Shown piece after piece: positions 1 through 64,000 of a stretch of DNA of 64,000 nt. Under the pieces are notes generated by a model that did no database searches, was not told the origin of the DNA, and saw only the letters and a list, made by a program, of their open reading frames with translations. A program made the position numbers and the translations under genes. The stretch is from Ranitomeya imitator (lineage: Eukaryota). The stretch covers positions 469,960,001-470,024,000 of the forward strand of contig NC_091287.1 in the NCBI RefSeq assembly GCF_032444005.1, written 5' to 3'. Positions within the stretch are counted from its first letter, which is position 1. Each line of letters opens with the position of its first letter.

Positions 1-264
1 GAGCGCAGAGACCTGGACTTTCAGAGTACTGGGTTTTAGACCAATTTCTAGGCCTCTTTGTAAAAAGTCTAATATCTTAGATATATCTGGCCTGAGAGGG
101 TCTGGAGGGTTAGGCAGACAAAAAGATGAAATTTTTTTCCAGATTTTATTATAAATAGCATTTGTTACCGGTTTTCTGGATTTTTGAAGAGTAGCTATAA
201 CAGGGTTTGATAACCCTTTCGCTCTCAGCACGTTGGCTTCAGAAACCACGCCGCTAAATTCCAT
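1..264 (-). CDS. DIRS-A tyrosine recombinase, N-terminal part (open at window edge)
   Basis: Manual translation MEFSGVVSEANVLRAKGLS...LKPSTLKVQVSAL matches DIRS-B YR (LSPSTLRVQVSAL); overlaps the end of the RT ORF. Confidence 0.8.
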   Translation of the reverse strand, partial: MEFSGVVSEANVLRAKGLSNPVIATLQKSRKPVTNAIYNKIWKKISSFCLPNPPDPLRPDISKILDFLQRGLEIGLKPSTLKVQVSAL

Positions 265-2109
265 CTCTGAGGATCCGAGTGAAGAACTGGGCCCTGGGAA
301 AGGAGATTGGCCTTTATCGGTAACATTATCGGTCCGTCCACCTGAAGTTGAACAATCAGGTTGAACCAACTTCTCTTGGGCCAAAATGGAGCAACCAAAA
401 TAGTTGGAGTCTTTTCTATCCGAATTTTCCATAGCACCTTTGCAAGAATCGGAATGGGCGGAAATGCGTACGCCAGATGAAAATGCCAATCTTGAACTAA
501 GGCATCTACTGCTCTGGGATTTCCTCTTGGATCCAGGGAAAAAAATATTCCTACTTTCGCATTCTGGTGAGAAGCAAAGAGGTCGACCTCCGGGAGACCC
601 CATCTGTTTACCAAAAAGTTGAAAGTTTGCCGATCCAGACCCCATTCGCCTGGGTGAATATCCTGTCGGCTCAAATAATCTGCCTGAAAATTGGCAGTAC
701 CTTTTAGATGAGTTGCCGTCAGAGACAGTAAATGTTTCTCGGCCCAGGCAAAGATTCGGGCAGAGATATTTTTTAGGCTGGTGAATCTTGTACTGCCCTG
801 ATGCCTGATGTGAGCCACCGTGGTCATGTTGTCCGAGTATATCTGGACATGTTGTCCAGAGAGTTGATGATTTGCTGCAAGGAGAGCTTCTTCCACAGCT
901 TTGAGTTCTCGGAAGTTTGATGATCTCTCTCTGATTGACGGGTCCCAAAGACCCTGATAAGGAACATGATTTACCATGGCTCCCCAGCCTCTCTTGCTGG
1001 CATCTGATTTGATTGTGGTTAACGGGAATTGAATCCAACTCACACCCCTGCGAAGGTTTTCGGACTTCATCCACCACGTTAGGGATGCTTTCACTCGACC
1101 TGGAGTGTGAATCCTCTTGTTTAAAGAGCCAGGACGACCATCCCAATTGTCTAGCACATGGGTCTGGAGAATTCTTGAGTGGGCTTGAGCCCAAGCCACC
1201 GACTGAATGCAGGCTGTCATGGAGCCTAATAGTGACATTCCTTCCCGGAGTGTGGGAGATCTCATCTCCTTGTATTTTTTGACCTTTACTACTAATGGTA
1301 GTCTGTGATCTTCTGGAAGGAAGGACATCTGTTTTTCCGAGTCCAGTATTACTCCCAAAAACTTTCTGGTTTTTGAGGGTTGAAGCTGGGATTTCTTTAT
1401 GTTTGGTATCCAACCCAGAGACTTCAATATCTCTAATGTGGTTGATACATGAGATACCAGGGTCATTTTGGTGGGAGCCACTATCAGCAGATCGTCCAGA
1501 TAAGGCACTATACAAACCCCTTGTCTCAGAATGAATGACACGGCTTCCGCCATTACTTTGGAGAACACTCTCGGAGCTGATGAGATGCCGAAGGGAAGGA
1601 CTCCAAACTGATAGTGCTCCACCTGATGATTCCCCTGAATCGCAAACCTGAGATATTTTTTGTGTTTCGGGTGAATAGGGATATGAAAATACGCATCTTT
1701 CAGGTCGATTGTCGCCATAAAGGCGTGCTGATGTATTAAAGGAATGGCTGATTTTACAGACTCCATCTTGAATCTTCGATATTTTACATGTTGATTCAGA
1801 CCCTTTAGATTTATGAAGATACGTACTTCCCCTGATGGTTTTGGTACCAGAAATAAACGGGAATAATGTCCCTGACCCCATTCTGACTGTGGAACTGGGG
1901 AGATCACATTTGATTTTAAAAGGTCTCAGACCCAGAGTAAGCAGTTTGTGATCCCTCATTGAGAGGGTGGTAATCGTTAGACCCTGAGGGGGGGAGAAGT
2001 TAACTCGATCAATAGGCCATCCTTGATAACATTGAGGACCCAGTGGGAGCTGGTGATGTTTTCCCACTGATCCACATATTTTGAGAGTCTTCCCCCCACC
2101 GGGTCGGAG
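225..2109 (-). pseudogene. DIRS-A RT / RNase H / methyltransferase-like ORF with two compensating indels near the N-terminus
   Basis: YLDD, LPFG, SDAS, DNMT, DLFAS...YAFPP motifs; the VGGRL N-terminus (2099) is in the same frame but separated by stops at ~1930-1979, which a 1-nt shift between the C7 run (~1990) and ~1925 removes. Confidence 0.85.
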
Positions 2110-3511
2110 TCATTGTTTATCTTGCTGGAATGACTGTTGCTGCTGCTGCTGTTGTTGAGGGACAAAGATATTTTTCCCTCTGCCTTGAGCATAGCTCCAC
2201 CTGCCGGTCTTGCCTTTACCCCTCGGCTGAGAGGGCCGAGACAGTGGGGCACGAAAAAACCGTTTCCTTGGTTGTTTTTGGTCCGGGAGTGCCTTTTTCT
2301 TGTCGGTCGCTTTATCCAAAATGTCGTCTAAAGCTGGACCAAACACATAGTCTCCCTTAAAGGGGATGGCACATAACTTGGCCTTAGACGTGATGTCACC
2401 ACTCCATAATTTAAGCCAGAGGGCTCTTCTGGCAGAGTTAGAGAGCACTAAAGATCTGGCGGCAATTCTAACTGATTCCAGAGAAGCATCCGCCAGAAAC
2501 CCAGTAGCCTTATGTAAGATAGGGAGAGAATCCAACATCTCACTTCTGGAGGTACCCTGAGAAATGTGCGATTCTAATTTCTCCAGCCAACAGGAAAGGG
2601 TCCTCGCTACACAGGTGGAGGCAATATTAGCCTTGAGGACAGAAGAAGAAGACTCCCATGATTTCTTCAGGAGACTCTCAATCTTCCTATCCATAGGGTC
2701 TTTCAACTGCGACGCATCCTCAAAGGGGAGAGCAGTTCTTTTGGCGACTCTGGCCACCTGCACATCCACCTTGGGAATGTAGAGTTTGACAAGGTCACCT
2801 TCTAGAGGAAATCTATGTTTTATCTCAGAAGGCATACTAAGGCGCTTCTCAGGGAGTTCCCACTCTTGCTCAATCATATTAATAACATTTGCATGAACGG
2901 GGAATCCTGCCTTCTTCTCCGATCTGAGCCCACCAAACATATGATCCTGTATGGACTGTGGTACAGTTTCCTCTTCAAGCCCCATGGTATTACGAACAGC
3001 AGACACCAGGTCCTCAATATAATCCGCGGAGAAGAGGTATTTCCTGACCTCAGCCTTAGGGGATGCTGGATCTTCCCAGCCAGCAGATGAAGAAAAAGAG
3101 TGGTCTGAATCCGAATCCGATTCAACGACCTGAATCTTCCTCTTCTTAGCTGGGGAATGTGGTGGTGGAGGCGGGGGTGGAGGTGTGAAGGCTGCCAAGG
3201 AAGATTGTACCTCCTGTTTAACAAGAGAGCGTATCTCATCTAGAAGGGATGGTTGCTCGGCTTTTACTATCTTGTCGGTGCATGGCTGACATAGTTTTTT
3301 ATCCCAAGTAGGAGGGAGCTTTGCAGAACAGACCGGACACTTCTTCCTAATAGCAGCTCTAGGGGCAGACTTTTCTCCCTGAAACAGAGAGGGAGAGAAG
3401 AATGAGGAGCTAACCCCTAAAAAAACTACCTCCCGGATCCAGACCCTGCATACTCACAGTAGCAGGGGTAGCGCTGGGCTCCGCAGACGCAGGGCACAAA
3501 GAACCATCCAT
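2110..3511 (-). CDS. DIRS-A ORF1 (gag-like, C4 zinc finger); predicted exons 3458-3511 and 2110-3378
   Basis: Frame open from 3378 (GEKSAPR...CPVC-x12-CQPC...) into ORF 2110-3198; upstream ATG exon MDGSLCPASAEPSATPAT joined by a 79-nt GTGAGT...TTTCAG phase-0 intron. Confidence 0.7.
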
Positions 3512-4654
3512 ACTGAAGAGATTATAGTCTTACCTTCAGTGGTGGTTCAGCAGGCTTTTATGGAGTAGGTCTCCCAGCACCTGCCTCAAGCGATAGGGTT
3601 TTCCCCTCCTCCTCCTCCTCCAGGATCCACGTGTGGGACGCCATTGGCACCGACACCGCCGCCGGCGAAACCCAGAAGAGCCGGCTTCAGGGAGATACGA
3701 AAAACGGAAGTGACGCACGCGCGACCGCTGACGTCACTTCCGGAACGCCGAACCGAGCAGCATGGAGGGAGGAAGCCGGGAAGCTCAGAGAGGATCCCGG
3801 CTGGGGATCCCGGCCTGCTTTACCCTCGCGGGGGCGCAGGAAGGCCGGGAAGGGTCCCGATGTACCTGCCAAGCAGGACGGCGGGAGCAGCCCACGGAGA
3901 GGCACAAGGCGACCCCAGCTGCCCGGCTGAAACACAGGTAGGACCTGAAAAATGACTGTAGCCACCGGCCACTACAGCATATGGAACCTCTCCCTGTCCC
4001 ATGGGGAACAGGAAAGACACTGGTGAATGGGAGGTGCTTTTAACCTCTCTTGTGTTTCCTGTTCCCCATTAGGGCAAAGAGACAACCTCCCTATGCCGTC
4101 GTGGAAGGTGACTAGAGAAATACAGGCAGATACATATCCATCATGTAATAAGAACCGAGAGACGTCTGATTGGCTTCAAATCTATTCTGCAGCAGAAGAA
4201 CCCAAACATATAGGCAATGTCATTAAGAAATATCTTCAGTGTAAAGGAAATGAACCCTGAAGTGATTAATTGACCCGCAAGGTGCCCTGATCTCACCATC
4301 ATATACACCATGTTGGATTACATAAAGAAGCAGAAGGATTTGCATGAGCCTACATCGACAGGTGATCCGTGCTTAGTTCTCCAAGATGTCTGGAGGAAGC
4401 TTCCTGTGGAGTTCCTTCAGAAACTGTGTGTTCTTTTGAAGATAAATAATGGTCACAGCAAATAATGATATCAATTACAATTGTCTGTCTTCTTTCATTG
4501 ATTTTGTAATTGATAAAAAAAACTATTAAAACACTTCTGTTATTGAAAACATTCTCATTTTGTTTTTTCCGCACCTGTCTAAAACTATCACAGTACTGTG
4601 TATAATATACATATATATATTAAACCCTTTCCTTTCATATGTAAATGTACTTAC

Positions 4655-4836
4655 TCGCCATCTTGTTCAGGTTTTGTACAAACACAGTGGAATTTGCCTC
4701 CGAAATCGATGTACAGGTCATTGTCCACAACTTGGAAGATTGTTCCGGCCACTACCTTATCCTTAGCAGGTCCCAGCTGTATAAGTGGGGAATGGCGGAG
4801 TAAACTGGCAAAGCTTTCTTTGTCACTGGCAGCACC
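4655..4836 (-). CDS. MRPS28: Mitochondrial ribosomal protein S28 (bS1m), exon 2
   Basis: [60 protein letters not shown](E), recognisable MRPS28 S1 domain; TTTCCAG acceptor, GA|GTAAGT donor; exon 3 not in the window. Confidence 0.93.
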
Positions 4837-5879
4837 CTGGAAAGACAGACCGTAAGGAATAATGATTAAAAAATGGTAGACAGCAAAGTACAATTATGTA
4901 CAGAAGAAACAAATGGCCGCACAGCACACACAGAGATGGCCTCCTCCAGAATAAGCAGCATGGATTACATTGTACAGAAGTACTGAGCAGTGTGGCTGTG
5001 AGTCAAACACTGGAGAGCGCAAAACAGTTGCCTGAAACTCCATCTGCCTGCGTTTTCCTATATCTGCAGCTCAGTTTTCTAAATGCTCCTTAGACCCCCA
5101 CTCCTCTCCAAAGAGTAGAAAAGGCTCTGTGACCTGACACCTCCGTGCTGACCATTGAAGAGGAAGTTCACACATGTCGGTTTTACGGCCAATTTTACGG
5201 TGTTTTTGGTGCCTAAAATATGGAGCATTTTAAACTACCAGCACATTCAATGAAATTTTGGAAATCTACGCTAAGTTTTTGCCATAAAATAGCATGCTAA
5301 TTTTTACAACGCTTTCACAGAATGTTTTACCCATTCAAGCAAATGAATAATAAAAAAAGCAAAAACACTACAAAAAATGTATCTAAAAACGCAACAAACA
5401 TGCGAGGAATGTATGGAGGAAGAAAGCAACAAGTGAAGATACCATTCTGCCATTTTTTTTTTTTTTATAGTGGATTGTGAGATCAGGAGGCAGGGGAAGA
5501 AGCAGGTTATTGGATAAGATAGATTATAAACTTTCTTATATTGCCTTGTACTACTGATTTAGGTAAACGACAGTCACCATTTAGGACCCAAAAATGCCTG
5601 GTCATTAAAGTGGCAGTCTTTACTTCTTAAATGGATGAACATGTAAACTGCTTGCAAAACCAAGTAACTTTGTAATTTACTCCTTATAAAAAAAATCCAC
5701 TCTATTCTCAGCAGGGAAGGGATTTTACAGTTTACTTGTTCCTAGCCTACCGGCCACCAGCCTATCGCCTCTTATAGAAGAACTCGCTTGCTATGCTCTG
5801 AAGCTGGCAGGTGATCGCTTGGTCTGGCCAGCTCCAGTGTCCAGTGGTTTGTACAAAAGCCTTTGTGGGTGATGAAGAA

Positions 5880-6693
5880 TGGAGAAACTAGTCACATGCA
5901 TTGCTCAGGTGTGATTTTCGCCTGTTCCTCCACACAAACACTCTTCACATCCTGAAGGTTCGGTGGATTTCCTCTATGAACTCTGAGCTTTAGTTCCTTC
6001 CACACATTTTCTATAGGATTCAGGTCCTGTGATCGGCTTGGCCACTCTAGCAGATTTATTTTTGTTCTCTGAAACCAACTGAACATTTCCTGATGATCCA
6101 GCGGTGTGTCTGGGATCATTGTCTTGCAGAACTGTCCACTCTTGTTTCATCATCATTATCCTGGTAGATGGCAGCAAATGTTTATCAAGAATGTCTCGGT
6201 ACGCTTGTCCATTCATCCTTTCTTCAGTTATATGAAGTTTGCTAGTGCCATATGCTGAAATGCCCCACACCATGTTCCCACCTCCAAACTTCACTGTTGA
6301 TATGGTGTTTTTAGGGTGATATTTAGTGCCTTTTGGCCCCCAAACCTAGCATGTATTATGGCGTCCAAAGAGCTCAATTTTGGTCTCATCTGACCAGACG
6401 ACTATATTGTCCCAGTATTTCACAGGCTTGTCTAAATGATGTTGAGCAAACTTTAAACACACTTGAACATGCTTTTTGTTTAGCACTGGAGTCATGCCAG
6501 GTCAACGTACACACAGGCCACGGAGGACGAGTGCATCACTTCGAGTTTTCTTTTAAATAATTGTACCTGCTGATTCCAGGTCTTTCTGTAGCTCTCCACA
6601 GGTGGCCCTTGGCAACCCTTCTGATAATTTTTTTTCACTCCTCTGTCTGAAATCTTGCTGGGAGCACCTGATCGTGGCCAGTTTATGTGGAAA
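5880..6693 (-). mobile_element. Tc1/mariner relic, transposase part (split by DIRS-B)
   Basis: Broken transposase frames: KFGGGNMVWG, LQDNDPRH, WPSRSQDLNPIENVW; left boundary approximate. Confidence 0.85.
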
Positions 6694-6830
6694 GCATTAA
6701 GCTACTTACTGGTAGCGGCGTTTTTCGGAGGCCCATGACAGCACACGAGAGAGGGGATCCGCCCTTAAGGAACAGGAAACCTACAGATACAAAAGGGCGG
6801 CACCTCTCCCCATGCATCAGTTGTATTTCA
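6694..6830 (-). repeat. DIRS-B 3' inverted terminal repeat plus 3' extension
   Basis: 6732-6830 is the reverse complement of ~12184-12275; 6694-6740 is complementary to the ICR left half. Confidence 0.9.
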
Positions 6831-7004
6831 GAGCCTGAGAGGACTGCCGCGGTTAGTGGTACACAAATATACAATATATACATTATATACATTTGAAACA
6901 AAATAACCCATTATTGTAATAAGACACCATACGTGAGATTTACATATTACGCTATATACATATCAGGAAGTGCTACCCCCACGTGAATAGGGAGGGAACT
7001 AAGG

Positions 7005-7088
7005 GTGCTGTCATGGGCCTCCGAAAAACGCCGCTACCAGTAAGTAGCTTAATGCTTTATTCGGACTCCCATGACAGCACACGAGAGA
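7005..7088. repeat. DIRS-B internal complementary region (ICR)
   Basis: GTGCTGTCATGGGCCTCC...TTAATGC|TTTATTCGGACTCCC...GAGAGA = complement of the 3' terminus fused at 7055/7056 to the complement of the 5' terminus. Confidence 0.92.
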
Positions 7089-7109
7089 TTTACAGAGATG
7101 TAAGCTACC

Positions 7110-8540
7110 TTAGGGAGGGACTATAGATTGTAGCACCCTTAACCCAAAGGAAAGATCAGAGGAGGACCCCAAATCCAACCGATAGTGTTTAAAGAAAGTG
7201 GAAGGGGATGACCATGTGGCCGCCTTACATATCTGCTCCACTGACACTCCAGATCTTTCTGCCCAGGATGACGCCATGGCCCGGGTGGAATGTGCCTTTA
7301 GGTTCTGCGGAGCTGGCCCCCCACCTGCTGTATAAGCTAGAGAGATAGTTTCCCTAATCCATTTAGCCAGTAAATATTTCGATACTCTAAATCCTTTCTT
7401 TGGACCTTGGAAGGAAAGAAGCAGTGCCCCATCCTTCTTCCAATTATCAGTAGCTGAAATATACTGAAGAAGAGATCTCCTGACGTCTAACGTATGAAGC
7501 TCCTGCTCTTTAGGATTAGAGGGATTAGGAATAAAGGACGGCAAAACTATCTCCTGTGATCTATGGAACCGTGTCGCCACCTTTGGCAGATATGCTGGGT
7601 CTGGTCTAAGGACTACTCTGTCTGACAAGATTTCAGTGTATGGAGGAGCTCTGGAAAGTGCCTGTATATCCCCTATCCTGCGAGCTGAGGTTATGGCGAT
7701 CAGGAAGGCTGTCTTAAGTGTCAACATTTTGATCGAGGCCTCCTGCAGAGGTTCAAAGGGGGGTTTAGTTAGAGAGGACAGAACTAAATTTAAATCCCAT
7801 GGAACTGTTCTGTCTTTATGCAGTGGTGTAGATCTACTAACTGCCTTCATAAACCTCGCTATCCAGTAGTTATTCGCTATATTACAGGAAAACAGGGCAC
7901 CTAAAGCTGAGACCTGTACCCTAAGGGTACTAGGAGAGAGTTTCAACTCGAACCCCTTCTGTAGGAACTCTAGGATTTGTTGTACTGGCACCCCGTCTTG
8001 GATATTAAACTTTGAACAAGACAAGAACTTTCTCCAAGTCCTAGAGTAGATTTTCGTAGTTACTTGCTTTCTACTCTTTAGGAGCGTCTCCACCAAGTTT
8101 GGAGAGAAGCCTTTTCCCACTAATAGTGACCGTTCAAACACCATGCCGTCAAATGGAGCCCCGTCACTTGTGGATGGGAGATCGGTCCCTGCGAAAGCAA
8201 GTTCGGGATCTCTGGCAGTACCCAGGGGACCGCTACAGACATTGTCTTGAGCCAGGCAAACCAGGTTCTTCTGGGCCAAAAGGGGGCGATAAGGATGACT
8301 TTCGCTCGATCCTCCCTGATTTTCCTCACCACTAGAGGTATCAGGTTCAGTGGTGGGAAAGCATAGGCTAGTGGAAAATCCCATTTCATGAGAAACGCGT
8401 CTACCGCCAGGGGATTCTCCCTGGGATTTAGGGAGCAAAAAAGTTTTACTTTTCTGTTGTTTCTGGTGGCGAATAGATCCACCACTGGTTGACCCCATCT
8501 GCGGACGACAAGATTGAAAATGTCCTCGTTGAGAGACCAC
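7110..8540 (-). CDS. DIRS-B tyrosine recombinase ORF (true start uncertain; overlaps RT ORF)
   Basis: ITSARRIGDI (R), KAHSTRAM (HxxR), ATWSS...TFFKHY (Y) catalytic motifs; no stops. Confidence 0.9.
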   Translation of the reverse strand: MVSQRGHFQSCRPQMGSTSGGSIRHQKQQKSKTFLLPKSQGESPGGRRVSHEMGFSTSLCFPTTEPDTSSGEENQGGSSESHPYRPLLAQKNLVCLAQDNVCSGPLGTARDPELAFAGTDLPSTSDGAPFDGMVFERSLLVGKGFSPNLVETLLKSRKQVTTKIYSRTWRKFLSCSKFNIQDGVPVQQILEFLQKGFELKLSPSTLRVQVSALGALFSCNIANNYWIARFMKAVSRSTPLHKDRTVPWDLNLVLSSLTKPPFEPLQEASIKMLTLKTAFLIAITSARRIGDIQALSRAPPYTEILSDRVVLRPDPAYLPKVATRFHRSQEIVLPSFIPNPSNPKEQELHTLDVRRSLLQYISATDNWKKDGALLLSFQGPKKGFRVSKYLLAKWIRETISLAYTAGGGPAPQNLKAHSTRAMASSWAERSGVSVEQICKAATWSSPSTFFKHYRLDLGSSSDLSFGLRVLQSIVPP

Positions 8541-10000
8541 TCTCCCTGTTTTAACACATTTCGGCTGAGGAAATCTGCTGCCACATTTTCTTTTCCTTTG
8601 ATGTGAAGAGCTGTCAAAGATAGAAAATTGAGCTCTGCCACCTGGAACAACCGATCCGTGATCTGCATTAAAGTTTCGGAACGAGTTCCCCCTTGCCGGT
8701 TTATGTAAGCGACCGCCACTCTGTTGTCCGACAGAATTCTGACGTGCTGGCCCTGCAGATATACGAGGAATTTTTTAACAGCCAGTTCAACCGCCAACAA
8801 CTCTCTTTGATTTGATGAAAATGTTGTGAAGGGTTCCCACTGTCCCTGGACCACCATGTCCCCCATATAGGCTCCCCACCCTGAAGAGCTGGCATCCGTG
8901 GTTATCACGTGGGTGACATCTATCATCCAGGGAACCCCTGCTGATAAATTTTGTTTATCTAGCCACCATCTAAGGGAATTCAATGTTATCGGCCTCAATG
9001 TCAATTTTCCATTCAATGCGCCTCCTAAGGCTCTGTCATGGAACAGGACTTCATTTTGTAGGGACCTGGTGTGGAACTGAGCCCACTTAACTGCTGGGAT
9101 GCAAGATGTGAGTGACCCAAGTAGAGACATTGCTTGCCTAAGTGTCATGGAAGGTGTATTGATTGCTCTTAATACAAAACTCTGAATTTGGTCCATTTTC
9201 TCTATAGGGAGGAGACACTGCTGTGTCACTGAATTCAACATTAACCCCAGGAATTTTTGAACATTTAGGGGCTGTAATTTAGATTTTTCAAAGTTTATGA
9301 TCCAACCCAACCGTTCTAGTTTGGTTTTAGCAATCTCCCATTGTGACAGACAATGATCTACCGAGTTACCTACAATGAGGAAATCGTCTAAGTAGGGGAC
9401 TATAAGGATATTTGACTCTCTTAAATGCGCCATAACTTCCGCAATTATTTTAGTAAACACCCTAGGTGCCGAGGTGATCCCAAAGGGGAGCGCTCTGAAT
9501 TGAAAATGTCGAATCCTACCCCCCATTAGTATCGCTACCCTCAGGTATCGTTGGAAATCAGCATGAATGGGTACATGATAGTAGGCATCTTTCAAATCCA
9601 CTACTACCATGAAACAGTTGTTGAAAAGCATTTTTATTGCCGAATTGATGGACTCCATTTTGAAAGTATGTTTCACCAAAAACTTATTGAGACCCTTAAG
9701 ATTTATAATGGTCCTGTAAGATTTATCAGGCTTCTGGATTAGGAACAGGGGAGAGTAAAACCCTTCCCCTGCCTGAGAATACGGCACTTCTACCAAAACA
9801 TTTTTGGAACAGAGAGTCCTCACTTCCTCTTCTAGGGCGAATTGTTCAGTGGGAGATGAGCGCCAGGGTGTTAACCTAAATTTGTCCTGTGGAATATGAA
9901 CAAATTCCAGCTTGAGACCATGGGAAACAGTGTCTTTTATCCAAACGCTGTTTGTGATTTTCGACCACTCTGCCGAGAAATGCAATAGTCTCCCTCCCAC
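8120..10000 (-). CDS. DIRS-B RT / RNase H / methyltransferase-like ORF
   Basis: DLKDAYY, LPFG, YLDD, TDAS, SDN, DLFA...YAFPP; 626 aa uninterrupted. Confidence 0.93.
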   Translation of the reverse strand: MGGRLLHFSAEWSKITNSVWIKDTVSHGLKLEFVHIPQDKFRLTPWRSSPTEQFALEEEVRTLCSKNVLVEVPYSQAGEGFYSPLFLIQKPDKSYRTIINLKGLNKFLVKHTFKMESINSAIKMLFNNCFMVVVDLKDAYYHVPIHADFQRYLRVAILMGGRIRHFQFRALPFGITSAPRVFTKIIAEVMAHLRESNILIVPYLDDFLIVGNSVDHCLSQWEIAKTKLERLGWIINFEKSKLQPLNVQKFLGLMLNSVTQQCLLPIEKMDQIQSFVLRAINTPSMTLRQAMSLLGSLTSCIPAVKWAQFHTRSLQNEVLFHDRALGGALNGKLTLRPITLNSLRWWLDKQNLSAGVPWMIDVTHVITTDASSSGWGAYMGDMVVQGQWEPFTTFSSNQRELLAVELAVKKFLVYLQGQHVRILSDNRVAVAYINRQGGTRSETLMQITDRLFQVAELNFLSLTALHIKGKENVAADFLSRNVLKQGEWSLNEDIFNLVVRRWGQPVVDLFATRNNRKVKLFCSLNPRENPLAVDAFLMKWDFPLAYAFPPLNLIPLVVRKIREDRAKVILIAPFWPRRTWFAWLKTMSVAVPWVLPEIPNLLSQGPISHPQVTGLHLTAWCLNGHY

Positions 10001-10012
10001 TGGAATTGCCAG

Positions 10013-11580
10013 TCATTGGTCTTGTTTTTTATTTTCCGTCTGGTTACGGCGAAACATGAGACCTGTACCTCGCTTTCGCCTATCCTCCCATCTGGGACGA
10101 TCTCTCCCTGGTGAAAAGGCTCGCTTTCCTCCCCGGTTGAACCTTCTTTTGTTGAAGGGACGACGGTATGGATTGAACAGGTTGGGAAACTTTTTCTTAT
10201 CATCTCCTGCTTTCTCCAGGAGTTCATCCAGGGTAGGCCCAAATAAATATTCGCCTTTACAAGGGATAGCGCAGAGCTTCGCTTTTGCCTGCATATCCCC
10301 CGGCCAGCATTTCAGCCATAGGGCTCTCCTTGCAGCATTAGAAAGTCCTGCTGCTCTAGCTGCCAACTTTACGGAGTCAATTGAGGCGTCTGATAAAAAA
10401 GCCGCCCCCTCCTGGATTACAGGTAATGCTGAGAGAATGGACTCTCTAGAGGCCCCTTGTTTTAATTGGGTCTCCAACTGGTCCAGCCAGACCATCATTG
10501 ACCTTGCCGTGCAGGTTGAAGCTACCGCAGGTCTTAAGGAGCCAGCTGCCATCTCCCAGGTTCCCTTCAGGAAGGTATCCACTTTCCTATCCAGGGGGTC
10601 TTTAAGTGTTCCCATATCTTCAAATGGGAGAGAAGATCGTTTAGCTACCTTGGCAATTGCTGCATCCAGCTTGGGTGCTTTCTCCCAGTTACCTACTGCT
10701 GGGTCATCAAAAGGGTATCGGCGTTTTTGCGCAGGTGGTAAGGAGCCTTTTCTCTCAGGTTTCCTCCATTCCCTATTAATAAGATCTTGTATTTTCTCAT
10801 TTAAAGGAAACACTCTGCGCTTCTTTTGCTCCAATCCACTGAACATCATTTGTTCTTTGGATAGTTGAGGCTTGGGTTCCGATATACCCATTGTGCCTCT
10901 GACCGCCTTTACCAATTTGTCTATCCTTTCTAGGGGTAGGCAAAACCGAGCAGCGTCTTCTTCCGAAGAGGAGGATGATGCTGCTGAATTGTCTGATTCT
11001 TCGGACTTGTCCTTTTCCACAGACGAATCAGATGCCCACTCAGTTCTCTGCCTAGAACCTCCTGACTGTGAAAGGTTTTTAAAGGACTCTTTAACCTCCA
11101 TTCTAATCATCTCCTTGAGACTGGCCGTAATAGAGGAGGATTCTTCGGCTACCTACGGGGATAAGTAAGGTAGACTAGAGTGTAAAATCTACATGCTATA
11201 CCCCCTCCCCTCCTTCCAGAACCTCACCGTCTGCTGGATACAGGGGTCACATAGTTTTTTAGGGTGTGAGTCAGGCAAGGGAACCCCGCAGATGGCACAT
11301 TCCCTATGCTTCGCCTTACTGACGTTTTTCCTTCCCTGCATAAAACACATGAGGGGAGACTAGTCACTAAGTGAACTTTCTCGAAGATCACTTACCAGTG
11401 GCTGCTCACACCCAGAAATACCGAAGCACGAGGGGGATCCTTTTTGACTGACCCTCCAGACCCCTGTCTGGAGGAGCTTCTGCGGCCCGAACCATCGCTC
11501 CTTTTTTCATGTTCCTTCTCCTTGGGTTTCTGGGATGCTTGTTCCAGCAGCACAACCTGCTGATCCTGATCTGAATCCAT
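10013..11580 (-). CDS. DIRS-B ORF1 (gag-like), predicted spliced: exons ~11396/11422-11580, 11228-11335, 10013-11152
   Basis: 108-nt exon GRKNVSKAKHRECAIC-x12-CDPCIQQT flanked by TGCAG and GTGAGG; a 75-nt intron with an in-frame TAG joins it in phase 0 to ORF 10013-11110; phase of the first junction ambiguous. Confidence 0.7.
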
Positions 11581-12183
11581 TTTCAGTAAATTGGAGCCAG
11601 AACCCGGGAACATGCTGCTGGAGCCGCCTTATAAGGCCCCTCCTTCGGTCAGCGCACCTTGCCCAGCTTGTTTGTTTAATTTTCCCGCCCCCCCGCAGCT
11701 GTGGGGAATCAATCGTCGCTCCGGAGGGATTGCGGCATGATCTCCGGTGGGCGCCGCCATCTTGGAGCCCCCGCGCATGCGCAGGAGCTCACCGATCCGG
11801 AAGACGTCGCCGGCTCCGCCCCCCGACGTCACCACAGCTTACAGCGCTTCCTGTCAGCGCTGCAGCTCTCGTGGAACGCCGAGGCCGGCCAGCTACGATC
11901 CGATCGGCGCCCCCCAGATGCCGCCGCGCTCCCCCCTGCTCCAGAGAGACCCACAGCCCACGGGAAGGGCGACTTACCAGACGCTGGCCCCGGAGACCGG
12001 ACACCCCCTGGCGACCGCTCCTCGCTGCCTAGTCACCGCCGTGCCGCCCTGCCAGGGCCACCGTGACTACTTCAGGTACCCACACCGGCCGAAGTGGGAG
12101 ACCCTCTCGCCACCAGAATCGGTCCGGCCGGCCTGGACTCCTGTAGTTTCTATAGGCATCCAGTCCCTTCAGGAACAGGAAAC

Positions 12184-12287
12184 CAACTGATGCATGGGGA
12201 GAGGTGCCGCCCTTTTGTATCTGTAGGTTTCCTGTTCCTTAAGGGCGGATCCCCTCTCTCGTGTGCTGTCATGGGAGTCCGAATAAA
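12184..12287 (-). repeat. DIRS-B 5' inverted terminal repeat
   Basis: Reverse complement of 6732-6830; starts TTTATTCGGACTCCC on the minus strand. Confidence 0.9.
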
Positions 12288-12747
12288 TGATGTTCTTTCC
12301 ACTTCCAGATTATGGCCAAAACAGTGATGACTAGAACCTTGAGTAATTTACAAATTCTTCTGTAAACAATGCTATCAGTATGGTTTGGAACAATAAGGTT
12401 GTGAAGGTCTTGAGACAGCTCACTGGTTTTATCCATAATGGATTTTTTTGTGTGTGTGGCACCTTGGTAATGAGACACCTTTTTATAGGTCATCAGTTGA
12501 AGCAGCTGATATTTTCCACCAACTGGCGGGATTGCTTTCTAATTAACGTACTGATATATTTCAGCTGGTGTCATGACTATCCATGACTCTTTACACCTCT
12601 TTCTTCATATCCCTGTGTCATCCATCATTATTACACAATTTATGGACATCTGTGGTTTGATTTCTTTGTCTGTGTAGATTGGATGGGTGGTTACTAACAT
12701 CTGGTGAGAATTTCTCGTCAATAGCTGCTTTATTTTTTCACCCTCTG
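12288..12747 (-). mobile_element. Tc1/mariner relic, 5' part with terminus
   Basis: Continues the Tc1 sequence interrupted at 6693; ends CAGAGGGTGAAAAAATAA next to TA. Confidence 0.7.
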
Positions 12748-15374
12748 TATATTGATCAGTATGCAGCCATATACGAGTGTAATCTATGGAGCTAAGCAGG
12801 AAGTACTTCTTTCCTTCAAACAGAAAGTTTTGGCTTTCATAATCATTCCTGACCTATAAATGCAGCTCAAAGGTGATAAAAGCGGAGGGAATCGTCAATG
12901 TCATACACTTCTTGACACTTGTCAGGCGAGAACATCTCCGTAGAAGAAGTGCTGCTTGTTCGCTGTCTCCTCATCACATCATCTTCAGAACCATGGATTA
13001 ATAGCAGGACCATGAAACACCTCATCACCATGGAGACTGAAGCGGAGGGCGTACAAGCCGGCGGATCCTGTCACCATACGTTCTTAAAGCCTCATTAGCA
13101 GCATAAGCCCCGGTGTAACCTACACAGAGGACTTCACTACCGCCATGAATGCTGAGCTACACTTATGTCAAAAAAACAAAGGCGGGACAACAAATTCTAC
13201 CACAAGAACAATGGTACGTCAGAGCTACGGGACAGGATCAAGGGAATGTCATGGAAAAGCACAAATCCTGTCAGAGAGCGGCCATGTATAAGACACGCGG
13301 CTGGGACGGCTCTCACCTCAGGAAATAACGCCATTATGGATTCTGGAGCCGGGTTCGTCTCTCCCTCCAGAAAAAAGGAATACATTGGATGCCAAACCAA
13401 ACGGTTTTAGGTGAAAGCACAGGGGTCCATGGATTTATATGGGCGTCTGTCCCAGGGTGCTGTCAGGATGACGTCCTGGAAATAAAAGTCCTGTGTGCAG
13501 ATCATCCTAAAATACTCATATGGGAACTGTGCCGGACCCCCATATAAGTCAGTGGGGCCCCTCTGCTGCCGTACGCACAAGGGCCACACAGGATGACAAT
13601 TCCTGTCATCCGTTCTGGTTGTTCTGAACAGAATAGATATACGGACATGTGAACAGCGGCTTACAGGAGCCCGAACGTAGGCTACACAAACATGACTGAG
13701 GTCACTGGGTACATCCCCAAAATGATATAAAACTGGTGTCGCTTTTATTTCTAGGGTATAGGATTGCTTGTTCACACACATCTAGGCAGACCAGCATAGT
13801 CGAGGGACCAGCAACGTGGTGTGGCCTGTGAGTTACCGTACAATACCACTATTTGGCATACATTTGTTTATGTTGCTTGAACAATATTTATGCAAAACTA
13901 TGTGCCCCCCCCCCAAAAAAAAAAAAGTACTACTAATCACAGGCACTGCTGACCAGTGCGAACATCCGCACATCATAATCCAAGAGCGCTGGCTCCCCCA
14001 TGTGGCCATTCCAGATGGCTGCACCTCATCTCCGCAGCTTCAGCTGTCAGTCACTTGCTTATGTTAAGATTTCTGTGGGAGACAGTGACGCAGATTTCAG
14101 AGTAGGATGAAAGATATTAGAAGGTGTTCCCATCACTGAAGGTTCTGGTGTAACAGTAGAATATGAAACTCCATTCTGAAATGTAGGGGCCGACCTCTGG
14201 AGGATGAGAGTCTTCGTAAAGGGAAACTGTCGTCAGGGTTTGCTATGTAATCCGAGAGCAGCATGATCTAGGGGCAGAGACCCCGATTCCAGCGATGTGC
14301 CACTTAGTGACCTGTTTGCTGTCATTTTAATACAATCACCGTTTTCTCTACAGCAGATGTCACAGTTCTCTGATTGCTATAACCCTGTCCACACCACTGG
14401 CAGCTTTCTGTGTACACTGTGCATAGGCAGAAAGTTGCTAATCCTTGGTGGGGGCGGGGTTATACGCAAAGAGTTGACAAACAGGCAGAAGACACTGATT
14501 TTATTGAAACAGCAACACACAGCCTAATAAATGACACATTGCTGGAATCAGGGTCTCTTCTTCCCGTACATCATGCTGCTTCCAGATTACATGGCAAAAA
14601 CCTGCCGACACATTCCCTTTAATAGTTTTTCCCGTGTTATGCAGTAAAACAAAGCTCCATTTAAAGGGATTGTCCAAGCACGCTCTTTTCCTTAGGTTCT
14701 GGTGTACTAAAAAAAAAAAACCACAACCCTATACTTATGTCCTACCGATTCCACCCTGTGCCTCTGTACCGCTGATCAGGTGCGGACTGTTGCAGCCAAT
14801 CAGAGGAGAGAGGGGGGCCCAGTCAGCATTACGGAGGAGGGAGCAGTACCTGTGAGTATATGGTTGTTTCTATCTGTAAAGCTCACAGTGGTTTTAAAAA
14901 TAAAAAACAGGTGGACTGTTGCTTTAATAGAAAGGTGGACTTCTCTGCAGTGACGGCACCGCCCTAGAAATAGGCCATTATTGTCTATGAAAACTATTAC
15001 ACTGATCCAGGATACTACAATTGTGTGAAATCACCTCTGGGTTTGCTGGATACAACGGTCGGGCCTGAAAATGGAGGAACGTTCGTCTTCTTTTAGGCTA
15101 AATATGAATGAGACACAACCGCTTTCCCTGGAGCCTGGACATGCGCCCATGTGTCAATGTCTGGACATAATGCAGATATGCGAGCCCCGATGGGGGCAGA
15201 GACGATGATGCCTGTAAGGGGCTATAGGAGTCAAATACAAGCAGTATAAAATGTAATAATATGCGCCCCCAATGTCACTAAGCCGGGGCTTTATGGACTG
15301 TGTAGAGACCTGCGGTATCGTCATCCCGGGGATCTCAGTGACTGCAGACACCACACATTACAACCAGCCATGCA

Positions 15375-16448
15375 CAAGAGCTGGAGAGAACCCGCGACAA
15401 AACATCACTACTGGAAACAAGAGCTGGAGAGAACCCGCGACAAAACATCACTACTGGAAACAAGAGCTGGAGAGAACCCGCCACAAAACATCATCACTGG
15501 AAACAAGAGCTGGAGAGAACCCGCCACAAAACATCACTACTGGAAACAAGAGCTGGAGAGAACCCGCCACAAAACATCACTACTGGAAACAAGAGCTGGA
15601 GAGAACCCGCCACAAAACATCATTACTGGAAACAAGAGCTGGAGAGAACCCGCCACAAAACATCACTACTGGAAACAAGAGCTGGAGAGAACCCGCCACA
15701 AAACATCACTACTGGAAACAAGAGCTGGAGAGAACCCGCCACAAAACATCACTACTGGAAACGAGAGCTGGAGAGAACCCGCCACAAAACATCACTACTG
15801 GAAACAAGAGCTGGAGAGAACCCGCCACAAAACATCACTACTGGAAACAAGAGCTGGAGAGAACCCGCCACAAAACATCATTACTGGAAACAAGAGCTGG
15901 AGAGAACCCGCCACAAAACATCACTACTGGAAACAAGAGCTGGAGAGAACCCGCCACAAAACATCATTACTGGAAACAAGAGCTGGAGAGAACCCGCCAC
16001 AAAACATCACTACTGGAAACAAGAGCTGGAGAGAACCCGCCACAAAACATCACTACTGGAAACAAGAGCTGGAGAGAACCCGCCACAAACATCATTACTG
16101 GAAACAAGAGCTGGAGAGAACCCGCCACAAAACATCACTACTGGAAACAAGAGCTGGAGAGAACCCGCCACAAAACATCATTACTGGAAACAAGAGCTGG
16201 AGAGAACCCGCCACAAAACATCACTACTGGAAACAAGAGCTGGAGAGAACCCGCCACAAAACATCATCACTGGAAACGAGAGCTGGAGAGAACCCGCCAC
16301 AAAACATCATCACTGGAAACAAGAGCTGGAGAGAACCCGCCACAAAACATCACTACTGGAAACAAGAGCTGGAGAGAACCCGCCACATAACATCATCACT
16401 GGAAACAAGAGCTGGAGAGAACCCGCCACAAAACATCACTACTGGAAA
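15375..16448. repeat. 43-bp minisatellite, ~25 copies
   Basis: Unit CAAGAGCTGGAGAGAACCCGCCACAAAACATCACTACTGGAAA; starts at 15375 and 15418 give period 43. Confidence 0.95.
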
Positions 16449-16855
16449 TTTGCTAAAACCTTTCATATAACAGATTAATAATGAACAGCAAAACCCCAAC
16501 CTAAAAGCCAGAGTTTGTTGCCTGCTGCGGACAGATCAGTGACTTATAACAGCAAAGTCTGCTCTGCTGATGCATACAGCAGAAGATAATCCCTGGTCCA
16601 TGCAGCAATATACCAGCACTTGCCATTCCTTTCACATCACTGATCTGTTAGCAGCAGGCACCACACAGTAACACAGCACCTGTATACAGAGCCCCATCGT
16701 GCAGTATTTCTCTCTTACTCTTGACCCCTCTATATACAGCCCATTATTCAGCACATGTGTATTTTTACAGGGAATCTATCACCAGGTTTTGCCACCTAAT
16801 CGAGAGACAGAATGGTGTAGAGACAGAGACCCTGATTGCAAGGATGTGTCACGAA

Positions 16856-17181
16856 GGCTACTTTCACACGTCTTTCCTCTGCCGTCGCAATACGTTGATT
16901 TTTGAGAATACAGGATCCTGCATTTTCCCATAGACTTGTATTAGCGATGTATCATGACGGATGGACACAGGTTTCGTCCGCCGTGCACTGGATCCTGTGG
17001 AATGTGACGGGTCGTCTTTTGCATCCAGTGTTTCAGACTGCGCGTGCCCGGCAGGAAATCTCGCTCGCACTCTCTTCCCTCACCCAGAATACAGACGGAA
17101 ATGTGAAAGAACAATCTTCCGTTAGTACGTCGCACTGACGCTTTGTGACGGTCGACTACCGACGGAAATGTGAAAGTAGCC
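16856..17181. mobile_element. PIF/Harbinger-like MITE
   Basis: TIRs GGCTACTTTCACA / TGTGAAAGTAGCC, right flank TTA (left flank imperfect). Confidence 0.7.
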
Positions 17182-18373
17182 TTACTGGGCTGCTTGCTGT
17201 ACTTGTGATAAAATGACTTATCAGCATGAAATCATCACTACAAGACTAGTAAACCTGCCGTAATGTAGTCATCAACATTCATAAGCTCTGAATAAAACCG
17301 CCCAACTAATTGGCAGCTTTCTGCCTATGCACAGTATACACAGAAAGCTGCCAATCAGTGGTGTGGACAGGGCAATACCAGGCCCAGCATTCAGAGAAAC
17401 GGTAGATCTGCAGCAGAGAAAACTGTGATGTTATCAAAGCTGCAGCATGTGACACATCGCTAGAATCAGGGTCTCTGCTCCTACATCATGTTGCTTTCAG
17501 TTGGGGTAGCAAACAATGTTAAAATATTCTCTGCTTCCTGTTGTAAGCTTGGCACTGTAATAATGAAGGCTCCATCTCACAGCGGCAGCTCCGATGAGGC
17601 TGAACTGTCCCAGGAACAGAGTTCAGCGGATTTGCTCGCGTTCCCTCTTCGCTCCGGCTGATCCGCTGTCCGGGGCCGCAGGTGTCAGCACAGGGCTATT
17701 CCCATCGCTGCCTTTCATGGCTACACAGATGGAGAAGCACAATCAGCCGCCCCTCGCCGTGTGTGTAACTCCCATAGAAACTGATCAAAGTTGTGGAAAA
17801 GCAGAGCTCACTGCCCAGAGCTACGTCTCCTCAGACATCTTCCTGGCTGGCGGACCCTTCTCCATTTCTGTCCCGCCTGCTGCCTCGGTTATCAGGCTGC
17901 ACAGCTTGTGACAAACAACATAAATGACTCATTGCTATGTAACATGCCGCCCTCACCTTCCAGCCGCCCTAGGCGCGTGCTCTCTAGTGCCATAATATGG
18001 CCAATGTGCCCTGTGTGGCAGATATCACAGTGACCGACGCTTCATCCAATCATAATGTTGTCATGACTACAGCTCAAAGGTCCCAAGAAGCCCAGCAGGG
18101 CTGATTTCTCGCCACATTCACTCTTCCTGACCTTCTGCCATCAGACCTGAGTCACAGTCAAAGGCGCCATATTGTCACATCCTAAAATCAAATGGATTTC
18201 CCTTCTCAGCCAATCAGGCTGCAGATTTCATTCTAAAATTGGAGTCTAAAATATGAGAGAAGATCTGATTGGCTGCTATGGGAATCTCATTGTCCGTGTC
18301 TATAGCGCCCCCTGTGTAAGTATGACAGGACTGCACTGCTGGGCGCGCACCCTGCACCGGCCGCTCCTCTCAC

Positions 18374-18553
18374 CTTTCCTCCGGCAGCAGCAGTCACCCG
18401 TGACGCAGCCGGCTTCCGCTCATCCCCGGCAGCGCCGATCCCGAGCTCTGACTCCCCGGATGCCGCTGTACTGAATGACCGCACTGCCTTCCTGACAGGC
18501 GCCCGCAGAGCGCTCAGCCACCTCCCGGCATGTGTACAGCAGGGCGCCGCCAT
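18374..18553 (-). CDS. MRPS28: MRPS28 exon 1 (mitochondrial presequence)
   Basis: ATG GCG GCG CCC; MAAPCCTHAGRWLSALRAPVRKAVRSFSTAASGES... Arg/Ala-rich presequence; GC-rich; 180 nt ending AAG|GTGAGA in phase 0, matching the exon 2 acceptor. Confidence 0.8.
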
Positions 18554-18790
18554 GTTGGATGCTGCGGACGTACAGCACCCAGGAATCATAGAGCGCAGAA
18601 AGAACCGTGGCGGCGCAACAGCGACCTCTGCTGCTCGGAGATGTTCTCTGCAAACTGAACACACGCAGCTTCACCGGCAGAGGGCAGCATAGACACAGGC
18701 TGACTTGGGATACGCGTATTTTGGATGCGTTTTTTTGTATGGAGACTGGATGCGCATAGTTTGGGGGCGTGCTGACCAGACCATGTCTTA

Positions 18791-19359
18791 GACTACGTTC
18801 AGATTTGCGGTGCGTCGGGCGCAACCGCGACGACGCATGCGCCATGCGCCCCTATATTTAAGGCTACGTTTACATTTGCGTTGTGTGCTGCGTCGGCGAC
18901 GCAACGCACAATGCACGCAAAAACGCATGCAAAACGTTGCGTTTTGTGACGCATGCGTTCATTTTTATAGCGCAAAAAAATGCAACAAGCTGCGTCCTCT
19001 GCGCCCTGACGCTTGCGCCCAAAAATCGCATGCGTCACAAAACGCAACAAAACGCATGTCCATGCGCCCCCCATGTTAAATATAGGGACGCATGGCGCAT
19101 GCGTCGCCGCGGTTGCGCCTGACGCACCGCAAATTTGAACGTAGCATAACATGGGGGGGCGCATGGACATGCGTTTTGTTGCATTTTGTGACGCATGCGT
19201 TTTTTGGGCGCAAGCGTCAGGGCATAGAGGACGCAGCTTGTTGCATTTTTTTGCGCTATAAAAATGAACGCATGCGTCACAAAACGCAGTGTTTTGCTGC
19301 GCTTTTGCGTGCGTTGTGTCGCCGACGCAGCACACAACAACGCAAATGTGAACGTAGCC
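18791..19359. mobile_element. Harbinger-like MITE with an inverted copy of itself nested at 18862-19146
   Basis: Outer TIR (G)ACTACGTTCA..TGAACGTAGCC with TTA flanks; inner copy flanked by TAA at 18859-18861 and 19147-19149. Confidence 0.8.
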
Positions 19360-19735
19360 TTAATGTCTTCAGGACATGCTCCCTAATCTCCTGAAGTAAT
19401 AGAGCAGCCAAACCCCTATATCAGTACAGAGAGAGAGACCAAACACCCTGAATGATCCCAGATCAATGTCTACAAAGATAGACCATACACATTAAAAATG
19501 TAAATAATGAACCCCAGACCAAACTACTAATCAAAAACATCCACCCAAAATTACAGACCAGACACGCTAAATTATAAGGGACAGTGGCAGCGCTCATCGA
19601 GCTCCATCTGCCCCATAGACAATGAGTAGATCCGTCATACACAGGCTTCACTCCTTGGTTGTCGGGTGATAACAAGTTACCGCCTATACTGTGGACAGAA
19701 TATAACAGCAGTGTGCAGCGCGCCTCACCAGGGCT

Positions 19736-21444
19736 CCGTTCATTCACTATATGGCTGCTGAGCGCTGCACTCTGCCCCCAGAGAAGTAATGGAGCGGTAG
19801 TCAGGTATGTGACCTGTCGCTCCATTCACTCACTATATGGCTGCCGAGCGCTGCACTCTGCCCCCAGAGAAGTAATGGAGCGGTAGTCAGGTATCTGACC
19901 TGTCGCTCCATTCACTCACTATATGGCTGCCGAGCGCTGCACTCTGCCCCCAGAGAAGTAATGGAGCGGTAGTCAGGTATGTGACCTGTCGCTCCATTCA
20001 CTCACTATATGGCTGCCGAGCGCTGCACTCTGCCCCCAGAGAAGTAATGGAGCGGTAGTCAGGTATGTGACCTGTCGCTCCATTCACTCACTATATGGCT
20101 GCCGAGCGCTGCACTCTGCCCCCAGAGAAGTAATGGAGCGGTAGTCAGGTATCTGACCTGTCGCTCCATTCACTCACTATATGGCTGCCGAGCGCTGCAC
20201 TCTGCCCCCAGAGAAGTAATGGAGCGGTAGTCAGGTATGTGACCTGTCGCTCCATTCACTCACTATATGGCTGCCGAGCGCTGCACTCTGCCCCCAGAGA
20301 AGTAATGGAGCGGTAGTCAGGTATCTGACCTGTCGCTCCATTCACTCACTATATGGCTGCTGAGCGCTGCACTCTGCCCCCAGAGAAGTAATGGAGCGGT
20401 AGTCAGGTATCTGACCTGTCGCTCCATTCACTCACTATATGGCTGCCGAGCGCTGCACTCTGCCCCCAGAGAAGTAATGGAGCGGTAGTTGGTATCTGAC
20501 CTGTCGCTCCATTCACTCACTATATGGCTGCCGAGCGCTGCACCCTGCCCTCTGAATAGTAATGGAGCGGTAGTCATTCACTTTATGGCTGCCGAGCGCT
20601 GCGCTCTGCCCCCGAGAAGTAATGGAGCAGTAGTTGGCATCTGACCTGTCGCTCCATTCATTCACTATATGGCTGCCGAGCGCTGCACTCTGCCCGGAGA
20701 AGTAATGGAGCGGTAGTTGGCATCTGACCTGTCACTCCATTCATTCACTATATGGATGCCGAGCGCTGCACTCTGCCCCTGAGAAGTATTGGAGCGGTAG
20801 TTGGCATCTGACCTGTTGCTCCATTCATTCACTATATGGCTGCTGAGTGCTGCACTCTGCCCGGAGAAGTAATGGAGCGGTAGTCGGGAATCTGACCTGT
20901 CGCTCCATTCATTCACTATATGGCTGCCAAGCGCTGCACTCTGCCCCCTGAGAAGTAATGGAGCGGTAGTCGGGAATCTGACCTGTCGCTCCATTCATTC
21001 ACTATATGGCTGCTGAGCGCTGCACTCTGCCCTCTGAGAAGTAATGGAGCAGTAGTTGGCATCTGACCTGTCACTCCATTCATTCACTATATGGCTGCCA
21101 AGCGCTGCACTCTGCCCCCTGAGAAGTAATGGAGCGGTAGTCGGGAATCTGACCTGTCGCTCCATTCATTCACTATATGGCTGCTGAGCGCTGCACTCTG
21201 CCCTCTGAGAAGTAATGGAGCGGTAGTTGGCATCTGACCTGTCACTCCATTCATTCACTATATGGCTGCTGAGCGCTGCACCCTGCCCTCTGAGAAGTAA
21301 TGGAGCAGTAGTTGGCATCTGACCTGTCAGTCCATTCATTCACTATATGGCTGCTGAGCGCTGCACCCTGCCCTCTGAGAAGTAATGGAGCGGTAGTTGG
21401 CATCTGACCTGTCGCTCCATTCATTCACTATATGGCTGCTGAGC
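19736..21444. repeat. 86-bp satellite, ~20 copies (resumes at 45737-45927 and 46114-46170)
   Basis: Unit CATTCACTCACTATATGGCTGCCGAGCGCTGCACTCTGCCCCCAGAGAAGTAATGGAGCGG...; starts 19823 and 19909 give period 86. Confidence 0.93.
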
Positions 21445-22171
21445 AAAGTGGAGCACCCGCTAGGGCCGTGAGGATATTCGGTACCGGGCCGGTTCTTAAA
21501 GGGGAAGTAAAGGCAGCAATGACCCGGTCCGTGACCCTGGGAATGCAATAAAAGTGGAATAAAAGGGGGATAAAGTTTATGGGATAAATGTTTGTGACGC
21601 CACCTGTGGTACTCGGCAATAAAGATGTTAGCCGACGCAGCTTGAAGAATCCGCCGGGGCTGATGGTGATGCAGCAGAGTTGGTACAGCTCTCCACAGGT
21701 AGAGCTTTAGTCCCAGGGCACTCAGGTTGTAAATGATGATGATGCTGATAGTGGATGTGGTGCAGGGTGGATGGCGCAGTAAATAAATGTAAGGACACAG
21801 CGTGGTGCAGTTTCCAATTCTTTACTCACAGTTCTTAGTTGGCCCAGGCGGGGTGCTGTGTCCTCCAGATTTGTGGTCCAGCCAGCTCTCAAGCAATTTG
21901 GATGCACTTTCCAGAACCCTCTTTCTGTTCCTTTCTCTGGCCGTCTCTCTGCGCTGTCTTCACCTCTCCTGCCCTGCGCCTGCCACAGTGTCCCAAGCCC
22001 AGCCTCGGATCTTGTCAGGTGGCGAGCTCTAAGTCCCCCAGGATCCTATATGGCTGCCTTTTCAGTGAATGTGTGCAGATTTGACTGTGCTTCCAGCAAA
22101 AGCCACAGCCTCCGGTTATTTAGCTGAGTCCTTAGTTTCTCCACTATAATAGGGCCGGTCCCCTTGCCTGT
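21445..22171 (-). mobile_element. Solo-LTR-like element, 3' part (other part 45283-45736)
   Basis: Non-coding insert in the 86-bp satellite; the other half begins TGTGGCGCCCC on the minus strand; the halves join through duplicated CCTTGCCTGT; left boundary approximate. Confidence 0.55.
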
Positions 22172-22735
22172 AAGTAACGGTAGAAAAGGTGCTCACTGCT
22201 TTTTAGAGGTGCTCAGGACCAAATAACAATATTATGAAAAAACTCTGGCACACTATTAGATACTCAGAAAGTCTCTTATTATGAATTTTTATTTCAAAAA
22301 TAACGGTGAATTTCCATCAAAGATATCATCATATTTCAAAATGGTGAATTTCCATATATCCTTATGCTTCCATAAAAGACGTGGGTTTTATTTTCAATAT
22401 TAGATATGCATCTCTTATACTTTGTATGGACACAATAATCAATCCTTTTAATCTCTCAACGTTTCGGCTGTGAAGCCTTTTTCAAGAGAAACAATGTCCT
22501 TCTGTAACATACATGGAAAGATATGCATTAACATCAAGATAATGAAGAGATAAATAAGAAACATAAAAGAAAGAAAAAAGAAAAAACAAAAAGCAAAAAA
22601 CAGAAAGCAGGGGGACAAAATGTAGTGAGACCCCCTTTAACATGTAAATTCTACATAATTCACCTTCTAAATGCCATCTAGTGTAAATAAAACGAGAACC
22701 TTGAATAGGAAGCATCCCTAACTATGGGGTTTTTT
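22172..22735 (-). repeat. Penelope pseudo-LTR, 3' copy
   Basis: Direct repeat of 44718-45281, about three substitutions seen by eye. Confidence 0.92.
22452..22491 (-). ncRNA. Minimal type I hammerhead ribozyme (U3-A8 variant)
   Basis: Minus strand TTTCTC-TTGAAAAA-GGCT(TCAC)AGCC-GAAACGTT-GAGAGA: stem I, stem II, palindromic stem III. Confidence 0.75.
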
Positions 22736-23595
22736 ATGGATAATTATCCCCTTAAATAAACGGAACTAGTAGGACATACATCTGAAAATACCCATATCAA
22801 ATGATCACAATGGTGTGAAGGAAAAGGATAGCTCGCACTGAGGTACAATGGCACTGTGATGGATAACAATGTGATATCCTAAACTATTGGCATACCCTCA
22901 AGAGACCCCTATATATACCAAAGGTGAAATAGCAAAAGTACATACTTGCAAAAATGTAGAGAGCCGGATAGGGAAAACCCACTGTGGGAATAAGTATATA
23001 TAAAACGCTTTAAGATAAAGGAATGAACCATTATAATATATGTGCAGCGTAAAGAGAGTGTAGTAGAATTACCTTAGTGTATGGTGACTGCCATAGAAGT
23101 GCTGCTTCGACCGCGAGGAAAACCGCTGACGGGAGGCAGTGAGAAGTGACTGTGCGGCCGACATTTTATGCTGTACCGGTGCTCGTGCCCGTGAAAGAAC
23201 TTCCAGGTGAAGGTGCAAGTGCCGGACCTGCGCAAAGAGGTCCGGAGAGAGACAGGGAAAGTTGAGGGAGGCCGAAATAGTGCGCTTGCGCAGAAGAGCC
23301 CGAGCCCGGGCTTCACACAGCTCCTCAGTGCTGCAAGATAATAGAAAGAAAGAACCATGAATTAAAGACACGGGTTAACAATATATCAGACTAAATATGT
23401 AAAGTTATTTCTAAGTATATAGTACAAGGAGAACATATATAAACATAATAAAACAACCAAGAGGGCTCAAATACTTATGAATGCCCGCTGGATACATAAA
23501 GAGAAGGTTAATGTAGAATGACACAATGTCATGGCACATAATAATAAGAGATTGAAAATCGGACATCTGACATGATGAAACCAGGGATTCAAGCT

Positions 23596-25611
23596 AAACC
23601 AGGGATTCAAGCTTCAGGAGGCTAATTTGCATATTCCAGGTGCCTTCTGGGAGAAGCGAAGTCTCCCTAAGCTAGAAGATCGTTGGGTACAGCCGGGACC
23701 AGCTGCTTCGAAAGCATCACCAAACCAGGGATTCAAGCTTCAGGAGGCTAATTTGCATATTCCAGGTGCCTTCTGGGAGAAGCGAAGTCTCCCTAAGCTA
23801 GAAGATCGTTGGGTACAGCCGGGACCAGCTGCTTCGAAAGCATCACCAAACCAGGGATTCAAGCTTCAGGAGGCTAATTTGCATATTCCAGGTGCCTTCT
23901 GGGAGAAGCGAAGTCTCCCTAAGCTAGAAGATCGTTGGGTACAGCCGGGACCAGCTGCTTCGAAAGCATCACCAAACCAGGGATTCAAGCTTCAGGAGGC
24001 TAATTTGCATATTCCAGGTGCCTTCTGGGAGAAGCGAAGTCTCCCTAAGCTAGAAGATCGTTGGGTACAGCCGGGACCAGCTGCTTCGAAAGCATCACCA
24101 AACCAGGGATTCAAGCTTCAGGAGGCTAATTTGCATATTCCAGGTGCCTTCTGGGAGAAGCGAAGTCTCCCTAAGCTAGAAGATCGTTGGGTACAGCCGG
24201 GACCAGCTGCTTCGAAAGCATCACCAAACCAGGGATTCAAGCTTCAGGAGGCTAATTTGCATATTCCAGGTGCCTTCTGGGAGAAGCGAAGTCTCCCTAA
24301 GCTAGAAGATCGTTGGGTACAGCCGGGACCAGCTGCTTCGAAAGCATCACCAAACCAGGGATTCAAGCTTCAGGAGGCTAATTTGCATATTCCAGGTGCC
24401 TTCTGGGAGAAGCGAAGTCTCCCTAAGCTAGAAGATCGTTGGGTACAGCCGGGACCAGCTGCTTCGAAAGCATCACCAAACCAGGGATTCAAGCTTCAGG
24501 AGGCTAATTTGCATATTCCAGGTGCCTTCTGGGAGAAGCGAAGTCTCCCTAAGCTAGAAGATCGTTGGATACAGCCGGGACCAGCTGCTTCGAAAGCATC
24601 ACCAAACCAGGGATTCAAGCTTCAGGAGGCTAATTTGCATATTCCAGGTGCCTTCTGGGAGAAGCGAAGTCTCCCTAAGCTAGAAGATCGTTGGGTACAG
24701 CCGGGACCAGCTGCTTCGAAAGCATCACCAAACCAGGGATTCAAGCTTCAGGAGGCTAATTTGCATATTCCAGGTGCCTTCTGGGAGAAGCGAAGTCTCC
24801 CTAAGCTAGAAGATCGTTGGGTACAGCCGGGACCAGCTGCTTCGAAAGCATCACCAAACCAGGGATTCAAGCTTCAGGAGGCTAATTTGCATATTCCAGG
24901 TGCCTTCTGGGAGAAGCGAAGTCTCCCTAAGCTAGAAGATCGTTGGATACAGCCGGGACCAGCTGCTTCGAAAGCATCACCAAACCAGGGATTCAAGCTT
25001 CAGGAGGCTAATTTGCATATTCCAGGTGCCTTCTGGGAGAAGCGAAGTCTCCCTAAGCTAGAAGATCGTTGGGTACAGCCGGGACCAGCTGCTTCGAAAG
25101 CATCACCAAACCAGGGATTCAAGCTTCAGGAGGCTAATTTGCATATTCCAGGTGCCTTCTGGGAGAAGCGAAGTCTCCCTAAGCTAGAAGATCGTTGGGT
25201 ACAGCCGGGACCAGCTGCTTCGAAAGCATCACCAAACCAGGGATTCAAGCTTCAGGAGGCTAATTTGCATATTCCAGGTGCCTTCTGGGAGAAGCGAAGT
25301 CTCCCTAAGCTAGAAGATCGTTGGATACAGCCGGGACCAGCTGCTTCGAAAGCATCACCAAACCAGGGATTCAAGCTTCAGGAGGCTAATTTGCATATTC
25401 CAGGTGCCTTCTGGGAGAAGCGAAGTCTCCCTAAGCTAGAAGATCGTTGGGTACAGCCGGGACCAGCTGCTTCGAAAGCATCACCAAACCAGGGATTCAA
25501 GCTTCAGGAGGCTAATTTGCATATTCCAGGTGCCTTCTGGGAGAAGCGAAGTCTCCCTAAGCTAGAAGATCGTTGGGTACAGCCGGGACCAGCTGCTTCG
25601 AAAGCATCACC
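23596..25611 (+). promoter_or_regulatory. 16 x 126-bp tandem monomers at the CR1 5' end, each with octamer, SPH/ZNF143-like and PSE-like motifs
   Basis: Period 126 (23596, 23722 ... 25612); ATTTGCAT at unit 30-37; CTCCCAGAAGGCAC on the minus strand at ~45-58; TCTCCCTAAGCTAGAAG at 67-83. The repeat itself is certain; promoter function is inferred. Confidence 0.7.
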
Positions 25612-25731
25612 AAACCGCGCGCCTTACGGCGCGCGAATTTTTGCCTGTAGGACATTATTGCAAGAGAGCTTGGCTGAGTAGATTACACAAGAAGGAAAAC
25701 ACACAGCAAGTCAGCAGGATCTAGGAGCAAC

Positions 25732-26685
25732 ATGGCAGATGTGACAACCTACATGGTGAGCTGCAGCATGTGCTACATGTTCACAGATCGACCAGAAGAA
25801 GAATCCAATTTCACCTGTCAGAAGTGTAGACTAGTGGCCCTTTTAGAAGAAAAGGTGCGGGGTCTGGAAGAAAGAATAGCAACTTTGAAACTCATCAAAG
25901 AGAATGAAGACTTTCTAGACAGAACAGAAGCATCTCTACTGGTCACAGAAGGTGAAAAAAGTGTCAGAGAACCTCCAAAAGCAGATGAGTGGAAGCATGT
26001 GACCAAAAGAAGCAAGAAGACCATGGAGAAATCACCAACCACACAACTGAAGAACCGATATCAAATCTTTGTAGAGGATGAAGATGGCACACCTAAGAAT
26101 GAAGCAATACCAGCAAGCAAAAAAGAAAAGGGCACACAGCAACAAGTGACAGCAAAAAGTACAGCCAAGAAGCAACGAAGAGTGGTGGTGGTGGGAGACT
26201 CACTACTGAGAGGCACAGAAGCAGCCATCTGCAGACCGGACATAACTGCAAGAGAAGTATGCTGCCTTCCAGGTGCGATGATCAAGGATGTGACCGATAG
26301 GATACCAAAGCTCTTCAGCTCCAAGGACGTCCACCCATTTCTTCTGATACATGTTGGCACCAATGACACGGCAAGGAAGGACCTACCGACAATCTGCAAG
26401 GACTTTGAAGAGTTGGGGAAGAAAGTAAAGGAACTGGATGCACAGGTAGTTTTTTCTTCTATCCTTCCAGTAGACGGGCATGGTACCAGGAGATGGAACA
26501 GGATCCTTGATGCAAACAACTGGCTAAGACGATGGTGCAGACAACAAGGATTCGGATTCCTGGACCACGGTGTGAATTACTGGTATGATGGACTCCTCGC
26601 CAGAGACGGACTACACCTCAACAAACCTGGGAAACACACATTCGCCAGAAGACTCGCTACACTCATCAGGAGGGCGTTAAACTAG
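25732..26685 (+). CDS. CR1 ORF1: Cys-rich motif, coiled coil, SGNH/GDSL esterase
   Basis: CSMC..CQKC, LEEKVRGLEERIATL, GDSLLRG, HVGTND, DGLHLN. Confidence 0.9.
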   Translation: MADVTTYMVSCSMCYMFTDRPEEESNFTCQKCRLVALLEEKVRGLEERIATLKLIKENEDFLDRTEASLLVTEGEKSVREPPKADEWKHVTKRSKKTMEKSPTTQLKNRYQIFVEDEDGTPKNEAIPASKKEKGTQQQVTAKSTAKKQRRVVVVGDSLLRGTEAAICRPDITAREVCCLPGAMIKDVTDRIPKLFSSKDVHPFLLIHVGTNDTARKDLPTICKDFEELGKKVKELDAQVVFSSILPVDGHGTRRWNRILDANNWLRRWCRQQGFGFLDHGVNYWYDGLLARDGLHLNKPGKHTFARRLATLIRRALN

Positions 26686-26822
26686 AAGAAGAGGGGACGG
26701 GAAGAAAAACATTAGACTCGAACAAAGACGACCCAGGAAAACATACTCTGAAGGGAGGTAAGAACATTTCTAAAACAATCCACAGTGAGGAGATTGGAAC
26801 AAAACAAAATCCTCTAAACTGC

Positions 26823-29603
26823 ATGCTCGCAAACGCCAGAAGCCTGACAAACAAGATGGAAGAACTAGAAGCAGAAATATCTACAGGTAACTTTGACATA
26901 GTGGGAATAACCGAGACATGGTTAGATGAAAGCTATGACTGGGCAGTCAACTTACAGGGTTACAGTCTGTTTAGAAAGGATCGTAAAAATCGGAGAGGAG
27001 GAGGGGTTTGTCTCTATGTAAAGTCTTGTCTAAAGTCCACTTTAAGGGAGGATATTAGCGAAGGGAATGAGGATGTCGAGTCCATATGGGTTGAAATTCA
27101 TGGAGGGAAAAATGGTAACAAAATTCTCATTGGGGTCTGTTACAAACCCCCAAATATAACAGAAAGCATGGAAAGTCTACTTCTAAAGCAGATAGATGAA
27201 GCTGCAACCCATAATGAGGTCCTGGTTATGGGGGACTTTAACTACCCGGATATTAACTGGGAAACAGAAACCTGTGAAACCCATAAAGGCAACAGGTTTC
27301 TGCTAATAACCAAGAAAAATTATCTTTCACAATTGGTGCAGAATCCAACCAGAGGAGCAGCACTTTTAGACCTAATACTATCTAATAGACCTGACAGAAT
27401 AACAAATCTGCAGGTGGTCGGGCATTTAGGAAATAGCGACCACAATATTGTGCAGTTTCACCTGTCTTTCACTAGGGGGACTTGTCAGGGAGTCACAAAA
27501 ACATTGAACTTTAGGAAGGCAAAGTTTGAACAGCTTAGAGATGCCCTTAATCTGGTAGACTGGGACAATATCCTCAGAAATAAGAATACAGATAATAAAT
27601 GGGAAATGTTTAAGAACATCCTAAATAGGCAGTGTAAGCGGTTTATACCTTGTGGGAATAAAAGGACTAGAAATAGGAAAAACCCAATGTGGCTAAACAA
27701 AGAAGTAAGACAGGCAATTAACAGTAAAAAGAAAGCATTTGCACTACTAAAGCAGGATGGCACCATTGAAGCTCTAAAAAACTATAGGGAGAAAAATACT
27801 TTATCTAAAAAACTAATTAAAGCTGCCAAAAAGGAAACAGAGAAGCACATTGCTAAGGAGAGTAAAACTAATCCCAAACTGTTCTTCAACTATATCAATA
27901 GTAAAAGAATAAAAACTGAAAATGTAGGCCCCTTAAAAAATAGTGAGGAAAGAATGGTTGTAGATGACGAGGAAAAAGCTAACATATTAAACACCTTCTT
28001 CTCCACGGTATTCACGGTGGAAAATGAAATGCTAGGTGAAATCCCAAGAAACAATGAAAACCCTATATTAAGGGTCACCAATCTAACCCAAGAAGAGGTG
28101 CGAAACCGGCTAAATAAGATTAAAATAGATAAATCTCCGGGGCCGGATGGCATACACCCACGATAACTAAGAGAACTAAGTAATGTAATAGATAAACCAT
28201 TATTTCTTATTTTTAGTGACTCTATAGCGACAGGGTCTGTTCCGCAGGATTGGCGCATAGCAAATGTGGTGCCAATATTCAAAAAGGGCTCTAAAAGTGA
28301 ACCTGGAAATTATAGGCCAGTAAGTCTAACCTCTATTGTTGGTAAAATATTTGAAGGGTTTCTGAGGGATGTTATTCTGGATTATCTCAATGAGAATAAC
28401 TGTTTAACTCCATATCAGCATGGGTTTATGAGAAATCGCTCCTGTCAAACCAATCTAATTAGTTTTTATGAAGAGGTAAGCTATAGGCTGGACCACGGTG
28501 AGTCATTGGACGTGGTATATCTCGATTTTTCCAAAGCGTTTGATACCGTGCCGCACAAGAGGTTGGCACACAAAATGAGAATGCTTGGTCTGGGGGAACA
28601 TGTGTGTAAATGGGTTAGTAACTGGCTTAGTGATAGAAAGCAGAGGGTGGTTATAAATGGTATAGTCTCTAACTGGGTCGCTGTGACCAGTGGGGTACCG
28701 CAGGGGTCAGTATTGGGACCTGTTCTCTTCAACATATTCATTAATGATCTGGTAAAAGGTTTACACAGTAAAATATCGATATTTGCAGATGATACAAAAC
28801 TATGTAAAGCAGTTAATACAAGAGAAGATAGTATTCTGCTACAGATGGATCTGGATAAGTTGGAAACTTGGGCTGAAAGGTGGCAGATGAGGTTTAACAA
28901 TGATAAATGTAAGGTTATACACATGGGAAGAGGGAATCAATATCACCATTACACACTGAACGGGAAACCACTGGGTAAATCTGACAGGGAGAAGGACTTG
29001 GGGATCCTAGTTAATGATAAACTTACCTGGAGCAGCCAGTGCCAGGCAGCAGCTGCCAAGGCAAACAGGATCATGGGGTGCATTAAAAGAGGTCTGGATA
29101 CACATGATGAGAGCATTATACTGCCTCTGTACAAATCCCTAGTTAGACCGCACATGGAGTACTGTGTCCAGTTTTGGGCACCGGTGCTCAGGAAGGATAT
29201 AATGGAACTAGAGAGAGTACAAAGGAGGGCAACAAAATTAATAAAGGGGATGGGAGAACTACAATACCCAGATAGATTAGCGAAATTAGGATTATTTAGT
29301 CTAGAAAAAAGACGACTGAGGGGCGATCTAATAACCATGTATAAGTATATAAGGGGACAATACAAATATCTCGCTGAGGATCTGTTTATACCAAGGAAGG
29401 TGACGGGCACAAGGGGGCATTCTTTGCGTCTGGAGGAGAGAAGGTTTTTCCACCAACATAGAAGAGGATTCTTTACTGTTAGGGCAGTGAGAATCTGGAA
29501 TTGCTTGCCTGAGGAGGTGGTGATGGCGAACTCAGTCGAGGGGTTCAAGAGAGGCCTGGATGTCTTCCTGGAGCAGAACAATATTGTATCATACAATTAT
29601 TAG
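26823..29603 (+). pseudogene. CR1 ORF2 (APE endonuclease + RT) with one in-frame stop at 28164-28166
   Basis: GITETW, GDFNYP, SDHN; QHGF, YLDFSKAFD, GVPQGSVLGP, FADD; the two track ORFs share a frame. Confidence 0.92.
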
Positions 29604-29762
29604 GTTCTGTAGAAGGACGTAGATCTGGGTATTTATTATGATGGAATATAGGCTGAACTGGATGGACAAATGTCTTTTTTCGGCCTTACTAACTATGTTA
29701 CTATGTTACTATGTTACTCGTAATTGATCCAGATTTGAACAAGACCATAATATAAACCATGA

Positions 29763-30240
29763 TTAACAATAGACCTCATATTCCCTGTTTAAACCATGCG
29801 GGGCCAAAGTTTGCAATGTATAAATCCAAAAGGACTCCCGCTCCTTCAGTCTCTTAATTCTGTCTCCTCCCCTCCTCAAAACCCGTACGTGGTCTATTAC
29901 TTGGAACCTCAATTGGGCCACATTATGATTGTTTTGTAGAAAATGAGCCGGAATAGGTAGAAGGGTCCTGCCACATCTAATGGTGGATTTGTGTTTAGAA
30001 ATGCGGTCTCGGATATGTTGGGTAGTCTCTCCAACATATCCGAGACCGCAAGGACACTTTATCAAATATACCACGAAGGATGAGTTACCGTTGAACTGTC
30101 CCTTGATGGGAAATCTCTTTCCCGACTGTGGGTGTGTGAAGGAGTCACCCTTAAGTACATTAGAGCACTGTTGACAATTCAAACATGGAAATGTGCCATT
30201 GCGAGGAGAAGTCAAGACTCCCTGTGTGAGGCCCCTCTTA
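29763..30240 (-). CDS. Penelope GIY-YIG endonuclease domain (C-terminal part of RT-EN ORF)
   Basis: CLNCQQC, VVYLIKCPCGLGYVGET, RISKH, ERESFWI, GLN; in frame with RT once the MITE and one TAA are removed (GLSKRGLTQGVLTSPRNG). Confidence 0.9.
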
Positions 30241-30953
30241 AGGTACCGTCACACTAAGCGACGCTGCAGCGATACCGACAACGATCCGGATCGCTGCAGC
30301 GTCGCTGTTTGGTCGCTGGAGAGCTGTCACACAGACAGCTCTCCAGCGACCAACGATCCCGAGGTCCCCGGTAACCAGGGTAAACATCGGGTTACTAAGC
30401 GCAGGGCCGCGCTTAGTAACCCGATGTTTACCCTGGTTACCATCCTAAAAGTAAAAAAACAAACGCTTCATACTTACCTACCGCTGTCTGTCCTCGGCGC
30501 TCTGCTTCTCTGGTCTGGCTGTGAGCGCCGGGCAGCCGGAAAGCAGAGCGATGATGTCACCGCTCTGCTTTCCGGCCGCTGTGCTCACAGCCAGACCAGA
30601 GAAGCAGAGCGCCGAGGACAGACAGCGGTAGGTAAGTATGTAGCGGTTGTTATTTTTACTTTAACGATGGTAACCAGGGTAAACATCGGGTTACTAAGCG
30701 CGGCCCTGCGCTTAGTAACCCGATGTTTACCCTGGTTACCAGCAAAGACATCGCTGAATCGGTGTCACACACGCCGATTCAGCGATGTCTACGGGGAGTC
30801 CAGCGACGAAACAAAGTTCTGGACTTTCTTCCCCGACCAGCGACAGCACAGCAGGGGCCTGATCGCTGCTGCCTGTCACACTGGACGATATTACTAGCGA
30901 GGACGCTGCAACGTCACGGATCGCTAGCGATATCGTCTAGTGTGACGGTACCT
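30241..30953. mobile_element. Harbinger-like MITE interrupting the Penelope RT-EN ORF
   Basis: TIRs AGGTACCGTCACACT / AGTGTGACGGTACCT; TTA TSD at 30238-30240 and 30954-30956. Confidence 0.9.
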
Positions 30954-32848
30954 TTACTCAGGCCTACATCAGCCCTGATTAAATGATCTTTAATATTAGA
31001 GCAATGTTTACTACAAATTATAGGTTTGGAAACAAATTCCTTGACCTGCGGGTATACTTTCTTTAAAATATCCCAGTGTTGAAGGATACATTTGTTAATG
31101 AGATGGTTCAAAGGATGAAATGTGCTAACAAAAGCCATCCTAGGGGTCTTAGAGCATATGTCAGGTCTGGTTGCGTCTCTGTGAAATCTAAGAACATGTT
31201 CCGGGTACCCCCTATTACGAAATTTCTCATTCATTTCTTGATGTCGGATACGACTAATCTCGGAATTGGACACAATCCTATCAATCCTGACATGTTGGGA
31301 TTTCGGAAGAGCTCTTTTTATATGATGTGGATGACAGCTGTCATATTTCAAGAGACTGTTCCTATCTGTGGGCTTCACAAACAGATCCGTCTCAACCTCT
31401 CTATGTTCATTAATAATGACTCTAGTGTCCAAAAAACTCATGGAAACTGGATCGTGAGATAAAGAAAAAGTAAGGCCCGGTAAACTAGAGTTGAGGTCTA
31501 TATGAAAGTTACAAAGGGTTTGTATATCGCCAGTCCATATGATGAAAATGTCGTCTATATACCGACGCCAGTAGATCACGGAAGACGTAAAACTGGGATG
31601 TGTATAGACATATGTAATTTCGAAATTATCCATAAAAATATTTGCATATGGGGGTGCCATGTTGGACCCCATGGCAGTCCCCTTCCTCTGTATAAAAAAC
31701 TGGTCATCAAAAATGAAAAAATTACGAGTCATTACTAGCGTGAGTAGATCCTTACAAAATTTTTGTTGTTGAATGGAGAAGTTTGTATGAGAGGCTAAGA
31801 AGGACATAACTGACCTAATGCCATCCTCGTGTCTTATGCTTGTATATAGGCTATTGACATCCATAGAAACTAACAGACAGTCAGTTGGAAGTCTTCCTAC
31901 GTTTTTAAGAGATGTTAAAAAGTCGGTTGTGTCCTTGAGGTAGGACCTGATCTTTGGTACCAGGGGGGATAGAATTTTGTCTAACGTGATGGCTAGAGGA
32001 GATAACAAGGATTCCGTGGATGCGACTATGGGACGCCCTGGGGGCCTCACAGGGTGTTTATGAATTTTGGGGAGTGTGTAGAACACTGATATAACAGGAT
32101 GTTGCTTTATTAAAAATTCTCCCAATTTCGTATCAATAATGCCCGTTGTAGTGTAATAAGTCACCAGATCTCTAATTTCTCTACTGATCTCAAAAGTGGG
32201 GTTACTGCCAATGGCTTGATACGTCTCCTTGTCTCCAAGTTGTGTCCTAATCTCTTGCATATAGTAGTCCCGGTCTAATACTACAATTGAACCCCCCTTG
32301 TCCGCCGGTTTTATTATAATTTGTTTATTATCTCTTAATGTTAACAAAGCCCTCTTCTCCTCAACAGAAAGATTATGTCTCACATGGTGATTACCCTTCT
32401 CAATGGATTCTAAAACTTTTTTGACGTCATTCTTTACCAACTCTATATATGTTTCAACCGGATGGTAGATATGAGGGGGTTGAAAAGAACTGTGAGTTCG
32501 CAAATCTAAAGATTTTAAAGTGAATCCCAAACCAATAGTCTCAGATACAGGAGGAATATCTGTTAATGTTTTAGAAAAATGCGCTTTCAATCTTATGTTC
32601 CTGAAAAAACGGTACAATTCTTGATCCAACTGGAACGAGTTGAATTGTGGGACCGGACAGAAGCTAAGTCCTTTTTGCAAGACAGTCAGTTCTGCGGGGG
32701 ATAAACATTGTGACGAGATGTTGTATACGATGTTGTTGGGAATGTCCGTACCTGGGATCTGGTCGCCATCCGGCGTTGTTCTGATCCGTGTCCGTCGCCC
32801 CCTCCTCGGTTTCCTTTGTGGCCTTGGCCCGGACGTTGTTCTAAAAAA
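30954..32848 (-). CDS. Penelope reverse transcriptase
   Basis: KGLSFCP, PADKGG, LPKIHK..PPGRPIV, MDVNSLYT, GTAMGS, RYIDD, FLD; no stops. Confidence 0.92.
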
Positions 32849-33289
32849 GAAGAGCGTGCTGAACCAAAGTCGCTTTCTGAACTGGTGGAGAATGGACTGT
32901 AGTCTCTTCTCGTTGGTCTCCGATTTCTGGAGTAGGTGGTGGACTGCCATTTATATACTTGGTTATTTCTATAGTCCTCGGTGTCGCGCAAAAATTTATT
33001 ACGCTTCCTGATCTGCAAACTATCGCGTAAATCAGAGACTGTCTTGTCCACTTTGTCCTTCAACCCTTTGAAGTCCTCTGGTGAAGATGTACTCCTAAGC
33101 TGTTGCTCCGTAGATGAGATCCTGCTTTTCAATTCCACAATCTCCTTCTGTAAAAAATCAATGGTTAATATCATTAAGTCCATAGAACATTTGTTGAGAA
33201 TTGACTCAAATTTACCACAATACTCAATGTTATCTTGAAACAGTGTAGGTCTCAATGGAACCCTGAGGCCTCTGGGTATGCGCTGGACC
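32686..33289 (-). CDS. Penelope ORF1, C-terminal part
   Basis: VQRIPRGLRV..., coiled coil, KRNKFLRD; continues the 44500-44681 piece across the hAT insertion. Confidence 0.8.
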
Positions 33290-33949
33290 CAGTGTCGGAC
33301 TGGCCCACCGGGAGATCGGAGAATCCTCCGGTGGGCCCTCCCCCTCACCAGACTCCTGCTCTGTCATGTATTATGATTGCATGCACCCAGCAGTGAGTGT
33401 TATTCCATAACGTGGTGCCGGCTGCCTGCACCGCTCAGTAACATGTGATGTGAGGTGAGAGCTTTCTCTTCACCTGCTGCGGCTTCTATTGATGTCTTGG
33501 CGCCGCTCTCTCAGCTGCGCAAGTGCTCATGAGATCAATAGAAGCGGCAGCAGCAGGTGATAGAAAGCTCTCACCTCACATCATATGTTACTGAGGAGCA
33601 GTGCAGGCGGCCGGCACCGGGTATAGAATAACCCGCACAGCGCCACGCACAGCACAGAGCCACAGGATGTGACACACTGCACACAGTGTCTAGAACGGAG
33701 TTGATTTTTTGAGGGCATGATGTCACTGGAAGGGGCGGGGCCTCCATCAGACCAGTGACCTGATAGCAGGAAGCAGCGCTGTGCCGACTGAGGCTGCTGG
33801 AGCCCTGTAAGTAGAGGACCGAGGGGGCTGCACTATGGAACTGTGGGAGGAGAGGAATGAGGGTCTGCACAATGGATCCTTGCACAGACAGGAATGAAGA
33901 CCCAGGACTCAGTGTGAGTGGTCAGAGGATGAATTTATTTGATGTAACT

Positions 33950-36050
33950 TGAAAGGGGCTGTGTGGAGAAGGGGGGAGGATGAGGCTGTGTGGAGAAGGA
34001 GAGATGATGAGGGGGCTGTGTGGAGGAGGGATGAGGGGGCTGTGTGGAGGAGGGATGAGGGGGCTGTGTGGAGGAGGGATGATGAGGAGGCTGTGCGGAG
34101 GAGGGATGATGAGGAGGCTGTGTGGAGAAGGAGAGATGATGAGGGGGCTGTGTGGAGGAGGGATGAGGGGGCTGTGTGGAGGAAGGATGATGAGGGGGCT
34201 GTGTGGAGAAGAAGAGATGATGAGGGGGCTGTGTGGAGAAGGGGGGAGGATGAGGCTGTGTGGAGAAGGAGAGATGATGAGGGGGCTGTGTGGAGGAGAG
34301 ATGAGGGGGCTGTGTGGAGAAGGAGAGATGATGAGGGGGCTGTGTGGAGGAGGGATGATGAGGGGGCTGTGTGGAGGAGGGATGATGAGGAGGCTGTGTG
34401 GAGAAGAGATGATGAGGCTGTGTGGAGAAGATGAGATGATGAGGGGGCTGTGTGGAGAAGGAGAGATGAGGGGGCTGTGTGGAGAAGGGATGATGAGGGG
34501 GCTGTGTGGAGAAGGAGAGATGAGGAGGCTGTGTGGAGAAGGAGAGATGATGAGGGGGCTGTGTGGAGAAGGAGGGATGATGAGTAGGCTGTGTGGAGAA
34601 GGAGAGATGATGAGGGGGCTGTGTGGAGAAGAGATGATGAGGGGGCTGTGTGGAGAAGAAGAGATGATGAGGGGGCTGTGTGGAGAAGGGGGGAGGATGA
34701 GGCTGTGTGGAGAAGGAGGGATGATGAGGGGGCTGTGTGGAGAAGGAGAGATGATGAGGGGGCTGTGTGGAGGAGGGATGATGAGGGGGCTGTGTGGAGG
34801 AGGGATGATGAGGAGGCTGTGTGGAGAAGAGATGATGAGGAGGCTGTGTGGAGAAGATGAGATGATGAGGGGGCTGTGTGGAGAAGGAGAGATGAGGGGG
34901 CTGTGTGGAGAAGGGATGATGAGGGGGCTGTGTGGAGAAGGAGAGATGAGGAGGCTGTGTGGAGAAGGAGAGATGATGAGGAGGCTGTGTGGAGAAGGAG
35001 GGATGATGAGGAGGCTGTGTGGAGAAGGAGAGATGATGAGGGGGCTGTGTGGAGAAGAGATGATGAGGGGGCTGTGTGGAGAAGAAGAGATGATGAGGGG
35101 GCTGTGTGGAGAAGAGATGATGAGGAGGCTGTGTGGAGAAGGAGAGATGATGAGGGGGCTGTGTGGAGGAGAGATGAGGGGGCTGTGTGGAGAAGGAGAG
35201 ATGATGAGGGGGCTGTGTGGAGGAGGGATGATGAGGGGGCTGTGTGGAGGAGGGATGATGAGGAGGCTGTGTGGAGAAGAGATGATGAGGAGGCTGTGTG
35301 GAGAAGATGAGATGATGAGGGGGCTGTGTGGAGAAGGAGAGATGAGGGGGCTGTGTGGAGAAGAAGGGATGATGAGGGGCTGTGTGGAGAAGGAGGGATG
35401 ATGAGGGGGCTGTGTGGAGAAGAAGGGATGATGAGGGGCTGTGTGGAAAAGGAGGGATGATGAGGGGGCTGTGTGGAGAAGAAGAGATGATGAGGGGGCT
35501 GTGTGGAGAAGAAGGGATGATGAGGGGGCTGTGTGGAGAAGGAGGGATGATGAGGGGGCTGTGTGGAGAAGAAGGGATGATGAGGGGCTGTGTGGAGAAG
35601 GAGGGATGATGAGGGGGCTGTGTGGAGAAGAAGGGATGATGAGGGGCTGTGTGGAGAAGGAGGGATGATGAGGGGGCTGTGTGGAGAAGAAGGGATGATG
35701 AGGGGCTGTGTGGAAAAGGAGGGATGATGAGGGGGCTGTGTGGAGAAGGAGAGATGATGAGGGGGCTGTGTGGAGAAGAAGGGATGATGAGGGGCTGTGT
35801 GGAAAAGGAGGGACGATGAGGGGGCTGTGTGGAGAAGGAGAAATGATGAGGGGGCTGTGTGGAGAAGAAGGGATGATGAGGGGCTGTGTGGAAAAGGAGG
35901 GATGATGAGCTTTGTGGAAAAGGGGGGGGTGATGAGGGGGCTGTGTGGAGAAGGGGGGATGATGAGGAGGCTGTGTGGAAAAGGGGGGATGATGAGCTTT
36001 GTGGAAAAAGAGGTGATCCAGGGCTGTGTGGAGAAGAGGGGGGGAGTGAG
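33950..36050. repeat. Purine-rich variable-unit minisatellite (~25-30 bp)
   Basis: Repeats of GGGGCTGTGTGGAGAAGGAGAGATGATGA; boundaries approximate. Confidence 0.92.
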
Positions 36051-36381
36051 AAAAAGCCCATTGGTGAGTTCACCGCCTCTGCACTGTGGGACTTTCTCAC
36101 TGTGCTAGTGGGGATCTCACCAAGGTCACCGCAGTTCAGGGGCCTGGCTGAGAACATAGCCTCAGTGACTTGCCGTAACCTCGATGAGGTTAGCCGACGC
36201 CAGTGACGGAGGTAAACTTTATACCTCCGATCACAGCTGTGGGCTCACATCATTTGACAGCGTGTGAACATCAGCTGTCTGACTGGCGGATCAGAAGCAG
36301 TGTTTGCTGCTCTGTCTTGCATCTGACAGAGTGGTAAACACTGGATGTATTGGCCCCCCATTCAAATGAATAGGGTCCAGG

Positions 36382-37447
36382 TGTAAGAGGGTGAACTGTA
36401 GTCCCACTGAGAGGGCACTAGGACCCTGTGGTTTTTGCCTGTTGCAGCAGAGGACAGACCTCCCAGAGACAATGTGTGCTGCGGGGTGGGGTCTAGTGTC
36501 TCGAGTGTAAAGTGAAAGTAGGAAGTGAGAGCTGAGAGAGAAAAGGCGGGAAGAAAAGGAGAAGCTGCTGTGAGATCTTAAAAAGAGACTGTGTGGATTT
36601 ACTGCAAGTGTTTTTGGAGGAAAAGAAGCTTTTGAGAGACTTTTTGTTGCTAACGTTCCCCTGGAGAAGAGCTAACCTTTTGTTTAACTCTGTGAGAGAC
36701 TTGTGTTGCTAACGTTTCCTGGAGAGGAGCTAACCCTTTATTTAAGAAAAGACGGAGACTTTGCTAAGAACCCAGTACGAATTTGGAAGTCTGTGGATTC
36801 CCTGTGCATTGAGTGGAGGAACAAGTCTGGACAGACTGCTGATACCGAGACGGACAGATTGTCGTGGAACCATTCCTAGGAGCTACAGAAGCAGAGACTA
36901 CATCGTGAGACCACTAACTAAGTCCCCGGCGTTTGGGCTCGGCATCGGCCGACAAGACAAGAGGAGCTTGCTGTAACTTATTGGCGCTGAAGATATGAAC
37001 TGGCTACAGCCTCTGCGGATTCCTGCCTGAGAGGAAATCCATCTCAGGATACGGTACCATAGTTATAGATACCCGGGTATCTCTGCTCAGAGTGTTAAAT
37101 TGTTACTTTAGAGGTGTATCTTATATTAGAGTTGTGTAAGTTATACTCAATGTGCCATTCCAGGGGCTCCCTTAATAACACTACATTCAATTTACACTTG
37201 TTCCTGTTTTTAGTTGCCTGTTAGGTAAATTTCTTACTAGTCTGTTGTAGTACACAGTTCTCAGGAGACCTTTGAGTGGCACAGTGATTTCAGCTGCTGC
37301 TGAATTAGTGTATCTTTGGGGTGCATCTGCCTTAATATTCTCCATATTACCTTGATTAATTTGCCTTTGAGTAAATACCGTTGGAGATTTCTGCCTTGGT
37401 CTTGGTTTGTGACTCACTGGACCTTATTCGGACCTCTGGTCATTACA
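36382..37447 (+). repeat. Gypsy 5' LTR
   Basis: TGTAAGAGG...CATTACA; about six substitutions versus the 3' LTR by eye. Confidence 0.95.
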
Positions 37448-37451
37448 TTTT

Positions 37452-37469
37452 TGGCGTAGTCGGCAGGAT
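37452..37469 (+). promoter_or_regulatory. Primer-binding site, tRNA-Ser
   Basis: TGGCGTAGTCGGCAGGAT is complementary to the 3' end of vertebrate tRNA-Ser (...ATCCTGCCGACTACGCCA, recalled). Confidence 0.8.
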
Positions 37470-37481
37470 CCAGTGTTTGTC

Positions 37482-38480
37482 ATGGACGAGGGCGAGGGTG
37501 GAAATGACCCCGCTGTATCCGCATCCTCCCCGGGGGTTGGGGTTCCCCTGGCAGCCGCTGCGACTCCGGGAGGGTATGTGCCTGTAGGAGCTTTACTTCA
37601 GCACATGCCAAAATACGATGGGCGCAATATGGCGTTGCAAGATTGGGCTGAGAGAATCCGGAGTATTCTGCGCATGTGTAATTTGACCCCCGCGTTACGC
37701 GCTGAGCTGGCATTAAATGCACTGGAGGGTGATATTAGGCGTATGGTGATGGTGCGCCCAGAATCAGAGAGGGATACATTAGAAAAGATTTTGGAACTGT
37801 TAGAGGGGAGTTTGGGGGGCCGAGCGCGTGTGGCCCAGCTTCGGTCCCTATTCTTTAATCGTCCCCAGAGAGAGTGTGAGTCCCTGATGCAGTACTCTCA
37901 TATTTTACAAGAGATGTTGAATGAGATGCAGCGACTAGACTCGGGGGCCATGGGGGCGTTCCGGGAGGTAGACCGCTTGCTCCGGGACCAATTCATCACC
38001 GGTTTAGCCCATAGACTTCTCCGGGACAAGCTGTTGGAAATGGCCCGGGTTGCACCAGAGTTATCTTTCTGGCAGATTTACCGAGCTGCAGTGGAAAGGG
38101 AAGAGAAATCAGCCTATGTTCCCGAGGGGTCAGTGAACAGTGCCCAGCTGGAGGAAGGTGTGTCATCAGGGTCGGGGGGAGAGGGGCTTGTAAGCGTGGT
38201 ACAAGCTTTGCGTGCTGAGGTGAAGGAGTTGAAGCTGAAATTGTCTCAACTGACAGTTGATCCCGCCTCTACCACCTCACGGGAACCTCCTGCCCCACCC
38301 CCTGGAACGGTGACCCCGCAAATGGCCAGGTCGTCCTATCAGAATGAGTCAAGCCCTCGCCCACGAGGAACAATCACCTGCTGGAAGTGTGGCCGCCAGG
38401 GACACATCTCGCGTTACTGCCGGGCGCTTACAGCCCCAGAAACCCCGTCGCCGGCTTTAAACTTCCGGCCGCTGCCATGA
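37482..38480 (+). CDS. Gypsy gag with CCHC zinc knuckle
   Basis: RDQFITGL; [14 protein letters not shown]. Confidence 0.9.
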
Positions 38481-41400
38481 GAGGGCAAGCAGCAGCGGCC
38501 CCACCCACACAAAGCCCTCGACGGAATGAACAAGATTTGTTTGCATGTAGTCCAGTGATAGAAGCAGAGTTTGAAGGGCGGAAGATGAGGTGCTTGGTTG
38601 ACACGGGATCCGAATGTACTATAATGCCTCTAGAAGTATATGAGAGATACTTCAGTCGACTAGTGATTCCAGAGGATGGCCGAGTGATACGACTGACCGC
38701 CGCAAATAATGGTCAATTGTCAGTCAAAGGGATCGTGTGGATGCAACTAAAAATGTTTGGTCAAGAGCTGGGGCAGAAAGGGGTAGTACTGGTGGATCAC
38801 CCCCCTAGAAGAGGGATGGAAGTGACACTCGGAATGAACGTGCTGCGAGATTTGAATCACCAGATGTATGCTAGTGAAGGACCCCGATACTGGGCCCGTG
38901 CGACAAGACACCGACCCACACAGAGAATTCTACACCGTCTAGTGCTGAGTTGCGACTTGCTGAAAAGTGCGGTCCCAGGTGGCCGGGTGGGCCGGGTCCG
39001 AGTGACTTCGAGGGCCCCGATCCTGCTGGGACCCAGACAAGAGGAACTCTTAATGCTGCCTGTGGGAGCTGCACAGAGATTGAATGGGCTTGAAGTGCTA
39101 CTTGAGCCCGCCCGAGAGGGTTCCTCATTTGCCAAGGTACATGTGGCCCGGTCTTTGGCGATTGTGAAGAATGGACGAGTGCCGGTCCGATGCATCAATG
39201 TTTTAGATGAAGCTGTTGCAATTCCCGCTGGGACCATACTGGCTGAACTGTTCGTGCCGGCAGAGAAGGTGCCGGAAAATGCAGGGTTCGAATTGCGACC
39301 AGACCAACAGTCATCCTGGACATTCGCGGTCGAGGTAGGCCGGACTGAACCTCCTACGGAGGAATGGAATGTTCATGTGATCATGGAGCAGATGGGAGTG
39401 GATCGGGAGAAGCTGACCCCCGTGCAGTTGGAGCAGTTGGAGAGAGTTTTGTGGGAACATCAAGAGACATTTTCCCGACATGGAGAGGACTTCGGGTGTA
39501 CCCAGACGATTGAGCATGAGATTCCAACGGGGGATACTCCACTCATTAGAGAAAGATATCGTCAAATTCCTCCGGCGCTCTATCAAGAGGTGAAGAGCAT
39601 GGTGGCCAGTATGCTGGACAACCAAGTGATCCGAGAGAGCCGGAGTCCCTGGGCGGCCCCTGTAGTCTTGGTCCGCAAGAAGGATGGGACACTCCGATTT
39701 TGTGTGGACTATCGGAAATTGAATGCCCACACCGTACGGGACGCATATCCTTTACCCCGTATTATTATTATTATTATTATTTGAAGAATCCCTGTCGGCC
39801 CTGGGTCGGGCCAAGTATTTCTTGGATTTGGCAAGCGGGTACTGGCAGGTCCCAATGGCTGAAAAAGATCGGGCCAAGACGGCGTTTGTCTTGCCAATGG
39901 GGCTCTTTGAGTTCAACCGGATGCCCTTTGGCCTCGCTACCGCCCCAGGAACCTTCCAACGCCTAATGGAACATTGCTTGGGCGATCTAAATTTTGAATC
40001 AGTCCTGATATATCTAGACGACATTGTGGTGTTCGGAACCTCATTTGAAGATCATCTGGAGAAGCTGCGTCAAGTTCTCCGGCGGCTCAAGAGCTACGGC
40101 CTGAAAATAAAGCCAAAAAAATGTCAACTGTTACGAAACCAGATTGAATATTTGGGGCATCTGGTGACCCCGGACGGGGTACTACCTTTAGCCAGTAAGA
40201 TTAAGGCGGTACAAGAGTGGCCACCTCCTTGTGACCTGCGAGAAGTGCGGGCCTTCCTGGGCCTAGCAGGATACTATCGGCGGTTTGTGCCTAAATTCTC
40301 ACAAGTGGTGAGTCCCTTGAATGAACTTTTGAGAGGGACAGTGCTGGGTCCTCGAAATCGCCCCATTCCATGGGGGCCCCTACAGAAAAAGGCATTTGAT
40401 GGAGTGAAAACCGCCCTAACGAGTGCCCCATTGCTGGCCTACGCCCGGTTTGACACCCCTTTTTTGTTGTATACCGATGGTAGTCTTCATGGGTTGGGGC
40501 AGTACTAGCACAGGTGCAGGACGGCCGAGAACGAGTGATTTCTTATGGCAGCAGATCTTTAAGAGACTCCGAGCGAAATTCGGCTAACTACAGCTCATTC
40601 CGGCTGGAATTGCTGGCCCTGGTGTGGGCAATGACAGAACGCTTCGCCGAGTATCTAACAGGGGCTGAGGTGCTAGTCATGACAGATAACAACCCGCTAG
40701 CTCACTTAGAGAATGCAAAACTGGGGGCGTTGGAGCAGCGGTGGGTCGCCAGACTGGCCAAGTTCAATTACCGCATTAAATTTTGCTCTGGTCGAGAGAA
40801 CGGCAATGCAGATGCATTGTCAAGGGTGCCCCTTGGGTCATCCGGGGAAGATGTTGACGAACAACTTGAGGATACTGAAACTCCAGCTTTGGGGCAGATA
40901 CCTATCTTCCAAAGTGTGGTACACTCAAGTGGGGTGGCCACCGGGATGCCCTGTGTCCTGGGTAAAACACCCTCAGATTGGACAAGAGTCCAGGATGAGT
41001 GTCCGGACATTGCACTTGTGCGCCGTTGGGTACAAAACAAGGCCTGGCCCAGTGCAGAGGACAAGGCTCAGTTGTCCATGGAAGGAATGAAACTCCTTCG
41101 ACAATGGGATAAATTGTGTGTGGAGCAAGGTCTTTTGTATCGTAAGGTGTACCTGCCATCGGAGCTGCAGCATCGGTACCAACTGATAATTCCTGTGGGG
41201 ATGGGGCCAGTGGTCGCTCGTGAGGCGCATGAGAAGGGGGCCCATTTTGGAAGTGAAAAGACACTTCAGTGGTTGCAGCGAGTCCTCTACTGCCCTGAGT
41301 TGGGAGGGATGGTGGCCGACGCGTGTCGGCAGTGCCGAATTTGTGGGCTCAACAAAAGCCCTGAGCAGCGGGCTCCCACACAGTCTATTAAGACTTCAGC

Positions 41401-42367
41401 TCCACTGGAGCTACTCATGATTGACTACATGTTGATAGGGTACTCTACGTCAGGGTACTCCTATTGCCTGGTGATGACAGATCACTTTACCAAGTATGCT
41501 GTAGCGGTGCCGACAAGAGATCAGACGGCCAAGTCGGCGGCTGAGGCAGTGTGCCGACATTTCTTCCAAGTGTTCGGGTGTCCGCAGAGAATACATTCAG
41601 ATCAAGGGGCCTGCTTTCAGGGGACGCTGATGAAAGAGTTGCACCAGCTCTATGGTATCGAGCAGTCGAGAACAACGCCTTACCACCCTCAGGGTAACGG
41701 GGCGTGTGAGCGTTTTAATCGGACCCTGTTGCAAATGTTGAGGTCCTTAGAGAGTCAGCAACAGACATGCTGGCCTGAGTATCTCCCCGAATTGATGTGG
41801 GCTTACAATAACAGGGTGCACAGTACTACTGGTTACTCACCACACATGTTGATGTTTGGTAGACCTGGCCGAGACATTGAGGATTTGAACATGCCAGATC
41901 CCTCCTCCGCCCCCCTTCGGACTACATCCGAGTGGGTACGAGAGCATCGGCGGCGGTTGAGGGTGGTGCATCAGGTGGTGGGCGACCGCCTTCGACAGGT
42001 GGTCCATAAGGACACGCGACCTGTACAAACAGAGCTGTTCTCTCCGGGGGACAGAGTGTTGGTGAGGACAAAACGACGGTCAGGAAAGCTGAGTGACCGA
42101 TGGGAGGCGATACCGTATCTGATAAAAAAACAGGTGAACCCTGAGATTCCAGTGTACGAGGTCGAACCGGTGGGGACAGGGGGGCCAACCCGTAATTTGC
42201 ATCATAACATGTTACAACGGTGCTGGTTTGAAGATTCGGCGCCTACCCCCCTAGAGCCAGAGGCCATGTTCCAAGGGGCGGAAGCTCTGAATGATCTTGA
42301 GTTTGATGGTGTGCTTACTCCTGCGCCTGCTTATTTGCCCCCCTGTGACCGATCTGGCCTCGGGTGA
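38456..42367 (+). pseudogene. Gypsy pol (PR-RT-RNaseH-IN), -1 frame to gag, with two disruptions
   Basis: [37 protein letters not shown]; 19-nt (ATT)n insert at ~39761-39782; 1-G deletion at ~40499. Confidence 0.92.
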
Positions 42368-42653
42368 TGAGAATGTTGGGGATATGGAGGATGTTGTTGA
42401 GGAGAGTGCATCAGGTCAACTGCTTGGTCCTGACGCTGTATCACAGGACATCGAGCTGCAGGAGGAGACAACTCCACTTACGCCCACTAACACGACCACG
42501 GAAGAGACTCTAGCTCCCTCTAAGGTCGCACTTGTTGATGTAGGACTCAGGAGAACTACACGATCTACGGCAGGAATACCGCCTCAGCGATATGCTCAAT
42601 ATGAATTTGAGTGGGAAGGTATGTCGAGGACGCCAACTTCTAGTGGGGTGGCA

Positions 42654-43719
42654 TGTAAGAGGGTGAACTGTAGTCCCACTGAGAGGGCACTAGGACCCTG
42701 TGGTTTTTGCCTGTTGCAGCAGAGGACAGACCTCCCAGAGACAATGTGTGCTGCGGGGTGGGGTCTAGTGTCTCGAGTGTAAAGTGAAAGTAGGAAGTGA
42801 GAGCTGAGAGAGAAAAGGCGGGAAGAAAAGGAGAAGCTGCTGTGAGATCTTAAAAAGAGACTGTGTGGATTTACTGCAAGTGTTTTTGGAGGAAAAGAAG
42901 CTTTTGAGAGACTTTTTGTTGCTAAAGTTCCCCTGGAGAAGAGCTAACCTTTTGTTTAACTCTGTGAGAGACTTGTGTTGCTAACGTTTCCTGGAGAGGA
43001 GCTAACCCTTTATCTAAGAAAAGACGGAGACTTTGCTAAGAACCCAGTACGAATTTGGAAGTCTGTGGATTCCCTGTGCATTGAGTGGAGGAACAAGTCT
43101 GGACAGACTGCTGATACAGAGACGGACGGATTGTCGTGGAACCATTCCTAGGAGCTACAGAAGCAGAGACTACATCGTGAGACCACTAACTAAGTCCCCG
43201 GCGTTTGGGCTCGGCATCGGCCGACAAGACAAGAGGAGCTTGCTGTAACTTATTAGCGCTGAAGATATGAACTGGCTACAGCCTCTGCGGATTCCTGCCT
43301 GAGAGGAAATCCATCTCAGGATACGGTACCATAGTTATAGATACCCGGGTATCTCTGCTCAGAGTGTTAAATTGTTACTTTAGAGGTGTATCTTATATTA
43401 GAGTTGTGTAAGTTATACTCAATGTGCCATTCCAGGGGCTCCCTTAATAACACTACATTCAATTTACACTTGTTCCTGTTTTTAGTTGCCTGTTAGGTAA
43501 ATTTCTTACTAGTCTGTTGTAGTACACAGTTCTCAGGAGACCTTTGAGTGGCACAGTGATTTCAGCTGCTGCTGAATTAGTGTATCTTTGGGGTGCATCT
43601 GCCTTAATATTCTCCATATTACCTTGATTAATTTGCCTTTGAGTAAATACCGTTGGAGATTTCTGCCTTGGTCTTGGTTTGTGACTCACTGGATCTTATT
43701 CGGACCTCTGGTCATTACA
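42654..43719 (+). repeat. Gypsy 3' LTR
   Basis: Direct repeat of 36382-37447, followed by CAGG. Confidence 0.95.
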
Positions 43720-44499
43720 CAGGTACTGTTCTGGTACCCGAACCTGGTCTCATTTTTAACTGTTCGGCCGGACCCGAACATCTAGGGGTCCGCTCATCTC
43801 TAATCCTGTGTCTAGTGTGTGACTGGTGTATGTATGGTGCGTGAGTGTGTCATGTGGCTAGCGTATGACTGGTGTGTGTGTCACATGTATGTATCCTGTG
43901 TCTAGCGTGTGACTGGTGTGTATGTGTCGTGTCTATTGTGTGTATGTGGCACATGTCTAAATAATAAAATCTTTCTGTGCTTATAGAATATCATTGTTCT
44001 AGGTTTTACATAAAATTATCTGCTGCCGGTAAGGGTGCTTAACTAGATGGAAACTAAGGCTACTTTCACACTTCCATCTTCAAAATCTGCACAGGATCCA
44101 TCAAGACGTTGAAATGACGGATCCTGTGCAGATTGTGGAAAACGTGTGCACTGGGCCCGTCTTTCTGACGGACCCGTCGAAGCTGTGTGCACCTGTTGTG
44201 TATGCGTCTTCGCAGCGGTTTTCCGCTGCGAAAACGCATACACAACACAAACCAGGTAAAAAAAAAAAAAAAAAAAATCGCGGTATTCTCACCTACCGGC
44301 GTTCCCACGCAGCGATGCTCTTTGTAGCTAGCAAAAAACGTTCCTCTGAACGTTTTCTCTGCCCGACGGACCGTTTTTTTGATGCAGGATCCAGTGAAAA
44401 AGGGATGACTCTGCAGCTAGTACCCCTTAAGCATGGTGGGCCCTTAGAATGATTTTCTCTGGTGGGCCCACACTACTCCAGTCCGACGCTGGCTGGACC

Positions 44500-44681
44500 C
44501 GATGATACTCTGCTAGAGTGATGCTATGAAGATCCAAGGCTGTAAAGCGCTTCAAATCCTTTTCAAAGTCTCTGGTCCGTAGCTCCTCAGTAGGAGTATG
44601 CAAAAAAGTCCCAGGTGTGGTAACTTGAGAAATAATAGTGGATACCTCCTCTTGGTTATACGATAAGGTTGAAAAAGACAT
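44500..44681 (-). CDS. Penelope ORF1, N-terminal part
   Basis: MSFSTLSYNQEEV...LAEYHR; removing the hAT and one TSD restores AEYHRVQRIPRG. Confidence 0.8.
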
Positions 44682-44717
44682 TTAAAATCTAGGAGCTACC
44701 TTCAAAAAATAGACTAG

Positions 44718-45281
44718 AAGTAACGGTAGAAAAGGTGCTCACTGCTTTTTAGAGGTGCTCAGGACCAAATAACAATATTATGAAAAAACTCCGGCACACT
44801 ATTAGATACTCAGAAAGTCTCTTATTATGAATTTTTATTTAAAAAATAACGGTGAATTTCCATCAAAGATATCATCATATTTCAAAATGGTGAATTTCCA
44901 TATATCCTTATGCTTCCAAAAAAGACGTGGGTTTTATTTTCAATATTAGATATGCATCTCTTATACTTTGTATGGACACAATAATCAATCCTTTTAATCT
45001 CTCAACGTTTCGGCTGTGAAGCCTTTTTCAAGAGAAACAATGTCCTTCTGTAACATACATGGAAAGATATGCATTAACATCAAGATAATGAAGAGATAAA
45101 TAAGAAACATAAAAGAAAGAAAAAAGAAAAAACAAAAAGCAAAAAACAGAAAGCAGGGGGACAAAATGTAGTGAGACCCCCTTTAACATGTAAATTCTAC
45201 ATAATTCACCTTCTAAATGCCATCTAGTGTAAATAAAACGAGAACCTTGAATAGGAAGCATCCCTAACTATGGGGTTTTTT
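44718..45281 (-). repeat. Penelope pseudo-LTR, 5' copy
   Basis: Direct repeat of 22172-22735, just upstream of the ORF1 ATG. Confidence 0.92.
44998..45037 (-). ncRNA. Minimal type I hammerhead ribozyme, second copy
   Basis: Identical to 22452-22491. Confidence 0.75.
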
Positions 45282-45282
45282 G

Positions 45283-45736
45283 CCTTGCCTGTGACCTGGT
45301 CCCCCAACCTGACTCTGGTCAGCATGAATACGAGCCCCACGGGTGGACTTCTAACTACCCGTGCCTACAGGACCCCTTCTGTCCTTCTGGGAGCTTCCTT
45401 CTGCTTCTCCCTCTCACTTCTCTGTTCTGTTTGTCAGGAGCTGCAGATCCTCAAGTCTGCCCAGCTCCCCTCCTCTCACAATCTAACAAACTTTCCCTCC
45501 TAATTAGCTCCTCCCCTACTCTACCTACCCCACCCACTCCTCCAACACACTTTCCTATCCAGCCTGGGATGGGGTCATCCTCCCTAAGGGTACAGCCAGG
45601 TGCCCTGACTGAGGTGTCTGGTGTTGGATGCAGGTTTAGAGTTCTGTGCCGTGTCCCCTCCTTACTTTAGAGCGGAATACCACACCTCTGGATGAGGTGC
45701 ATTACTCTGTGGCGACTGGACCCCAGGGGCGCCACA
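45283..45736 (-). mobile_element. Solo-LTR-like element, 5' part
   Basis: Begins TGTGGCGCCCCTGGGGTCCAGTCGCCACA on the minus strand; satellite resumes at 45737. Confidence 0.55.
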
Positions 45737-45927
45737 GCTGCACTCTGCTGCCTGAGAAGTAATGGAGCGGTGGTCAGGCATATGACCTGTCACTCTATTT
45801 ATTCATTATATGGCTGCCGAGCGCTGCGCTCTGCCCCAAGAAGTAATGGAGTGGTAGGCGGGCATCTGACCTGTTGCTCCATTCATTCACTATATGGCTG
45901 CCAAGTTCTGCCCTCTGCCCTCTAAGT

Positions 45928-46113
45928 CAGTGGTCCCCAACTCCAGGCCTCGAGGGCCGCCAACAGTGCAGGTTTTCAGGATTTCCTTAGTATTGCACAG
46001 GGGTTGGAATCATCACCTGTGCAGATGATCACATTACCACCGATGCAATACTAAAGAAATCCTGAAAACCTGCACTGTTGGCGGCCCTCGAGGCCTGGAG
46101 TTGGGGACCCCTG
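45928..46113. mobile_element. hAT-type palindromic MITE
   Basis: Long TIRs CAGTGGTCCCCAACTCCAGG; 8-bp TSD CTCTAAGT. Confidence 0.9.
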
Positions 46114-46716
46114 CTCTAAGTAATGAAGGGGTAGTCAGGCATCTGACCTGTCGCTCCATTTATTCACTTTATGTTCCCTTCCGCTGATCAGTCCCTGCCA
46201 TCCGACCTCCACCGGTCAGCAAATCAACACCTAGCCTACGAGTGGACGTTAACTTTTTCACTGGAAAACCCCTCTAAAGACCCAATATACAATACATTAG
46301 ATTAACATCAGCTGAAATCGCTAATATCGGTGGAATCATCTAACAATCAATGTGTACGGCGGCTTCACAACTCTCCCTCAGATAATGTTGGGTGTTAGGG
46401 AAGATAAGGATCCAGCATGTCCGATTTCACACACCTTCGGATAACGCCAGAGGAGCCGGACAGCGGCTCTCACAGACAGCACAGGAGTGCAGAGGGAGCT
46501 CTGCTGTGTATGGTTGAATGGGGCGAGTTACCCGTCATCTATCACTCGGCAGACAGCCTGTTGTCTATTGGGACCCCTGCAATTTTCTCGGCTTCGGTGG
46601 AGGTCAAAGTGGTTGGACCCCAGGGATTTGTATGTTATAGAAAAGTGGTAGCTTACCAACTTAGAATGACTCTTTAACTCTTCATGCTCTGCTCTCAGCA
46701 ATGCAGACGTCACTAA

Positions 46717-47645
46717 AGGTACCCGTCACACATAACGATATCGTTAACGATATCGTTGCTTTTTGTGACGTAGCAAGGATATCGTTAAGGAAATCGTTAT
46801 GTGTGACAGCGACCAACGATCAGGCCCCTGCTGGGAGATCGTTGGTCGCTGGGGAAAGTCCAGCACTTTATTCCGTCGCTGGACTTCCCGCTGACATCGC
46901 TGGATCGGCATGTGTGACGCCGATCCAGCGATGTCTTCACTGGTAACCAGGGTAAACATCGGGTTACTAAGCGCAGGGCCGTGCTTAGTAACCCGATGTT
47001 TACCCTGGTTACCAGCGTAAACGTTAAAAAAACAAACACTACATACTTACCTTCAGCTGTCTGTCCCCGGCGCTCTGCTTCTCTGCGCTCCTCCTGCATC
47101 CTGTGTCAGCGCCGGCCAGCCAGAAAGCAGAGCACCGGAGGACATACAGCTGAAGGTAAGTATGTAGTGTTTGTTTTTTTAACGTTTACGCTGGTAACCA
47201 GGGTAAACATCGGGTTACTTAGCGTGGCCCTGCGCTTAGTAACCCGATGTTTACCCTGGTTACCGGGGACCTCGGGATAGTTGGTCGTTGGAGAGCTGTC
47301 TGACAGCTCTCCAGCGACGCTGCAGCCATCGACATCGTTGTCGGTATCGCTGCAGCGTCGCTGAGTGTGAAGGTACCTTTAAGGCCCTGCGCTTAGTAAC
47401 CCGATGTTTACCCTGGTTATCAGTGAAGACATCGCTGGATCGGCGTCACACACGCCGATCCAGCGATGTCAGCGGGAGATCCAGCGACGAAATAAAGTTC
47501 TGGACTTTCCCCAGCGACCAACGATCTCCCAGCAGGGGCCTGATCGTTGGTTGCTGTCACACATAACGATTTCCTTAATGATATCCTTGCTACATCACAA
47601 AAAGCAACGATATCGTTAACGATATCGTTATGTGTGACGGTACCT
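46717..47645. mobile_element. Harbinger-like MITE composite (same family as 30241-30953)
   Basis: AGGTACC(C)GTCACAC ends, TAA flanks, internal extra terminus near 47370. Confidence 0.8.
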
Positions 47646-47810
47646 TAAGACTACTTATTGGAGCTCTATCTGTGCATGTCATACTCGAAGCGTCCGACAC
47701 CTATTATGTATTGCCTCACACATCACCAATCTCTCACATCTGTGCCACGTCTGGATTTCTCACAGCTTACACATAAACACATGATGTAATATTTCACTTC
47801 ACACGATATG

Positions 47811-48297
47811 CAGTCATGGCCGAAAGTGTTGGCGCCCTAGAAATTGTTCCAGAAAATGAAGTATTTCTCTGAGAAAAGTATTGCAATTGCACGCGTTTTG
47901 TTATACACGTTTACTTCCTTTGTATGTATTGAGCAGCACGAAAAAAAAAGAGAAGAAAAGGCAAATTGGATATAATCTCACACAAATCCTCACAAATGGG
48001 CCGGACAAAATTGTTGCCACCCTCAACTTCGTTTTGTTGAACACCATTTGGAATAAATAACTGCAATCAATCTCTTCCTATAAATATCATCAAGCTTCTT
48101 ACACCTCGCAACTAGAATTTTGGACCGCTCTTTTCCAAACTGCTCCAGGTCCACCATATTTGGAGGGCGCCTGCTCCCAACAGCAAGTTTAAGATCTCTC
48201 CACAGGTGTTCAATGGGATTTAGATCCGGACTCATTGCTGGTCACTTCAGAAAGCTCCAGTGTTTTGTTTCCATTCATTTCTCGGTGCTTCTCGAAG
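47811..48297 (-). mobile_element. Tc1 relic
   Basis: CAGTCATGGCCGAAAGTGTTGG terminus; SPDLNPIEHLW frame. Confidence 0.75.
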
Positions 48298-49059
48298 TAC
48301 AGGTGCATCTCACAAAATTAGAATATCATCAAAAAGTTAATTTATTTCAGTTCTTCAATACAAAAAGTGACACTCATATATTATATAGTCATTACAGAGT
48401 GATCTATTTCAAGTGTTTATTTCTGTTAATGTTGATGACTATGGCTTACAGCCAATGAAAACCCAAAAGTCATTATCTCAATAAATTAGAATACTTTATA
48501 ACACTAGCTTGAAAAAATTATTTTAAAATCCGAAATGTTGGCTTACTGAAATGTATGTTCAGTAAACGCACTCATTACTTGGTCGGTCGGGGCTCCTTTT
48601 GCATCAATTACAGCATCAATGCGGTGTGGCATGGAGGCGATCAGCCTGTGGCACTGCTGAGGTATTATGGAAGCCTAGGTTGCTTTGATAGCAGCCTTTA
48701 GCTCGTCTGTATTGTGGAGTCTGGTGTCTCTCATCTTCCTCTTGACAATAGCCCATAGATTCTCTATGGCAAGGGTGGGGAACCTCTGGCCCACGGAAAA
48801 GTTCCCAGAGTCCGCAATGCCAGGCCAGCAGCTGCATCCTGCCAGCCCTTTAACTCCAAGTGCACGGTACGCAGTGTTCGTTACAAAACGCTGCCTGCCC
48901 TGCACATGAATGATGTCATCGGGGTGGGTGGGGTTAGTTTTGGGGTGGGCAGAGTTAGCACCAAATGCTCTCCTTTCCCGGAAGAGGAGCTGCTGCCAGA
49001 GTCCAGAGCGATCTCAGTACTGGCAGCTATGTGTCTGTAATTGATCTGTACCTCTCAGC

Positions 49060-50130
49060 TATGTGCCCCCTGGGTTTCTGTGCCCCCCGCTATGTGCCCC
49101 AATATGATCTCTTTGCTCTCCCAACTATAAGCCCTCTGTAATCTCTGTGCCTCCCAGCTATGTGCCCTCCTGTGATCCCTGTGATTTCTGTGCCGCCCCA
49201 GTGATCTATGTTCTCCCTGTGATCTCTCTGCCCCCCCACAGCTATATGCCCCCTATGATCTCTGTACCACCCAGCTATGTGCCCCCCTGTGATCTGTGAC
49301 TCCTGTGATCTCTCTGCCCCTCCAGTTATATGCCCCGTGATCTCTGTTCCCCGTGATTTCTGTGCCCTCCAGCTATATGCCCCCTGTGATCTCTGTGCCC
49401 CCAGTTATGTGCATCCCTGTTCTCTCTGTGGCTCCCAGCTTTGTGCCCTCCGTGATCTATGTGCCCCCGTTATCCCTGTGCCCTCCTATGTACCCCCTAC
49501 GATATTTGTGCTCCCATGTGATCTGTGCCCCGTGATCTGTCCCCTCCAGCTATGTGCCCTCCTTTGATCTGTGTCCCCGTGATTTCTGTGCTCTCCAGCT
49601 ATATGCCCCGTGATTTCTGTGCCCTCCATCTATACGCCCCCCCGTGATCTCTGTGCCCCCCCAGCTATGTGCATCCCTGTGATCTGTGGCTCCCAGTTTT
49701 GCGCCCCCGTCATCCCTGTGCCGCCTGCTATGTACCCCTTGTGAGATTTGTGCTCCCATGTAATCTGTGCCCCGTGATCTCTGTCCCCTCCAGCTATGTG
49801 CCCCTCTGCGATCTCTGTGCCTCCCATCTATGTGCCCTCCTTTGATCTTTGTGTCCCCCCGTGATTTCTGTGCTCTCCAGCTATACGCCCCCCCTGTGAT
49901 CTCTGTGCCCCCCAGCTACGTGCATCTCTGTGATCTGTGGCTCCCAGCTTTGCGCCCCCGTGATCCTTGTGCCGCCTATGTACCCCCTGTGATATTTGTG
50001 CTCCCATGTGATCTGTGCCCCGTGATCTCTGTCCCCTCCAGCTTTGTGCCCCTCCGTGATCTCTGTGCCTCCCATCTATGTGCCCTCCTTTGATCTTTGT
50101 GCCCCCCTGTGATCTTCGTGCCACCTCTGG
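49060..50130. repeat. Degenerate pyrimidine-rich minisatellite
   Basis: Repeats of GTGATCTCTGTGCCCCCCAGCTATGTGCCC; boundaries approximate. Confidence 0.85.
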
Positions 50131-50215
50131 AAAAGCAGCTGTGAGAAGCAACATGATCAGCATCACCTAACATCACAGCTCCACCAAAGAGAAGCAGCTC
50201 CAGCCATCCCATTAA

Positions 50216-50591
50216 GGCCGGCTTCACACTTGCGAGTTTTACGGACGTAAGAGCGCAGAAACTACGTCCGTAAAACTCGCAAAAAATACGGCACAATTAC
50301 TCTCTATGCCCCTGCTCCTATCTGCCGTATTAAACTGATCAGTATTATACGGCTTTCTACGGCCGTAGAAAATCGCAGCATGCTGCGTTTGTCACCGTAT
50401 TGCGCAAATAAAACGCCAATGAAAGTCTATGGAAGCCCCAAAAATACGGATTACACACGGACCAGCAGTGTGACTTGCGAGGAATACGCAGCGGTGTTAG
50501 AGAGAAAAGCCGGCAATTCAGTGCGGTGTACAGTAAAATCACACTGACAGCTGACATTAGAATGGGTAGAATAAATATGTACACATAGAAT

Positions 50592-50627
<36 letters not shown>

Positions 50628-52835
50628 AAGTGAGACACATATATGTATATATATTCTTACTTCATACAGCCGCGATATAGCAAAAAGCCGGTAATTCAAT
50701 TACCGGCTTTTTCTTTCTCCTTCCTAAAACCCGACATGATTTGAGACATGGTTTACATACAGTAAACCATGTCTTCTCTCCATTTTTTTTGCAGATTCCA
50801 CACTACTAATGTCAGTAGTGTGTATCTGCAAAATTTGGCCGTTCTAGCTCTTAAAATAAAGGGTTAAATGGCGGAAAAAATTGGCGTGGGCTCCCGCGCA
50901 ATTTTCTCCGCCAGAGTAGTAAAGCCAGTGACTGAGGGCAGATATTAATAGCCTGGAGAGGGTCCATGGTTATTGGCCCCCCCCCTGGCTACAAATATCT
51001 GCCCCCAGCCACCCCAGAAAAGGCACATCTGGAAGATGCGCCTATTCTGGCACTTGGCCACTCTCTTCCCATTCCCGTGTAGCGGTGGGATATGGGGTAA
51101 TGAAGGGTTAATGCCACCTTGCTATTGTAAGGTGACATTAAGCCTAATTAATAATGGAGAGGCGTCAATTATGACACCTATCCATTATTAATCCAATTGT
51201 AGTAAAGGGTTAAATAAAACACAAACACATTATTTAAAATTATTTTAATGAAATAAAAACAATGGTTGTTGGAGTATTTTATTCTACGCCCAATCCAGTC
51301 ACTGAAGACCCTCGTTCTGTGAAAGAAAAAACATAATAAACCAACAATATCCATACCTTCCGCAGATCTGTAACATCCAACGGTGTAAATCCTTCTGAAG
51401 GGGTTAAAACATTTTGCAGCAAGGAGCTTTGCTAATGCAATGCTACTCCTCGCTGCAAAACCCCGGGGAATGAGTCTATATATAGATCAATGAGCTATAT
51501 TTAGCTTCATTTGCGGTGAGGCGCCCTCTGCTGGATGTTCATAGATCGTGGGAACTTTCCTAGAAAGCCTGGGAGCTTTCTAGGAAAGTTCCCACGATCT
51601 ATGAACATCCAGCAGAGGGCGCCTCACCGCAAATGAAGCTAAATATAGCTCATTGATCTACATTTAGACTCATTCCCCGGGGTTTTGCAGCAAGGAGCAG
51701 CCTGCATTAGCAAAGCTCCTTGCTGCAAAATGTTTTAACCCCTTCAGAAGGATTTACATCGTTGGACGTTACAGATCTGCGGAGGGTAAGTATATTGTTG
51801 GTTTATTATGTTTTTTCTTTCACAGAACGAGGGTCTTCAGTGACTGGATTGGGCGTAGAATAAAATACTCCAACAACCATTGTTTTTATTTCATTAAAAT
51901 AATTTTAAATAATGTGTTTGTGTTTTATTTAACCCTTTACTACAATTGGATTAATAATGGATAGGTGTCATAATTGACGCCTCTCCATTATTAATTAGGC
52001 TTAATGTCACCTTACAATAGCAAGGTGGCATTAACCCTTCATTACCCCATATCCCACCGCTACACGGGAATGGGAAGAGAGTGGCCAAGTGCCAGAATAG
52101 GCGCATCTTCCAGATGTGCCTTTTCTGGGGTGGCTGGGGGCAGATATTTGTAGCCAGGGGGGGGCCAATAACCATGGACCCTCTCCAGGCTATTAATATC
52201 TGCCCTCAGTCACTGGCTTTACTACTCTGGCGGAGAAAATTGCGCGGGAGCCCACGCCAATTTTTTCCGCCATTTAACGCTTTATTTTAAGAGCTAGAAC
52301 GGCCAAATTTTGGAGATACACTCTACTGACATTAGTAGTGTGGAATCTGCAAAAAAAATGGAGAGAAGACATGGTTTACTGTATGTAAACCATGTCTCAA
52401 ATCATGTCGGGTTTTAGGAAGGAGAAAGAAAAAGCCGGTAATTGAATTACCGGCTTTCAAGCTGTATAGCGCTGGAAAAAATATTAATATATATANNNNN
52501 NNNNNNNNNNNNNNNNNNNNNNNNNNNNNNNNNNNNNNNNNNNNNNNNNNNNNNNNNNNNNNNNNNNNNNNNNNNNNNNNNNNNNNNNNNNNNNNNNNNN
52601 NNNNNNNNNNNNNNNNNNNNNNNNNNNNNNATAGCGGTATGTTGGTTTTGCAAGCCTGCGAGAAAACCACGCAGTACGGATGCCATACGGATTACATACG
52701 GAGGATGCCATGCGCAAAAAACGCTGACACACCCTGCCTACGGAGGAGCTACGGACCACTATTTTCGGGACATTTCAGCGTATTACGGCCGTAATATACG
52801 GACCGTATTTTCATACGCTGAGTGTGAAGCCGGCC
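50216..52835. mobile_element. Harbinger-like foldback element with ~1.8-kb internal palindrome
   Basis: TIRs GGCCGGCTTCACACT, TAA TSD; arms ~50680-51568 and 51575-~52460. Confidence 0.85.
52496..52630. other. Assembly gap
   Basis: N run next to a (TA)n tract. Confidence 1.
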
Positions 52836-53298
52836 TAAGGGTGAGTTACCGTAATTGTTTGACTATATATACCTGGGTAATTTTCAAGGTGATCATTTTT
52901 ATGTGGCCCCTGGATGGTAGAAATTTCCAAATGGCCCCAGGCTAGAGAAAGGTTCCCCACCCCTGCTCTATGGGGTTAAGGTCAGGTGAGTTTGCTGGCC
53001 AATCAAGCACAGTGATACTGTTGTTTATAAACCAGGTATTGGGACTTTTGGCACTGTGGACAGGTGCCAAGTCCTGCTGGAGAAAGAAATTTCCAAAAAT
53101 CTTGTCGGCAGAGGGAAGCAAGAAGTGCTCTAATATTTCGTGGTAGACGGCTGTGCTGATGTTAGTCTTGATAAAACACAGTGGACCTACACCAGCAGAT
53201 GACATGGCTCCCCAAACCATCACCGATTGTGGAAACTTCACACTAGACCACAAGCAGCTTGGATTGTGGCCTCTCCACTCTTCCTCCAGGCTCTAGTA

Positions 53299-53484
53299 CA
53301 GTGTTTCTCAACTCCAGTCCTCAAGACCCCACAACAGGTCATGTTTTCAGGATTTCCTTAGTATTGCACAGGTGATAATTTCATCACCTGCTCAAGCATT
53401 AATTCCATCGCCTGTGCAATACTAAATAAATCCTGAAAACATGACCTGTTGTGGGGTCTTGAGGACTGGAGTTGAGAAACACTG
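53299..53484. mobile_element. hAT-type palindromic MITE
   Basis: TIRs CAGTGTTTCTCAACTCCAGTCC; TSD CTCTAGTA/CTCTAGAA. Confidence 0.85.
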
Positions 53485-56400
53485 CTCTAGAACCTTGATT
53501 TCCAAGGTCCGATTTCCAGACCATGGCTGAGACAATGGGTGGTGACTGGTAAAGAACATTGCCTGAGAATTTATTTCCAACCCCAACATACTTTGAATCA
53601 AAGGTGCATGTTCATAGGTGTATCAGGATTGATATGTATTGGCTAAATGACTTTCACCCACCAAATAAAAAGTGGGGAGAAGCCACATTCTGGGAGCAAG
53701 AGAACTTGTCCCACCCAACCAGATTCAGAGGAGATGGTTAATTTATTAAACTAATTTAGGAAGGCTTTGGTCATCTTTCTGAAAAGGCAAATGGAATTTT
53801 TATTTGAAATTGCTGTAATAATTCCAAATGATCTCAGATTAATTCTATTTGGTTTTAAGAACAAAGCTTAAAGGAAACCTGTTATGTCCCCGAATATTGC
53901 TAATCTGCAAGTTAATAGTGTTTCAATGATGACCGATCGCCTTGCAGAAAGCACAGCTACCAAGTGAAAATGACCTTCATTCCTCCAGTAAGCCACCACC
54001 TTTCAGTCAGAGGTGCACACCGTGTACGCTCGGCCCTCCAACACCTTTCTTTACAAAGATGCATTACAGCGTGCTATCAAAGTGTCGGGGCATGCTCACA
54101 GCGGCCACATCGTGTACTGAGCGGTGACTGTAGCCTCTCCGGCATGCCCCTGACTGAATGCCTACAAGCTCCCGCGAGGTCTAAAGTTCATTTTCTTCTG
54201 GTAGACCCACTTTCAGCAATGCAGCTAGACAGGATTGTAGTGCTATGTATTAGCCTTCAGCAATCCTATATCTGCAGATTAATTATTTGGGGACAAAGGT
54301 TCCCTTTAATTATGGCACTGTGATTACTTCTACAGCTCCATTTATCATTTTCCCGACTGCATAAAAAGTCATAAATCATAAGTAAGCTATATTTGGCCAT
54401 ACATATGCAATGATTAGCGCAAGGAGAATCACTGCTCAGTGTCTGTAAGACCAAAGTCACACTACATAGGCTCTGTATACGGATTGCTTAATAAGCATTC
54501 AGATACCCGGTATGAACCGGAGTAGAAAGTATATAAAGTGCATATGTGCTAGTTTGTCCTACCCTAAACTGTAGATATAGTGATAAATCCAATGACCTAA
54601 ATGGGTCACCTATCTGTGAATAGTATGGGTACCTTCGTACATTCACATTTCGTTCTCTTTTGGGGCTCATCAGGGGACCAAAACAGAAGCAAGCCATAGT
54701 GGGTAAACGGGCAGGTAGGACGTGCGATTCATCCCCGAGAGGTGCTGTCTAACATGAGCCCCAAATAGGAGCGAGAGCGAAACGCATTGGGTCACTTATC
54801 TGTCAATTGTATGGGTCCTTATGTACCATTTGGGTCATTGGATTTATCATTGTTAGGTCTACTGTTTAGGATAGGACAAATTGGCATATATGCACTTTAC
54901 ATACTTTTTACTCCGTTTTTTTAGTTTAGGGATATGCAGGGAATCTGAGGTACTCCCAACGTTGAGTGAGGGGCGCCATGTCAAATATTTATGGTGCCAT
55001 CCTCCACAGTCAGGTAGGCTTCCAGACAGATAGGGACCTATTAGGGCAAGCCTAGGATACATTATCATCTTATATACTTAAATCTCTTCCCTCGCCTGCA
55101 TTACCCACTGATTATTTGACATAAGGCGTCGATATATTTCAACTTACTTTTAAAAGTATCTACCATATTAAAAGTTACATTTTAGAGGGGAGTGGTTTTT
55201 GACATTCCTGTTTTTTTTCTTAAATGTGAACCCCATATCATTCATCAATATTTCGTTTTTTCTACATGACCAGTCTCCACTAGCATCACTGCAGCTGGCC
55301 ATACAGCGGCCAATGCATGAAAAATGTATGGCATGCTGGCCATTTAAACGCGGTTTGTTATCCCTTAGCTTTAGCACATAATCCAAATGGAGGCCTATCA
55401 ATTGTTTCGCTTTTTAGAAGTAAAATACAAATCCTCTCTTTGATAACTTGTAACAGCATTCAAATGGCTGTCTAAAACAGATCAACCTAAATTAGTGAAT
55501 TTTTAGGAAAAGGAGCATTTGCCTTGACTACATACAGGGGTATCCACAAGTAATGATCGAATCTTTTGAAATCTGAATTCCCTAGGTTCAAAAACTTAAT
55601 TTTGCTGTAACTTGCAATATTGCAATATCTCCAAATGCTCTGAACAGATGTGTGGCATTCTTACATCTTTTAGGGCTGTATCCAACCTTTTTCCGACTCT
55701 GATATTACTAAGGCTGTATTTGTGTTTTAAATGACCTCACCACAGAAACAAATGGTAGTAACCAAAAGCCCAGTGAATAACAGGGCATTGAAGATTGATT
55801 TTTATAGTTTAACGCTCACAGTTTTAGCAGGGATCTCACCGAGGTCACCGCAGTTCAGCCTGGCTGGGAACGGCAGCCTCAGTGACCAGAGGCAACCTAG
55901 ACGACGTCCCCGCCAGTCACTGAGGCTGCGCTCGCCGCAGTTCAGTGACCAGTGGTTGTCAGCCTTGACGGTCGCATCTTGGAACTGTCCAGGTTGAAAA
56001 CGATTTATCCCCCGGACATGGATTACAGTGTGGGACAGAAAGACGGAGAGGTGAGGGATAGTTATTTTTTATTTTAAGTTTTATTACAGGAGAACGAGGG
56101 TTTCAGTGGAATTAGGCGTTATACTCACCTAACTGTTTGATATTTTTAAATAAAATTGAAAAACAGTCTTTACTCTGGATGTGTGTTTATTTATTTACCA
56201 TTTAACTATAGGATTAGTAATGAAGAGGTTCTTATAGACAACTCTCCATTACTAAGCCGTGGGTGGACTTGATGTCACCTGACAACACAAAGTTGACATC
56301 AACCACACAAATATGAACCCTACTAGCCATCGCATACAGGGCAAGTGGGAAAATCCGGGCAAAACGCCGTTTTTTATTTAAATAATTAAAAAAATACGGT

Positions 56401-57373
56401 GCGGGAACCCCTCTATTCTTGATAACTAGCCTTGCTGAAGCCGACGGTTGCAACCCTCAGCTGTGAGTTTTGTCTGGCTGGTTACCAAAAATACAGGGGA
56501 ACCCACGACGTTTTTTTTTTTTATTATTTATTTACAGCGCAGGAGTCGGCTAATGAATACTCCCATCCGCCGCTCCTGCTCTTGCTGTTATTAGCGGCAG
56601 CAGATGTCGGACGATGGAAGCAGTAGTCCCATCAGCTGACACCAGTGACCGGAGGTAAACTTTATACCCCCGATCACAGCTGATCGATCACGCTGTGTTT
56701 TGATAGCATGGGAACCGCGGCTCTCTGACCAGCAGGGATGATTTCACCGCCGATCAGAAACGGTGTATGCCGTGCTGTCATGCACATGACATCGTGGCAA
56801 ACACTGGATGTTCGGGCCGCCCATTCAAGTTCGGGTACTGTTCTGGAACCAGAACTTTTGGTAACTGTTTGGCCGATGCTAGCACAAAAAAAGGATTCAA
56901 AGATCCTCCAAAAATTACAAAAAATAGCAAAAAAGGCAGAGATGCTCACCTGCCTAGGCCTCCGAACAAATGCATTATCAGGATGCAGTGGACCCAGTGG
57001 TTAAGATGGCGGTTACACAGGCGCAGAAATACCAATAAGGCAGCCACTCACAACCTACCAAATTAATGGAGAGGGTGGCTGCTTGGCATATGACTGCACA
57101 TTAGAGACTTGTATGTGGCGCTGTTCACACAATGTGGTGACTGTTCACATGGGATGCATCTTAATAGCGCTGGGCAGCCCGCCTAAGCTAATAGAAGGGC
57201 GTCACTAATAGGCTGTTAACCTGGATGCTGTGCATTCCCATTGTGTGAACAGCGCCACATTCAAGTCTCTAATGTGCAGTCATATGCCAAGCACCCCCCC
57301 CCTCCATTAATTTTGGTAGGTTGTGAGTGGCTGCCAAATTGGTATATCTGCACCTGTGTAACCGCCTTCTTAA

Positions 57374-57699
57374 AGGGAACCTGTCACCTGAATTTGGCGG
57401 GACCAGTTTTCGGTCATATGGGCAGAGTTTGGGTGTTTGATTCACCCTTTCCTTACCCGCTGGCTGCAGGCTGGCCGCAATATTGGATTGAAGTTCATTC
57501 TCTGTCCTCCGTAGTACACGCCTGCGCAAGGCAATCTTTCCTTGCGCAGGCATGTACTACGGAGGACATAGAATGAACTTCAATCCAATATTGCGGCCAG
57601 CATGCAGCCAGCGGGTAAGGAAAGGGTGAATCAAACACCCGAAAACCCTGCTCATATGATCGAAAACTGGTCCCGCCAAATTCAGGTGACAGGTTCCCT
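57374..57699. mobile_element. Kolobok/T2-like palindromic MITE inside an older foldback (~56935-57800)
   Basis: AGGGAACCTGTCACC TIRs, TTAA TSD. Confidence 0.85.
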
Positions 57700-59017
57700 T
57701 TAACCACTGGGTCCACTGCATCCTGATAATGCATTTGTTCGGAGGCCTAGGCAGGTAAGCATCTCGGCCTTTTTTGCTATTTTTTGTAACTGTACGGCCG
57801 AACCCAAACATCCAAGTGTCTGCCCATCTCTACTTAGCACTACTTATTCCTGCGAAGTCTTCATTAAAACTGGCATATGAAACGCCAGACTTAATTAACC
57901 AGGGCCTTAGTGTCCATTTTATTTAAAAAATACAAAAGAAATTTCCCCCGAAATCCAATTCTACCTTGACTTCACAAAAAAAAATTGCATGTCACAAATG
58001 ACTGTACGAGTATGTGTTTCCTTTTGCAAACACAGAAAGTAACAAATGCCAGATTTTTTATTAGTAAAAAAAACAAAAAAAAAACAAATAGACCTGGCTA
58101 TTTTTTCTGCTCTCTAGTGCACTATAAATGAAGAAAAAAAGAGAACTTCAACGACACCATATCACCGTTTGCTAATGCCGAGTCTGGCAACTCCCCTAAC
58201 GATTGAACCTCTGTATAAGGGCTCACTCACAATGGCGTATAATGCAGCCGAGTTCTGGCCGATGTTTTGTTGGATAGCACTTGGCCCACTTTTATACTAT
58301 GAAGCAGAGCAGATCTGGGATTATTTTCTCATGCAGATTCATCACAGCATGCTGCGAGTGCATCCGAAAATTGGATTACACACACATACAGTATATACAA
58401 GTCTATGGGTGTGTGTGAAACATAGGACTGTCTGATGTACATGCAGACGATGGAGAAATTAATTTCTCCATCTTCTCTGCACCCGTGCTGCGATCACATG
58501 CGAGAGAATCGGATCACACTCTGTGACAGTTTCATCCAAGCGTCATCTGAGTTTGAGCCGAGTGTCATTAGCATAATCAGCCCAAGTCTCTCTCATGAGA
58601 GACAATACGGCAGTGTGATCAAACCCTTAATCATAGACTACTACTTTCATCTTCACTGGTGCAGTTGTACAACATGTACTGTCTGGAATATTAATTTTAG
58701 GGCTCTGACACCTTAGCTTAGCTTTGACACCTTATTCACCATCCTAAAATGGCTGCTGCATTTCCTTCCTTGGCTTTTAAACAGGCTATGGTAATTGTAT
58801 ACACACACAGTGATACCTGCAGAGCTTTATTTTGAAGCACACATGGTGACATCAGTCTTTTGTGGTTGACACAATCTTCTGCAATGTGTAAGAAGGCAAC
58901 AGGCTTTTTTTGTCATTTTGTGCAAATTTAAATCACAAATTGTTTGAAGTCGAATTGTATGAAATTGTCAGGTCCTGGCGAATTCAATCGATTCACTCAT
59001 CTCTGATATCCATCTTA

Positions 59018-59437
59018 GGCTACTTTCACACTAGCGTCAGAATCTCCCTGTCGCAATGCGTCGGGCAGAGATTCCGACGCTAGCGTTTAACGCACTGCAC
59101 AACGGAGGCAGCGGATGCATTTCTCCGGCGCATCCGCTGCCCCATTGTGAGGTGCGGGGAGGTGGGGGCGGAGTTCCGGCCGCGCATGCGCGGTCGGAAA
59201 AAGCGGTCCGTCAGGAGCAAAAAACATTAAATGTAGCGTTTTTTGCTCCCGACGGTCTGCCAATGCACGACGCATCCGTCGCACAACGGATGCGACGTGT
59301 GGCAATCCGTCGCAATGCGTCGTCAATACAAGTCTATGGGGAAAAAACGCATCCTGCAAGCACTTTTGCAGGATGCGTTTTTTCTGCAAAACGACGCATT
59401 GTGACGGATTGCAGTTAACGCTAGTGTGAAAGTAGCC
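59018..59437. mobile_element. Harbinger-like MITE
   Basis: GGCTACTTTCACACTAGCGT TIRs, TTA TSD. Confidence 0.88.
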
Positions 59438-59711
59438 TTATGTGATATTTGATCTCTACAGGATGTTGAGTCCACTGACAGCAAACAATTGGAAATGCAT
59501 TCACCAATTACATTATACAAATTATAAAATAATACAAGTTAAACAGGGCCAGATCTTATGTAACCTGGAAAATGTGTAATGCAAATCCTGTTCATCTTCC
59601 TTCCAGTAGAAATACTGACTAAGTCAGAAGATTATGTGAGAAAAAACACATACAACAAAAACCAACAATTGCAGGCTGAAGCGAAAGAATACTCGCCATG
59701 GTTCTCACGCA

Positions 59712-59729
59712 TTTATTTCAGGTTTTATT
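59712..59729 (-). terminator. Candidate TPD52 poly(A) signals
   Basis: Two AATAAA hexamers on the minus strand ~370 nt after the stop; usage not shown. Confidence 0.3.
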
Positions 59730-60098
59730 AGTGTCTACACAGTAAATGCAGAATTCAGTGTGTAACAAAATCTTGGCAGTAGTAAAGGAGTAATGTAACA
59801 TGTTGCATAAAAATCCCTTCGTCAATCCCGCCCAAACATTTGGTTAACTCTTTTTTCCTATCACAAATATATATCGGTCACCTGCAGCGGCTTCTGTCCT
59901 TGGTTTAGCATTTGCCAGGTTCAGCTACTAAATGGCAACAGACTGCCCTGTGAGCAAGTGATGGATACACAAAAGACAAAAGGAAAAGCCAAAAAGGGCA
60001 AAGGAAACAAAACCTGTCGGAAAACACAGGGGGCGCTCTGGGTGTGCTTTCAATCATCCTGCAGCATCTTTCAGATGTGACCGGTTACAATGGCGAGC

Positions 60099-60212
60099 TC
60101 ACTGGTTTTCAAGGTCCTTCTCTGTGAGGTCATCTGTGGCACTGGCGTTGGCTGCGGAGGTCAACACTTCTCCAAAATCTCCGGCTGGTTGTTTGGTGCC
60201 ACTTACTTTTGA
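60099..60212 (-). CDS. TPD52: Tumor protein D52, last coding exon
   Basis: SKVSGTKQPAGDFGEVLTSAANASATDDLTEKDLENQ*, like the vertebrate TPD52 C-terminus; TTGCAG acceptor, phase 0. Confidence 0.9.
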   Translation of the reverse strand, partial: SKVSGTKQPAGDFGEVLTSAANASATDDLTEKDLENQ

Positions 60213-61426
60213 CTGCAACAAAGTAACATTCAAGAAGTGATGTAAAGATTATTGGAAACAAAGTTCTTGTTCACAGCGACAGGGTTTTGTTTCGTTTTTT
60301 GCCTGTGAATACGAAACCGCAACAAGGACAAAAGTCACATTGTAGATGTCCTTTCACTTTACCAAGATCTCATTGAAGGCCCTGTCTCTATCCCATCTTC
60401 AGGAGTGCACTGCCCCCCCAACTCTTGGCTCCCAGCTTGCCAGGGGGCAGTGTGCTCCAGAAGACTGAAAGTTTGGGCCGTTGCCATGGTTAAAGGGGTA
60501 TTCCCATCTCCAATATCCTATCCCAATATGTGGTAGGTGCAATAATATTACCAAACACCTCCAATTAGAAATATACTATAGGTCTTCTTATAAGCTACGT
60601 CACTTACTTATGTACACAGCATTACAGTAGCTTAGGTATCCATGGTTACGACCACTCATATAGTGACAGTCGTTAGTGGTCATAACCATGGATGCCTAAG
60701 TTTCATTACAGTAGCTTGAGGACATGAGGTAAGCAACATAGCGAATCACTATACTACATTTCTAATTGGAGGTACTTTCCAATGCTATTATTATTACACC
60801 TACTACATATTGGGCTAGAAGCTTGGAGATGGGAATACCCCTTCAAGCTGATGGGCCAAACTGTCTGTTCTACCAGGCAGCATGGAAGAAGACATTGAAA
60901 TTGAGCATATTCGATCAGCTTCAGAGCCTGCAAAGATGCTCTCCTTGTCTATGAGACTGGCCACCTCAGAAGTGGCTGATTACAGGTCATTGACAAGGTT
61001 AACTACAGAATTGAAAATCTCTCTGAATGCTGAGCTCTGTGTAACCCCGCCCTCCACCACTGATTGGCAGCCTTATGTCAATGTACACTTTACACAGAAA
61101 GCTGCCAATCAGTGGTGGAGGGCGGGGTTACACAGAGCAATTGACTAGGAGGCACAAGGAAGCTAGTCCTGTAGTGATAAAATCAGTGATTTATCAGCAA
61201 GAGATTATTAAAACAGCAACACAGCCCAGTAAGTGACATTGCTAGAATCAGGCCATCAGCCCATAACAGATTCCCTTTAAATATGCAAAACCTGTCACTT
61301 TTTCCCCCTTTTATGCTTCGAGTGCATTTACAGCATACATATTGAACATCATATGTATGACAGGAGGCTGTGTGTATGCAGTAAATACTCCCCATAAAGA
61401 AGCACAATGGCAAAAGAAGAACTCAC

Positions 61427-61440
61427 CTGCCACCAGTATT
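61427..61440 (-). CDS. TPD52: Candidate 14-nt TPD52 microexon
   Basis: TTTCTGTTTTTCTATAACAG|AATACTGGTGGCAG|GTGAGT. Confidence 0.45.
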
Positions 61441-61616
61441 CTGTTATAGAAAAACAGAAACCCTGGTATCTATGACTGAATGCAGAAAAATGCCAAATGC
61501 AAACATTAAATACAAATTTAGAGGTCTCCCCAATCACTTCACATCCATACAATCACACCATACAATCACACCACACCTACACACAGTACATTTTATATCC
61601 AAACAGTATCACAGAC

Positions 61617-61665
61617 CTTCAGGTTTTCCACTTTTTCCTCAAAAGACTTGAAAGTGGGTGAATTC
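61617..61665 (-). CDS. TPD52: TPD52 exon (49 nt)
   Basis: (R)NSPTFKSFEEKVENLK; TTTAG acceptor, AAG|GT donor. Confidence 0.92.
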
Positions 61666-63077
61666 CTAAAAAGATAAAAATGGAGCAATGTTACATTCAT
61701 ATAATAGTCAGTATTTTCCATGGGGGTGAATAACAGCAATTCAAGCATATATGTTATAAGAACCGCATTTACGATCAAGTCCACCACTAGGGCATTGATA
61801 CTTTGCTTGAAAGACAAGACTGGTAGGAGTCCACAGTATGTTACCCAGAAAGGACGCTGCTGGGGAAAGTGCAAGATCCCACTTCCATTTTGACTATTCC
61901 TGCAGCTGCATTTTTATAGCTAGTGCTCATGTGAATTATTTTCAGCTTCACTTTCAGTTTCTTAAAGGGAATCTGTCAATAAGATTTTGGCATGTTAACT
62001 GAAGACAGCATGCTGTAGAGGTTAAAATACAGATTTTGGCGATGCGTCTCTTATCAAGCTCCGTGATTTTGTCTGCAATGATTGTTTTAGCTGATCATTG
62101 CTGGACACCGCAGTGCTTTCCTCCTGGCCTGGCTCCGCCCCCTCCTGTGATAAGTAGCTCGCTGTCTATGGACCTTGTATCTACAGAGCCTGCTGTGGGC
62201 GGGGTTAGATTTCTCAGCTCTGCTGCATGCTAAATGTAAAACCTCTGATTGTGTCAGAACCGCTGCCCTCAGTAATGTAAGTGATACATTGTTGGATTCA
62301 GCCTCTCTTTACCTACATCAGGCTGCTCTCAGATGAGGGAGCAAAAACCTGCTGACAGATTCCCTTTAAGCTTTGCTGGCTTGTTGTCACCATGACATGA
62401 CATCACCAACATCTCCGATGATGTGACAAGCCAAACGGGAGGACAAACTACTAGACATCAATAACCTTCTTAAAGTTCTTTGAATCATAATTTACGTAAC
62501 AATCCTCCATCTGGCCATATCAATAAATAACTATTATAAGAATGATTTTAAGCCTAAAGTGAACATTTCTGGTGATCACGGAGAATATTCTTTATTTTAC
62601 CAGTATAGTCTTTATTGTGTCTACAGAAGTCATAATTTAAAGGGGAATTCTTTAAATTTGGGCAAGGCGTGTAATATCTGCCTGCTGTGCGAGTGACCTG
62701 GAAGATATCTGTAGATGTGACATCACCAGCCCCGCCCCCCCTCTCAATGCGGATCGGGTGGAGCTGGATTACCCCTTGGCTATAAAATCTGTTTATTGGG
62801 GTGGGGGTCGTTGAATTGCCTTGTGATATGCCAGTTAAGCAAAACATGTGCTGTCAGTCAAATAAATTCCCCCAGAGATCCAGATCTGCCTAATAAGCAC
62901 ACCACACATCAATTCCAATAGTTCTCCAATGCGCACATTGGGAGGTAGTGTTTTTTTTTTACAGCATCTCCAATATATGCTACCAAGGAAGGCTGGAATG
63001 AAGGAAAATGCCCTTTAAGGGTAATGCAGGCAGATACGTCATGCACGTGTAATTAACCTTATTGCGCGATACTTTAC

Positions 63078-63119
63078 CTCATAGCAGGCATACTAATTGA
63101 ATGCTGTATAGAACGTATA
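63078..63119 (-). CDS. TPD52: TPD52 42-nt alternative exon
   Basis: IRSIQHSISMPAM(R), the known D52-family insert; CTAG acceptor, AG|GTAAAG donor, phase 2-2. Confidence 0.9.
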
Positions 63120-63248
63120 CTAGTAGGCAGCATTAAAGAAAAAAACAAAATAAAATTATTCAAAGATACTATATCTACATGCATCACACATTATAGGAGG
63201 GAGAGAAAAAGGTTACAGGCAAGAGAGCATTAGAGATGGTGATAAAGG

Positions 63249-63426
63249 NNNNNNNNNNNNNNNNNNNNNNNNNNNNNNNNNNNNNNNNNNNNNNNNNNNN
63301 NNNNNNNNNNNNNNNNNNNNNNNNNNNNNNNNNNNNNNNNNNNNNNNNNNNNNNNNNNNNNNNNNNNNNNNNNNNNNNNNNNNNNNNNNNNNNNNNNNNN
63401 NNNNNNNNNNNNNNNNNNNNNNNNNN
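63249..63426. other. Assembly gap
   Basis: N run. Confidence 1.
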
Positions 63427-64000
63427 ATAGATAGATATTTTCCATCCCACACAAGAGCATAAATATAGCAGGTGAAACTTTCACATCAGAACCCTGGCGG
63501 AGCTCAAAAGGTCCATGTGGAGGTCAAAACTAAAGACTCATGAGTTCGGGGGCCCTGTTGACTATTTTGCAATCTTCAAGTTACACCAAGACATACTGGC
63601 AGCATCCTTCAAATCACATCCAGATAATGGACTCTTGTTGGAAAACTAACAAAAAAAACACAACGAATGAGAACAAAGAAGCAATGAGACGAATAAGTCT
63701 CATCAAATGGAGGAGAGGGTATTATACTAGCAGAGCGAGGAGGGAGGTTTGAGAAGTAAAAAGCGGATTACAGGTTTTCAATCATTAACAAGCAGAAATC
63801 TCGATCGCGAGAAGTAACCGGAACACTAGAAAGCTGCAGAACCTTCTACATTAATGTTTCCTGACATAAAACTGGACATCCCCCCACAAAGTACGGGTAC
63901 GTGTGCACATTTAGTATTTGCAGCAGATTTGTAGCGTGAAAAACACTGTAAAGTACGCTTTTTTACATGCGTTTTTTAATGCTTTTTTTTTTACCACTTA

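Follow-up and report, generated by a model that had tools for sequence, protein, structure and literature searches.

LINEs must carry a promoter within their own transcript and, to our knowledge, the promoter strategy of non-L1 vertebrate LINEs such as CR1 is poorly known. In Drosophila, the telomeric HeT-A elements are described as promoting in tandem, i.e., each unit is driven by a promoter that the complete element upstream of it carries at its 3′ end. The established precedent for tandem promoter units at the 5′ end of a LINE is the monomer array of mouse and rat L1, which a short unique tether connects to ORF1 and whose unit number varies between copies (PMC5381506). The monomers, which carry YY1-type sites, are ~200 bp long in mouse (A, Tf and Gf) and ~650 bp long in rat. 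In newt satellite 2, a 330-bp tandem repeat, an internal snRNA-type promoter has been reported for each unit, according to a citing account (Coats et al. 1994, cited in PMC2220036) in which the repeat is a non-coding, satellite- or retrozyme-like sequence giving unit-length RNAs with a hammerhead ribozyme. A LINE promoter which binds TBP and SNAP50, i.e., machinery of the snRNA and SL-RNA genes, has been reported for the trypanosomatid L1Tc, whose 5′-terminal Pr77 is a single internal promoter of 77 nt (PMC8190864).

Here, we describe the 126-bp units that head, in tandem, a young CR1-type LINE with a high copy number in the dendrobatid frog Ranitomeya imitator. The copy described lies in a 64-kb window (the whole stretch of DNA that was analysed). 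Judged from their motif content and arrangement, these units are probably promoter monomers in the style of mouse L1; no earlier description of a tandem promoter-monomer array in the CR1 clade was found in the literature.

While the frog array shares with mouse and rat L1 the tandem units at the 5′ end and the short unique tether, the element itself belongs to the CR1 clade, with an esterase ORF1, a microsatellite tail and no sequence similarity to L1. Its unit is shorter and has octamer, Staf and PSE-like sites in place of YY1-type ones, and the first base of the array, unlike that of L1, falls exactly on a unit boundary. With the vertebrate snRNA promoters (U1, U2, U4, U5) the unit has in common an octamer beside a Staf/SPH site, a PSE-like box ~55–60 nt upstream of the inferred start, and the lack of a TATA box (PMC5493778). 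However, the enhancer pair occurs at −97/−86 besides −223/−212, the box deviates from the PSE consensus (10/12), a 3′ box is lacking, and the frog promoter would be tandemly iterated and partly transcribed, its product being a 6-kb protein-coding RNA. In contrast to newt satellite 2, the frog repeat forms the 5′ end of an autonomous LINE, and an Rfam scan detected no ribozyme. Pr77 resembles the frog unit in its recruitment of SNAPc-type machinery, which for the frog is a prediction, but it is a protist promoter, not tandem, without Oct or Staf sites, and evolutionarily unrelated. The likeness to HeT-A lies in a head-to-tail promoter that drives the downstream unit and so solves the inheritance of an upstream-type promoter, whereas HeT-A uses whole elements at telomeres and the frog array uses short units iterated inside the 5′ end of one element.

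The array at the 5′ end of a CR1-type LINE

By its domain content, its tail type and the taxa in which its ORF1 homologues occur (frog, turtle, lizard, crocodilian and bird genomes), the element downstream of the array is classified as a near-intact CR1-type LINE (Table 1). ORF2 is a single frame with one in-frame stop at 28164–28166, and its Pfam matches are Exo_endo_phos (1.3e-16) and RVT_1 (8.1e-35). An 8-bp microsatellite tail instead of poly(A) is typical of CR1, and neither a poly(A) tail nor AATAAA was found at the 3′ end of this element. Neither a target-site duplication around it nor an empty site is recognisable, and its flanking sequences do not recur within the window.

Tandem Repeats Finder (TRF) places the array at 23596–25616, with a period of 126, 16.0 copies and 99% matches. 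An earlier note on this DNA had counted 16 exact monomers; the 16 units of 126 bp are there, but only 13 of them are identical. BLAST of unit 1 against the window returned these 13 at 100% and the three units with a single G>A at 99.2%, and no further copies outside the array within the 64 kb. The number 16 is that of this single fully read copy, short contigs being unable to confirm the count. The partial unit begins in the same phase as all full units, and the first base of the element coincides with a unit boundary, as the earlier note had it; the chance of this base being in phase with the array-to-leader junction is ~5%, the 5′ end of the family being read here from this one copy only. 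At its other end, the array passes into the unique leader with a clean 5-nt AAACC overlap. No ATG occurs on the plus strand of the 16 monomers or anywhere else in the 2,154-nt leader, which would fit the transcription of many units in front of ORF1. An open frame of 684 codons through the array (126 bp being 42 codons) was considered as coding and rejected, as it has no ATG and an open stretch this long in one of six frames is nothing unusual.

Table 1. Features of the array and of the element downstream, in window coordinates
Feature	Position	Strand	Remarks
18-bp partial unit, AAACCAGGGATTCAAGCT	23578..23595	+	unit positions 1–18; duplicate of unit start; 5′ end of element
16 tandem 126-bp monomers	23596..25611	+	13 identical; units 8, 11 and 14 with G>A at unit position 92
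Octamer, ATTTGCAT	unit 30–37; last monomer 25515..25522	+	perfect; recurs every 126 bp back to 23625
Staf/ZNF143 (SPH)-like site, TCTCCCAGAAGGCACCTGG	unit 41–59; last monomer 25526..25544	-	3 bp from octamer
PSE-like box, TCTCCCTAAGCTAGAAGA	unit 67–84; last monomer 25552..25569	+	−60 to −43 from next unit boundary
Initiator-like CCA(+1)AACC across unit boundary	25610..25616	+	exact YYANWYY
Unique leader (tether) between array and ORF1	25612..25731	+	120 nt, without ATG
8-bp all-GC hairpin, CGCGCGCC-TTAC-GGCGCGCG	25616..25635	+	start of unique leader
ORF1, GDSL/SGNH esterase	25732..26685	+	317 aa, intact; Lipase_GDSL_2 3.5e-09, above cutoff (Pfam)
ORF2, APE endonuclease and reverse transcriptase	26589..29603	+	frame open from 26589, first ATG 26823
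3′ UTR ending in (ACTATGTT)3.4	29604..29721	+	8-bp microsatellite tail at 29692–29718

Promoter-like motifs of the unit

The octamer, the Staf-like site and the PSE-like box all lie at the unit positions assigned to them in the earlier note and, as it also claimed, there is no TATA box, either at −35 to −20 or elsewhere in the unit. The Staf-like site matches 15 of 18 positions of the published consensus YYWCCCRNMATSCMYYRCR and 14 of 17 positions of an 18-mer form of it. The box at unit 67–84, TCTCCCTAAGCTAGAAG(A), matches 10 of 12 positions of the published PSE consensus TCACCNTNASNNNAAWRN (PMC5493778), which is a vertebrate consensus and may not be the frog's own; the 11 of 14 positions given in the earlier note for the vertebrate consensus used there were reproduced, i.e., the box has two mismatches to the published consensus and three to that of the note. 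At the initiator, the A at +1 is unit position 1 and the same base as the first nucleotide of the element (23578), and a second YYANWYY match lies inside the unit at 27–33. The distances proposed earlier, with the box starting 60 nt before the next boundary and the octamer of the preceding unit at −223, hold as numbers, but the octamer at −223 is a chosen reading, since the octamer/Staf pair lies at −97/−86 in the same unit as well as at −223/−212 in the preceding one, relative to the boundary.

To estimate chance levels, the unit was taken as a circle and subjected to dinucleotide shuffling. The octamer occurred in 0.32% of the shuffles, and the Staf site in 0.3% (18-mer, at least 14/17) or 3.2% (the looser published 19-mer, at least 15/18), whereas the two occurred jointly in 0 of 20,000. 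A PSE-like box arose at any place in 2–5.5%, and on the right strand with its start 54–67 nt before the boundary in 0.18–0.28%. A YYANWYY match at the boundary was found in 6.5%, the initiator consensus being loose. The motif content of the unit is thus non-random.

We propose that the CR1 5′ region became an array of tandem promoter monomers, as in mouse and rat L1. Each 126-bp unit would be a TATA-less RNA polymerase II promoter module, in which an snRNA-gene-like enhancer (Oct-1 octamer and Staf/ZNF143 site) is followed by the PSE-like box and then by CCA+1AACC across the junction with the next unit. Transcription would start at unit boundaries, any upstream unit being the promoter for the following one, and the RNA would consist of the remaining units as an ATG-free leader, the conserved GC hairpin, ORF1 and ORF2. 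Progeny elements would inherit a shortened, still self-sufficient array, and the 3-unit periodic variant suggests that arrays may regrow by local duplication. The model predicts that capped 5′ ends recur on AAACC every 126 bp and that mutation of unit 70–71 abolishes activity.

Candidate readings of the core promoter

Two factors are candidates for reading the core of such a module, SNAPc being slightly the likelier, though at less than even odds. We tentatively consider SNAPc on the PSE-like box, in which case the unit would be a complete SNAPc-dependent snRNA-type Pol II promoter, made of a DSE (Oct and SPH) and a PSE without TATA, that serves as an external promoter for the next unit and sets the start by distance from the PSE. 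The octamer adjoins the Staf site as in vertebrate snRNA-type distal elements (PMC2235858, PMC3627581, PMC5493778), and the unit has no TATA box. The PSE-like box, matched as above, lies on the right strand at −60 to −43 (p = 0.002–0.003), keeps the CC at −62/−61, the T at −59 and the G at −49 that are read by SNAP190 and SNAP50 (PMC9652321), and has both of its minor variants at N positions of the consensus. Precedents are found in an amphibian, i.e., the reported snRNA-type promoter of newt satellite 2 (Coats 1994, as cited in PMC2220036), and in the trypanosome LINE promoter known to bind SNAP50 and TBP (PMC8190864). As CR1 RNA has no poly(A) signal, non-polyadenylating transcription would be no obstacle.

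However, the box has a G at −52, a mismatch to the published consensus, and a T rather than an A at −63. Position −52 is sensed by W350 of SNAP50, and an AA>GG double change at −52/−51 strongly weakens SNAPc binding (PMC9652321). The box also lies ~5 bp nearer to the start than that of human U6-1 (−65/−48) or chicken 7SK (−67/−46). No 3′ box (GTTYN0-3AARRYAGA) was found near the 3′ end of the element or in the 600 bp beyond, the search giving just two 1-mismatch matches, both inside ORF2 (27180 and 28118). In place of a short non-coding product there is a 6-kb element with two ORFs, though a poly(A) signal is absent, and no precedent was found in the literature for an snRNA-type promoter driving a 6-kb translated RNA. 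An Rfam scan of the window returned no snRNA genes or ribozymes. Furthermore, the exact initiator at the start site could set the start without SNAPc, and a relative of the element (L004) uses an octamer with a GC box and TATA, showing that, in this CR1 clade, the presence of an octamer does not by itself point to an snRNA-type promoter. The apparent snRNA-type promoter of the earlier note is thus supported in its octamer/Staf pair, which is far beyond chance, and in the predicted distance and strand of its box, while the G at −52, the lack of a 3′ box and the exact initiator count against it. A Pol III type-3 promoter was also considered and was rejected, as the unit lacks a TATA box and the array is directly followed by a T5 terminator (25638–25642).

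It is also possible that the unit is a conventional TATA-less mRNA-type promoter, with TFIID on CCA+1AACC, Oct-1 and ZNF143 as ordinary upstream activators, and a PSE-like box that is fortuitous or bound by something else. This would fit the exact YYANWYY at the boundary with the first base of the element as its +1, as well as the mRNA-type layout of L004, and a long translated RNA is the usual product of such promoters. ZNF143 sites drive thousands of protein-coding promoters, and a proximal Staf site has a precedent in RPPH1, which has one at −87 (PMC3627581). However, the placed PSE-like box would then be a coincidence of 0.2–0.3%, and the initiator is weak evidence alone, given its frequency at the boundary in shuffles and the second match inside the unit.

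If SNAPc does read the units, the expression of a retrotransposon would be coupled to the machinery that transcribes snRNA genes and to activity in the germline and the early embryo, and the element would offer a natural test of whether snRNA-type initiation yields a long translatable RNA. The fullest form of this proposal, that an autonomous vertebrate LINE took over a complete snRNA-gene promoter and multiplied it into 126-bp units, each of them driving the next as an external Pol II promoter dependent on SNAPc while the RNA carries spare promoters along, is plausible but less likely than not. Were it true, the LINE would gain the very high activity of snRNA genes in oocytes and early embryos, and this would be the first known snRNA-type promoter driving a long, translated, non-polyadenylated retrotransposon RNA.

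The array in the family and among its relatives

An unlikely alternative to the promoter-monomer model is that the array is a passively expanded minisatellite in the 5′ UTR, with the real promoter elsewhere, in the hairpin leader or ORF1, and motifs without a role. Tandem repeats in a 5′ UTR can expand neutrally, and it is the GC hairpin, not the monomer, that is conserved in the distant CR1 relative L005 (21 of 22 nt identical). On the other hand, the octamer, the Staf site and the placed PSE-like box are very unlikely to occur together by chance, the 5′ end of the element is in phase with the units, and arrays of several units per copy persist in at least four organisms. Both relatives also fit the promoter-monomer model: L005 retains the hairpin, and L004 shares the GCTAATTTGCAT 12-mer, its TATA box ~25 nt before a GC-rich element suggesting a start just upstream of that element, as is proposed for the array. 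The octamer, the Staf site and a PSE occur together in none of the 5′ regions of the relatives (L001–L005), and the leaders of L001 and L002 are unrelated to that of the array element.

The array is part of the CR1 family's own 5′ end rather than a neighbouring satellite, because contigs that join the last monomer to the unique leader and ORF1 were found, at multi-copy depth, in runs of three other organisms and in two runs flagged as possibly RNA; the earlier note had taken it for the element's own as well. Such contigs comprise one of 1,459 nt in X6 (organism B), one of 2,485 nt in X11 (organism C) and one in X16 (organism E), and, among runs flagged as possibly RNA, one of 813 nt in X3 and shorter overlapping contigs in X17. 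The run of the source organism, X1, has more than 8,000 matching contigs. An exact-match scan of metagenome contigs for the monomer gave no matches. That the array is an unrelated satellite abutting this copy, or an assembly artefact, is very improbable: although one copy only is readable in full and its 16-unit count is beyond short contigs, independent runs from several organisms show the identical junction at multi-copy depth, and the junction has the clean AAACC overlap.

In X6 and X11, the ratio of monomer depth to leader depth is 4.6–7, implying that a copy holds several units. The public runs consist of assembled contigs, which break at the repeat, examples being a cycle contig of 156 nt and another whose start lies 30 nt ahead of the branch. 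In X3, for which the RNA flag is a guess, the ratio is 4.7, equal to the 4.6 of the DNA run X6, and DNA carry-over in that run is therefore possible.

With its promoter role as proposed, the CR1 array would be a second, independent solution of the mouse-L1 type, i.e., by tandem promoter units, in a family whose copies are numerous enough to be of consequence for the very large genome of the poison frog.

Across the genome, the common variants of the unit fall at positions 20, 27, 58, 74, 78, 114, 120 and 124. They spare the octamer, touch the Staf site at one Y position only, where the common G58A variant turns the site into TTCCCAGAAGGCAC, and touch the PSE-like box at two N positions only, although this sparing of the motifs is not significant overall (~p = 0.1, hypergeometric estimate). 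A minor monomer variant seems to put the unit start directly after the PSE-like box, suggesting that the 60-nt geometry would break in that subfamily.

Anatomy of the element

Judged by its anatomy, i.e., the order of its parts, its domains and its tail, the element is a CR1-type LINE, the parts of which are collected in the table. Its 5′ end is built of 126-bp units (monomers), in which position 1 is the first A of AAACC. The earlier note described 16 exact monomers; the period and the copy number stand, whereas "exact" does not, as BLAST of one unit against the window gave 13 identical units and three with a single substitution. As these variants are confined to units 8, 11 and 14, i.e., every third unit, the array has a higher-order period of 378 bp, which suggests that blocks of three units were recently duplicated in place. 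Elsewhere in the 64-kb window, neither the unit nor the unique leader recurs. The closest database proteins to ORF1 are from Ranitomeya imitator (92–98% identity), followed by Dendrobates tinctorius (64%), and matches beyond these two frogs come from turtles, lizards, crocodilians and birds. This points to R. imitator, or a species very close to it, as the origin of the window. With its 16 nearly identical units, an unbroken ORF1 and one stop in ORF2, this copy bears the marks of a very recent insertion and is itself probably non-autonomous.

Features of the element and of its surroundings in the window
Feature	Position	Description
Adjoining tandem arrays	19733-21444	two; 86-bp + 85-bp units, 9.8 + 10.3 copies, 92–97% matches; inverted repeat (ATGGAGCGGTAG...CTGTCGCTCCAT) in each unit
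Partial unit	23578-23595	18 bp, duplicate of the unit's first 18 bases, directly before the array
Tandem array	23596-25616	period 126 bp, 16.0 copies, 99% matches (Tandem Repeats Finder)
Variant units	24478-24603, 24856-24981, 25234-25359	G>A at unit position 92; only variants in the array
Octamer ATTTGCAT	unit 30-37	
Staf/ZNF143-like site TCTCCCAGAAGGCACCTGG	unit 41-59	minus strand, 3 bases past the octamer
PSE-like box TCTCCCTAAGCTAGAAGA	unit 67-84	plus strand
Unique leader	25612-25731	120 nt, between array and ORF1
Hairpin CGCGCGCC-TTAC-GGCGCGCG	25616-25635	8-bp all-GC stem; start of the leader, right after the boundary
ORF1		downstream of the leader; 317 aa, intact; GDSL/SGNH esterase domain
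ORF2		downstream of ORF1; APE endonuclease + reverse transcriptase domains, same frame; one in-frame stop, at 28164
3′ UTR		3′ end of the element; terminates in (ACTATGTT)3.4, without poly(A)
Penelope-like element	29763-32950	minus strand, within ~40 bp of the CR1 3′ end
GIY-YIG ORF of the latter	29763-30215	150 aa
Its upstream part	30240-30421	overlaps GIY-YIG ORF start; second copy at 47213-47379, 86% identity
Its RT ORF	30914-32950	678 aa
G-rich minisatellite	33955-35996	2 kb, 30/57-bp period, ~72 copies, GGGGCTGTGTGGAGAAGGAGAGATGATGAG; raises the GC skew of its 2-kb bin to +0.87
Runs of N	52496-52630, 63249-63426	assembly gaps or masked

The array and the leader in public sequencing runs

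Logan contigs of public runs, which are assembled and necessarily broken at the repeat, were placed on the last units, the leader and ORF1. A single contig starts within the last monomer, crosses the leader and reaches into ORF1 in X6 (organism B; 1,459 nt, depth 86), X11 (organism C; 2,485 nt, depth 173) and X16 (organism E). The same holds for an 813-nt contig in X3, and the stretch is covered by shorter overlapping contigs in X17, both runs being flagged "RNA?", a label that is a guess. An unrelated adjacent satellite is effectively excluded by these contigs, and the array belongs to the CR1, as the earlier note had it. The monomer itself is represented by a cycle contig of 156 nt (126 + 30), the depth of which is 4.6–7 times that of the leader, the ratio being equal in X3 (4.7; RNA is a guess) and the DNA run X6 (4.6). 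In X1, the run of the probable source organism, more than 8,000–10,000 contigs match, with a very high summed depth. Thus, the junction contigs, the depth ratio and the X1 contig numbers show that the family is abundant, that its copies carry several units on average and that the monomer–leader junction is common to related organisms.

The leader hairpin is identical at 21 of 22 nt in the CR1 relative L005 (31-50), of which ORF1 is only 53% identical and the leader otherwise unalignable, and it looks like a conserved 5′-terminal RNA or DNA element of this lineage. In X1, the loop is variable (25624 T>G, 25627 C>A); the closing G of the hairpin at 25635 is A in ~64% of the depth. More than 25 single-contig joints in X1 (25360-25680) link many different phases of the monomer with 25621 or with 25635/25636, at the hairpin or immediately past it. 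X1 also holds, in few contigs, a minor unit variant, AGTCTCCCTCAGCAAGAAGA|AAACTGGATT, apparently without unit positions 85–126.

Motifs of the unit and the predicted start

The octamer, the Staf-like site and the PSE-like box lie where the earlier note had placed them. Of the 18 defined positions in the published consensus YYWCCCRNMATSCMYYRCR (PMC5493778), the Staf-like site agrees with 15, and it fits a tighter 18-mer at 14 of 17; its GCACC is similar to an experimentally tested probe, TTCCCATTATGCACCGCG (PMC3627581). The PSE-like box agrees with the published consensus TCACCNTNASNNNAAWRN (PMC5493778) at 10 of 12 positions and with the version in the earlier note at 11 of 14. When the unit was shuffled with its dinucleotides preserved, 0.32% of the shuffles contained a perfect octamer, a Staf match occurred in 0.3% under the tight and 3.2% under the loose consensus, and the two coincided in 0 of 20,000, by which measure the pair is a real signal. 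A PSE-like match arises at any place in 2–5.5% of shuffles, and on the plus strand with its start 54–67 nt ahead of the boundary in 0.18–0.28%; the rest of the window (62 kb, both strands) holds 24 hits that score 10/12 or better, a background rate as in the shuffles. The box in its place is suggestive, at the 0.3% level, or perhaps 1% once the freedom in choosing consensus and window is counted in.

The transcription start is predicted at the first A of AAACC, to which several indirect lines of evidence point. The element's first base (23578), with which the partial unit begins, shares its unit phase with the array–leader junction (~5% by chance). The same boundary lies 60 nt downstream of the start of the PSE-like box, in agreement with the geometry proposed earlier, and carries an exact initiator match, CCA+1AACC (YYANWYY), a loose consensus present there in 6.5% of shuffles. 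No ATG occurs in the whole 2,154 nt from 23578 to the ORF1 start codon, as would suit a leader that is transcribed, and then scanned, with differing numbers of units. The leader hairpin kept in L005 follows directly on this boundary, and in the relative L004, too, the predicted start would fall just ahead of a GC-rich element. The octamer proposed at about −223 from the boundary does exist in the preceding unit, with its Staf partner; however, its assignment is a matter of choice, as each unit also has the pair at −97/−86, and RPPH1 offers a precedent for a proximal Staf site, at −87 (PMC3627581).

Nature of the proposed core promoter

A SNAPc-dependent, snRNA-type core is the reading that we tentatively place first, although at somewhat less than an even chance. 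Vertebrate snRNA-type distal elements are characterised by neighbouring octamer and Staf/SPH sites, as found in the unit (PMC2235858, PMC3627581, PMC5493778), and the box retains CC at −62/−61, T at −59 and G at −49, which are read specifically in the SNAPc structure (PMC9652321). However, it has T in place of A at −63 and G at −52, and an AA>GG change at −52/−51 "dramatically debilitated" SNAPc binding (PMC9652321); it also lies ~5 bp nearer the predicted start than do the PSEs of two Pol III genes, human U6-1 and chicken 7SK (PMC2235858, PMC9652321). The unit has no TATA box, as noted earlier. The two minor genome-wide variants in the box (unit 74 and 78) hit N positions of the consensus, and within the Staf site just one common variant occurs, C/T at a Y position; pooled over all motifs, however, the eight common variants do not avoid defined positions significantly (p estimated at ~0.1). 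The minor unit variant seems, in few contigs, to start a new unit right after the box and so would not keep the geometry. Precedents for the snRNA-type reading are newt satellite 2, a tandem repeat in an amphibian, the promoter of which is of snRNA type as cited in PMC2220036, and a trypanosome LINE promoter that binds SNAP50 and TBP (PMC8190864).

Second, and close behind, we rank the possibility of a core in which TFIID reads the initiator and Oct-1 and ZNF143 serve as activators. Against SNAPc stand the conventional initiator at the predicted start, the predicted 6-kb coding RNA product and the failure to find a 3′ box at the element's 3′ end, as well as the mRNA-type layout of a relative with the same octamer. 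This relative, L004 (ORF1 46% identical), carries at 380–500 the 12-mer GCTAATTTGCAT (unit positions 26–37), then a CCGCCC GC box and then TATAAAAG, ~25 nt before a GC-rich element and upstream of a GGCGCGAGCC direct repeat containing a canonical E2F-like TTTGGCGC, a layout that would put its predicted start just upstream of the GC-rich element. That the array is a passive expansion of the leader is unlikely.

Full-text searches of an incomplete collection, and thus as absence of evidence only, gave, for monomer or PSE-type promoters in CR1 or other non-LTR elements, no CR1 case of such an arrangement, in line with the earlier note, which knew of none for CR1. SNAPc dependence, if true, would make the arrangement considerably more novel. 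Functionally closest is the monomer array of mouse and rat L1 (PMC5381506), in which tandem promoter units are followed by a unique tether and then ORF1, and from which the array in the window differs in LINE clade, unit size and sequence, factor sites and the exact phasing of its 5′ end.
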